A DNA stretch of 64,000 bases from Tubulanus polymorphus (GCF_964204645.1 NC_134036.1:6292600-6356599); one strand, 5' to 3'. Shown: positions 1-64,000, counted from the stretch's first letter. Numbers and translations: made by a program. Notes: generated by a model not told the origin, from the sequence alone.

Positions 1-330
1 TATGTTTACCCTGTGTAACATTGATTTCGGTGATGAATATCATTATCTTCATTGCGTAATCATTCTAAATATAGTTATTATATGTAAGAATGCATCATAT
101 CCCCCAATATATTTCGGCCGATCCAAATCCACCAGGTTCAGAGCTCTGATGCAACTAAGATGGTGATGTAATAAGAGATTTGCGTATGTTTTATCAACGG
201 TTACTTAATTACGCAATGTGCCATTTTTCTAAATTGTTTCTTTGTAAATGTATTACGCTCTAATTGTCATATTATGTCAATGACCTGAGTTGATCGGAAA
301 TATAGTATTATAGATATAGTATAGAGTGCG

Positions 331-638
331 TACGGAAGTATCCTGGGGACATATCTATAAAAAAAGAAATTCGAGGTTATTTCCGAGTTTGCGACTCGGA
401 ATAAACTCGGAATAAACTAATTTTCTCAGTTAAAAGTGATTTTCTAGGTTAATTCCGAGTTATTGATTTGGAACTAGTTTTTTCTCAGTTAAATGTGCTG
501 TTTGGAGGTTGGAATTTCCAACCAAAAACCTCCAAAACTAGTTAAATTAGTTTAGAGAAAACTAGTTAATTCCGAGTTACACACTGTGAATTATCCTCGA
601 CATTTTTTTCATAGATAAGTTCCCAGGACGCTTCCGTA
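331..638. mobile_element. MITE with ~50-bp imperfect terminal inverted repeats
   Basis: Left end TACGGAAGTATCCTGGGGACATATCTATAAAAAAA; reverse complement of right end TACGGAAGCGTCCTGGGAACTTATCTATGAAAAAAA. The interior has short repeated TTCCGAGTT/AACTAGTT motifs and no ORF. Confidence 0.7.
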
Positions 639-733
639 AGTACGTATTTTTACACGATAACTTAAGTTCACTTGGCTGTTTAACCTGCTTCGAATAATTC
701 AGTTGAATTTAAGTTTTTAATCATATTTTTCAG

Positions 734-853
734 ATGAAGCCTTTTCGCGATTCCTCGGGACCTGGTTGCTACCAGTACGTGGTCCCTAAATCGACAATTC
801 GACCGATGACTCGAGATCTTTCGAAATCACAGTGTGAAGCTTAATGTATCAGG
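734..853 (+). other. Exon-like module (acceptor and donor), member of a dispersed local family
   Basis: TTTTTCAG|AT at 726-735 and G|GTGAGTAGAGATTT at 853. It shares the donor context and a TTTCGAAAT motif with minus-strand modules at 31229-31363, 37260-37389 and 50043-50160. Confidence 0.35.
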
Positions 854-1964
854 GTGAGTAGAGATTTCAACTCCTTTTCTAGACGTTAAACTAATTAGTT
901 AGGCCGAAAATTGGCTGAAATATGTTCTCAAACCGTTTGTAGCGAAATACCGGATGTAACTAAAGCGGGAAACAGGTCTGATCTAAGATATGGTTGTTTT
1001 TCTTTTGTCGCATCCGACCTTCCGCTTGCAATATTGTAAAAAAAAAATAGAAAGTAGCTCAATAAAAGTAGAAATAAAAGTAGCTGATTAGGTTTAGGAA
1101 ACCTGTACGATCAGTTCCTTCCTTTTAAGAGAAAGGTATTTGGCGTCGGATATTGTACCGAAAATCACGGATTGATACACTGCATATTTGTTTTTAGTAG
1201 GGCTTTTATACATATAAACCATATTTGATTGACACGTGGGGCGGGCCTTGCGATCTGCCGATGACGTCAGATGTAAATAATAATATAACCACGTTCATCG
1301 CTAAACGTGACAACACATTTTTTTCGCGCCAAAACCTTTTTGAATTTTATAAGTAAAAATTGGCCTTTTGTCCGATGACTTTTTCCAACTGAAGCCAGCG
1401 ATGCCATTAGATTGTACATGGTACGAAATCATTCAAGTATTCGCATTTTATAGACATTGAAATTATACAATGAGTATACAAATTTCAATATTTCAAATTT
1501 CACTTGAGAAAAATTATTTCTAAATAATTGTTGGCCAAGGGCCGTATTGAAATGTGTATGTTCATTGTTCTAAGATATTTCTTCGAATGCAGTGACGATT
1601 TGATGCAATTTTGATTCAGCCAGCGGTGCTCCTCGTGTCCATTGAACCGCATTAAGAATGAACCTGTTCATTATTGTGTCATGTTATTGTCCTCGGTTCT
1701 TGAAATCATGAAATAATTCGAAAAAAATATGGTCACCTATGATCGTAGATGTATGCACGAACTGTTGGTCACATGTCAGAATGACGCGTTCTACATAGGC
1801 CCCGTACGCCATCGAAGATATTGAAATTACGTATGATATAAATCGATATTCAGAAATCATGAAAAGCGACAGCTCGTTAAATATCATGATCACCCAAAAG
1901 TCCGAAGGGCAGACGACGTACTTCACGTTATTGAATTTTGATGATATAACGATTTTAAATGCCA

Positions 1965-2146
1965 GGTGCGTATCGATTAAGCTTAACAAAACACCGATAT
2001 CGATTTCACTCGATATCAAGCTGTGCAATCGTTGGTATGATGTACGAGCTATTTAACGCGGCGCGTTTTACCCATTCGTCGACCGTTCCTGCTCTCGACG
2101 AAACCGAGATATTTTCATATCGAAAGTTGAATACGTTAGAAGAAAG
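1965..2146 (+). promoter_or_regulatory. Conserved proximal promoter and non-coding exon 1 of knottin gene 1
   Basis: Block GGTGCGTATCGATT...CACCGATATC...CGATATC..GCTGTGCAATC aligns with 26893-27000 and 35168-35280. TATTTAA at 2050, Inr-like CCATTC at 2072, splice donor AAG|GTAAGC at 2146/2147. Confidence 0.65.
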
Positions 2147-2536
2147 GTAAGCCCGGCGTTGGAATATTCAATATTATTTAGCAATCAAACCTTCATTTCA
2201 TTGTCAATGTAAGGTTTCGAAAAAAACCAGAGATAGAAACCTGTAACCGTGTTTCCGCGATGCCAAACGCCATAGCGATGTGGCCGTCTCGCACTTGGGA
2301 CCAGAAAAAAACACTCGCATTCTGACTGCGAAATATACAGCGGATGATATTTTATCGACTTCAAATTAATCTATCTTTACGGACAAATATTAGATATGCA
2401 TATTTTCATTACTTCCACAATCATAATTTATCGAACTGATGGGACTAATTTGATGAAACTTCGTTCCCAGTTGTTTATTTTTATTACGAAATTTCCATTA
2501 TACTAACTTATCTATATCGAAATCTAGGCGCTGAAA

Positions 2537-3214
<678 letters not shown>

Positions 3215-3549
3215 TCGTTGCTAACGAGGGTTTTGTAATTGGATTTACTTGTGTTGGTTTGGGAAAATATCCGATTATGAAACTGAACAACAGCCCGGTT
3301 ACTGACTGACTCTGAAACATCTCGAATTGAATTCATATTTGAACCTCAGTCGTCAATTGTCGTGTTATAATTAGATTCAATAAAACTGAGAGTAAATAAA
3401 TCAAACATCGAGTCGTTCACTGTTTATGACTCCAGGTTACTGATTTTCGAAGTGACCTATCGATAAGGGGCAAGAAACGTCAAATCTGATTTTTGCGTTT
3501 TACTCTTAACTGATCCCGCGCGACGTCGCAATAAGTATTTCACCACGAG

Positions 3550-3852
3550 GTCCCGTATTGTTGGACAGCTTTAAACACTTTTTACATTAAAACCTTTAGC
3601 ACGATTAGTTGTCGTTCATTCCCCCTTTTGCCACAAGTTTAGTTCATTTCTCTCAGCCGCAGTTGTAAAAATATACGTCACTTTTAGCAAGATTGGCATA
3701 TTTTATGTCATTGGTTGTATTTTTGGCGTGATTTGAGATACTACAATATACAACTTTTCTCGTTTTATTAGATTACTATACGCAAATTCGAAATGGTCAG
3801 GCGCTGAGTTATATTTCTGACAGAATTGAAAATTACGTTTATAAGCTGTTGT
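3550..3852. mobile_element. Degenerate arm of the long-TIR MITE family also seen at 39522 and 44653
   Basis: GTCCCGTATTGTTGGACAG...TTGTCGTTCATTCC..CTTTTG...AAAATATACGTCACTTTTAG matches 39571-39745. Confidence 0.55.
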
Positions 3853-3912
3853 TAGTCGAATCTGAGAGGAGTTACATTTTATGAAAAATGTTCGGATGGA
3901 AAGTGGAAAATT

Positions 3913-3960
<48 letters not shown>

Positions 3961-4051
3961 GATAATGATAATGATAATGATAATGATAATGATAATGATA
4001 ATGATAATGATAATGATAATGATAATGATAATGATAATGATAATGATAATG

Positions 4052-4083
<32 letters not shown>

Positions 4084-4200
4084 GATAATGATGATAATGA
4101 TGATAATGATGATAATGATAATGATAATGATAATAATGATAATGATAATAATGATAATAATGATAATAATAATGATAATAATAATAATAATAATAATAAT
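3913..4200. repeat. (ATA)n/(ATGATA)n microsatellite
   Basis: Direct reading; source of the poly-I and poly-MI ORFs. Confidence 0.97.
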
Positions 4201-4833
4201 CAACAGAATTACAAGAAGGTTTCTGCGAAAGCAGCAGAAAACCTAATAAAACTTGTTTTGGTGTGTGGCATCGTCTTGGTGAGAGCCCTTGGTGAGAGAA
4301 AATGGGAGCGCGTTATCAGAAGATAATGGCATGTAGTTCTCTAGGATCGCTATGTAAAGCTGGGGTCACTCAGTCCTGGAAGTGGTTGTCTCGACAGAGA
4401 TCTTACGACCTTAGTGTAACCAACTGTGGTATATCAGACACTAAGCCAAGTTTGTTTTCACAAAGACTTGAGATGACTTCAATTCGATTGGATAATTGGA
4501 ATTTATCAACTAATCGAAATAGAAGAAAATGAAAAATGAAATGAAACAGTTTTTGGTGTAACCATACTGTGGTGCATCAGACAATAAGGTGAAAGGTGAA
4601 AATCTGGCATGTTGCGAGGACGCCACACGCTCAACTGCTAGTGCAGTTTAACAAAAAAACTCCGCTGGAGCCCAATTCGAAAATATTAAGTCGTTGAAAT
4701 AATTCTGATATTCTTGCTGCACAACCTATTCTGATATTCAATGATATTGGCTTTCACCACACTGTGACGTCACAGTGTTTTGTCCGAATGTGAATAGTCG
4801 GCGATTAAGTGTGAATGTTTACCGGCTACAATC

Positions 4834-5063
4834 GGGCGGACCGGATGGCTTAGTCGGTCGGCGACTAGCGTGTCACCGCTGTGGCCCAGGTTCGAGTCTC
4901 GGAGGAGGCGGGTCAGGATGTGGCAATTGATCTCCGGTAAGCGGGCGAGTCGAGAGTGCTGTCCTCCCTGGAATGAGGTTGCTAATGCGTGAGTCCTACA
5001 AAATAACTGGTGTGGGGTAAATTATGTTTAATTCAGTCGTTTCTGGCTGAATTATTTATTTAT
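4834..5063 (+). mobile_element. tRNA-derived SINE-like element inside left arm
   Basis: A-box TGGCTTAGTCGG (4846-4857), B-box GGTTCGAGTCT (4889-4899), (ATTT)n tail at 5051-5063. Confidence 0.6.
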
Positions 5064-6584
5064 CCCACAATACCGGTCCAGGTTGCGGAGTAATTCCACC
5101 AGGGGCCTTCGACTTTTTTACTATATTAGTTTGATATTTCAAGTTGACTGGTGAGGGTTTGGGAAATTTTTTATTTTTGTTTAATTCCTCAAGAAATCGA
5201 AAAAATCCCAGCGAGAATTCCGTAGATATTTTGTTAGTAATGCAGCTATCAATCTCCAGGTAAATTGACAAAACTTCAATGATTTTTTAAACTTCACCAG
5301 CTTCCAGTCAGAGTAGACGTGTACGCGGCGATGTCTGGTGAACGTGTGCATAAAATCGGCCTCGAAACGACAATCCAATAGAGAATCACTCACCGGAGAC
5401 CTGCCACACGCTCTACTACACAAAAGTGCCGCGTGACTGGACAAACTTTTAAGCAAACATCAATATTCCTGAAGCAAAACTCGAAAATAGTAAAATTGAG
5501 CCGGAATTATAGTTCAAAACGAGACGTAAATAGAAGGGAAATCTACAATAAAGTTTGTTGGATAGTTTAGATAAAACTGCAGTATGCAATTTTAGGCTAA
5601 AATCCTAGTATTCCACATTCTATCTTCAACAATGTGTGTCTCTATGAATAGTCGAATTAAACTCGATGACCTATAATACCTATAGGAAATGTTTGGCACG
5701 AATTGAATGGTTCTCGAGGATAAGCGTCGCGTACTCGGGTCTGCCACAGGAATGCGCGATCGAGCCTTCTGATTGATCCATTCCGGTCGCCTCGATGATG
5801 CACCGTCGCTGATTGGTCGACGTATGTATTAAAAGGGCGGTTCGAGCCTCCCTGTGCCAGTCCGAGAACTGATGCCCAGTGATGAAGGTCAACCTATAAA
5901 AGCTCTGCAACAAGGTGTGAAGAACAACTGACGATGGAGAGGAGACTGCTGTTGCTGCTACTGATGTCGGATTACAACTTCAAACGGATGACGGCTAACC
6001 CAGAGGGTATTTGCTGATAAGGGCGAGTTCGCTGTTGTTGATTTCCGGTGTTCAATTTCTAGTCTACACACACATTTTGAAAAGGTTAGAAAGTTCATGG
6101 AATGGAATGTTTTAGTTATGAATCGACCGTATCGATAATTATCGCGTTTTCTTTATGGTTTTGATGTTGAACCCAAACTTTTTTTAACATTTGGCTTAAC
6201 TTTTCAAATCGCTTTTGGTTTTGTCTTTGATTTATTTCTGGAATTTCTTGGATTATTCGCACTTTTACACATTTTGTCTCTTTAGGATTTTTTAACCTAC
6301 ACCAGTCCGTTACTTCAACAACTATGTGTACACAGCTTGTTTGCCGCAACATCCAGAACCTGCTGCTGCTGCTACCACATTGATAATTGCACCAACCCAC
6401 AGTTTGCTGTTACGTACCGCATTGACCCTTCTAGAACCAAGCCAACCTGTTTACAACCGTCCAACTTTGATAGATTAGGTAACTTTATCAACATATAATT
6501 TGGATATTCAATGATCGTTTTCATAAGCTGACTTAATCTTTATTTTTATCTTTTGTTTTTTAGACTATACTCCCAATCCAAACC

Positions 6585-6935
6585 GAGACGCAGACTCTTC
6601 TCAGACTACAGCACCATCCTCAAAGCTCGAGATACTGACTCAGCACCATCTTAAAACCTCGAGACGCAGACTCTACTCCGACTACAGCAACATCTTAAAA
6701 CCTCGAGACGCAGACTCTACTCCGACTACAGCACCATCTTCAAACCTCGAGTCGCAGACTCTACTCCGACCACAGCAATATCTTAAAACCTCGAGACGCA
6801 GACTCTACTCCGACCACAGCAATATCCTAAAACCTCGAGACGCAGACTCTACTCCGACTACAGCAATATCCTAAAACCTCGAGACGCAGACTCTACTCCG
6901 ACTACAGCAACATCTTCAAACCTCGAGACGCAGAC
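6585..6935 (+). repeat. 44-bp minisatellite (~8 units), left arm
   Basis: Unit CCTCGAGACGCAGACTCTACTCCGACTACAGCAACATCTTAAAA with 44-bp period (6657, 6701, ...). Confidence 0.92.
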
Positions 6936-7509
6936 GTTAATTCGTTTTGCCGCATGTTATAAAGTAACGTAAATAAATAAACGTACATCTACATAAAATG
7001 CTCGTCTCTACTAAAAATCTTTGTCTCGGGCACTTTGCCCCGGAAAGGACTCTTCCCCCTCACAACTTCACACTCTACCCCAGAAAGACAACTATTCCAA
7101 GGAAAGGACTCTTCCACTCGGCCTCGGAAAGGACTCGCTCGGAAAAGAACTCTTCCGCTTGCAACTTCTCACATTCAAGGAAAGGACAAAGTCAAAACGG
7201 AAAGTACAAATTATTCAGAATTACATTTTTTATTCCAAATTCAAAGTAGGAATTTCTTACAGCTTGTTTGCAAAAGTAAAATTCAACATTTTATTGAATC
7301 ATCAATAAAATTATGGGATTTGAACCACCTAGCTAGCTAGCTAGCTAGCAGCCCAGCACCCTACCGACTACGCTATAGCGGCACATATACAACCTGCAGG
7401 GGAAGTCATATTTATCCATTGCTTAAGCACATTTTATCAAAAAAAATAATGCCATCTACCGGGAGAGACAGGAACTATTTCCTCAACCCGGTAGATTGAA
7501 GCAATCTGG

Positions 7510-7802
7510 AAGTGAGCGAGACAGAGAGTGAGAAGAATAAGAGAGGGGGGAGAAGGGAGGAGAATGAGAAGAGCGGAGAATGAGAAGAGAGAAGGAGAAC
7601 GAGACAGACAGCGGGAACATGAGACAGAGAGCGGGGAGGATGAGAGATGAAAATAAGAGAGGGATGAGAGGAGGATGAGAATGAGAGAGGGGGAGAGGAG
7701 AACGAGAAGGGGAGAGGAGAACGAGAATGCGAGAGGATGAGAGAGGGAGCGGGAGAATGAGAGAGAGTGAGAAGAAAGAAGACAATGAGATAGAGAGAGA
7801 TA
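7510..7802. repeat. Degenerate GA-rich polypurine tract (shorter mirror CT tract at ~22495-22705)
   Basis: Direct reading; source of the S/L/P-rich spurious ORFs. Confidence 0.9.
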
Positions 7803-8167
7803 GGATGGCATATCACCTAAACTTCTATGTTCCTTGTTGTTTTCTATCCGTCAGATTCTAGGTGCCGGGAGCAGTTTTACATTTTTCAGTTTTCAGTTCA
7901 AACACGTATTCATCCCATCAGCAGCAACGTCACACATTTAGTCCTCGTGGACATAAGATTTCACTGTATCTGAAGTCGAGTTCGTTTGTTTGTTTATCCT
8001 CTCTGCCCACACATATTTATGCAGTTCATCTGATGTAGTCCTGATCAACAAACACAAACAAACGTCAATAGTTCCACCGTGTACGAACGTCCTAAAAATA
8101 TACATGAAACTTAATAGAATGATTTGAGGCCACCTATCAAACATACACAGTAAGAGTTAAGTCTAGT

Positions 8168-8860
8168 TACCGGTGTATCAGAGAAATGGCAATCTTAGGT
8201 AACCCCTAAAATGTGGGTTAAGGGTCAAGTATTTTTTATCTCCGATTTCGATGAAATTCAGTGTCGACATGTATTTTGATGTGCTAATCACAAATCCGAA
8301 AGAATTTTTCGGATCCAGGGCCCCAAAAATGAGAAATTTGAATTTTTAGGGGGACCCCTAAATTTTCAAAAGGCCTTGGACCCCAGAGTTTTTTAGATAT
8401 TCAAAATCTGATTGCATATTTAGAATCAGCACCCCTAAAAATAGTAAGGGCTAAAATTTCAAGCAAATCGAAGAGATTCGATTTTTTGGCCAAAAATGGC
8501 AAAAATCTAAGTCCAGGAGTTTTTTTCGGCGAAAAGTTTTTTTTCTCTGATTCCTTCGAAGCTTGGCAGGAAGATGTATTTTGGCGTGTAGAATACGGAT
8601 CTGCAATCAGATATCAAATCGGAGTTCATCTTCATGGCCAAATTAGAGTTTAATTGGCCAAAAAATGCACCCCAAAAATGGGGTACAAAGTCAAAAATTT
8701 GTTCACTCTATTTGAATAAAATTTGGTACAGATATGTTTTTTGGGGTGCTGATCACGAATATCAAGTTAGTTTCTGGATCAAAAAGCCCCTAAAATGAAA
8801 TATTCAGGATTTCATGTTTTGACCCCTAATTTTTGTCACTAATTTTGATGAAATACGATT
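8168..8860. mobile_element. DNA-transposon-like remnant with internal TTTTGGGGTGCTGAT-type subrepeats (mirror ~21460-22139)
   Basis: Starts TACCGGTGTATCAGAGAAA, resembling a Tc1/mariner TA+TIR start. It contains repeated GGGGTGCTGATCACGAAT / GGGGTGCTGATTCTAAAT motifs; the second TIR was not found within the arm. Confidence 0.3.
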
Positions 8861-10489
8861 TTTTATTTAACCCGTAAATGGCACTGACCAAACGTACAAT
8901 GGAGAAGAAGAGCTAATTTGCATAAACAATGGAGGCAGAGAGAGAGGAAGAGGAAAAGCGAGGGAGAGAGACAAGAGAGAGACAAGAGAGGTGAGTGAGA
9001 ACCTTCATCATATTTCTCGACAATCGCATTCTATTTTAGAAATGATTAATTTTTGAATAGCCCGGAAACACGACACAGTGAAATGCTAACGACCAGAAAC
9101 GCTAATGCGTCAAATTAATAGGTGGAATAGGTGATCGACCAAAACTGGTATCTGGCTACAGGTAATCAAATACAGTATTATCAAATAAGCTATGATGAAG
9201 GTCCAATGTTAACACACTCAATACAATAAGGAGAAGAATATATTCACCTGGCTGTTTGACTAAATCCGAATTAGGTGCCGAAAATCTTCCAATGTTGTTG
9301 TAAATCCATTAATGCTTTTAGGTTTTAGTTCATAGTCCAAACACATTTTTCATTTAATCTGTTGACAGCATCGCGAAACTATTTAAGTCGATGGTATGGT
9401 GAATCCTCGAGATAGAGTTTTTAACGCTATGATGCATTCCTTTGTTCACTGAGTGCTCCGTGAATGTTATGTCATGATAGGTCGTTGAGCGTGAAACTGC
9501 TGGTGAATTCGCGCTAAGAATTCGCCGTTTCAAAGCTCCGTGTAGAGGCGAAATCGATGAAATATCCAAGATGTCGAAGATAAACAGGATCGAGTCCACC
9601 ATGGATTATGAAATTCAAAACAAAGGAAAACAAAACTACAATTGTATTTACATACATCTAAACGGTGCCAGTGACAATCAAACTTTGCAGTAAGCAGGGC
9701 GCAGTTTAACAGTTGTGGCTCAAGTTAAAAAGGTTTTGGAATTTGGAAAGTTGGTAGATTGGTTTTTTCCGGATTATTTACTGTGCTTACCTATTACATC
9801 CTTTTAAACACTTTGCTGAAATCAAAGTAATTTTCAGCACCTTCAAAAGCATTTCCATTTTGAAGGAGTTTTTAAGGTAGGACAATGTCAAATCAACGAA
9901 CCGAAACTAAAACGAACTTGGATAGAACTCTTTCGAGATCAATATATAAAACACTTAAGATCGACGAGTTGATATCGACGCCATTGGGTTCGAGTCCCGA
10001 TTATTCCAGCGGTTCAGAGGTTTTATGGTGTAATGTAAATTTCGACAAATAATGCAACTAGGATATCGGCAAATAATGCAACTAGACCTTAGATTTTTTT
10101 TCACTAAGCCGAAATATTGAAAAGCAATGGAATACAACAGTTAGATTGACGAGTAGGCGCCATAACGACATGATGCATGATACAAGATAATTTGGGTTCG
10201 AGTCCCAATTATTCCAGCAGCAAAGTGGTTTTAATGTGAAATTGAAATTTCGGCTAATATAAGACCAGAGCTTCAATTACTTACTGAAAACTACGGAATA
10301 TTTTATACAGTCGTTTCGAAGTTTACGCCCGTTTTTTTATCCCCATGAATTCCTTATGAACAAATTTTGAATAGCGGCACATTATTAGGATTATCGTATT
10401 CTAACTAATTATATAGATTCAAACCAAAAAATAAATCAAATTTAACACAAGAACTAATTTTAAATTATGAATAATAAATAATTAATTTG

Positions 10490-12120
10490 AGTTTAAATTA
10501 ATACTAATTTCAAAGGTTCAAAGCACAGACAATGAGTTTAATTGAAGGAAATGATTAATTTCAAAGGGTCAAAGCCTAAACAATAAGTTAAATTAAAGAA
10601 ATAACTTATTACATAGATTGCAAGCCTAAACAATGGGTTTAGTTCAAAATAAAAACTAATTTTGTAGATGAATTGAAGAAAAAAATTAATTTCAAAGATT
10701 CCAAGCGAAAACAATAAGCTTAATTGAAGACAATAACTTATTTCATAAATTGCAAGCCTAAACAATGGGCTTAATTAAACTAATTCCAAACATTTTAAGC
10801 GAAAACAACGAGTTTAATTAAACACAAAAACTAATTTCAAAGATGCAAAGCCTAAACGATGAGCTTAATTGAACACAATAACTAATTCCAAACCCTCAAA
10901 GCCTTAACAATGAGTTTAATTGAAGAAAATAACTTATTTTTAAATTCAAAGCTGAAACAATGAAGACAATGACTCATTTCAAAGATTCCAAGCCTAAACA
11001 AAGAGCTTAATAGAAGGCAATAATTTACTTCATACATTCATTGATGGCAATAACTAATTTCAAGGATTCCAAGCCTAAATAAAGAGCTTAATTGAAGACA
11101 ATTACTAATTTCAAAGATTCAAAGCCCATACAATGAGTTTAATTGAAGACAATAACTAATTAAATAGATTCATAGGACAAAAATGAGTTCAATTTGAGTT
11201 TGAATTAAGGCAATAACTTATTTCATAGATTCAAAGCTTAAACAATGAGTTGAGTTAAAGACAATGACTAATTTCATAGATTCAAAGCCTAATCAAAGAG
11301 TTTAATTGAAGGCAATAACTAATTTCAAACATTTTAAGCCTAAACAATGAGTTTAATTGAAGGAAATAACTAATTTCAAAGATTCAAAGCCCAAACAATG
11401 AGTTTGATTAAAGACAATAACTTATTTCATAAATTCAAAAACAAAAGAATGATTTAAATTGAAGACAATAACTAATTCAAAAGATTCAAAGCCTGAACAA
11501 TTAGTGTAATTGAAGACAATAACTAATTTCATACATTCAAAGCCTAAACAAGGAGTTTAATTGAAGGCAATAACTAATTTCAAACATTTTAGGCATAAAA
11601 AATGAGTTTAATTGAAGGAAATAACTAATTTCAAAGATTCAAAGCCCAAACAATGAGTTTGATTAAAGACAATAACTTATTTCATAAATTCAAAAACAAA
11701 AGAATGATTTAAATTGAAGACAATAACTAATTCAAAAGATTCAAAGCCTGAACAATTAGTGTTATTGAAGACAATAACTAATTTCATACATTCAAAGCCT
11801 AAACAAGGAGTTTAATTGAAGGCAATAACTAATTTCAAACATTTTAGGCATAAAAAATGAGTTTAATTGATGACAACAACTAATTTCAAACATTTTAAGC
11901 CTAAACAATGAGGTTAATTGAAGACGATAACTAATTTCAAAGATTCAAAGCCCAAACAATGAGTTTAATTGAAGGAAATAACTTACTTCATTAATTCAAA
12001 GCCAAAAGAATTAGTTAAATTGAAGACAATAACTAATTCGAAAGATTCAAAGTCTGAACATCAGGTTCAATTGAAGACATTTACTTTTTTAATAGATTCA
12101 AAGCCCAGACAATGAGTTCT
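10490..12120 (+). repeat. 51-bp AT-rich satellite array, left arm (~1.6 kb), with a 255-bp higher-order duplication
   Basis: Consensus-like TTCAAAGATTCAAAGCCTAAACAATGAGTTTAATTGAAGACAATAACTAAT. AACTAATTT recurs at 11521 and 11572; the variant AAATTCAAAAACAAAAGAATG recurs at 11431 and 11686. Confidence 0.95.
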
Positions 12121-13729
12121 AATGCAACCGAAACAAGAAAAATAATTAATTACGATGAAATCTAACTTTCTGAGTAAGGATTCAGTCTACTTTATGTAAA
12201 TTCACCATTACTGGACTCATTAACCTAACTGAATGTTTCCTAAATAAAAACAAAATTGGAATTCCAACTTACAGATTTATTTGTGTTTGTTTTGAGCATA
12301 TTCTTTGTTTATCTTTTCCTCGTGGAGAGAAGTGACATCCAAGCTACTGTAGTCAGCTCACAGGAGTCATCTATTGGGCCAGGTTGGCTTAATTAACATG
12401 GATTGGATATCAGGTCCTGATGAGGCGAAAAAGATCTGGAATCTACCAAATGTTGGTTCAGCAAACTGGCAGCAGTGCAGTGGCCCAATTGAAAAGGTGC
12501 CCACCTGAAAAAAGTGATAACAACCATTTAACATCACAATCAAATCGACTAAACCAGAGACTATTTACATTTCAAGTAGAAATGCTAATCACATACGTAA
12601 CCTCAAGCCTGACCTAACTTAAATCGCATATATAAAAAAGGGGCTTCAATTTTTACTCACCAATTTGTGTTTATAACTAAAGCATAGTAAATCTTGATGA
12701 TGGGCTCAAGCATCGTTGGAATTCCTGTAGAAGCTACTATACTGTCGATGTTTTAGTTTAGTCAGCGCGTATTGGCAGCAATTAGGTATGTATGAGTTGA
12801 ATGCTGAATGACACCATCTGAAAATAAAAACCATTAAAACATTAGTTCAACCTATTAGCAAGAGATAGTCTTCAACTAGAAATGGGTTCAATTCGAATCG
12901 ATGTATTATTGATTATTCCTTTCAAACACCGAGGACAATGTGTTACCGTATAAACCGGTCTATGCTTTGACCATTTTCAACGGACAGTGACAATGCGGGT
13001 CACCGCCGTACTATAGTTTGATGATATCTATCTGACCTTGAAAGCGTTTTATACTTCAAAATTCTACAGTATGGTACCGATATAACAGATATTTTTACCA
13101 CTCCCAGTAAAATGAGATATCAATATCGTCAGCATCTCCTAATTTGAAATTCCATTTATTCGAATTATGACTTGAACACAAATATCAAAATATCACGCAT
13201 TTAAAGTCTAAAAATGACTTGCATTAGTGCAGCGGTCAACAGCGCAAACCACTCGGCCACCGATCCTCGACTATACTAAGCTTTCTGGCATATGGTATGC
13301 AAGTCAAGGAGGTCACGGTAGCGTAAACACATCCGAATCATGCGACTGTGGAGGTCGTTTGCAATTCAAGGTCACGGTAACGTAAGAGTTGTTCCGAATC
13401 GCGCGACTGTGGAGAACGTTCTCGCGGAAGTAGACGAGGTTACAGACGAGTGTTGACGAATCTCTCACCGGTCCTCGGTAAAGCTAATGTAAAAACAGGT
13501 AAGAGACGTGTTTATTTTTCCGGAAACTCGGACCTCTAGAGTCGGCAGTTCCGGCAGATAACATTTGAGTTCGACTCGAAATTTTAAATTCGGTCCCAGT
13601 TCCAGTAGACAATCGTCCCACCAGCTCTCCAAAAGATGTTGGCTTAAGAGACGCAGAAAGAGGCCGTCCATTAAGAAGGAGTTCGCCAGATTAGACTTCC
13701 AATCCGATCAACACCAATAATGGGACACA

Positions 13730-14270
13730 ATAATGCCCTATAGCAGTAATACACGATTTGTTAAATTACTATGGAAGCCTAAAAGGTGTTGGAAGTTTGA
13801 TCTTTGAGGTAAACGCGAATGCCTCATTGCAGAGATACACGATTTGTAAAACTACCAGGGTTTGCTATGAGGTGTTGTAAGTTGATAAATAATTTTTTTG
13901 GGCTAATACCGATACTTCATTGCAGGGATCTTGGTATTGTTAAATTACTAGGGGTGTTGAAAAGTTTACAATGTGTGTTGGGTAATACTATGCAGGGTAG
14001 TTAGGTTTGCAAAACTACTGAGGAAGCCTGCAGTTGTAGGGTTTCGATTTTTCTGGTGAAATCAATGTTTTATTGCTAGGGTATAAGGTTTGTATAAGTG
14101 TCAGGGAAGCCTTTGTCACTAATGCGGAGAAATACCACTCAAAAAACTACTAGGGAAACCTATTGGGTGTTTAAAGGTTGATAGATATTTGTTGGGTAAC
14201 ACCAAATGCCTTATTGCAGAGATCTAAGTTTTGTTGAAATACTAAGGAAACCTGAAAGGTGTTAAATTAA
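13730..14270. repeat. Degenerate ~70-90-bp tandem repeat in the palindrome spacer
   Basis: Recurrent AATGCC..ATTGCAG.GAT....GATTTGT.AAA.TACTA.GG...CCT...AGGTGTT units. Confidence 0.6.
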
Positions 14271-15454
14271 TGAATTCATCTGTTTCAGTGGGTGTAAAAT
14301 ATCTATTATCAATTTTTGTCTCGCCCACAAGCCCTACGGCTGAGGTACAAACCGTTATGCGAGCATATTCGGTGTTTTACAAAATGAAAATGAAATTGAT
14401 ATTCTATCGAAACGGTTTTGATATTTGTGTTCAAGTCATAACTCGACTAAAAGGAATTTCAAATTAGGAGATGCCAACGAGATTGATATCCTATTTTACT
14501 GGGAGTGGTAAAAACATCTGTTATATCTATACCATACTGTACAATTTTGAAGTATAAAACGCTTTCAAGGTCAGATAGATATTATCAAACTGTAGTACGG
14601 CGGTGACCCGAATTGTCACTGTCCGTTGAAAATGGTCAAAGCATAGACCGGTTTATACGGTAACACATTGTCCTCGGTGATTGAAAGGAATAATCAGTAA
14701 TACATCGATTCGAATTGAACCCATTTCCAGCTGAAGACTATCTCTTGCTAATAGGTTGAACTAATGTTTTAATGGTTTTTATTTTCAGATGGTGTCATTC
14801 AGCATTCAACTCATACATACCTAATTGCTGCCAATACGCGCTGACTAAACTAAAACATCGACAGTATAGTAGCTTAACGATGCTTGAGCCCATCATCAAG
14901 ATTTGCTATGTTTTAGTTATAAACACGAATTGGTGAGTAAACATTGAAGCCCCATTTTTATATGTGAGATTTAAGTTAGGTCAGGCTTGGGGTTACGTAT
15001 GTGATTAGCATTTCTACTTGAAATATAAATAGCCTCTGGTTTAGTCGATTTGATTGTGATGTTAAATGGTTTTTATCACTTTTTTCAGGTGGGCCACTGC
15101 GCTGCTTCCAGTTTCTTGAACCAATATTTGTTAGATTCCGGTTCTTTTTCGCCTCATCATGACCTGATATCCAATCCATGTTAATCAAACCAACCTCGCC
15201 CAATAGATGACTCTTGTGATCTGACTACAGTAGCTTGGATGTCACTTCTCCCCACGAGGAAAAGATAAACCGAGAATATGCTCAAAAACAAACACAAATA
15301 AATCTGTAAGTTGGAATCTTTTTTTGCTATTTAGAAAACATTCAGTTAGGTTAATGAGTCCAGTAATGGTGAATTTACATGAAGTAGACTGAATCCTTAC
15401 TCAGAAAGTTAGATTACATCGTAATGAATTATCTTTCTTGTTTCGGTTGCATTA

Positions 15455-18400
15455 GAACTCATTGTCTGGGCTTTGAATCTATCAAATTAGTAAATTATTC
15501 AATTGAACTTGTTGTTTAGGCTTTGAATCTTTTGAATTAGTTATCGTCTTCAATTTAAACCATTCTTTTGGCTCTGAATTAATGATATATGTTACTTTCT
15601 ACAATTAAACTCATTGTTTTGGGCTTTGAATCTTTGAAATTAGTTATCATCTTCAATTAAACTCATTGTTTTTGGCTTTGAATCTTTGAAATTAGTTATT
15701 GTCTTCTATTAAACTCATTTTTTATGCTTAAAATGATTGAAATTAGTTATTGTCTTCAATTAAACTAATTGTTGAGGCTTGGAATCTATGAAATTAGTTG
15801 TTGTCTTCAATTTCACTAATTGTTTAGGCTTTGAATCTTTTGAATTAGTTATTGTCTTCAATTTAAACTCATTGTTTAGACTTAAAATGTTTGAAATTAG
15901 TTATTGTCTTCAATGTAACGCATTCTTTTGTTGTTGAATTTATGAAATAAGTTATTGGCTTCAATCAAACTCATTGTTTTGTCTTTTAATCTTTGAAATT
16001 AGTTATTTTCTTCAATTAAACTCACTGTTAAGGCTTAAAATATTTGAAATTAGTTATTGCCTTAATTCAATCTCAATTAAACTCATTTTTGTGCTATGAA
16101 TCTATATAATTAGCTATTGTCTCCAATTAAACTCATTGTTCGGGCTTTGAATCTTTGAAATTAGTAATTTTCTTCAATTAAGCCCTTTGTTTAGGCTTAA
16201 AATCTTTGAAATTAGTTGTTGCCATCAATTAATCTATGAAGTTAGTTATTGCCTTCAATTAAGCTTTTTGTTTAGGCTTGGAATCTTTGAAAGGAGTTAT
16301 TGTTTTCATTATTTTGACTTTGAATTTATGAAAAAGTTATTTTCTTCAATGAAACGCATTGTTTAGGCCTTGAGGCTTTGAAATTAGTTATTGTGTTTAA
16401 TTAAACTCGTTGTTTTGGCTTAAATTAGAATGTTTGAATTGAACCCATTGTTTAGGCTTGTAATCTATGAAATAAGTTATTGTCTTCAATTAAGCTTATT
16501 GTTTAGGCTTGGAATCTTTGAAATTAGTTTTTTACTTCAATTCATCTATGAAATTAGTTTTTGTTTTCAATTAAACCCATTCTTTAGGCTTGCAATCTAT
16601 GTAATAATTCATTGTCTTTAATTTAACTTATTGTTTAGGCTTTGACCCTTTGGAATTAATCATTTTCTTCAATTAAACTCATTGTTTGGGCTTTGAATCT
16701 TTGAAATTAGTTATCGTCTTCAATTAAACTCATAGTTTATGCTTAAAATGTTTGAAAATAGTTATTGTCTTCAATTAAACTCATTGTTGAGGCTTGGAAT
16801 CTATGAAATTAGTTGTTTTCTTCAATTTCACTAATTGTTTAGGCTTTGAATCTTTTGAATTAGTTATTGTCTTCAATTTAAACTCATTGTTTTGGCTATA
16901 ATGTTTGAAATTAGTTATTGTCTTCAATTAAACTCATTGTTTATGCTTAAAATGTTTGAAATAAGTTATTGCCTTCAATTAAACTATTTGTTTAGGCTTT
17001 GAATCTATGAAATTAGTTATTGTCTTCAATTACACTAATTGTTTAGGCTTTGAATCTTTTGAATTTGTTATTGTCTTCAATGTAACGCATTCTTTTAATG
17101 TTGAATTTATGAAATAAGTTATTGTCTTCAATCAAACTCATTGTTTGGGCTTTTAATCTTTGAAATTAGTTATTTTCTTCAATTAAACTCATTGTTTAGG
17201 CTTAAAATTTTTGAAATTAGTTATTGCCTTCAATTAAACTCATTGTTTAGGCTTAGAATCTATGAAATTAGTTATTGCCTTCAATTAAGCTTTTTTTAGG
17301 CTTGGAATCTTTGAAAGGAGTTATTGTCTTAGTTGTTTTGGCTTTGAATTTATGAAATAAGTTATTTTCTTCAATTAAACTCATTGTTTAGGCTTTGAGG
17401 CTTTGAAATTAGTTATTGTGTTTAATTAAACTCGTTGTTTTGGCTTAAATTAGAATGTTTGAATTGAACACATTGTTTAGGCTTGCAATCTATGAAATAA
17501 GTTATTGTCTTCAATTAAGCTTATTGTTTAGGCTTGGAATCTTTGAAATTAGTTTTTTCCTTCAATTCATCTATAAAATTAGTTTTTTTTTTCAATTAAA
17601 CCCATTGTTTAGGCTTGCAATCTATGTAATAATTTATTATCTTTAATTTAACATATTGTTTAGGCTTTGACCCTTTGAAATTAATCATTTTCTTCAATTA
17701 AACTCATTGTTTGGGCTTAAAATGTTTGAAATCTGATCTTGTCTTCGATTAAACTCATTGTTGACGCTTGGAATCTATGAAATTAGTTGTTTTCTTCAAT
17801 TTCACTAATTGTTTAGGCTTTGAATCTTTTGAATTAGTTATTTTCTTCAATTAAACTCATTGTTTAGGCTTAAAATGTTTGAAATTAGTTATTGCCTTCA
17901 ATTAAACTCATTGTTTAGGCTTTGAATCTATGAAATTAGTTATTGCCTTAATTCAAACTCAAATTAGACTCGTTTTTGTGCTATGAATGTACGTAATTAG
18001 TATTTGTCTCCAATAAAACTCATTGTTCAGGCTTTGAATCTTTGAAATTAGTAATTTTGTTCAATTAAGCTCTTTGTTTAGGCTTGGAATCTTTGAAATT
18101 AGTTATTGCCATCAATTAATCTACGAAGTTAGTTATTGCCTTCAATTAAGCTTTGTGTTTAGGCTTGTAATCTTTGAAAGGAGTTATTCTTTAGGCTTTG
18201 AGGCTTTGAAATTTGTTATTGTGTTTAATTAAACTCGTTGTTTTGGCTTAAATTAGAATGTTTGAATTGAACCCATTGTTTAGGCTTGCAATCTATGAAA
18301 TAAGTTATTGTCTTCAATTATGCTTATTGTTTAGGCTTGGAATCTTTGAAATTAGTTTTTTCTTTCAATTCATCTATAAAATTAGTTTTTTTTCAATTAA

Positions 18401-19340
18401 ACCCATTGTTTAGGCTTGCAATCTATGTAATAATTTATTATCTTTAATTTAACATATTGTTTAGGTTTTGACCCTTTGAAATTAATCATTTTCTTCAATT
18501 AAACTCATTGTTTGGGCTTAAAATGTTTGAAATCTGTTCTTGTCTTCGATTAAACTCATTGTTGAGGCTTGGAATCTATGAAATTAGTTGTTTTCTTCAA
18601 TTTCACTAATTGTTTAGGCTTTGAATCTTTTGAATTAGTTATTTTCTTCAATTAAACTCATTGTTTAGGCTTAAAATGCTTGAAATTAGTTATTGCCTTC
18701 AATTAAACTCATTGTTTAGGCTTTGAATCTATGAAATTAGTTATTGCCTTAATTCAAACTCAAATTAGACTCATTTTTGTGCTATGAATGTACGTAATTA
18801 GTATTTGTCTCCAATAAAACTCATTGTTCAGGCTTTGAATCTTTGAAATTAGTAATTTTGTTCAATTAAGCTCTTTGTTTAGGCTTGGAATCTTTGAAAT
18901 TAGTTATTGCCATCAATTAATCTACGAAGTTAGTTATTGCCTTCAATTAAGCTTTGTGTTTAGGCTTGTAATCTTTGAAAGGAGTTATTCTTTAGGCTTT
19001 GAGGCTTTGAAATTTGTTATTGTGTTTAATTAAACTCGTTGTTTTGGCTTAAATTAGAATGTTTGAAATGAACCCATTGTTTAGGCTTGCAATCTATGAA
19101 ATAAGTTATTGTCTTCAATTAAGCTTATCGTTTAGGCTTGGAATCTTTGAAATTAGTTTTTTCTTTCAATTCATCTATAAAATTAGTTTTTGTTTTCAAT
19201 TAAACCGATTGTTTAGGCTTGAAATCTATGTAATAATTTATTGTCTTTAATTTAACTTATTGTTTAGGCTTTGACCCTTTGAAATTAATCATTGTCTTCA
19301 ATTAAACTCATTGTCTGCGCTTTAAACCTTTGAAATTAGT
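15455..19340 (-). repeat. 51-bp satellite array, right arm (~3.9 kb), with ~0.8-1.0 kb higher-order repeats
   Basis: Same monomer inverted. The diagnostic variant TTAAATTAGAATGTTTGAA recurs near 16420, 17445, 18248 and 19049. Confidence 0.95.
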
Positions 19341-22300
19341 ATTAATTTAAACTCAAATTAATTATTTATTATTCATAATTTAAAATTAGTTCTTGTGTTA
19401 AATTTCACTTATTTTTGGTTTGAATCTATGTAATTAGTTAGAATACCATAATCCTAATAATGTGCCGCTATTCAAAATTTGTTCGTAAGGATTTTATGGG
19501 GGTAGAAAAAAACAGGCGAACAGGTTATCGAAACGACTGTATAAAATATTCCGTGGTTTTCAGTAAGTAATTGAAGCTCTGGTCTTATATTAGCCGAAAT
19601 TTCAATTTCACATTAATACCACTTTGCTGCTGGAATGATTGGGACTCGAACCCAATTTATCTTGTATCATGCATCATGTCGTTATGGCGCCTTCTCGTCA
19701 ATCTAACTGCTGTATTCCATTGATTTTCAATATTTCGACTTACTGAAGAAGAAATCTAAGGTCTAGTTGCATTATTTGCCGAAATCCTAGTTGCATTATT
19801 TGTCGAAATTTACATTACACCATCAAACCTCTTAACCGCTGGAATAATCGGGACTCGAACCCAATGGTATCGATATCAACTCGTCGATCTAAACTGTTGT
19901 ATGTATTGATATCGAAAGAGTTTTATCCAAGTTCGTTTTAGTTTCGGTTCGTTGATTTGACATTGTCTTACCTAAAAAAACTTCTTCAAAACGGAAACGA
20001 TTTGAAGGTGTTGAAAATTACTTTGATTTCAGCAAAGCGTTTAAAACGATTTAATAGGTAAGCACAGTAAACAATCCGGCAAAAAACAAATCTACCAACT
20101 TTCCAAATTCCAAAACATTTTTGACTTGTGTCACAACTGTTTAACTGTGCCTTGCAAGGTTTGATTGTCACTGGCACCGTTTAGATGTATGTAAATGCAA
20201 TTGTAATTTTGTTTCCCTTTGTTTTAAATTTCATAATCCATGGTGGACTCGATCCTGATCATCTTCGACATCTTGGATATTTCATCGATTTCGCCTCTAC
20301 ACGGAACTTTGAAACGGCGAATTCTAAGCGCGAATTCACCAGCAGTTTCACGCTAAACGACCTATCATGACATAACATTCACGGAGCACTCAGTGAACTA
20401 AGGAATGCATCATAGCGTTAAAAACTGTCTCCCGAGGATTCGCCATACCATCGACTTAAATAGTTTCGCGATGCTGTCAACAGATTAAATGTAAAATGTG
20501 TTTGGACTATGAACTAAAACCTGAAAGCATTGATGGATTTACAATAACATTGGAAGATTTTCGGCACCTAATTCGGATTTAGTCAAACAGCCAGGTGAAT
20601 ATATTCTTCTCCTTATTGTATTGAATGTGTTAACATTGGAACTTCATCATAACTTATTTGATAATACTGTATTTGATTACCTGTAGCCAGATACCAGTTT
20701 TGGTCGATCACCTATTCGACCTATTAATTTGACGCATAAGCGTTTCTGGTCGTTAGTATTTCATTGTGTCGTGGTTCCGGGCTATTCAAAAATTAATCAT
20801 TTCAAAAATAGAATGCGACTCTGAATTATAGAACATTGTTTTGTCGAGAAATAAGATGATGGTTCTCACTCACCCGATCTTGTCTCTCTCCACTCTCTCT
20901 CCCTCGCTTTTCCTCTTTCTCTCTCTCTCTGCCTCCATTGTTTATACAAATTAGCTCTTTTTCTCCATTGTACGTTTGTTCAATGCCATTTACGGGTTAA
21001 AAAAAAAATCGTATTTCATTAATGACAAAAATTAGTGACAAAAATTAGGGGTCAAAACATGAAATCCTGAATATTTCATTTTAGGGGCCAGAAAAATAAC
21101 TTAATATTCGTAATCAGCACCCCAAAAAAAACATGTCTGTACCAAATTTTAATAAAATAGGGTGAAAAAAAATTTTGACTTTGTACCCCATTTTTGGGGT
21201 GCATATTTTGGCCAATTAAACCCTAATTTGGCCATGAAGATGAACTCCGATTCAAGAACACTGAATTATAGAACACTGTTTTGTCGAGAAATATGATGAT
21301 GGTTTTCACTCACCTCTCTTGTCTCTCTCTTGTCTCTCTCCCTCGCTTTTCCTCTTCCTCTCTCTCTGCCTCCAATGTTTATGCAAATTAACTCTTCATC
21401 TCCATTATACGTTTGTTCAATGCCATTTACGGGTTAAATAAAAAATCGTATTTCATCAAAATTAGTGACAAAAATTAGGGGTCAAAACATGAAATCCTGA
21501 ATATTTCATTTTAGGGGCTTTTTGATCCAGAAACTAACTTGATATTCGTGATCAGCACCCCAAAAAACATATCTGTACCAAATTTTATTCAAATAGAGTA
21601 AATGAAAATTTTGACTTTGTACCCCATTTTTGGGGTGCATATTTTGGCCAATTGAACCCTAATTTGGCAATGAAGATGAACTCCGATTTAAAATCTGATT
21701 GCAGATCCGGATTCTACACGCCGGAATACATCTTTCTACTAAGTTTCGAAGGAATGGGAGAAAACAAATTTTTTCCCGAAAAAAAACTCCTGGACCTTAG
21801 ATTTTTGCCATTTTTGGCCAAAAAATCGAATCTCTTCGATTTGCTTGAAATTTTAGCCCTTACTATTTTTAGGGGTGCTGATTCTAAATATGCAATCAGA
21901 TTTTGAATATCTTAAAAACTCTGGGGTCCAAGGCCTTTTGAAAATTAAGGGGTCCCCCTAAAAATTCAAATTTCTCATTTTTGGGGCCCTGGATCTGAGA
22001 AATTCTTTCGGATTTGTGATCAGCACATCAAAATACATGTCTACACTGAATTTCATCGAAATCGGAGACAAAAAATATTTGACCCTTGACCCTCATTTTA
22101 GGGGTTACCTAAGTTTGCCATTTCTCTGATACACCGGTAACTAGACCTCTTACTATGTCTGTTTGATAGGTGGCCTCAAATCATTCTATTAAGTTTCATG
22201 CATATTTTTAGGACGTTCGTACACGGTGGAACTATTGACGTTTGTTTGTGTTTGTTGATCAGGACTACATCAGATGAACTGGATAAATATGTGTGGGCAG

Positions 22301-22828
22301 AGAGTATAAACAAACGAACTCGACTTCAGTTACAGTGAACTCTTATGTCCACGAGGACTAAATATTTGACGTTGCTGCTGATACGTGTTTGAACTGAAAA
22401 CTGAAAAATGTAAAAACTGCTCCCGGCATCTAGAATCTGACGGATAGAAAACCACAAGGAACATAGAAGTTTAGGTGATATGCCATCCTATCCTATCTCT
22501 CTCTCTTTCTCATTGTCTTCTTTCTTCTCACTCTCTCTCTCATTCTCCCGCTCCCTCTCTCATCCTCTCGCATTCTCGTTCTCCTCTCCCCCTCTCTCAT
22601 TCTCCTTCCACTCTCATTCTCCTCTCATCCCTCTCTTATTTTCCTCTCTCATCCTCCCCGCTCTCTTTCTCTCGTTCTCCTTCTCTCTTCTCTCCCCTCT
22701 CTCACTTCCATCTACCGGGTTGAGATAGGAAATAGTTCCTTTCTCTCCCGGTAGATGGCATTATTTTTTTTTGATAAAATGTGCTTAAGCAATGGATAAA
22801 TAGGACTTCCCCTGCAGGTTGTATATGT

Positions 22829-22892
22829 GCCGCTATAGCGTAGTTGGTAGGGTGCTGGGCTGCTAGCCGAATGGTTGGTGGCTCAAATCCCA
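22829..22892 (+). other. Degenerate tRNA-like/SINE head (mirror at ~7314-7382 on -, where the anticodon region is replaced by (CTAG)n)
   Basis: A-box-like TAGCGTAGTTGG and B-box-like GGCTCAAATCC (GGTTCAAATCC in the left copy). No convincing cloverleaf. Confidence 0.4.
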
Positions 22893-23272
22893 TAATTTTA
22901 TTGACGATTCAATAAAATGTTGAATTTTACTTTGCAAACAAGCTGTAAGAAATTCCTACTTTGAATTTGGAATAAATTTAATTTGGAATAATTTGTACTT
23001 TGCGTTTTCCTTTCCGTTTTGACTTTGTCCTTTCCTTGAACGTGAGAAGTTGCAAGCGGAAGAGTTCTTTTCCGAGCGAGTCCTTTCCGAGGCCGAGTGG
23101 AAGAGTTGGAATAGTTGTCTTTCTGGGGTAGAGTGTGAAGTTGTGAGGGGGAAGAGTCCTTTCCGGGGCAAAGTGCCCGAGACAAAGATTTTTAGTAGAG
23201 ACGAGCATTTTATGTAGATGTACGTTTATTTATTTACGTTACTGTATAACATGCGGCAAAACGAATTAACGG

Positions 23273-23648
23273 TGTAGAGTCTGCGTCTCGAGGTTTGAAG
23301 ATGGTGCCGTAGTCGGAGTAGAGTCTGCGTCTCGAGGTTTTAAGATATTGCTGTGGTCGGAGTAGAGTCAGCGTCTCGAGGTTTTAAGATGGTGCAGTTG
23401 TCGGAGTAGAGTCAGTATCTCGAGCTTTGAGGATGGTGCTGTAGTCAGAGTAGAGTCTGCGTCTCGAGGTTTGAAGATGTTGCTCTAGTCGGAGTAGAGT
23501 CTGCGTCTCGAGGTTTTAAGATATTGCTGTGGTCGGAGTAGAGTCTGCGACTCGAGGTTTGAAGATGTTGCTGTAGTCGGAGTAGAGTCAGTATCTCGAG
23601 CTTTGAGGATGGTGCTGTAGTCTGAGGAGAGTCTGCGTCTCGAGGTTT
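23273..23648 (-). repeat. 44-bp minisatellite, mirror copy in right arm
   Basis: Reverse-complement units GTCGGAGTAGAGTCTGCGTCTCGAGG; order of variant units differs from the left arm. Confidence 0.92.
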
Positions 23649-25167
23649 GGATTGGGAGTATAGTCTAAAAAACAAAAGATAAAATAAAGATTAAGTCAGC
23701 TTATGAAAACGATCATTGAATATCCAAATTCTATGTTGGTAAAGTTACCTAATCTATCAAAGTTGGATGCAGTAAACAGGTTGGCTTGGTTCTAGAAGGG
23801 TCAATGCGGTACGTAACAGCAAACTGTGGGTTGGTGCAATTATCAATGTGGTAGCAGCAGCAGCAGGTTCTGGATGTTGCGACAAACTAGCTGTGTACAC
23901 ATAGTACACAAGTACACAAGTAACGGACTGGTGCAGGTTAAAAAACCTAAAAAGACAAAATGTGTAAAAGTGATTTATTTCTGGAATTTCTTGGATTATT
24001 CGCAAAGACAAAACCAAAAGCGATTTGAAAAGTTAAGCCAAATGTTGAAAAATGTTTGGGTTCAACATCAAAACCATAAAGAAAACGCGATAATTATCGA
24101 TACGGTCGATTCATAACTAAAACATTCGATTCCATGAAATTTCTAACCTTTTCAAAATGTGTGTGTAGACTAAAAAATTGAACACCGGAAATCAACAACA
24201 GCGAACTCGCCCTTATCAGCAAATGCCCTCTGGGTTAGCCGTCATCCGTTTGAAGTTGTAATCCGACATCAGTAGCAGCAACAGCAGTCTCCTCTCCATC
24301 GTCAGTTGTTCTTCACGCCTTGTTGCAGAGCTTTTATAGGTTGACCTTCATCACTGGGCATCAGTTCTCGGACTGGCACAGGGAGGCTCGAACAACCCTT
24401 CTAATACATACGTCGACCAATCAGCGACGGTGCATCATCGAGGCGACCGGAATGGATCAATCAGAAGGCTCGATCGCGCATTCCTGTGGCAGACCCGAGT
24501 ACGTGACGCTAATCCTCGAGAACCATTCAATTCGTGCCAAACATTTCCTATAGGTATTATAGGTCATCGAGTTTAATTCGACTATTCATAGAGACACACA
24601 TTGTTAAAGATAGAATGTAGAATGCTAGGATTTTAGCCTAAAATTGCATACTGCAGTCTTATCTAAACTATCCAACAAACTTTATTGTAGATTTCCCTTC
24701 TATTTACATCTCGTTTTGAACTATAATTCCGGCTCAATTTTACTATTTTCGAGTTTGCTTCAGGAATATTGAAGTTTGCTTAAAAGTTTGTCCAGTCACG
24801 CGGCACTTTTGTGTAGTAGAGCGTGTGGCAGGTCTCCAGTGAGTGATTCTCTATTGGATTGTTGTTTCGAGGCCGATTTTATGCACACGTTCACCAGACA
24901 TCGCCGCGTACACGTCTACTCTGACTGGAAGCTGGTGAAGTTTAAAAAATCATTGAAGTTTTGTCAATTTACCTGGAGATTGATAGCTGCATTACTAACA
25001 AAATATCTACGGAATTCTCGCTGGGATTTTTTCGATTTCTTGAGGAATTAAACAAAAATAAAAAATTTCCCAAACCCTCACCGATCAACTTAAAATATCA
25101 AACTAATATTGTAAAAAAGTCGAAGGCCCCTGGTGGAATTACTCCGCAACCTGGACCGGTATTGTGG

Positions 25168-25398
25168 GATAAATAAATAATTCAGCCAGAAACGACTGAA
25201 TTAAACATAATTTACCCCACACCAGTTATTTTGTAGGACTCACGCATTAGCAACCTCATTCCAGGGAGGACAGCACTCTCGACTTGCCCGCTTACCGGAG
25301 ATCATTTGCCACATCCTGACCCGCCTCCTCCGAGACTCGAACCTGGGCCACAGCGGTGACACGCTAGTCGCCGACCGACTAAGCCATCCGGTCCGCCC
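25168..25398 (-). mobile_element. Mirror copy of the tRNA-derived SINE-like element (right arm)
   Basis: Reverse complement of 4834-5063. Confidence 0.6.
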
Positions 25399-25619
25399 GA
25401 TTGTAGCCGGTAAACATTCAAACTTAATCGCCGACTATTCACATTCGGACAAAACACCGTGACGTCGCACGTCTACCAACAGCTTATAAACGTAATTTTC
25501 AATTCTTGAAAAATATCCTCTATGCTCGCGGAGAAAGAATTAAAGTAAATAATCTACTATTGTTCGTCGCCACCGTTGAGGGCGCTGGACAAAACGCAAG
25601 ATTACTAGCGGTGTCTAGA

Positions 25620-26080
25620 GGATTTTTGAGATGACGGCCTTTCCGTTCACTTGAAGTTCTATGGTTAGTTTAATAACCATTGATGATACGCTACATCCGT
25701 ATTGCGACGATAAAATCATGAGTAGTAGTTCATTCAACGTTTCGACTATATTTCTAATAGTCGTCCACGAGAATATATCAGTCAGCCAGTCAACTTTGAA
25801 AATCCATCCTAAAATCCGACGATCATGGCATTTTCTCAAAGCTAGACAGCCGGGGGCTTAATCAATAGCCGAGTATATGTTAGTTTACCTTTCAACCCTA
25901 TAGGTTTGCTAGACTTTTGTCCAAACATAGGATTGTTTATCAAAACTGTACTTCTATAAATTGTGTTTGCATATGGACACAGCTTCCGAGTCGATCTCTC
26001 GTGTCTGGTGTACGGATTCGATGGAACGACGATGTTAAATCCGAAAAAAATCCTAGACTCATCGCCAACTGAAATTGCCA
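25620..26080 (-). pseudogene. Possible highly decayed polypeptide GalNAc-transferase (GT2-like) fragment
   Basis: Ordered motifs across frames: FGFNIVV, TRHERS, MIVGF*DGFSKL, LTDI/ILVDDY*. They are reminiscent of GALNT 'GFN...TRH..C...VII.FHNE.WSTL...EIILVDD.S'. Many stops and frameshifts. Confidence 0.2.
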
Positions 26081-26892
26081 CAACGAGAGTGGCGTAGAAA
26101 TGCCATAATAAAGGAGAATTTTGGCCCGAGTCCCAATGACTTCAATGGCTCAGTGGTTTGATATATGGTGCTAGTACAGTAGAACTTGCTTGAGTCGAAA
26201 TTTTTCAATCCACTTTAGATATTTAGCCAGTTAGACCGGAACCACGTAGTGTCAGTAACCGTAGTTCAGATATGCAGCAGGTGGTTAAATTCGTCTGCTT
26301 GTATTCATAAAACACACGTACTTTAAGCGCGTGATGACGTGTTGATCGTGCAGTCTAGCACACGGCTGGGGTTCATCGATCGAAACATCTATTCATTACT
26401 GAATTTCAATTAAAAAACACCGACTGAAGTAATCATAATCGAACGCTTCCCGTGTTTTCAACGGCACATCTATATGTAGGTAGTGGGTATTGAAGAAATG
26501 ATTCCAGTCAAACTATTCTCACGGGAATCACTTCACGAAACGACCAAATGTAAAGCAAGATTATTGAAACCTTAGACGAATACCACTCTCGGAAAACGGA
26601 CCTTAAAACGTGTCATTTTGTAAAAGGGCATTTGTATATCTAAAAAAAAGGATAATTCATATTCTAAAACTTACTCTTATCATACACAGACTGAAGTTAC
26701 TAAAATGCTTCAATTCTGTTTCAAAGAACTAGATCAAAAAAAAAACGAACCCAACTTCTAAAGATTCCTGTCAAAATATGTACTACCTACACGGTTACAA
26801 AGTAAAACCGGTGATGGATTGAATAATGTATGCGGTGTTGGACTAGGCGGCTGCAAGATTATTCAAACTAAGTTCCACGGCAAGTGAGAGCC

Positions 26893-27087
26893 CGGTGCGT
26901 ATCGATTTAGCTCAACGGATCACCGATATCAGTTTCCAATCGATATCCGGCTGTGCAATCATCGGTATAATTCAGCAAATTTTAAATAAGATATCACACG
27001 TAACGTGTTTCATTCATTCGTCGACAGGTTCTGGTTCGGGAGATATATTCGTTTCGACAGTTTAATACGTTAGAAGAATCGACTAAG
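26893..27087 (+). promoter_or_regulatory. Promoter block and non-coding exon 1 of knottin gene 2
   Basis: Homologous to 1965-2146; Inr-like TCATTC at 27010/27014; donor AAG|GTAAGA at 27087/27088. Confidence 0.65.
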
Positions 27088-28034
27088 GTAAGAAAAACAC
27101 CATATAATCGTAAAAGTAAAGATAGTAAAGTAAAGATTCATCGTTTCATTAATTTCATCACATTAAGTGAGAATCCAACGCCTGTTTAACTTAGTGGACG
27201 TATTCATTTCGGTCAAACTCGGCTCGTCTACGGTACAGGTGGTTTTGGGTTGAGATTGGGTATCAACGATTAGTAGAGAAAAGTGGTAACAGTCGTACAC
27301 GCGATGAATTGAGAAGTCCGGCTATAGAATTCGGACCGCGATCAGGTGCAAACGCATTCCTTAATCAAATACGTTTGACATCTACATAAATAGGCCTAAG
27401 GATTTACATTCATTCGAAAGAATCTTGTGTTTTAGAAACAACGCCTCGTCCGGGGAACTGATTTCAATCTGACAACGCTGGCGTTACGAAAACAAACAAA
27501 AAATGATTTCAAACGATTAACCCAATACCATATATAAAGGCCATCATCACACAGAAAAACTGAGACAGAAACTTGTTTGTGTGGTGTCAAACGCTTCCGT
27601 TTTTGTGTAATGACAAACGCAGGAGATGTGACCGTTCCGCAATCGCCACATTTAGTCAAATGATAACACGATGTAAAACAAAATTAATTCAACATAGTCC
27701 AGTGTAACAAAAAAAATACAAACATTCACTGAATGATTCATAACTATTATTATCACTGTTACGGATTGGTGAGGCCAATTTTGCACGCTTCACATTCCGG
27801 CATTCAAACCGGCAATGTAGAAAATCCGTTAGCGCTTACTTACACTATGTGTATGGTCACTCTTAGTTTCATTCTTATGTAGCATCATCTTAAACCTGAT
27901 TATTGTTATCAAAATTTTCTGACGAAAGGTTTTTTCACTGAGAACCTTACGAAGACTGTTGGGGAATCAAAATTTGGGATTCACCCAAATGCATGATTGC
28001 TGATATATGTCCATTCAAATTCTAGGTTACAAAA

Positions 28035-28641
28035 ATGGCGACGTATTTGATAAATCGTGTTTTTGCTGCTGTTCTGATTATGGTCAGTGCCGCGTATTTA
28101 GCAGAAGGTGAGTAACGACTGGGAAAATGATACGCAATTTCGAAGGATTTCGTGAAAAATAAAATTAAAGTCGCAATTATCAATTAACATTCAGTAGTTG
28201 ATTTTTTCCGTTGGACGGATTCGTTTGATGAATTAGTTTTCAGAGCTATTATAAATAACTTGTGTTCTGACGAAAATCAAGTTAATTGACGTACAATATT
28301 GTTCTTATGGACACGCATATCCTAGACTCATGTATACATATGTGTATTTCTGAATAATCGAAATGAATCCCTATCACCCACATTTTCGGAATGACCATCG
28401 GTACTACACCTGGGATGGGGGTTCGAGTTTTTCTAGAAATTAAGGGCAAATGTGTTTCACTTCGAATTCCATTCAGAATTTCATGCTTTTGTGAAATATA
28501 GGTTGCCTTTCAAAAGCCACGTGGTGCAATAATGACGCTGTGTGTTGCAGCAATAATTGTACCGCGGGAACATGTTCCTTATTGTTGGTGATTATTTGGA
28601 TTGTAATGGGATATACTTGTGGTGGTTTGGGAAACATTTGA
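28035..28641 (+). CDS. Knottin precursor 2, isoform a, join(28035..28107,28502..28641): MATYLINRVFAAVLIMVSAAYLAEG-CLSKATWCNNDAVCCSNNCTAGTCS-LLLVIIWIVMGYTCGGLGNI
   Basis: Signal exon with G|GTGAGT donor, acceptor GAAATATAG| at 28501, ICK Cys framework. The paralogous TAA is TTA here (28579-28581), so the frame extends 20 codons to TGA. AATAAA at ~28746. Confidence 0.8.
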
Positions 28642-29060
28642 TTATGAAACTGAAGCACAGTCAGATTACCGCCTGAGTCTGAAACTTCGCGAATTGAGTT
28701 CATATTTGTAACTCATTCTTCACATCTCATGTTATAATTAGATTCAATAAAACTGCGAGTAAATAAATCATTTATCGGGATTTTAGCTGTTTATGATTTC
28801 CTAGCCTTCAGTGTAGCCATTTGTTTGTAAGGCTATTCGACATTGATCGCCATCACCCACATCGTTGGAATGACCACCGGTCCTACGCCTGGGGTAGGGG
28901 CTCGAGTGTTTCGAAAATTTGTTTCACTTCAAATTCCATTTAGAATGTAATGCTTTTTTGAAATGTAGGTCAGCATTTGAGTTGCCTTCCAAATACCGTG
29001 GGATGTACTGTTGATTCTCAGTGTTGCAGCAATAATTGTAAAGCGGGATCATGTTCCTAA
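28035..29060 (+). CDS. Knottin precursor 2, isoform b, join(28035..28107,28969..29060): ...AYLAEG-QHLSCLPNTVGCTVDSQCCSNNCKAGSCS
   Basis: Tandemly duplicated terminal exon (~480-bp period) with acceptor TTTTTTGAAATGTAG| at 28968, intact ICK frame, TAA at 29058-29060 and its own AATAAA at ~29220. It has no separate signal exon. Confidence 0.75.
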
Positions 29061-31228
29061 TCGTTGGTGATAATTTCTAATGGAAAATACCTGTGGTGGT
29101 TTGCGAAATATCCGATTATGAAACTGAACCACAGGCAGGTTACTGACTGACTATTAGAAAGCTCGACTTGAATTTATATTCGTAACTCAGTTGTCAAATC
29201 TCGTGTTATAATTAGATTCAATAAAACTGTCAGTATATAAATCAGCTATCGGGTTGTTAGATAGTTTATGATTTTTCCGTGGATGTTTTCACAGTGATCA
29301 ATAGGATGCGCCGTTTCATCCGCAGTAGTAGACAATAACCGCCGATTCCTGTCGCGCGTTTATCCCTTATGCTAAATTCCGACTACGAAAATACAATATA
29401 ATAATAATCTGACATTTCTAAATGGTCCATTTCAATCCCCACGTGCGGACGTTTGGTGTCATTGTTGCTCTATTGCCTTTGCAATACATGCCCGAGTGAC
29501 AGCTATTCGCGTAAACACATCCGATCATCTTAAGCAAACACATAAACAAAATGCCTGACGGTTCACAAAAAAATCATGGCGTCCATCCCCCTTTTCGAAC
29601 CATGTTAGACATTTCATCATGTATTGATTAATTCCCCGTATACAACGGATATGTAAATTCGTATATTATATTCGATGGTTTCCTATAAAGGAGAAACGCT
29701 ATCGACCATTATCGACTAGCTAAGTAAGAGTTCGATCTATAACAAATCAGCACAAACAAACTAAAAATACGGTGATTTTGGTGGTATATTCAGCCCGTTT
29801 TCGACAAAATTGCTTATTCGTCTGTTTGCCATAAATCCAGCGATTATATACCGACTGGTCAGCTAACATACCAGAAAAATCATCACTCATAAAAATACAA
29901 AAAAATGCATTGATTCAGACGATGGTGTCGAATTGAAGCAGCTACCTATTCTTCGATACCATTGTAAGCGGCACGTATAACGAGATATCTCACATTTGAC
30001 GTATGTATGTCGACTGAGAAATAGATTTGTCAATTCGACCTTTTTTCTACTGGTCTTCAAGCATGAACTCAACACTCGCCTGATATAGGTTGTTTAATAG
30101 GTAGAAATAGAATGTAAGGCGTACGTTGTTCAATGTACATGAATTAAATTGTTTATTTATTTATGAATTGTGTAAATTGCCGCACGATGTCTACACCGTC
30201 ACAAATAATACGAACCGCAAATTATAGTGGCTCATCTAAATATTCGTACCGGTAGACTTAGATTTATAGGGACTCTTGAATGAACAATAATATATTTGTA
30301 TATTCATCGCAGAAACATTCCATATCATATTTCGTTCACTGACAACGATGTGAAGCCCTTGTTTTGTATAACAAACATTTTTTGTGATCCGATATTGATG
30401 CAAAACTGTTGAGCAAATGAGAAATCGTGTCTTAAATCAAGCCAATATTTCCCCCAACGAAGTACCGGGGATACAACAAAATAGACCATGGGTTCGGTTG
30501 AATGAACTAACTGAGTATAGTTTCAACTAGGATGGATAGTGCTGCTACTGACATATAAATGCCTAAACTACCAGGGAACAAAGTATCCGCGGTCTATTTT
30601 ATCTGACTATGCATCCACCAGATCTCTCCGCTCTTAGCAACATACAAGTCGTCTGGTTAAGCCAAAACCAATGCAATAGGTGACAGGACATTTCAATTTA
30701 CAGCACTTTGGAACCAGCAGCCCCTTAGTTTTAGACTAAGTCCATCAGTACAATGTTTAACTTGAAAACTTAGTTACTTAGAAAAGTTAATTACCGCAAT
30801 TAATCTCACCTTTCAATTCCAACTTCATATTCACTCTCCAAGCGTTTCAAATAACCCTTAATGAGCTCATATCTAGTATTCTATGCGGATGTAAACTGAT
30901 TACGCTTTGTAGAAGTGCGCTATATGAGGAAAAAATTAATATTTTACTTTCGAGCACAAAGAGTCCATCTGTTCTGGTAGGCTTCGCAATAATAACATAT
31001 AGAAATAAAACCTTTGTACTCAACAACACTGTAAGTAAGCAGGTTCAACTACGATGATAACATTGTAATATGTATCATCACTGGCACTTTTAAGTTCTTT
31101 AACTTGGATGCTGAAGGGTTCGTTGAGATTTTGCTAATTTTCACCCAGTACTTCCTAGTGGCTAAGAGCTGACGACAAAATATCAGCTGTGTATATCCAT
31201 TGGATTAAACAAAAATAAATCTACTCAC

Positions 31229-31363
31229 CAGATATTCCTGTGTAGAGCATCATGGATTATTTCGAAACGTCTGGTGTCCATCCACAGTATTCGTTCAATC
31301 TTCCTCGCGGTATTGACAGCAATCAGTTTCTGATGATGAGTGAAAAAGTGAGGAACGAAGGAT
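31229..31363 (-). other. Exon-like module antisense and downstream of knottin gene 2 (paralogue at 37260-37389 with mutated donor)
   Basis: On the minus strand, TATTTTTCAG|ATCC... and ...TG|GTGAGTAGATTT. Confidence 0.4.
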
Positions 31364-31429
31364 CTGAAAAATAGAATAATTCAATTTTGAATTAAGTATG
31401 GGTGAGTTACCTGACTGAGATCACCTACA

Positions 31430-33174
31430 AGTCACAATGAAAATTGCACGGCACTCATAATGAGTTCTATTGGAGTAATGAATTACCTATTTAGACAACG
31501 GGAAAAATAAGCCGGAGTTCAAGGCAGTAGTTGCGGTTAGCAGGCAACCTATGTGAATACTTACGTCACACATAAGAGAGAAGCATAGAAGATAGGTGAG
31601 AGTGACGTGGGTGTTTACGTGGGAAAGCTTGTTATAGCAGCAGCCTTGAGCTCTGGAAAGTTGAGTTATAAATTTAGCGCTCGTGACGTATAACACACGT
31701 AGAAATGATTTGCATGGCCAGTAGAACTGTATTAATATGAAAATACGTCACTGGCTATGAGGCCAAGCGGTGTGGAAATATACGTCACGAGCGAAGGAAG
31801 AATACGTATAAAAAGGGAGGGTTTTAATGGAGTGTGGTCGAAAAAGCTGGGTCGGTAGAGCTAGGTCGGTTGAGCTAGTGGTTAGAACTAGAGAGGGACG
31901 TGCTAGGAAGATTGTAAGAAGAGAGTATAAGAATAAAGATATGGATCGATAGAAGAACCCTGCTAACAACAATGTCGGTACAACATAAGTTTATGTTGCT
32001 GACAGATTGTTATCCAATGTTTTCCTCTAGAACATTGACACAACATTCAGACAATGTTACACAAATAAGTCCGCCCTCTGTTGATTGAACTAAGAAATAC
32101 TGATGTTTATACAACATTGCTGCAACATTGATGTTAATTGATGTTAGTTTCGCACATGGACGCATGTTTAATTATTTTAATTGTCTGATCTAGGCCTTTT
32201 TGGCTATGATAAAGATCCATAATCACCGACTGATAATTATCAACCTACAGGATATACAGTATCTACCGATTCGTTCATATGGATACGAAACGATCGATGG
32301 GTATGTAGTTCTCTCCCAGTTAGTCTGCGCCATTTTGTTTTTTCTGTTTGGTTCAGAAGATTTCTGTGTATGGTTTATTCTATTTTTCTGCGTCCTGAGC
32401 ATGATTTGGATATTTATCGATGATGGATGTGACAGTTTCACTGCTCTAGATTTCATTTTTTGAGGTAAGCATATGTGGTTAATTCTCTTGATTGATTGAT
32501 AAAAGAGATTTTAGAACACGCCTCTTTCCCATTAGAATTTCCCGCCATTTTTCTTGTGTACGTGGCACTGTTCTGAAATTAGGGCAATATATTTTATATT
32601 TTATTCTTTTCAGATGAATCAGTGACTAAGGATGTAGATATGGTCGAAGAAAATAGATATTAATAGATGTTGCATCGTATCAATAAATTATATCGTTTGT
32701 ACTTATGATGAATATTGAGGTAATAAAAATCAATTCAAAATCGACTCAAATTTATTTTCGAGTTTATTAGTTATGGCTGACCCATTGGAGGCCTCCCATT
32801 CATATCATTAGGATATTGTATAGATGTTGTAGGAATGTTTCAAGTAAAATAATGACATTGTGTCAATGTTGTAGAAATATTGTCCGTATCAACATTTAAC
32901 ATTTCAACGTTGATCCAATGTTGTGGAGATGTTTGGTACAACATTGCAACAATGTTGTGACAACTTGCTATGAGTCCACAGTTCTCGTTGATACAACATT
33001 AAACCCAACATTAAAGCAACATTAGTCTGTTCTGATATAATGTTGTTACAACATACCGACAATGTATTTTTGTTAGCAGGGAAGCTAGTTGTAGTTAATT
33101 TATGCGAAGAATCCCAAGGAACTACGCTGGTGAAACGCAAACAACGCAGATGGTCAACACACGTCACCCTGACA
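31430..33174 (+). mobile_element. Possible solo-LTR-like remnant interrupted by a TIR element
   Basis: Ends (A)GTCAC... and ...CTGACA, with internal TATAAAAAGGGAGG and AATAAA. No clean TSD was found. Confidence 0.25.
31958..33081. mobile_element. Non-autonomous DNA transposon with CCC termini, 2-bp AA TSD and subterminal ACAACATT/AATGTTG repeats (EnSpm/CACTA-like)
   Basis: AA|CCCTGCTAACAA ... TTGTTAGCAGGG|AA; many CAACATT/AATGTTG motifs within ~200-280 bp of both ends. Confidence 0.75.
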
Positions 33175-35167
33175 CTGGGGAAGAGGAACCCCACAACAGT
33201 TCAACCTTCTAATCCCATTTACACACTTTTCGGACATAATGTTTCGTTATATTAGGATGTAATTCTCTACACCCATCGTCACAACACGGAACAGCGTTTC
33301 ATCAACTGGTTATCTATTCAGCATCCCACTCCATTACAGTCGATTCATAGAAAGTGCTGAGATGTGCGAAATATTTCAAATACGGGTGAAACTATGCTTA
33401 ACGCCTTTATATAGCTTTGAAACCAGAGAAATGTGCAGATTTCGTCAACGAGAAATCTTTTTTCCAAACAAATTCAAAAACTCACTCTCACAAATTATAA
33501 ACTGCATCTCGTTTCTAACGCCATATTCATGTATTTATCAAAATTGTCGTTGCCACTTGGAATATAAAGCCAGGAGAAAGTACTCATCTCTATGATACAA
33601 CGTCTTGTTCCTGGACAAAAGTTTGAACGTTTACGTTGAGGCGATGAGTGTCAATGAATTTCCGATATTTCAAGTATTCTTTTCTTGGAGTCAACTGCAT
33701 CGATCAAGCCCTTACTTAATACTCAATACTTAATGAGCCCCCCAGCGTCCAGGGCAGAACCCTGCCCCTAAACAACCACAGTCTTACAAAACATCACCCG
33801 CTCATGTTAGATATATTTCAAGTAGGTGATTATTGAAGCGTAAATGTATTAGCTCTAAATGGCTGTATGATAAAAAAAATCTTGGCACCGGAATGAATGT
33901 TCTAATGTTATCACGATAATTGGCTCAATCGTAAATTGAAATTTGCGCAGTTTCATTGGCAGGTACACGTATTCGAACTGCAGTATAATTCATGGTCAAC
34001 ACTCAACATATTTCAATTCGAAATCTTTGTTATCAGTTGTTTTGGAAGAAAATTATCGTTGTTCCTAACCTCAAGTACGCGCCAATTATCGTGAAAGGTA
34101 TTCGAATCGTTCCACCACCTTGACCAACCCGACATGCATTTACCCAATCCGTCACCGATTTGTCTTCAGATTTTCTAACCGTCTAGATATCACGTGTATT
34201 TACGTATATGAGGATATTAGAAATCTTTGGGCGAGGGGAAGAGGTTATATCGCGTGTTCTCTAAGCGATTAACAGGAATGCATTTACAAATCGTTCACCG
34301 ACGTATTATAATACCGAATCTGAATTTTATAATACTCCGCTATTTTGAATTATTCAAAATACTGTTAAGCTATTTTGGTTGTGGATAAGAATGCAACCCT
34401 CATTACTAAATGTTTTGCTTTTCATAGATTCCCTCTGCTACTGAGAAATACAGGGCCAATCGATAGGAATACCACCTGTGCTCATCCAATAGACGATGAT
34501 TGTTCGCCGAGCAGATATATTAGTAACCGAAAACTAACGCGCAACAGGTGATTAAATATTCGTCTGCCTAAATTTATTCAACACTTCAATCTCGTGATGA
34601 CGTGTTGATCGTGCAATCTAGCAGTATTGTAGTACATATGTCTGGTCGAAACTGATCGGAATTTCTTTTTAAGCCGCCCATAAAACATAACATAGAATTT
34701 CGCTTAAATGATTCTAGCTGAATAACTAATTTCAATCGAATGATTCTGGTAATATCAACAGCACATCTACGCGTAAATAATGGATGTTGAGGAAATAGTA
34801 GCAGCCAGATTGATTCTTTCTCTTATGAAGAACTGAAGAACAGCATGATTAAGAAAAATCCCCCCTCAGAAAACTGGCATAAAATGTTTCATTAACTTAT
34901 GAGGGCATATCTAAAAAATACGGACTGATGTCATACGGATTGGTGTAAATAAAATTCTTCAATTCCGTTTTAACGAATTAGCGCTGCAATAAACAGAAAA
35001 CTAACCAACTTCTAAATAATCCCGATATTCTCCCAACCGTCAATGCACGTGATACCTATACGGTTGCAAAACTAGAGGAAACTGGTGATAGACGAAGTAA
35101 TGTCTACCAGGATGGTCTATGGAGCAAAATTATGAATATGGCCTTCGACGGCTAGTGAGAAATAACG

Positions 35168-35364
35168 GGTTCGCATCGATTTAGTTTTACAAAACAATGA
35201 TATCAGTTTCAATCATTATCAAGCTGAGCAATCATTGCATGATTCATGAAATTTCGAATAAAATATCACGCGTAACGTGTTTCATTCATTCGGTTCTGAC
35301 TCGAGAAAACGAACGAAGCTTATTTCCATTTCGACGTTTGAATACATTCGAAGAAGCGACTCAG
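35168..35364 (+). promoter_or_regulatory. Promoter block and non-coding exon 1 of knottin gene 3
   Basis: Homologous to the gene 1 and gene 2 promoters; TCATTC at 35282/35286; donor CAG|GTAAGC at 35364/35365. Confidence 0.65.
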
Positions 35365-35883
35365 GTAAGCAAAACACCTTATAAACATATTAAACGAGTA
35401 AAAGAGATTGATCATTTCGTTTATTTCATTACTTTTAAGTGAGAATCTTGTAAAAACTAAGAAGTATCAATTTTGTCGCTGGTATGTTTGTGTTTTGGGT
35501 TAAGATTGGATATAAACGAGTATTAGGGAAATGTGGCAACAGTGTATCCCGCTTTAAGATTTCTTAACACCCAAATCGCCGTGGTTTCGCTGTAAAAAAT
35601 TTAATCGAATGGAATTCTATTGTTGGACATTTAAAGTTTAACACGGATTAGAGTCTTTTTTTCTTTCATTCGACTACGAGTGATAGCTTTCTAGTCAATT
35701 CTATACTATATTCAAAACTCGTTATTGCATCATATCTCCATTACGATTTTCATTTTAATCTATGACTATGATCCACGGTTAGTGTAAACATATAACAAGG
35801 AAAAAAAACAAATGAGTGACGACGAATCTTTACACGTATTACACCCACGTAACGGTAATCAATTCAAATTCTAGGTGACAAAA

Positions 35884-36419
35884 ATGCTTTCGTATTTGCT
35901 AAACGGCCTCTGTGCCGTTGTTGTGATCGTGGTCAGTGCGGCGTCGTTTGCAGAAGGTGAGTAACGACTAGGGAAATATAATGCACAATCTATCTCTGAG
36001 GATTAAATGAATAGTTTAAAGTAAAGTAGTAATTATTATTAAATATTCACTAGATGTTTATGGGTTAAACGAATTAATTTGATGAGCTGCATTTCAGAGA
36101 TAAAAGCACTTACATATATTCTGACGTAAAAACCAATTTAATTGACGTGCGATATTGTACTTATGTACGCGTTTACTAATCTACTGTTCGTATTTGTATC
36201 TCCGAAAAATCGACATGAACGAGGGACATCCGTCACCTTCATCGTCGTTATAGTCACCGGTCCTACATCCGCGGTGTGGGTTCGAGCATTTCTAAATCAT
36301 AGTATTTCTAAACAGAAAATGTGTTTTTCTTTAATATAGGTTGCACCAATAATGGCCTGTGGTGTTCGGTTGATAGTGAGTGTTGCAGCAACAAGTGTAG
36401 CGCCGGAACATGTTCCTAA
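35884..36419 (+). CDS. Knottin precursor 3, join(35884..35956,36340..36419), 50 aa: MLSYLLNGLCAVVVIVVSAASFAEG-CTNNGLWCSVDSECCSNKCSAGTCS
   Basis: Acceptor TTCTAG| at 35874, ATG at 35884, donor G|GTGAGT at 35956, acceptor TTTTTCTTTAATATAG| at 36339, ICK framework, TAA at 36417-36419, AATAAA at ~36592. Confidence 0.9.
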
Positions 36420-38012
36420 ACGTCGGTGATGATCAGTTTTTATAATTGGATATACTTATGCCAATTCGGGATCCGATTATGAAACTCAACAACAGTCCGG
36501 TTACTGACTGACTAAGGCTCGAATTAAATTTATACTTGTAACTTAGTCGTCAAACCCCGTGTTATAGTTAGACTCACTAAAATTGAGAGTAAATAAATAA
36601 ATGATCGGCTTGTTCACTGTATATGATAAAAAGTGACATGGATCAAAACAACAAACTAGCACTAACAGATTTAGGTCCCTTGTGAGCTTATTACACAGAC
36701 AGATAGAGAAATGTGACAACGACGTAAAACTGATCGGCAATCGTTTTCCATAGAAAAATGAGAAATCGCGTATCAAGATAAACCAATTTTCCCCCTACGA
36801 AGTACGGTGGACATAATGAAGAAGCATGGGTACGGTAGAATCAACTGGCTACAATTTTTGATAATTTTTGAGCACAAGAAATCGATCGGTTCTGGTAGGA
36901 TTTCCAATAACGCATAAAAATGAAATCTTTCTACAGAACACGATTGTAATTAAGCAGGGTCAACTATGGTGATAAACATGACCACATGTATCACTCGCAG
37001 TTTTTAGTTCTTTAAAAGTTGAACTCGGAGGCTGAAGGGCGATCCATGTGACGTCATCGTCATTTTTACAAACGAGGCCAGTCATCAAATAGTAGAATGG
37101 GAAAAAATCTATAGAGATTTTTCTCATTTTCTGCCTGTACTTCTTAAAAGCTTTGAGCGGATGGACGAAACGTTCCACATTAATTCTAACAGCTATTTCC
37201 CTGCGGTTAAAAATCAGCTGCGAATGTCCAGTGGATTAAACGACGATAAATCTACTCATCAGAAATGTCTGTGTGGAGCATCATGGATTATTTCGAAATG
37301 TCCAGTGTCAAAAGTGTTTATTCAATCGGCCAGGCGGAATTGGCAGAAATCAGTTCCTGGTGATGATGAGATGGTGAGGAATGACAAATCTGAGAAAAAA
37401 AACAATTTAGAATGATTCTATGTTTAATCAAGTAAAGGTGAGATACCTGAGATACCTGAGGGCAATGGCCTTCACGCCCCCCTCTCCGATAAGTGGTTGC
37501 GAGCCCGAGATGTAAATGGACACAAACCCAATATTGATGGGCAATTGTGCGCCATTTCATTACCCAATATACTACTTAGGACACCGCAAGTGGAGAGTTT
37601 ACACCAGGGCTACAGCTTTTAGGTCGTTTGGCAGTTGCTCCTACATGGACTCAACACAAAACGTCCGTCAGTCATATTCCCAAATTGTCCCGGCGCGGAG
37701 GGAGGGGAAGTGAGCATAAGTTCTCAGCTTCGTCTATCCGGAAAAATAAGCAGCATCTTTTGAAAATGTATTCATCATCATCATTATCGATGCATTATAA
37801 AATCCGTGCGCAAAGCTATTAGTTTATATCTAAAACGTTGTAAATGCATCGAATCAAAGGAAGTCCGATTTAAACATATAATTTCAATATTCAAATGTTT
37901 TAGAAAATATGTGCGATATTAGGGGTATGCAGGTTTCATGACATTAGCAATTTACAATAGCATAGCTGTCATATACGGCTCCGCGTCCATTGATGGCATG
38001 TGTATAAGGTGA

Positions 38013-38350
38013 CAATTCAATTCAATACTTTATTGATCCTTATTACATTGAAATTCCGGGATAAAATTTAAAAAACTTACAAATTTTTAAATAAGAAAAT
38101 ACAAAATACAAGACACACGGTAAATTCATACAGTATAACATGAATAAGTTCTTTAAATGACAATGTCTACTTCAACCCAGACTCAAGTCTAGGATATCGA
38201 GTGACAGCCAAACCGGGCCCCAGGACCGGGCCGGCTGGCTACACGATGTGCTCAACGTCATGATGAGGCAAACATCCGAAGAACTCTTTCTTCAACCATG
38301 GAGGCAATGAAGTTGCAGACCAGCTTACAGGCAAAAGTGAATCGAAGTCG
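38013..38350 (-). mobile_element. Probable truncated LINE 3' end
   Basis: Minus strand ends GGATCAATAAAGTATTGAATTGAATTG (polyA signal plus short-repeat tail), preceded by decayed coding-like sequence. Confidence 0.3.
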
Positions 38351-39139
38351 GTCACAAGTTGACAATTTTTTTAAAATTAGACCAGTTGAAGACTGTATCA
38401 TCTACCCAATCGCCAAATCTCATAATTCCCCAAATTTCTTATAACTTCGATTTCAAATTTGCAATTCCACATTAGCTTCTCCCAGAAATTCTACATTTTT
38501 CGCAGGCATCAAATAATTTATTAAAGTTAATTTTCTTGTTTAGAACTACCCTTTGTAGTAACCACAATCTCCGAACCAGGAAGCGTACATTTGATAACAT
38601 GAGCCATTACGTGAAATAGTCATAACCGTCATTAGATATTCTATTCGCTATAACCAGGTTTAATCGACTTTGACCGATCAGGACTTTGAAATATAGGTCT
38701 ATTTACAAAATGAAGCGATCAAGTCACCGTAACGAATGTAGAACACGACTAACTAATAAAATCGATATTTGGCTCTCATTTGAGATTCACAAAAAGTAAA
38801 TTATATTTTATATTCAAAAATACCGACGAATAATTCTGTCGTTGTTGGATGATGAATTTTTTAAAGATTAATCGCATCCGATTGAATTTAAAATTCTATA
38901 AAAACTAATCTTAAAAACTGTTCGATTGAGAATGGTTGCAATAAATCGTTACAAGATGCGACAACCCTTCGCAATCCTTCGCTCAACTCCCCATTCGTTT
39001 GGTACTTTTAAGTGCATAGTCCGCTTCCTTCATTAATTATTTGATCTCCTCTCAGGTATAATAGGACGGTCCCATGGTCCCTCAGTCATGTACTGCAGAG
39101 CGATTCGTTAGATTGGTTATAGAAACGATCTGAAATTCT

Positions 39140-39512
39140 AAGCAATGACTGTGCAACTGTCCTCAGAATGATCCAGGATGATATGATATTGAAAACCCCA
39201 GACAAATTGACTATAGTGGAATTTACAAGTGGTTGATGATAGTGATGTTTATTTGTGTTATATTTTCTTTTTACAATATTAGATCATAATTAAATACATT
39301 ATTATAATAATTCAAATAATAACTAATATCTATATTGTAAGCAATGACTGTGCAACTGTCCTCAGAATGATCCAGGATGATATGATATAGAAACCCCAGA
39401 CAAATTGACTTTAGTGGAATTTACAAGTGATATTTATTTGTGTTGTATTTTCTTTTTACAATATTAGATCATAATTAAATACATTATCATAATAATTCAA
39501 ATAATAATTAAT
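39140..39512. repeat. ~199-bp direct tandem duplication (unit 1 only)
   Basis: AAGCAATGACTGTGCAACTGTCCTCAGAATGATCCAGG at 39140 and 39339. Confidence 0.9.
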
Positions 39513-39980
39513 ATTTTGTCAAATAGGGAAGTTTTCAGTTACCAGGCACCATTTTAAGGCGGTCTCGCGGGTCCCGTATTGTTGGACAGATTTTAACATT
39601 TTCTAAACTAAAATTTTAGCGCGGTTTATTGTCGTCCATTCCTCTTTTGGCTCATAGTTTAAACTTATGAATCGTTAGAAAGGTGACAATTTTCTGATGG
39701 TGTTAAATTCATTTTTCATTTTAAAAAATATACGTCACTTTTAGGGATAAAAACTGTTTTGAGATACAATGTAGAGTTTTTCATTGAAGATAAAGTTTTA
39801 TCTAAGGATTTGGTTGATACTGCTTTCGTAAAAAATATATTCATAGAAACGCGCGTGGCCACCGGTTGAGTCAAGAGCAAAGCGCACGCGAGTGGTTTAC
39901 CGTCGATTTTCTGCATACGCGTATTACGCTATTTTTATGGCAATTTTCTAGATTTTAAATATTTTCTAGATTAAAATCAG

Positions 39981-40088
39981 GGGCAGGTTGCATAGTCATG
40001 GGTTAGACTTAAGACCAGTCTAAAACCAACTAAGTTCTATAGCCAATCCAACAACTTAAGACCAGTCTCACGGCTGTGCAGCTGGCCC
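39981..40088. mobile_element. 108-bp PIF/Harbinger-type MITE, TSD CAG
   Basis: CAG|GGGCAGGTTGCATAG...CTGTGCAGCTGGCCC|CAG. The paralogous empty site TTAAAATCAGATACT is at 45171-45185. Confidence 0.85.
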
Positions 40089-40190
40089 CAGATACTATGC
40101 ATTAGGATTGGACCTAGTCCAGAAAGAAATGTCAAGAAACTTGTCTCATCTGACCTCGAATGTTCAATCGTCGAGCGTTAAACATCGGAC

Positions 40191-40238
40191 CATGGACGTA
40201 TAAACTAGTTTAGTTTATATCTAGTTTATACGTCAATG
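40191..40238. mobile_element. 48-bp hairpin MITE with 7-bp TSD ATCGGAC (P-superfamily-like CAT...ATG ends)
   Basis: ATCGGAC|CATGGACGTATAAACTAG...CTAGTTTATACGTCAATG|ATCGGAC. The empty site AACATGGGACCGAGC is at ~45270. Confidence 0.8.
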
Positions 40239-40419
40239 ATCGGACCGAGCTCAGTGTCGATCAGAGAATAGCGGATAACTGCTTCTAGGTGACACGACAC
40301 AAAGACGCAGTCTCTCAATAAAATCAAGGCAATTTGATACTACGTATCTATGTCCCCGCGATAGCCAGTAGGGAATGAATGACCCCTGAAGACACTGATC
40401 TTTGGTATAGAAAAATGAT

Positions 40420-40820
40420 GAGTGAATCCAGGGATAACCATACTATGAAATATCATTTTCCTGCTATGAATGGTCATTTAAGAATTGAGTTTACAGGGTT
40501 TTAGGGAAAAGACGTCTACCAACCTTGACCTTTGACCCTAGAACTCCAAAATCACTAATGCACATCCTCTCCCCAGGGGTAATCATACTATGAAATATCA
40601 TAGTCCTGCTATCGACGGTTCATCAATCACGTTCACAAAGTTTCATGTGAACGACGTGTAGTGACCTTGACCTTTGGCCCTTGGACCCCAGATTTAATAG
40701 GGCACATCCTCTCCCTAAGGGTAATCATACTACGTAATATCATAGTCCTGCTATCGACGGTTCTTCTTGAATGACGTTCACAAGGTTTCACATGAATGAC
40801 GTGTAGTGACCTTGATCTTT
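40420..40820. repeat. ~142-bp tandem repeat (GACCTTGACCTTTGACCC type), possibly Helitron-associated
   Basis: CACATCCTCTCCC..GGGTAATCATACTA at 40561 and 40703, partial copy at ~40430; absent from unit 2. Confidence 0.65.
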
Positions 40821-41545
40821 ACGAATGCACTCGTGCGCGCTTTGCGCTTGACTGAACCGGTGGCCACGCGCGTTTCTATGAAGATATTTTTACGAATGCA
40901 GTATAAACAAAATCCTCAGATAAACCTCTATCTTCAATGAAAAATTCTACATTGTATCTCAAACCATGAAAAAGTTAATGTCAATAACACAAAATTAGCA
41001 GTCTTTTTGAGGCGCATTCCTTAAAGTGACGTTTATTTTTTAAACTGTAACTGTATACGATTGTTGCAGCCGAGAAAAATAAAATAAACGCCATCAGAAA
41101 ATATAAATTGTCACCTTTCTAACGATTCATAAGTTTTAATTTTGTGCCAAAAGAGGGATGGACTACAATTAATCGCGCTAAAAGTTTTAGTTTAAAAATG
41201 TTAAAGTCTTTCCAACAATGTGGGACCCGCGGGACCGCCTCAAAATGGCGCCTGGTAACTGGAAACTTCCCTATTGTTTTCTTTTGCGATACAATCATAA
41301 TTGATTACATTCTCACAATAATTCTAATAGAAATTACTTTTTTCGTCAAATTTTTTCTTCTTAACTTTTAGTCTTTTTTTTTCTTTTACGATATACTACG
41401 TAATAGAATGAATGACAGTCTCATTCCATAAACAGGTCATAAAAAGATACATTCTTTCACTTTTAAAAAATCCACATATTTTTACTATCTATGGATTGAA
41501 TCCCGAATGAAACGTGTTATATCGTGTTTGATTAAAACCGGGTTT

Positions 41546-43721
41546 CTATTGTGTACGAGTGAGTACAGTGTTTATATGGTGAACTTGCAGTGAGTGCTGG
41601 TTATTGCTGATATCGCAGTGACAGATAACTACAGTGTTACTGCCACATACTTTATGTATCTCACATGTCGCACTGTCTGTAGAGTTCAATAATATACGCG
41701 GGTGATCTATGAACCCCTCATCATTATATCCCATACTAATCACGACTCCTCTGTTAGACATAGAGTTTACCGACAGTAATACATGTTTGTCATTGATAAC
41801 ACACGGGTGTCCCACAAATGGATTGAATGTTAGTCCGCAATCTTTCACATCGATGAAACTGATCAATTCCGCATCAGCTGTTAGATAGAGTAATCTGTAT
41901 GATTTATTACAATATACAAACATGCGTCCCCGTGCGTCGACATCTAAACAGTTGATAGATTTGTACTCTCCGTCCGGGAGCTGATATTTCTTACCTCGGT
42001 TTCTATCAATCAGACTATTTACAGGGTTTTCTAGTAAACGTAAAACATGAACCTCTCTAAATGACTGTATGTAGATATTGTGACCGCGGATGACTAGTGT
42101 TCCACATCCAGATAGAAGAATATCAGTGATTTCTTCCTCTAACACTTTGTCCTGATCTTTATATTTTCTCAGGCAGAATTTCTCGTTTTTAATCACGAGC
42201 ACAAACAGGTGATCGTTACTATCAGTATCGAGTCCCAGTACACAATCACCACCATCACATTTTACATATCTCTTCATTACATTATTATCATCCATGTAAT
42301 ATACACCACTGGACTCCCCGTACTGCGCGCATATTATACGTGGCTGTCGACCAGTCTGCTCACCAGGTAATGACGTCCCTAGACTGGGTCTGAAGTCTGT
42401 CTGAACCTGTTTACTGATCGTTAATGAATCAATGACGACACCAATCAAACTCTCCACTTCATCCACTCTCCTTTTGACGTCATCAGTAGATCTCTCCACT
42501 TTATCCATTCTCCCTATGACATCACTAATAGTTTTCCCTGTGACGTCATCGATAGCGTTGTTCAGTTTAACTTCTAATGCTGCAAGTTGTTGCTTAATAC
42601 AGAACCGGTTCAGTCTCTCTTCAAGTTGTTGTTCAGTACAGAACCGGTTCAGCCTCTCTTCAAGTTGTTGCTCAGTACAGAACCGATTCAGCCTCTCTTC
42701 AAGTTGTTGCTCAGTACAGAACCGATTCAGCCTCTCATCAAGATGTTGCTCAGTACAGCATCGGTTCAGTCTCTCTTCAAGTTGTTGCTCAGTACAGAAC
42801 CGGTTCAGCCTCTCTTCAAGATGTTGCTCAGTACAGCATCGGTTCAGTCTTTCTTCAAGTTGTTGCTCAGTACAGAACCGGTTCAGCCTCTCTTCAAGAT
42901 GTTGCTCAGTACAGCATCGGTTCAGTCTCTCTTCAAGTTGTTGTTCAGTACAGAACCGATTCAGCCTCTCTTCAACTGTGCCTATTGTGCGTTTCAATTG
43001 AGAGAATTTATTCTCTAAATTACCTTGTAACCGTTTGACATTGTCAATTAGGTAATGATGACGTTGATCAATGTTTGATTGAACTGTTCGCGCTTCACTG
43101 ATCGGTACAGTGTTCACTCTAAACACGTATTCGTTCCCGTGACGACTAGCACCGATCACAAGACCCGAGCCTATTGATTGCGGTGATCGTTGAAGTCGCG
43201 ATTTGTAGATTTCACACATTTCTTCATTTTCACATTTAACGATAAAGACGTGATTCTGAGGTTGATGATTGAACGGAATGGAATGATTCGGTATCTCCAC
43301 ACGAGGGGGCGCATCTCTCCATTCCAATTTCACCTGAAATAGAAAATGACATTTTTATTTGACTGTCACCTCGCCGTGGTCACCCGTCTAGTATCACACG
43401 CGGGTGATGATGAAAATGAAGATGAAAATGACAGATTCTTACCTCATCAAACGGCATCATCTGCACTGCTATTGCGTGACTAGTAAAGATGGTGTTTAGT
43501 TTTTGTTCAATAGCAGCCTCTAATTCTTCACACCACAGAGTTATATCAAGTTGTAATGAATTTCCATCCGCAGTTATTCGATCAGATTCCAAATTAAACA
43601 ACGGCTGATAAAAGTAATTTTGTATCGTTCTGTACTCATTATCCTGATCGGACCAAACGTTAACGCGACGTCCTTTGAAAGAAACTGAAATCTCGAAACG
43701 ATCCGGATTACTTGTAGCCAT
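41546..43721 (-). CDS. 688-aa protein: unassigned N-terminal domain, coiled coil with ten 13-aa repeats, and C-terminal NHL-like beta-propeller; join(complement 43443..43721, 41546..43333)
   Basis: ATG at 43721 (MATSNPDRF, conserved in the paralogue). A 109-bp phase-0 intron GAG|GTAAGA...TTTCAG|GTG joins the two ORFs. Blades such as VLGLDTDSNDHLFV and INCLDVDARGRMFV resemble NHL repeats. Confidence 0.8.
42587..42976 (-). repeat. Coding minisatellite, 10 x 39 bp (LEERLNR[F/C]CTEQ[Q/H])
   Basis: Exactly 390 bp; the paralogue has 3 units. Confidence 0.95.
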
Positions 43722-44652
43722 GTTGACCCTCATTAATTAACACCGGAAATGAACTGAATGCGGTTTGGGCGTAGAACAGTCAGGTGATATTAGTCCAAGG
43801 GTTCTGGTTTGCCTTCTCTTAATAGTAACTGTACAAAAGACGGGCGCGGCAAGAACCAGTTCTTACGCCATTTTACCGTTTGATAAATAGGTCGTCGTCA
43901 ATAGATACAGACATAATACAAACAATCAGGTTTCTGATTGCCGATTGCCGATTGTCGACTTCGGAAAATTACTTCGCGTGCCTCCTTCTATCGATCTGCG
44001 CGTATTAATACTTTTCTCAGTTGAAATGTTGGACCACAGATCTACTTTTACATGTTCTGGAGTTGAGCCAATTGACTTTGACCGATCAGGACTTTGAAAT
44101 ATAGGTCTATTTACAAAATGAAGCGATCAAGTCACCGTAACGACTGTAGAACACGACTAACTAATAAAATCGATATTTGGCTCTCATTTGAGATTCACAA
44201 AAAGTAAATTATATTTTATATTCAAAAATACCAACGAATAATTTTGTCATTGTTTGATGATAAATTTCTTAAAGATTAATAGCATCCGATTGAATTTAAA
44301 ATTCTAGAAAAACTAATTATCAAAACTGTTCGATCGGAATTGTTGCAATAAATCGTTACAAGATGCGACAACCCTTCGCAATCCTTCGCTCAACTCCTCA
44401 TTCGTCTGGTACTTTTAAGTGGACGGTCTATAAGTCCGCTTCCTTCATTAATTATTTGATCTCCTCTCAGGTATAATAGGGCGGTGACATGGTCCCTCAG
44501 TCCTGTATTGCAGGGCGATTCGTCAGATTGGATATAGAAACGATGTGAAATTCTAAGCAATGACTGTACAACTGTCCTCAGGATAATCCAGGATGATATG
44601 ATATAGAAAACCCCAGAAAACTAACTCTAGTGGAATTTACAAGTGGTTGATG

Positions 44653-45967
44653 AATAGCGAAGTTTTCAGTTACCAGGCACCATTTTGAGGCGGTCCCGCG
44701 GTCGCGCATTGTTGGACAGATTTTAACATTTCTTAAACTAAAACTTTTAGCGCGATTAATTGTCGTCCATCCCTCTTTTGGCACAAAATTAAAACTTATG
44801 AATCGTTAGTAAGGTGACAATTTCTTTGTTTTGATGGTGTTTATTTTATTTTTCTCGGCTGCAACAATCGAACACAGTTACAGTTTAAAAAAAGATACGT
44901 CACTTTTAGGGAGGCGACTCAAAAAATTGGTAATTTTGTGTTATTGACTGTAACTTTTTCATATTTAGAGATAAAATGTAGAATTTTTCATTGAAGACAA
45001 AGTTTTATCTGAGGATTTGGTTGATACTGCATTCGTAACAATATGTTCATAGAAACGCGCGTGGGCACCGGTTGAGTCAAGAGCAAAGCGCGCACGAGTG
45101 GTTGACCGTTCTGTATACGCGTATTACGCTATTTTCATGGAAATTTTCTAGATTCTAAATATTTTCAAGATTAAAATCAGATACTATTCGTTAGGATTGG
45201 ACCTAGTCCAGAAAGAAATGTCAAGAAACTTGTCTTATCCGACCTAGAATGTTCAATCGTCGAACGTTAAACATGGGACCGAGCGCAGTGTCGATCAGAG
45301 AATAGAGGATAACACTGCTAGGTGACACGACAAAGATGCAGTCTTTCAATAAAAACAAGCGGTCGTTGTGAACATCAAACATCGTTGCAAATCTAATTAC
45401 GCTGGGGAGACACCAAGTACCCTTAATTCAACATGGAAACAATCAAAGGATGATTCTAATAAAAAAAATCTTTAGAATTGTAAAAATTTCCATGAAATTG
45501 GCTTAGAACGGGTATGCAGAAAATCGACGGTCAACAACTCGTGCGCACTATGCGCTTGACTGAACCGGTGGCCACGCGCGTTTCTATGAAGATATACTTA
45601 CGAATGATGTATCAACAAAATCCTCAGATAAAACTCTATCTTCAATGAAAAATTCTACATTGTATCTCAAACCATGAAAAAGTTACAGTCAATAACACAA
45701 AATTACCAATCTTTTTGAGGCGCATTCATTAACGTGACGTATATTATTAAACTGTAACTGTATTCGATTGTTGCAGCCGAGAAAAATAAAATAAACGCTA
45801 TCAGAAAATAGGAATTGTCACCTTTCTAACGATTCATAAGTTTTAATTTTGTGCCATAAGAGGGATGGACGACAATTAATCGCGCTAAAAGTTTTAGTTT
45901 AAAAAATGTTAAAATCTTTCCAACAATGCGGGACCGCCTCAAAATGGCGCCTGGTAACTTCCCTATT
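44653..45967. mobile_element. Second copy of the long-TIR element, lacking the nested insertions
   Basis: AATAGCGAAGTTTTCAGTTACCAGG ... CCTGGTAACTTCCCTATT; same position relative to the downstream gene as in unit 1. Confidence 0.85.
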
Positions 45968-46234
45968 GTTTTCTTTTGCGATACAATCATAATTGATTAC
46001 ATTCTCACAACAATTCTAATAGTAATGACTTCTTTCGTCAAATTCTTTCTTCTTAACTTTTAGTGTTTTTTTTCTTTTATGATATATTACATAATAGAAT
46101 GAATGAAATTCACATTCCATAAAAAGGTCATAAAAAGATACATTATCTCACTTTTAGAAAATCCACATATTTCAACTATGTATGGATTGAATCCTTGATG
46201 AAACGTGTTATATCATGTTTGATTAAAACTGGTT

Positions 46235-48189
46235 TTATGCTGCACGAGTGAGTACAGTGTTTATATTATAAACTGTCAGTGAGTCCAGTTCATTGCTGTT
46301 ATCCCAGTTATGGATAACTACAGTGTTACTGTCACACACTTTATATATCTCACATGTCATACTGTCTGTAGAGTTCAATACTATACGCGGGTGATCTATA
46401 AACCCCTCATTATTATATCTCATACTAATCACGACTCCTTTGTTACCAGTCCCAGAGTTTACCGATAGTAATACATGTTTATCATTGATAACACACGGTT
46501 GTCCCACAAGTGGGTTAAATGTTAGTCCGCAAACTCCCACATTGATAAAACTGACGAGCTCCGCATCAGCTGTTAGATAGAGTAATCTATCTGATTTATC
46601 ACAGTATACAAACATGCGTCCCCGTGTGTCGACATCTAAACATTTGATATTACGATATTCTCCATCCGGGAGCTGATATTTTTTCACACGGTTTCTATCA
46701 ATCAAACTGTTTACAGGGTTTTCTAGTAAACGTAAAAACACGAACGTCTCTACCTGACTGGATGTAGATATTGTCACCGCGAATTAGTAGGCCTCCATAT
46801 CCAGACACAATATCAGTGACATGTTCCTCCAACACTTTGTCCTGATCTTTATATTTTCTCAGGTAGTATTTCTCGTTTTTAATCAAGAGCACAAACAGGT
46901 GACCGTTACTATCAGTATCGAGTCCTCGCACACAATCACCATCCTCATAAACTATATATCTCTTCATTACGTTATCATCCATGTAATATATATCACTGAT
47001 CTCCCCCCAACTCACGCACTACGCCCATATTATACGTGACTGTTGACCCGTCTACTCACCAGGTAATGACGTCACTAGGTCAAGTGAGAAGCCTGTCTGA
47101 ACTTGTTTACTGATCGTTAATGAATCAATGACGACACCAATCGAATTCTCCACTTCATCCACTCTCCCTATGACGTCATAAGTAGATCTCTCCACTTTAT
47201 CAATTCTCCCTATGACGTCATCAGTAGAACTCTCCACTTTATCAACTCTCCATATGACATCACTGATAGTTCTCCCTGTGACGTCATCGATAGCGTTGTT
47301 CAGTTTAACTTCTAATGCTGCAAGTTGTTGTACAGAACAGAACCGGTTCAGCCTCTCTTCAAATTGATGTTCAGTACAGAACCGGTTCAGCCTCTCTTCA
47401 AGTTGTTGTTCAGTACAGCACCGGTTCAGCCTCTCTGCAACTGTGTCTATAGTGCGTTTCAATTGAGAGAATTGATTTTTTAAATTATCATGAAACAGTT
47501 TGACATTGTCAATTAGGGGATTAAGACGTTGATCAATGTCTGGTTGAACTGTTCGCGCTTCACTGATCGGTACAGTGTTCACTCTAAACACGTATTCGTT
47601 TCCGTGACGACTAGCACCGATCACAAGACCCGAACCTATTGATTGCGGAGATTGTTGAAGTCGCGATTTGTAGATTTCAGACATTTCTTTTCATTTTCAC
47701 ATTTAACGATAAACACGTGATTCTGAGGTTGATGATTGAACGGGATTGGATGAGGCGGTATCTCCACACCAGAGGGTGCATCTCTCCATTCTAATTTCAC
47801 CTGAAATATAAACCGATTTTTTCTATATGACTCTCACCTCGCAGTGGTCACCCGTCTAGTATCACACGCGGATGATGGTGAAACTGAAGATGACATTAAC
47901 AGATTCTTACTTCATCAAACGGCATCATCTGCACTGCTATAACGTGACCTGTATAGATGGTTTTTAGTTCGTGTTTAATAGCAGCCTCTAATTCTTCACA
48001 CCACAGAGTTATATGAAGTTGTAATATATTTTCATCTGCAGTTATTCGATCCGATTCCAAATTAAACAACGGCTGATAGAAGTAATTTTGTATCGTTCTG
48101 TACTCATTATCCTGATCGGACCAAACGTTAACGCGACGCCCTTTGAAAGGTACAGAAATCTCGAAACGATCAGGATTACTTGTAGCCAT
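46235..48189 (-). pseudogene. Disrupted paralogue of the coiled-coil/beta-propeller gene
   Basis: Same intron (47801-47910). Lesions: +2 frameshift near 47690, CAG>TAG at 47052-47054, and a further frameshift near 46735. Confidence 0.8.
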
Positions 48190-49739
48190 GTTGACCGTCA
48201 GTAATTAACACCAGCAATGAACTGAACGCGGTTTGGGCGTAGAATAGTCAGGTGATTTTGTCCCAGGGTCTGATTCTAATCGCGGTGACCGGTATTTGAA
48301 TTACGGACCTGATTATCAGATTTAGTAACACAGTTTAATGTCTCTGATAAATATCATAGACACATATAAAATGGTTTCTCTATGAACTAGATAATCTCAG
48401 TAATCAACACAGGTGTTTTATAAGAACAGTTGTGATATGTCCAGGGTCTGAATCTAATCGGTCTTTAGACCCCTCTTCGGATCTCCTGACGCAGTTTGTT
48501 TGTCGAAATACTTTGAACAGACACAAATAAAATTGATAACAAGAGTTCCAAGTTCACCGTGCCCACTTGGAAAGTCGTCTGAAGTTTCGAGCCCCTTTCC
48601 TAACTACCGATATGTCCATGGGAACTAGGACTAGTATCTGAACGCCTCGGCGGAGCCACTCCCAGAAGTCGCCAAACTCAGGCCAAGAAAACCATCAACT
48701 GACATCCGTATGACCCGTACTTTCCTGTTCCAAATCATACAGTCGGGCTCTGAGCTATCAGTCGGGTGGACGGCCGTAAAGGTTCCTGTCCGTGGGGTTC
48801 GAATCCCGGTGCAGCTTGAATGTTGTCAGTTTAGATGTAAACGGAACGCTTTAAACGCGTTTGAAACTCACTTTTAATTTTCCCCTGAAGATAAATTCCA
48901 GTCGCGATGGAAAGTTTGGACGCAGACGCCGCGGTTAAAAACGGGAGACATTTGATGAATCAAATTTGAATAAGACAAGCGTCAAGTGATGAATTAACAT
49001 TTTGGATCATTTTTCAAATTATCTATACGCAAAACTTTGTTATCACGAATTTCTTTCAACGACTTTTACGAATATGTCTAGAATCAAGTGCGCGATTGTG
49101 AGTGTGTAATTGAACTATGGAACATTAATGTATAAATGTCTCGAACGGTTGAACCGGTTATGAGCGGGCGACATAATCTGTTTTACATTTCATCATCAGG
49201 TTTATGGAATAAATCAATAAACGTCTCAAACTTAAATCTTTTAAAACTGAATCAACATCATCGGACGACTCTGACCAACCGTTTCTGCGATGCTCCGTGG
49301 GGACAGGTGGTTGTTGTAATCTCCTAACAGATGTTGAATATGTTTCAGGAGAAGCGCTTTCTGCCGAGACATCGATTACCGTGTTGTGACACGCAGAGGG
49401 CATATTCCTTCTGGCTCCTCTTCTGGCAGACGTAGAATGTGGCCAAGGTTTCATGGCTGTCTAGATCGAACTTGCTCGATCAGCAGCCCCTTTTTAGTCA
49501 CCTCGTGGGCCTGGTCATTTGATATTGCAACAATACAATGTAAATTTAGTTTGTCAAACTCGAAGTATCGACTGAACTCAAACACAATTTACTGGTCACA
49601 AGTTAATTCCAGTTAAGCGGCGTGCTAGGGGGTCTACTTTATCTGTGTTTGTTGTAACGAGGTTCTATCCTTTTGAATAACCTTAAACCCCACCTAACCT
49701 AAGTTACCTATGAAACAAACAGTTGAAATGTTTACTCAC

Positions 49740-50160
49740 CAATTCAGGAATGGATTTTCACCACGGGTACATTTTCCCGGGAGATGTAACATCCAAGTTA
49801 ACAGTACTCACTTTCCTGAAGTCGTCAATATCAGACCAGGTTGGTTTAAAGTCCACTATGTATCGTTTTGGTATAGTCAGTACGCAATGATGTATGTCAG
49901 CAATCAGTTCTTGAGGAAGAAGGGATGTATCTGAAAAATGAAACGCAAAAATCAACTAGAAAATAGACCTGTTGATTTAACGCAATACGTGTACATTCTA
50001 TTACCCAGTAATAAACAATTTACAACAAATCTACTCTCTCACCACAAATATATTTCAGTGTAGAGCATCATGGATTATCTAGAAAGGTCTCGAATCAGTT
50101 TTAGTTTCGTCAACCTTCAGGTATCGGCAACATTCAGATCACGTGTAGGAAAGGCTGCAT
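49740..50160 (-). other. Two tandem exon-like modules (49740-49930, 50043-50160) with duplicated upstream intron sequence; inverted copy from 50438 (+)
   Basis: Minus-strand TTTCAG|AT acceptors and G|GTGAG donors. GTAGAGCATCATGGATTAT is shared with 31242 and 37274; CCGATACCTG.AGGTTGACGA is shared with 50478. Confidence 0.4.
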
Positions 50161-50280
50161 CTGAAATGTAACTCAAAAAACAACATTAGAACTGTTGATT
50201 TGACGCAATACATGCACATTATATTACGGTACCCGATATTGAACCACAACAAACAATTCACTCGCCAAAAAATTATTTCA

Positions 50281-50290
50281 TGTGTGTGTG

Positions 50291-50350
<60 letters not shown>

Positions 50351-50373
50351 TACGTGCGTGCGTGCGTGTGTGT
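50281..50373. repeat. (TG)n(CGTG)n microsatellite
   Basis: Direct reading. Confidence 0.97.
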
Positions 50374-50918
50374 ATAATGTTTCTTTTAATTAAGAATTAG
50401 AACGTTTCATGTATTCAATTGAGGTTGCTTTTTCCAGATCAGCGATTCTTCACGTTCTCATCGGGATCTGTTTGCTGCCGATACCTGGAGGTTGACGAGA
50501 CCCCCACTGATTCATTCGTGACCTTGTTCGATATTCCATGATATGTGAACGACAATAATGTCCAGACAGACGAAGTCCCAGCAGATAAATCCTTATATCG
50601 TCCTTACTACATCACGAGTATCCGGGTATAGCCCTCTTACGATATCCTCCAACATTAACTAATATACAGGCGGTGCTTACAAAAACGCAAAATGAGTTCT
50701 TTTTAGATAAGTTTTGATAAATAAAATAATTTTGACAATTATAGCCAGTGTCAATGACCTTGAAAATCGCTTCATTCGAAAATATTCGATGTAACCGGAC
50801 ATGATTACAGATTATACAACGCCCAGTTATAAAATGTTAGACCATTAGTGAATGGAGCTACGGTTCGAACCCCGTGTTATGTGCGGTCCACTTCTGGAAG
50901 AAAATTATTTCAATTTCA

Positions 50919-51072
50919 GCACCAAGCACAATCCTCGGGAGGCACCAAACACAACCCTCAGGAGGCACCAAACACAACCCTCAGGAGACACCAAACACAA
51001 CCCTCAGGAGGCACCAATCACAACCCTCAGGAGGCACCAAACACAACCCTCAGGAGGCGCCAAACACAATCC
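50919..51072. repeat. 23-bp minisatellite (~6.5 units)
   Basis: Unit GGCACCAAACACAACCCTCAGGA, period 23 (50941, 50964, ...). Confidence 0.95.
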
Positions 51073-54000
51073 TGATGGTATTTCTTTGAAACTAATTCTA
51101 CGTTCATAACTATTTCTTCTAGCTACTTTTGGATTTCATATAACTTCACGTCCTATATATCTACTGGACGCTTACCTCGGTTTGGGTTGGGTTGATGAGT
51201 TGCAGCACTCGGGCAGAAATACATCCAGGATGATTGATGGAGAATTGTGTGCTGACCTCTGTACCGCGGTTTTTAAACGCTGGTTTATGTTTAAACATCC
51301 TTTCAGTAAGTGACCCCCGAACCTTGACATTAAAAACAATTTACGCGCAGAATTATTTCTTTGAAACGAATGAGCAGTGATCTTATTAACCGTCACAGCT
51401 GGTGCTACGGCCTATTTTTATGTCTTTTACGCTAGATTATCGGTTTCTAGCTCATTTAAAGAGAAAAATGTCAGGGGTACTGCCACGGGGGACGGTGACG
51501 CCTGGACAAAATTTTTTGCAAAAATGGTAAATATCTTGATTGTCTGAATAGGAGGATAGAGACAGCAGGTTGATAATAACGGCGTTATAGCCACATTTCC
51601 ATAACGGATCCGTGGTTTTTTATTCATTTTTTTTAAACAGATCCAACAACCGGCTAAGTGTGGCAGATGCCTCCCTCCTGGAATTTTCGAAACGTGGCCC
51701 ATTTGCAAATATCGTCCTAGTGAACTGCCCCTTTTCAGGATACTCTAACCCCTCCCCCTCCAAAAAAAAAATCAAAAAACGAAAAAGAAAAGGCAGACAC
51801 CATTTCGATACAGACGCCTGAGAGCAAGACTGGAAATCATGGTAAGGAGTTTTCTATTTTGGGAATTTTGTTACAAAATGAATGGTAATTTTGTTAACCG
51901 TTATTATTATCATTAGAAAAGCGTCTTTTGACGTCGTCCAATCTTATTACTCGTGATTTTTATTTTGGTTTTCTGACCGCCCGGCAGAAAACCCTAATGT
52001 AATCCTCGTTATTATTTCATAACCGTTCATTCTGTTATGAATACTTATTTCTCAAAATTAGCATATTAAATGATTCCGAGGGCAGAAAACCCGTTATCAA
52101 TTATTTGCCGTTTAATTTGTCGATATAGATTTTGATATGAACGGCGCGTGTAAGTATTATTGCTCGAGTTAGTGATCTCCATTAAAGAAAAAAGCTTTCA
52201 CTTTTTTTCTTTATACGTGTTGTTGCTTAATTCAGCGGCGTAGGGATACGCACCTTATCGGTCGATGTATCCACAACGTAAGTTAAAAAGAATTGGATTT
52301 ATATTTTCCGCCTTGCTTTTCATAGGATTGGCCTAAGACATTTTTAACAGCACACTTTCAAAAACTGATCGTCTATACGTGTTCAGTACTTCGCCTGCGG
52401 TATTTTTCTATATTGAAAATGAACTACAAACACCATACATTAGACATTTTACCAGCAAACTTACCGGCAGCGGCAGCAGTAGCGGTGGCGGCAGCGGCAA
52501 CAGTAGTACCAGGCTACAGAACAATACGAACTCGCGATCCATGATTTCATGTTCGAAGTTAAAATGGTAATTAAATAGTTAAATACTAATCTTTTTATAT
52601 ATAGTTCGTCTTTTGTTTTGACCTATGTTTACGATCTTCAATCGGTAGATGGGCTGACGTTTACCGTCTTTGTACAAAACAGTTCATTCTAATTGCCCGG
52701 TTCGAGATGATTAGGTTTTAGATCGTTTTTATCGGTTTCTTCCATTAATTGTTTTCTGAAATTTTAGCTACTTTAGTTAATATAAATCGTCGCCGAACGG
52801 TTCCGGTCTACGGAAAATGTATATGATTAATTGCAATTCAGTTTTTGAGGAATCGCTTTAAATTAAGAATTTACACTAAGAATTCTCGTTTTATCGGCAA
52901 TTGTTGATAAACTGTTAATCGGAATAGTTCGTTTTTCAATCTATTTTGATTTTCGCTTTCGAATATATGCAATATACGCGGTGACCCGTACATATATTCT
53001 CTACAATCGCCTTCGCTCGATAAAGAGACGCGTGACATTATCTAGGTCACTGCGGATCGAATCGGGTTTGACGACATGATTTAACTTCCACAGACTTGTA
53101 TACAGACTCTTTTAACCGTTGACCACTAGGAGTACATGGGTAAAGGGAGATCGACTATTCGAAAAAATTCAAACCGAAAGATAAATTTTCTGCAGTACCG
53201 CTATCGAAAACAAACGTTTCGATAGATAGGCCACGGCATCTTTGTCGACTGTCTCTTTCAAAGCGGATCGTTTTAATACGAATTGAACTATCTTGTTAGA
53301 CGTTTGAGAAGACATCTTCGTGGATTTATATAGTATGCATTTTGTGAGGAAGGCAATTGTCGATGTTGTGTTTTGGAGGAATTAATTCGCTTACAGTTAT
53401 GAAACCGAGCGCATTGGTGTCGGGTGAAAATGGTTCGTACCTCGAAGCGACACGAACAGGTAAGCATTCGTTTTTCAGTCGAGGATAAAGTCGAAAAGTG
53501 GCCTTTAAAACCCACTCAATGGCAATGTTACATGGGGAATGGCAATGAAAACCTCGTGGCATGGGCAAGGTCACTTCATAGGTGACTGACCGACATACCT
53601 AATTGTCCGCTAGATGGCGAACTAGTCGATGGTGGCTGCTCTAACTGCACTGTGGCGTGCTTTGTACTGTCTTACAGTCGTTGAGATGCCCAAACACTGA
53701 TAGATGGCGGAATTTTCGGAAAATGTTTTTTTTTTCAAAAATCGTTTTTTTTCGGACCTCAGGCACTTTTTCTAAATACAGCATGGAATGGGGTTTTAAT
53801 GTTAATCGATTGGTTTCAGTTAGAATGACTATAAACTAGACGTCCTAAATCTAAGCCATGACTATGGAAACGGTCCCTGAAGTTTTCATTTTTCTTTTGA
53901 TGGGAGTGACCATCGACGTTGTAGATGCTCGAAATATGTTTTTATTGGGGGCCTCGTAATGATTTGTAATTATTTTCATTAACGAAATGTCACGTAAATC

Positions 54001-54422
54001 GCGTAAAGCTTATGAAAACAATGGACCATTTCATGAAATTGAGATATGATATTTTTACCCTAGAAAACGAGAAACCTAGAACCCTCCGCGCATTGGCAGT
54101 TCGGGTTCCTGATCTGAATGATGACTATTTAGTGTTGAGTCTATATGAAATGAGCGACTTCCACACGACGTGAAAGTATTACTTCCCATTAAAATCATTG
54201 CAGATGTTGATACCTTGATAAAATCTAGTAATCGAGTAAATTCAGTAAAGTGAGGATGTATATTGTGAAAAACATACTATCAAAGGACTGAACTAAACAT
54301 TTTTCAGAATAATGTCTAGTGTTATTCTATACGTTCTACATGACACGTTTCCACCATAAAATGAAATGGACACATCGTTTGGACTGGAAATACGACCCTG
54401 TGTTGGGTAAGACTGGGGCTAT

Positions 54423-57400
54423 TTATTTTTCCTTATGTTGCCTGCGTTTAGCTTTTTCGCGTATGGATTTCACATCGATAGTCAGTATTGTGTAAAGAAG
54501 GGGATTGAGGGACGAGTTGATCGGTAAGAAAAGAACCGCCAGCCAAGCCGCCACCTGATTCGGTATTTCTACCCGTAATACCGCGCAAAACTGAACGATA
54601 ATTAACGGCAGCCAGCAAAATAAATTACAAAGATTTATCACCAAACTCCTACGTGCCAAAATAAGTTCGGTAGGATCGATTCTATCCGAACCAGACCTGC
54701 TTCCAGATACGAGTCTGAACATTTGAACATAAGTCCCCATTATCGTAGCGAGTATGAAAGAGTTGGATAATGAAAAAATAGCGAATGAATATTCCCAGGC
54801 TTTCACATCGATTGAAATCAAATTCATAGGTAAACAAACTCCAGTAGTGCCGTAGAAATTGTTTCCAAAGTAAGGGATAGGTATAAGAGGTAACAAGGCA
54901 ATAGCACATAAAACAATCCAACATGTGCAACAAATAATGCACACATATCTAAGAGATGTAATCGGGCTTTCAGAAAATGGATTAACTATTTTTGAAAACC
55001 TATGACGCGTCATTATAAGCAAAAACATCAATGAACCTTCACACGATATAGTGACCACGACTCCAGCAAGATGACAAAACAAACTGTCAGTCCATGATTC
55101 CGAATAGAGAAAGTAAATACCTTTATAAACATAATCAGCTCCTGCGATTGAAAACAAAAATATAGACATCATAAAATCACACACAGCCACATTAATGATG
55201 ATGATGTCTGAGGATAGTTTTGAGGAGGATAATCGAATGGCTTGAATCCGAAGAGAAATAACGATTCCATTAGCGATGAGACTGAATGAAGCGATGACCC
55301 AGATGATAGCTCTGAGCACTGTGTTACCCATCAGATCAGAACAGGAGGAAAATTGATCAGCTTCAGGATGGCACTGGTCAACATTTGATGCCATGCAGCA
55401 AAATTTGTAAGCATCAGTCCTTAGGGACAATAATGACGTCAAATTGTTGAAAACATTTCTGTCGACAGAAATAACTCTGTAGTTGTTGGATATATCAAGA
55501 ATTTCAAGTGCAGTTAATCCAGAAAATGCGTAGAGCGAAATATGATTGATTCTGTTACTGCTGATATTCAACAACTGTAATGTAGATAAACCTCGAAACA
55601 CATTCTTACCGAGCACTAACAATCTCAGTCTGTGAAGGTCGAGAACTTTAAGGGACTTTAAACCTTTGAATGTATCGTCCTCTAAATGTCTTAATGGATT
55701 TTCAGTTATCAATAACACGTTCAAACTATACAAACCGGTGAATGTATTTGCAGATAATGATGTTATGTTGTTATATGTAAGGTCTAATGTATGCAGATTA
55801 TGCAGGTTTTTGAACGAGTTTGGTAAAATATGAGACAATTTATTGGAGGAGATGTTCAGCATTCGCAAATAGATATATGAATACAATGTCGACATTTCCA
55901 AGATGATATCATTATTTGACAAAATTAAAACTCGAATTGATGCCGAGAAAATACCATTAATATTTGTTAACCCAGTATTTCCACAGTCGATTAAATGGCC
56001 TTGACACTTACAGACGCTAGGACATGTTACGTTTCAGAAAGCTTCGTCATCAGTTGTATGTTTACAACTAACGACGCCATCACAAACTTCAGATTGTGGA
56101 ATACATCGATTTTCCTGACCACAGTTAAACATTCCTGGACATGAAAATGTCTCGCAATTTTGCTCATCTTCTGAATTAGGACAATCTGATAGACCATCGC
56201 ACACCTGTCTCATTGGTATACAATAGGATGCTGGACATTTTACAGTACCAGCTGGACATTCGAATTCTTCACATCTCAATACGTGCTCGAGATTTCTACA
56301 GACTGGGAATTCATTTGTCATTCTTTCTAGAATACATCTGTGACGTCTTGAATAACAATGAGGAGAATCAAATGAACATCTTTGTTCGTCAGATTCCGCG
56401 CATAGATTTGTGAAGTAAGTCATACAGTAGTTTTCATTATTACAATGGACCTTAGGGTCCACTGTAACATCAGTTGTTGTAAGTAATTCATCTTCTTCAA
56501 GGCTTCCACTACAATCCACGACACCATCCTGATACAACCGAGAACTGATACAGGCTCCACTGTTACACAGAAATCCCTGACACAGCTTAGTGTTGCATCC
56601 GATTTCGTCCGAACTGTCTTTACAACTAGTGACTCCATTACATCTGTCAGAACCACTGACACATTGACCACTTTGGCAGCGAAATTGTTCGGACAAACAC
56701 GGGGTATGAAAACACGAGTTCTCATCAGAACCATCTAAACAATCCTGAATGAAATCACAGAAACCACTTATTGATATGACCTGACCATCACTGCATTGGA
56801 ACTGACTGTGTAAATTGATATATGCACAATTCAGTTCATCTTCACCGTGCTGACAGTCTTGTCTGGTATCACACACGCGATGGTCGCTGATACATCTTTG
56901 ATCGTTACATTCAAACTGCCACGATTTACAACCGCTTATAGAAGCTAACTCTTCATCAGTTACATTGTAGGAACACAGTACAGAATGCGCTGTATCTGTC
57001 GCATTATCAAACTCTTTAATCATCCATTTAACTGATTGAATAACAATTTGGTAACAATTGGTTTTATTATTCGCCCGTGTTTCCTTAGCTCATTTATTAG
57101 AATAGCGCTAAATTGGTGCCGATAATGAAATCTATTAATCAACAGTTCAGCGTGTATCAGATCCTGTACCGTACCTATTTCACCGTGGATGTCATGACAC
57201 ATTTCTTTCGCACGCACAATGTCTAAACTTTGATTTTTGTTCCAATATGTCAATATCTGATAACATTTCCCAGTGACACTTAGCCAATCTCTTGTACAAG
57301 TAGCATTTATTGAATTATTCCATACGTGTTGTTTATTAGTTTGGGATGACGCATTATTTGTTGAATTTCGCGCCAGCTCAGTAATATATTTATTGTTGTC

Positions 57401-60400
57401 AATTCTTTCCACTTCACAAATGAAACTCGCGTGAGCCTCTTCAATCTCGCAAGGGAATCGAATCCAGTTCGCTGATCCTCGTGGATTACTCAGTATCATC
57501 GCTGTACACGGCATATTGACATCGTTTATCGGTTGTTTTCTAAGAGGAGATATCAATCCTCGAATAACTTCTGGTATCGTGTCGTTATTTGTAGGTTTAT
57601 ACCACTCTGTGTAGCTCAATGGTTTTCCATCAGTCCAAGTGTAATATCTTTGTGGTTTCATTGAGTTCAACTGCGGATAAGAAACATTGTTCATTACATG
57701 GAACAAGTCCGGAGATGCTTAATTGCTAAAACAGACAGACAATCTTATCATGTAGACACCGGTTGATTTCTTTTCGATGTCAAATAGAAACAGATCATGT
57801 ATCTATAAACGAAGCAATGAAACTTATTTCTTGCACTGGTTCGACCTCTTTTTAAAAGGAACGTACAAAAAAGTACGCTTGTGGCTCAGCCATGCATATC
57901 TTGTTCTCTTCACACATCAACATTGCATCCTCGAGCAAACCCCCAGGTCTGCTAATGTTATTTCCAAACATGCATTTCAATTATAGTTAATGAATAATTA
58001 AGCTTAAAGCTGTGGCAACACTTTAAAGACACCCGGTAAAGTACAACTCAGGTGTTACAACTTGCTATCATTTACCTCTATCTTAAGTCCAATCATCATT
58101 ACGGGCGCTTTCTGTGAATAGACCTCGTTGGTCACAGGGCTTGTAGCGAATAGTCTTTTAATAGAAATCATTTCCTGTTGTGAGTTGATACTGAGTAGAT
58201 GTCCCGCGTACTTCTGTCTACAGTACAATTCAGCATTCTCCCAATTCAGACGTTCATCTCTGATGTATTTTACGCATGCAATTCCCGAATATAGAAACCC
58301 TAATTTACAGACATTATCACGTTGTTTTACCGGTAACTGTTTTTCTAAAATGAATCGTATTTCAAACGTGGGTATTCGGTTTTTCACCTCGAACCAAAAC
58401 GAAGTACAAATAAGACTGTAAAATGTAACTCCCGGTTCAGCAAACGTATCGCATAGTTTCATTACGTGTTGGGCCTTGCTGCTGTAGTAACCTATTTCCT
58501 GGACGAACGTGACAGATTCCAGATTGAATCGGGATTCCCTGACGCACGGCGTCTTTTCCATATTTTCTATGACGAATCGGTAAAACTGAATTCGGGTTCG
58601 CGTGTATTTGAACTTAAATATGTATTCTAATGTAACAGTCGACATTCCGGCAGATCCCGGATAATTGGGAGACTGAATGATTCCACAGTCCAAATCACTT
58701 CGCCTTTTTAACGAGCTAATGAGTGTGTCATGTCTCCTCAACCTTTGGCAAATACGCCGCAATTGAACGATGAATGGGAATCTTGAAATGAAATTCGCTT
58801 CCCCGAATGTTACAGTGTGTAGTATGAGACTGTTGTTGAGACGCTGAATGCTGAGAGTCATGTATGAAATACATTCTATGGTAGGTGGCATATGATCAGG
58901 GTTGCAACGGTCAATTTCATATTCGTGCTGTGAGAATATGCGAATTCTATGCAGTGGAATTCTTCGGTTTTCGGGTGCAATCCTGAAACATCGTGACGTA
59001 TGCACTGTCACCTGGTTTTCTCCTTCCCGTAGATTGTAACCGTCACAATCAGTCGGACGTAAAATTAAAGCACCACCGCTTGTCCACGTAAGCTTAGTTC
59101 GAATGTTAGAATAGCCTACTACGATAACCGATCCGCCTGATGTAATCACACTGACGACACTTCGGTGGTAACCCCGTGAACCGGGACAATACGGACCGTA
59201 TCGTCTAGCTGTGAAATTACCACCGTCGTATATGTAAAATCCAACTCGCTCGCAGTTTTCTGACAGCACAGCGATATCAAGTTCCTTCTCATATGTTACG
59301 GTTTTCCATTTGAATTCATAAAGATTCACGAAATACTTCATCGTCCAGGTCGACAATGGAAGCAGCGAGTAAGCTCCCATCGATACATGTCGTTTTCGAT
59401 ATATCTAAATATATAAGATTCAAGGGAAAGATTTATTCATTTTTTCAATGCAAAATACCTCGCAAGAGTTAAAATCCGATGAAATCCATAATTTTGTATT
59501 TACCCGTCGTTTATGAATGTGAAGTTCTGACATCGATATTGATTTCATTCTGAACTCAATTCTGAAATTCGTTTCTGTGATTTTCGGTATCGTTAGAACG
59601 CACAGTATGACGAGAAAGCCGTCAGATTTGACATTCAGCGATTTCAGGTAGTTGTAACCGAGTAAAATATCAGTTCCTACAACGCGTAACCCTTCTAGTT
59701 TATATACTCCAATGACGTCACCGGACGTGACGAGATCACGTGTCCAGTTGAAGATGACGTACTGTAACACCTGCACGGTGATAGACCAGCAGTGTAAGTG
59801 TTTTGATCGAGTTATTACGTGTAAACTGTTGTCATCGGGAATGAGCACTCCCGACTCGTTATTAGAGATCTGAATCAACGGATTAGAGACGCTCCAATCT
59901 GATATTTTGTATATCTGAACTAAAAGTTTACTCGTTGTTTTGTGGTGATATGTGGAAGAAATCATCGCCTTGTTAGTTTTCGCATAAAACGATGACGGCT
60001 GTTGTCCGCGTTGTACGCCTATAATCGCTATTGGTTCACTGTTGGTGTTCCAGCCATCATAGATTCGAAAACTCGCCGCTGGATCGATATCACCGTTGTG
60101 CCATGAATTTAGGTCGACAAATGTAAAATTCATCCCTAAACCAACCGGGAGGGCGTCCCATTTTATGAACACATGACACTTTCTGCGATTCCAGAACATT
60201 TCGAATTTGTATCCGGTTGATAGGTGTAATTCATTCATTTTAAAGGACCATCGTCCACAGTTGTGACTGATTTTTATTTGGCTCCGCTCATAACGATATA
60301 TGATATAAATCCGACTACCTCGCGCACCATCGACGTTATTCCTAAACATCAACGAGATCGAATCGTTACGAACAACGTCGTATTTCCCTTCGCCACAGAA

Positions 60401-60727
60401 GGTTTTACCATCAACGAATTGATAGTTATCTATACAGAATATTGACGGCTCGATGTCGTAGTGAACTTGGACGTGAAAAGTTCCCGGTAAAGAGCTGTTG
60501 ATGTACCAACGACATTCAACACCGCGCGTCAACGACGGGTAATTCGGTGAAACGATGTAACCGGACGTAGAATCTAGCGGGTACCACGTGTTGTTACAAG
60601 ACGAACTTACCGTCACAGACGATTCCTCGATAGAGTCTGCGCGATCAGCGCGCGCGATGCGAACTTGACAGACGATCAGCGACGATATAAACAGCGCTCT
60701 CAGTCGCTGCTCCATACCGAACAACAT
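54423..60727 (-). pseudogene. GRL101-like (LGR type C) giant GPCR: signal peptide, CUB-like domains, C-type lectin domains, ~7 LDLa, LRRNT/LRR, 7TM; ~1,950 codons in 3 exons; two apparent lesions
   Basis: Exons 60727-59459, 59404-58076 and 57670-54423 are joined by phase-0 GT-AG introns of 54 and 405 bp. Motifs: CUB SGYIVSPNYP / CGIIQSPNYP; CTL LNWENAELYC...LLSINS...WTDG; LDLa CD..DC.DGSDE..C; hinge FCC...FSSCSDLM; TM7 NSSLNPLLY. There is a frameshift in ~57030-57092 and an in-frame TGA at 56034-56036. Confidence 0.85.
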
Positions 60728-61032
60728 CACTGCGACAGAATGAAGGGGATTCTTCAAGTTTCGAAAATTCGTTTATTGGTCGGATCAGGATCCGTTCTCA
60801 TCCAATCAGAAAAATTCACTCCGCCGAGTTGAAAATTCTTAAAATATTTTCAGAAAAATACACACGCTTGAAATTCAACCAAAGAAAAAATTATGCAACA
60901 GCATCCAGAATTCCATCTTTTCATTTTTCGCAATTTCGTATTCTTATGTTTGATTCGTTCGAATATTATATTTCTCGTTACTATATGTTGTGTTCGTAAA
61001 GTCGTTATACGTCATACTCTCGAAACAACGAT

Positions 61033-61143
61033 GCCCCGTTTTATAGACCAGTACAAACTTTAACCCGGGGTAACTTGATTCATTTTCAATTGAGTTAGCC
61101 CCCGGGTTAAAGATAATACCAGTCTATATATAAAACCGGGCCC
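61033..61143. mobile_element. Short palindromic Harbinger-like MITE remnant upstream of the GPCR
   Basis: GCCCCGTTTTATA...CTTTAACCCGGGG...CCCCGGGTTAAAG...TATAAAACCGGGCCC nested inverted repeats. Confidence 0.55.
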
Positions 61144-62088
61144 AGAATTTATCTGAGCAGGAAAAAAAATCGAACATTCTTGTTCGATTCACCGATTCGA
61201 TTCACCGATTCCGTAGACCTTTACCCGCAGATCTGTAGATAAAGCCTAACTGTATTCCTTCATATTGATTACGAACGTTAATAATAATAATAATAATAAT
61301 AAGTTTATTTCTTCACTAAAGAGATACAATACAGAAATACAGTCATCACTATTACATAAAAGAAAAGTTACAGAAAGTACTTCTACACTGGAAAGCGTAG
61401 TAAAGAAAAAGGACAAAAGGGACCCCAAAGGGGGGTATACTTTTAATGAAAAAAAGCCTAATGCCCTGGCGGAATGGATGGACATGATGTTAAACACAAG
61501 TATGATAAGTATTAATACAATCCTATTATATGTCTTTTCAAATTCCGCTTGAATATATCGATGTTGGATGCTTGCTGAAGTTCAGTTGGAAGAGAATTCC
61601 AGATATGTATATATGTATTCTCAAAACTCAATCACTGATATTCGATTAAAAATGAATTTCTTTTTCATTCCAACTCTGATCAATTCCGAGTCTAGAACTG
61701 CGTATACTGGGAACGTGTTTTTTTTTCTCTCTCGAAAAATCCATCGATATCAAGACCGCTGTTGATTTGACTAACATTCAGATTATGAAACGTGAATCAA
61801 ACTCGATATCATTGAACGCAAATCTCTTGAGCCATATCGAGTCTCGTTAGAGCCTCTTAAAAGCGATTTGAATTTGAAAATCTGGCGCATACCATATCCT
61901 GTATGTTTTTTGAGAAATCTCCCTAAGCGTCGCGTATTAAGGGTTTGATCCCCTTTTTGTCTCATAGGAATTTATTCAAACCAATTACTGTTCATTATCT
62001 GAACGGTCCGCAAACATCGATATCGAATTTTAAAATTCGAAATTCGGACAGAATTAACGACGGATTAAAAATTTCGCAATGACAAATA

Positions 62089-62089
62089 A

Positions 62090-62178
<89 letters not shown>
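62089..62178. repeat. (TA)n microsatellite
   Basis: Direct reading. Confidence 0.97.
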
Positions 62179-62180
<2 letters not shown>

Positions 62181-62341
62181 CATACTTATGCCTTGTGATA
62201 GAAAAAAAACAAAAACAATAACAATATTCGTTTGAAAATAAAGATTTCTCGTCGACAAAATCTGGAGATTCCATTGGGCCTAGCTGCACAGTCGTGACTT
62301 AAGGCCGAAATTGGTCTTACATCTTTAAACACGGAACGAGT

Positions 62342-64000
62342 TTATATGATTTATGATATGATATGATTTATTTGCATAAAAGATTGTTACAGAGTTTACA
62401 AATGAATACACAATATATGGAAAACAATGTACCAATAAATTATGCGAGGAATTAGGAGAAGCCAAAGTTGGCTTAATCTAGTCCTAATCCCTCGTCCATA
62501 CACTCTCACATACACACAGACATATACACCAATTCACATTCATTCCTAGTTTACCAAACAAACCAAATATACATAATATACATAGACAATTGCAGATAAA
62601 GTAATGTGGCACGTTATAAAAGATTACACAGATAATTAATAAGTGTAACGAAGATAACGCTGAAGCTGAATTTTGAAGTTGGATATCGAGTCTAGATATT
62701 TCAATTTCTCTGGTAAACTATTCCAGAATTTCGCTCCTTGAATTTTCATAGATGTATACTTGTATTTAGATTTAGCAAATTCTATTGATAAGGCCATAGG
62801 CCTGCGACTAGAACGAAGATTTTGGGTGTTCCTGAGAATGAAAAAATCTTTGAAAATAGTCGGTAATAAAAGGTTGATACTTAAGAAGGCAAGCGATCCA
62901 ATTTGATGTCTGTAAATGTCATCCAGTTTAAGAATTTCTAATTTCCTGAAAATCGGGGATGTATGTTCAAGCCAATCTGAACGAGTGATTATCCGAAGGG
63001 CTTTTTTCTGAAGGATGTATAATGGTTGCAAATAAATTTTACAGGCATTTCCCCAAATAAGATTGGCATAATGTAGGTGTGAGTGAACGAAACAATAGTA
63101 GAGATTTTTTAGAATATCTGAAGGTAAAATGTACTTTAATCTATTGATTATACCAATTCCACGAGATACTTTTTTACACGTAAAAGATATATGCTCCTTC
63201 CAGGTTAAATTGTGATCAAATATAACACCTAGAAACTTTGTAGAATCAACACGTTTGATAATTTGGTCATCCAGACGAATGGTGAGTTTAATATGGTCTT
63301 TATTACCAAAAATGATATACTGGGTTTTTCCTACATTTACAGACAATCTATTAGCCCGAAACCATTGCAAGAGATTAGCCAACTCTGAATTCAAGGTGTA
63401 TTCGACAAATTTTGGATCATGATGGCTGTAGAAAAAGTTGCTATCATCAGCAAAAAGAATTGACTCTAATGCTTTACAGGAGGAAGGGCAGTCGTTGATA
63501 TAAATCAAAAATAATAGCGGCCCTAGGATAGAGCCTTGAGGGACACCAGAATTAATGTCGAGAGTTGAGGATAAACAGTTATTGAACTTCACTGCTTGTT
63601 TTCTATTAGTTAGATAATTTTGGAACCAGAGATATGGTATGCCACGTATACCGTAATGTTCTAATTTTGAATTTAGGATTTTGTGATTAATTGTGTCAAA
63701 TGCTTTTGATAAGTCTATGAAAACACCAGCGGTTATTAAACCATTATCTAGAGAGTTTGCTATTTTATCAGTAATGTACGTTAATGCAGAGGAAGTTGAG
63801 TACTTTTTTCTAAAACCAAACTGCCGGTCATTTAAGATTTTATATTTGTCAAGAAATTTTATCAACCGATTGTAAACAAGTTTTTCCAACACCTTTGAAA
63901 TTGAAGGTAGAACAGAAATAGGGCGATAGTTACTAAAAGAAGACTTATCACCCATTTTGTAAATAGGGGTTATGTAAGCGATTTTGAAAATATTGGGAAC
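62342..64000 (-). mobile_element. L2/Crack/CR1-group LINE, 3' portion with 3' UTR and tail
   Basis: RT ORF, then a 3' UTR with stem-loop GAGGGATTAGGA...AAGCCAACTTTGGCTT.TCCTAATTCCTC and the tail GCAAATAAATCATATCATATCATAAATCATA on the minus strand. Confidence 0.85.
62636..64000 (-). CDS. Non-LTR retrotransposon ORF2, reverse-transcriptase domain (5' part outside window)
   Basis: Motifs YRPISVL, QFGFR, FIDLSKAFD, GVPQGSILGPLLF, LFADD, KFLGV, WNSLP. The frame is open to the window edge (VPNIFKIAYITPIYK-MGDK). Confidence 0.95.
   Translation of the reverse strand, partial: VPNIFKIAYITPIYKMGDKSSFSNYRPISVLPSISKVLEKLVYNRLIKFLDKYKILNDRQFGFRKKYSTSSALTYITDKIANSLDNGLITAGVFIDLSKAFDTINHKILNSKLEHYGIRGIPYLWFQNYLTNRKQAVKFNNCLSSTLDINSGVPQGSILGPLLFLIYINDCPSSCKALESILFADDSNFFYSHHDPKFVEYTLNSELANLLQWFRANRLSVNVGKTQYIIFGNKDHIKLTIRLDDQIIKRVDSTKFLGVIFDHNLTWKEHISFTCKKVSRGIGIINRLKYILPSDILKNLYYCFVHSHLHYANLIWGNACKIYLQPLYILQKKALRIITRSDWLEHTSPIFRKLEILKLDDIYRHQIGSLAFLSINLLLPTIFKDFFILRNTQNLRSSRRPMALSIEFAKSKYKYTSMKIQGAKFWNSLPEKLKYLDSISNFKIQLQRYLRYTY

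Follow-up and report, generated by a model that had tools for sequence, protein, structure and literature searches.

Layout of the Locus

The window, a stretch of 64,000 nucleotides from Tubulanus polymorphus (GCF_964204645.1, NC_134036.1:6292600-6356599), contains knottin-type cysteine-rich exons on its plus strand, one at 3074-3208 and two at 28495-29096, and a large palindrome lies between them. Self-comparison of the window revealed two colinear inverted arms, 4763-13190 matching 25469-14416, separated by a spacer of 1,225 bp (13191-14415). The left arm (plus strand) measures 8,428 bp, the right arm (14416-25469, minus strand) 11,054 bp, and the palindrome in total 20,707 bp, of which the arms make up 94%; both outer ends are placed 8 bp beyond the originally predicted 4771 and 25461. 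Ungapped alignment of the arms gave 98% identity across the outer 716 bp, falling to 96% across the inner 460 bp, and the inverted repeat is far above chance expectation. The short left arm consists of one tailless copy of a non-coding repeat-mosaic unit and is colinear with a single copy elsewhere (L037) across 4746-12139, and the long right arm is a copy of the unit in which the 51-bp array is longer and 436 bp are duplicated in tandem (20821-21688). A gene duplication in which the arms carry knottin exons was ruled out, as none lies within the arms.

Composition of the Arms

The unit is a composite. Its head carries pol III-type boxes, and the other components are a 44-bp minisatellite, a GA tract, a piece of a repeat that is commoner in the genome, a 51-bp satellite private to the family, an inner part of unique sequence and a tail. 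The 44-bp minisatellite counts 6.8 copies in the left arm (6637-6935, plus strand) and 8.6 in the right (23270-23649), and is also found in dispersed copies of the unit family. A GA-rich tract (7550-7794 in left-arm coordinates) is present in both arms. The array of the 51-bp satellite extends over ~1.7 kb in the left arm (10402-12139, plus strand) and ~4.0 kb in the right (15451-19440), a difference of 2.3 kb; all 15 candidates for this satellite obtained at first look are on contig C12, every one at a locus that carries the unit. The stretch 7800-8857 (plus strand) belongs to a separate, far more abundant repeat with 290 first-look candidates on C8, C9, C11 and C12, and its homology to other contigs ends at a recurrent position, ~8854-8857 (query 1055-1058). 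The boundary at ~8855, together with the varying starts of segment D, was considered as a possible mark of 5'-truncated retroposition; start points of segment D recur because they come from duplicated composites. The inner unique part of the left arm (12140-13190, plus strand), which stops at the inner junction, shows 92% identity with the right arm, 97% with the orthologous arm in a segmental duplicate and 78-81% with single copies.

Each head contains a pol III A-box/B-box pair, part of a tRNA-derived, SINE-like module at 4846-4895 (plus strand) and a motif match at 25337-25386 (minus strand) in the right head; these are the only two pairs in the 64-kb window, with 0 expected from 100 shuffles. 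Neither ARAGORN nor Rfam called a tRNA in the arms or heads, so that the "SINE-like heads" of the original prediction hold at the level of the A and B boxes and no further. Other parts of that prediction agreed with our results: the colinear inverted arms around a 1,225-bp spacer with ~94% inverted repeat were recovered by self-comparison, the 44-bp minisatellite, the GA tract and the 51-bp satellite of unequal copy number were found in both arms, and the proposed lack of a transposase ORF was borne out, as ORFs of the arms, the spacer and four longer family copies gave no meaningful Pfam match (two sub-threshold matches both fell on one ORF reading through a minisatellite).

Relatives in the Genome

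The unit family comprises at least 29-66 copies on four contigs. A genome-wide search for head termini returned 29 (a reversed-pattern control returned 0), of which 25 are unpaired and the others form the only two convergent pairs; apart from these two pairs, the unit is one-armed everywhere in the genome. Inverted pairing of the inner arm was likewise limited to two of ~9 loci. A recurrent 5' boundary at the motif TGTGACGTCA stands beside several unrelated flanks, which suggests that the unit may have been mobile in the past. Neither target-site duplications nor consistent 3' ends were found for it, three tails ending at different points, and most copies share flanks within subfamilies, so that the amplification looks segmental rather than insertional. 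Upstream homology passes position 4763 in paralogue P (described below) and in five further copies (L006, L007, L009, L010 and L014), and in the C11/C9 subfamily it runs at least 1.5-5 kb beyond the unit head. Position 4763 was consequently rejected as a clean element end in the present subfamily, since P, L006 and L007 have the upstream flank in common with it. Inverted composites at C12:1.52 and 4.66 Mb were examined as candidates for a TIR-type structure and discarded, being old copies of one rearrangement and not paired termini.

The second two-armed copy (C12:5275501-5304611) is located 1 Mb away and has the same layout with an array of different size. It shares both flanks with the window (1-3960 at 92.7% and 23402-30000 at 97.8%), and the common region extends to at least 40 kb; it therefore represents a segmental duplication of this minimum size and was dismissed as evidence of transposition. 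Paralogue P (C12:6162500-6178500), 120 kb away, shows one unit, the segment here called "up", a retroposon remnant and then the right flank of the window (89%), and the knottin gene that follows its single unit is 94% identical to window positions 27684-28963. P also matches 4181-5923 of the window contiguously at 89-92% (C12:6172721-6173251 and onward), and matches to its knottin gene are found near the left exon at 2534-2641 and 3233-3429. Neither the second arm nor the spacer is present in P. It displays the one-unit layout beside the same flank and gene, as a paralogue and not an allele, and its truncation at the position corresponding to 12633 keeps it from being a clean empty site.

Junctions and Flanks

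In the single copies L038, L039 and L040 the arm end (equivalent to 13190/14416) passes directly into the reversed sequence from 14415 downward, for ~1,190, ~330 and ~90 bp; the single copies with this arrangement lie at C12:2065262, 4248384 and 1535929. The spacer is therefore one arm's own tail: the native continuation of one of the inverted copies, attached to the right arm and continuous with it (13227-14415, minus strand). Homology of the tail to L038 ends at ~13227, within a tRNA-like module that is intact in L038. Between this point and the left arm lie 36 bp (13191-13226) of filler without counterpart in L038, with microhomology inseparable from the arm ends. The novel inner junction is thus 13190|13191, where the left arm stops.

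The outer breakpoint, at ~3821, lies inside a remnant of a short and very abundant retroposon-like repeat (3766-4249, plus strand), a 5'-truncated tail with a stem-loop and a TAATAA-type 3' end that is split by an expanded (ATAATG)n microsatellite of 47.8 copies (3914-4197). The repeat gave 231-919 first-look candidates genome-wide at 92-96% identity, and an alignment with 12 dispersed copies placed a common 3' end near 4249, with copies reaching further 5'. A 37-bp piece of it (3821-3857, plus strand) is mirrored on the other side: ~34 of its 37 bases are the reverse complement of 25470-25507 (minus strand), a remnant fused directly to the right head. Upstream of ~3821 the similarity of the left flank to the right-flank sequence and that of P falls sharply. 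Both 13190|13191 and ~3821 are rearrangement junctions.

In this subfamily the unit head is natively preceded by the segment "up" (4250-4762, plus strand); L006 and L007 have 4549-4762 in common with the window. This segment adjoins the left arm and occurs in P but is absent beside the right arm, where comparison with P shows that ~615 bp ("up" and most of the retroposon-like repeat) were lost later. On the left, the retroposon copy reaches 5' to 3766, 55 bp beyond the copy in P and at the right arm (~3821), which requires either that homology to a resident copy guided the join or that the left side is ancestral. Either arm could be the original: the native upstream flank is on the left arm and the native tail on the right arm, and arm-to-arm recombination could have flipped the spacer.

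Divergence and Order of Events

Pooled substitution divergence was 1.9-2.3% between orthologous arms, 4.7% between the arms of the palindrome (outside the arrays) and 9.4-10.6% to paralogue P. Between the two arms it ranged from 2 to 7.6%, climbing from the outer to the inner part. Divided by the divergence from P, the arm-to-arm value came to 0.28 for the head and about 1 for the inner arm, suggesting that the outer part was homogenised in the past. Gene conversion between the arms is the most likely cause, although the gradient could have arisen in other ways, e.g., if part of an arm was replaced afterwards or if substitution rates were unequal. Since the segmental duplication the orthologous arms have grouped together, which argues against recent arm-to-arm conversion. 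Taken with the gradient, the pooled values indicate that the palindrome is old, that its outer part probably underwent homogenisation afterwards and that the whole region was then duplicated. We infer that the age of the palindrome is close to that of the split from P, which is ~7-10% diverged.

Discussion

The palindrome is a known kind of structural change. It is probably an old and genuine inverted duplication of one non-coding repeat-mosaic unit between two tandem knottin genes and not a mobile foldback element. The alternative named in the original prediction, an inverted duplication involving transposable-element sequence, is supported by the spacer as native tail, the 36-bp filler, the breakpoint in the retroposon remnant and the single-armed paralogue. 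The outcome is also essentially the plain inverted duplication that the same prediction had set against a transposon, except that the terminus is multi-copy and belongs to a family of one-armed units. The best reading of the layout is that a fold-back or template switch produced the inverted duplication within a repeat-rich cluster of toxin-like genes.

The reading put forward in the original prediction, an exceptionally large non-autonomous foldback transposon whose heads are long TIRs and which landed in the knottin cluster as a 20-kb unit, is very unlikely. The hallmark of such elements is there, i.e., long inverted arms that hold internal tandem repeats and little or no coding sequence; the internal arrays are unequal and an ORF is lacking, as in FB, Galileo and Tetris (PMC4079207), and the head terminus is multi-copy. 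The reading is, however, already contradicted on three defining features: no target-site duplication between 2 and 10 bp long is present (the left flank ends with ...CACCACAC and the right flank starts with CGTCTACC...); no two-armed copy exists at an unrelated site, the second pair among the 29 termini having both flanks in common with the first and the remaining 25 being unpaired; and similarity does not end at the termini, as matches to other copies reach beyond the left one. Moreover, the spacer is the arm's own tail and not a middle domain. An assembly artefact, in which a chimeric hairpin read or a mis-join of haplotypes created a false palindrome, is extremely improbable, as the arms show 2-7.6% substitutions, a 2.3-kb difference in satellite length and the 436-bp duplication, a 1.2-kb spacer separates them, the position is 6.3 Mb within an 11.5-Mb contig, and the layout is repeated in the second copy, ~2% diverged and with another array size.

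The palindrome might instead have come from two separate one-armed mobile units that ended up tail-to-tail after inserting independently or being duplicated locally, one tail then being lost and conversion making the arms alike. This is unlikely, even though the recurrent 5' boundary beside unrelated flanks, the at least 29-66 copies on four contigs, the native upstream flank of the left arm with its longer retroposon copy than on the right side, the outer arms that relative to P are far more alike than the inner ones (suggesting conversion) and the other type of inverted composite formed by the family at C12:1.52 and 4.66 Mb would all fit such an origin. The unit, however, lacks target-site duplications and consistent 3' ends, its flanks are mostly shared within subfamilies in a manner that resembles segmental copying, conversion is not seen after the segmental duplication, and the mirrored 37-bp retroposon piece and the filler junction are explained more simply by a single duplication event. 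We also considered, from the layout, that the palindrome is transcribed through both arms as a source of long-hairpin RNA or, separately, that the one-armed unit is a new, very long, non-autonomous retroposon with a pol III head that carries a satellite; this is improbable. If the hairpin were real, small RNAs could silence the 30-70 dispersed, satellite-bearing copies of the unit or influence the neighbouring knottin genes. Hairpin RNA or the provoking of rearrangements, as putative present-day activities, would be by-products of the palindrome.

Under the preferred inverted duplication, the layout points to the following course. The process would have begun where the tail ends, with a break or a stalled fork; the 3' end would then have folded back, or the polymerase switched template, and the arm would have been copied in reverse, leaving the tail as a loop. 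Later the outer parts of the arms may have been homogenised, most likely by gene conversion, and later still, ~2% divergence ago, the entire region, at least 40 kb long, would have been copied in reverse to the site 1 Mb away, since when the arrays appear to have changed in size.

These results remove the tempting claim of a foldback transposon of record size. What they offer is a ribbon-worm cluster of toxin-like peptide genes in which repeat-rich spacer DNA was first duplicated in inverted orientation and then probably homogenised in part, before a region of at least 40 kb was copied in reverse; inverted copies of this sort provide substrates for more inversions and for changes of copy number in the cluster. 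They also imply that long inverted arms with arrays are not sufficient to call a foldback element, the decision resting with flanks, genomic copies and single-armed relatives.

Among known systems, the palindromes of primate sex chromosomes are large and are kept by arm-to-arm gene conversion. The present palindrome resembles them in its kb-long arms, unique spacer, position in a multi-copy gene region and signs of partial homogenisation, but its arms are only ~95% identical, contain no genes and show no conversion after the segmental duplication. The Helentron-borne arrays of the Pacific oyster are an example of satellites carried by non-autonomous elements (PMC7492417), and they share with our unit a dispersed, single-armed, non-coding form and an internal tandem array private to the family; unlike Helentrons, the unit has neither Helitron-type ends nor consistent termini, and its amplification looks segmental. 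With FB and Galileo of Drosophila, Tetris and the sea-urchin TU elements the palindrome shares unequal tandem arrays in long inverted arms, the absence of coding sequence and a family-private satellite. Tetris copies, however, were counted as complete only with conserved structure and duplications of 8-10 bp (PMC4079207), and the palindrome, unlike foldback transposons, has no target-site duplication or independent two-armed copies, its arms being one-armed elsewhere and its middle the arm's tail. In fold-back inverted duplications at human breakpoints, the spacer (0.8-70 kb) is present once and belongs natively to one of the two copies, and the junctions show microhomology, insertions or hybrid repeats (PMC3907307). 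Unlike those cases, the present palindrome is an old interstitial structure (4.7% arm divergence) that is fixed in a germline genome rather than de novo and terminal, no history of terminal deletion or a dicentric is visible, and the duplicated segment is just 8-11 kb and made of repeats. Like them, it combines inverted copies with an unduplicated spacer, here of 1.2 kb, and a repeat element at another breakpoint (PMC3907307).

Results

The window contains a colinear inverted repeat, the arms of which span 4763-13190 (left) and 14416-25469 (right) in self-comparison around a spacer of 1,225 bp (13191-14415); the original prediction had this inverted, colinear layout right but set the outer coordinates 8 bp short at either end. 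Both arms carry, in mirrored order, a head, a 44-bp minisatellite (6.8 copies in the left versus 8.6 in the right arm), a GA-rich tract and a 51-bp satellite (1.7 versus 4.0 kb), as had been described, and the right arm has an additional 436-bp tandem duplication. The heads, previously called SINE-like, each contain a pol III A-box/B-box pair, with no others in the 64-kb window (0 expected by chance), but neither ARAGORN nor Rfam recognised a tRNA there. Pfam matched no ORF in either arm or in the spacer.

A single copy at C12:1524308, on the contig carrying the window, is colinear with left arm 4746-12139, including the minisatellite, GA tract and 51-bp satellite, so that each arm is a copy of a non-coding mosaic unit which is dispersed and one-armed. 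Segment 7800-8857 of this unit is part of a far commoner repeat (290 first-look candidates), and only about ten loci, all on C12, carry segment 8858-10400 and the 51-bp satellite. Upstream flanks are common to the copies within each subfamily, which points to amplification by segmental copying, not repeated insertion. The C11/C9 subfamily has the head inside a larger composite (at least 10 kb), with copies 95-100% identical to each other. This composite (L058, G000:C11:3236905-3246904, and L035) has at least 10 copies, several of them spaced ~42-44 kb apart on C11, and includes a 311-aa ATG ORF (L058:8438-9373) with no Pfam match; ~950 bp of it (L058:6630-7582) match the units of a ~6.3-kb-period tandem array on contigs C4, C30 and C34 at 98-99% identity, are found also on C2, C3, C7 and C8, and have no Rfam match at the gathering threshold. 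A second, different inverted composite of the unit, with a reversed 3' half upstream of a forward unit, occurs at C12:1.52 and 4.66 Mb (G000:C12:1517000-1537000 and C12:4657500-4672000; pieces L059, L037, L040 and L060) and shows that this family readily undergoes inverted rearrangement. The reversed half comprises inner arm, 51-bp satellite and a ~115-bp piece of segment 9946-10062, and sits ~1.3 kb upstream of the forward unit, which is complete. With ~80% identity to each other, both loci are copies of a single old rearrangement.

Three single copies continue from the inner arm end (equivalent to 13190/14416) directly into reversed spacer sequence, from 14415 downward, for about 1,190, 330 and 90 bp. 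Thus 14415|14416 is no junction, and right arm and spacer form one contiguous unit with the spacer as its tail. The true junction of the palindrome is 13190|13191. Tail homology to the best single copy ends at ~13227, within a tRNA-like module intact in that copy, and leaves 36 unmatched bases before the left arm. The module in the single-copy unit tail (L038:2830-2900, G000:C12:2067330-2067400) has an A-box, GGCCGAGTGG..., and a B-box-like motif, GGGTACGAATCCC, and receives no ARAGORN call; the window tail is cut within the matching sequence.

A paralogue 120 kb upstream (C12:6162500-6178500) has one unit only, oriented as the right arm, and neither a second arm nor a spacer; the unit is followed by an 'up' segment (equivalent to window 4181-4762), a short retroposon-like repeat, the right flank (89% identical to the window) and a knottin gene (94%). 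Base-level alignment revealed that the right arm of the window has lost ~615 bp relative to the paralogue, comprising 'up' and most of the repeat, and that a 37-bp piece of the repeat is left at 25470-25507, with a mirror counterpart at 3821-3857. Upstream of ~3821, within the repeat, the left flank sharply loses similarity to both paralogue and right flank. The mirror symmetry thus reaches past the arms, and the outer breakpoint at ~3821 is common to paralogue and right arm. Since the left repeat copy begins at 3766, 55 bp further 5', either the left side would be ancestral or the join was made through a resident repeat copy. The repeat (3766-3913 and 4198-4249) is short and very abundant, with 231-919 first-look candidates at 92-96% identity; it has a stem-loop, a TAATAA-type 3' end and an internal (ATAATG)n tract expanded to 284 bp here. 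It may be the tail of a young LINE or SINE, as other copies reach further 5'. A short way before the window start, past another knottin gene, L041 (window -2965 to -1315, G000:C12:6289634-6291284) is a diverged inverted copy (75-81%) of right flank 25501-26248, and thus some older mirror symmetry exists around the cluster spacer.

The left arm's outer 716 bp match at least 40 sites in the genome, the majority beginning at query base 1 or 2, and a 34-base terminal pattern marks 29 termini in the genome (18 forward, 11 reverse; reversed control, 0). Only two convergent pairs were found among them, the palindrome and C12:5275501-5304611, ~1 Mb off. The latter matches both palindrome flanks in inverted order (window 1-3960, 92.7%; 23402-30000, 97.8%), so it was ruled out as an independent insertion with flanks of its own; sharing both flanks and at least 40 kb, it represents a segmental duplication of the entire region in inverted orientation. 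This duplication (window 1-36200 and upstream versus G000:C12:5266439-5312423; 92-98% identity) takes in at least two knottin genes besides the palindrome, and in the copy the long arm has reached ~20 kb through a 6.76-kb internal satellite duplication. No target-site duplication was found at 4762|4763 and 25469|25470.

Segment-by-segment comparison of the four arms gave pooled substitution divergences of 1.9-2.3% between orthologous arms (window versus segmental duplicate), 4.7% between the two arms of one palindrome and 9.4-10.6% between either arm and the paralogue. Orthologous arms grouped together in every case, which indicates that the palindrome predates the segmental duplication, with no homogenisation of its arms after that event. 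Relative to paralogue divergence, arm-to-arm divergence rises inward, from a ratio of 0.28 in the head to about 0.46 (middle) and about 1 (inner part); together with the shared ~3821 junction, this gradient fits a palindrome of about the age of the paralogue, the outer part of which was homogenised later, before the regional duplication, most simply by gene conversion.

The window is animal, not human, DNA. Its knottin-type exons (3074-3208, 28495-28629 and 28962-29096, plus strand) all lie outside the arms, and the palindrome therefore lengthens one of the intergenic spacers in the tandem cluster, which would otherwise measure roughly 6-8 kb, to about 25 kb. On the minus strand, large exons of an LGR-type receptor (54423-57023) encode four LDL-receptor class A repeats, leucine-rich repeats and a rhodopsin-type 7TM domain. 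Long minus-strand ORFs lie at 62636-63955, 58055-60757 and 41546-43333; one has a reverse-transcriptase domain (RVT_1), three others (441, 445 and 595 aa) gave no hit in Pfam, and they are probably remains of a retroelement or other TE.

Discussion

The structure is real, and we consider it quite probable that it arose by an old inverted duplication within a gene cluster rich in repeats, an ordinary structural change, and is no giant foldback transposon. The exceptionally large foldback transposon originally proposed was rejected, because target-site duplications are absent, the sole other convergent pair is a segmental duplicate with the same flanks rather than an independent complete copy, and homology continues past the termini. 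The alternative offered alongside it, an inverted duplication involving TE sequence, agrees with the native tail in the spacer, the repeat at the outer breakpoint and the one-armed paralogue. One unit would have been copied inverted in a fold-back event, with the spacer as the tail native to one copy; a replicative template switch could have led to an identical product. Either arm could have been the template: the native upstream flank is kept by the left arm, the native tail by the right, and inter-arm recombination could have turned the spacer round. A rival history, in which two units lay side by side and were homogenised later, seems rather improbable, since it requires more events than a single fold-back.

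Hairpin RNA or fragility would be possible by-products of the palindrome, and the inverted pair of at least 40 kb, ~1 Mb apart, could mediate a ~1-Mb inversion. Tetris foldback elements have been judged by target-site duplications, independent complete copies and termini-bounded homology (PMC4079207), and the palindrome differs from them in all three. Its layout is that of documented fold-back inverted duplications, in which a single-copy spacer belongs natively to one copy, extra bases sit where the spacer end meets the inverted copy, and the other breakpoint carries a repeat (PMC3907307).
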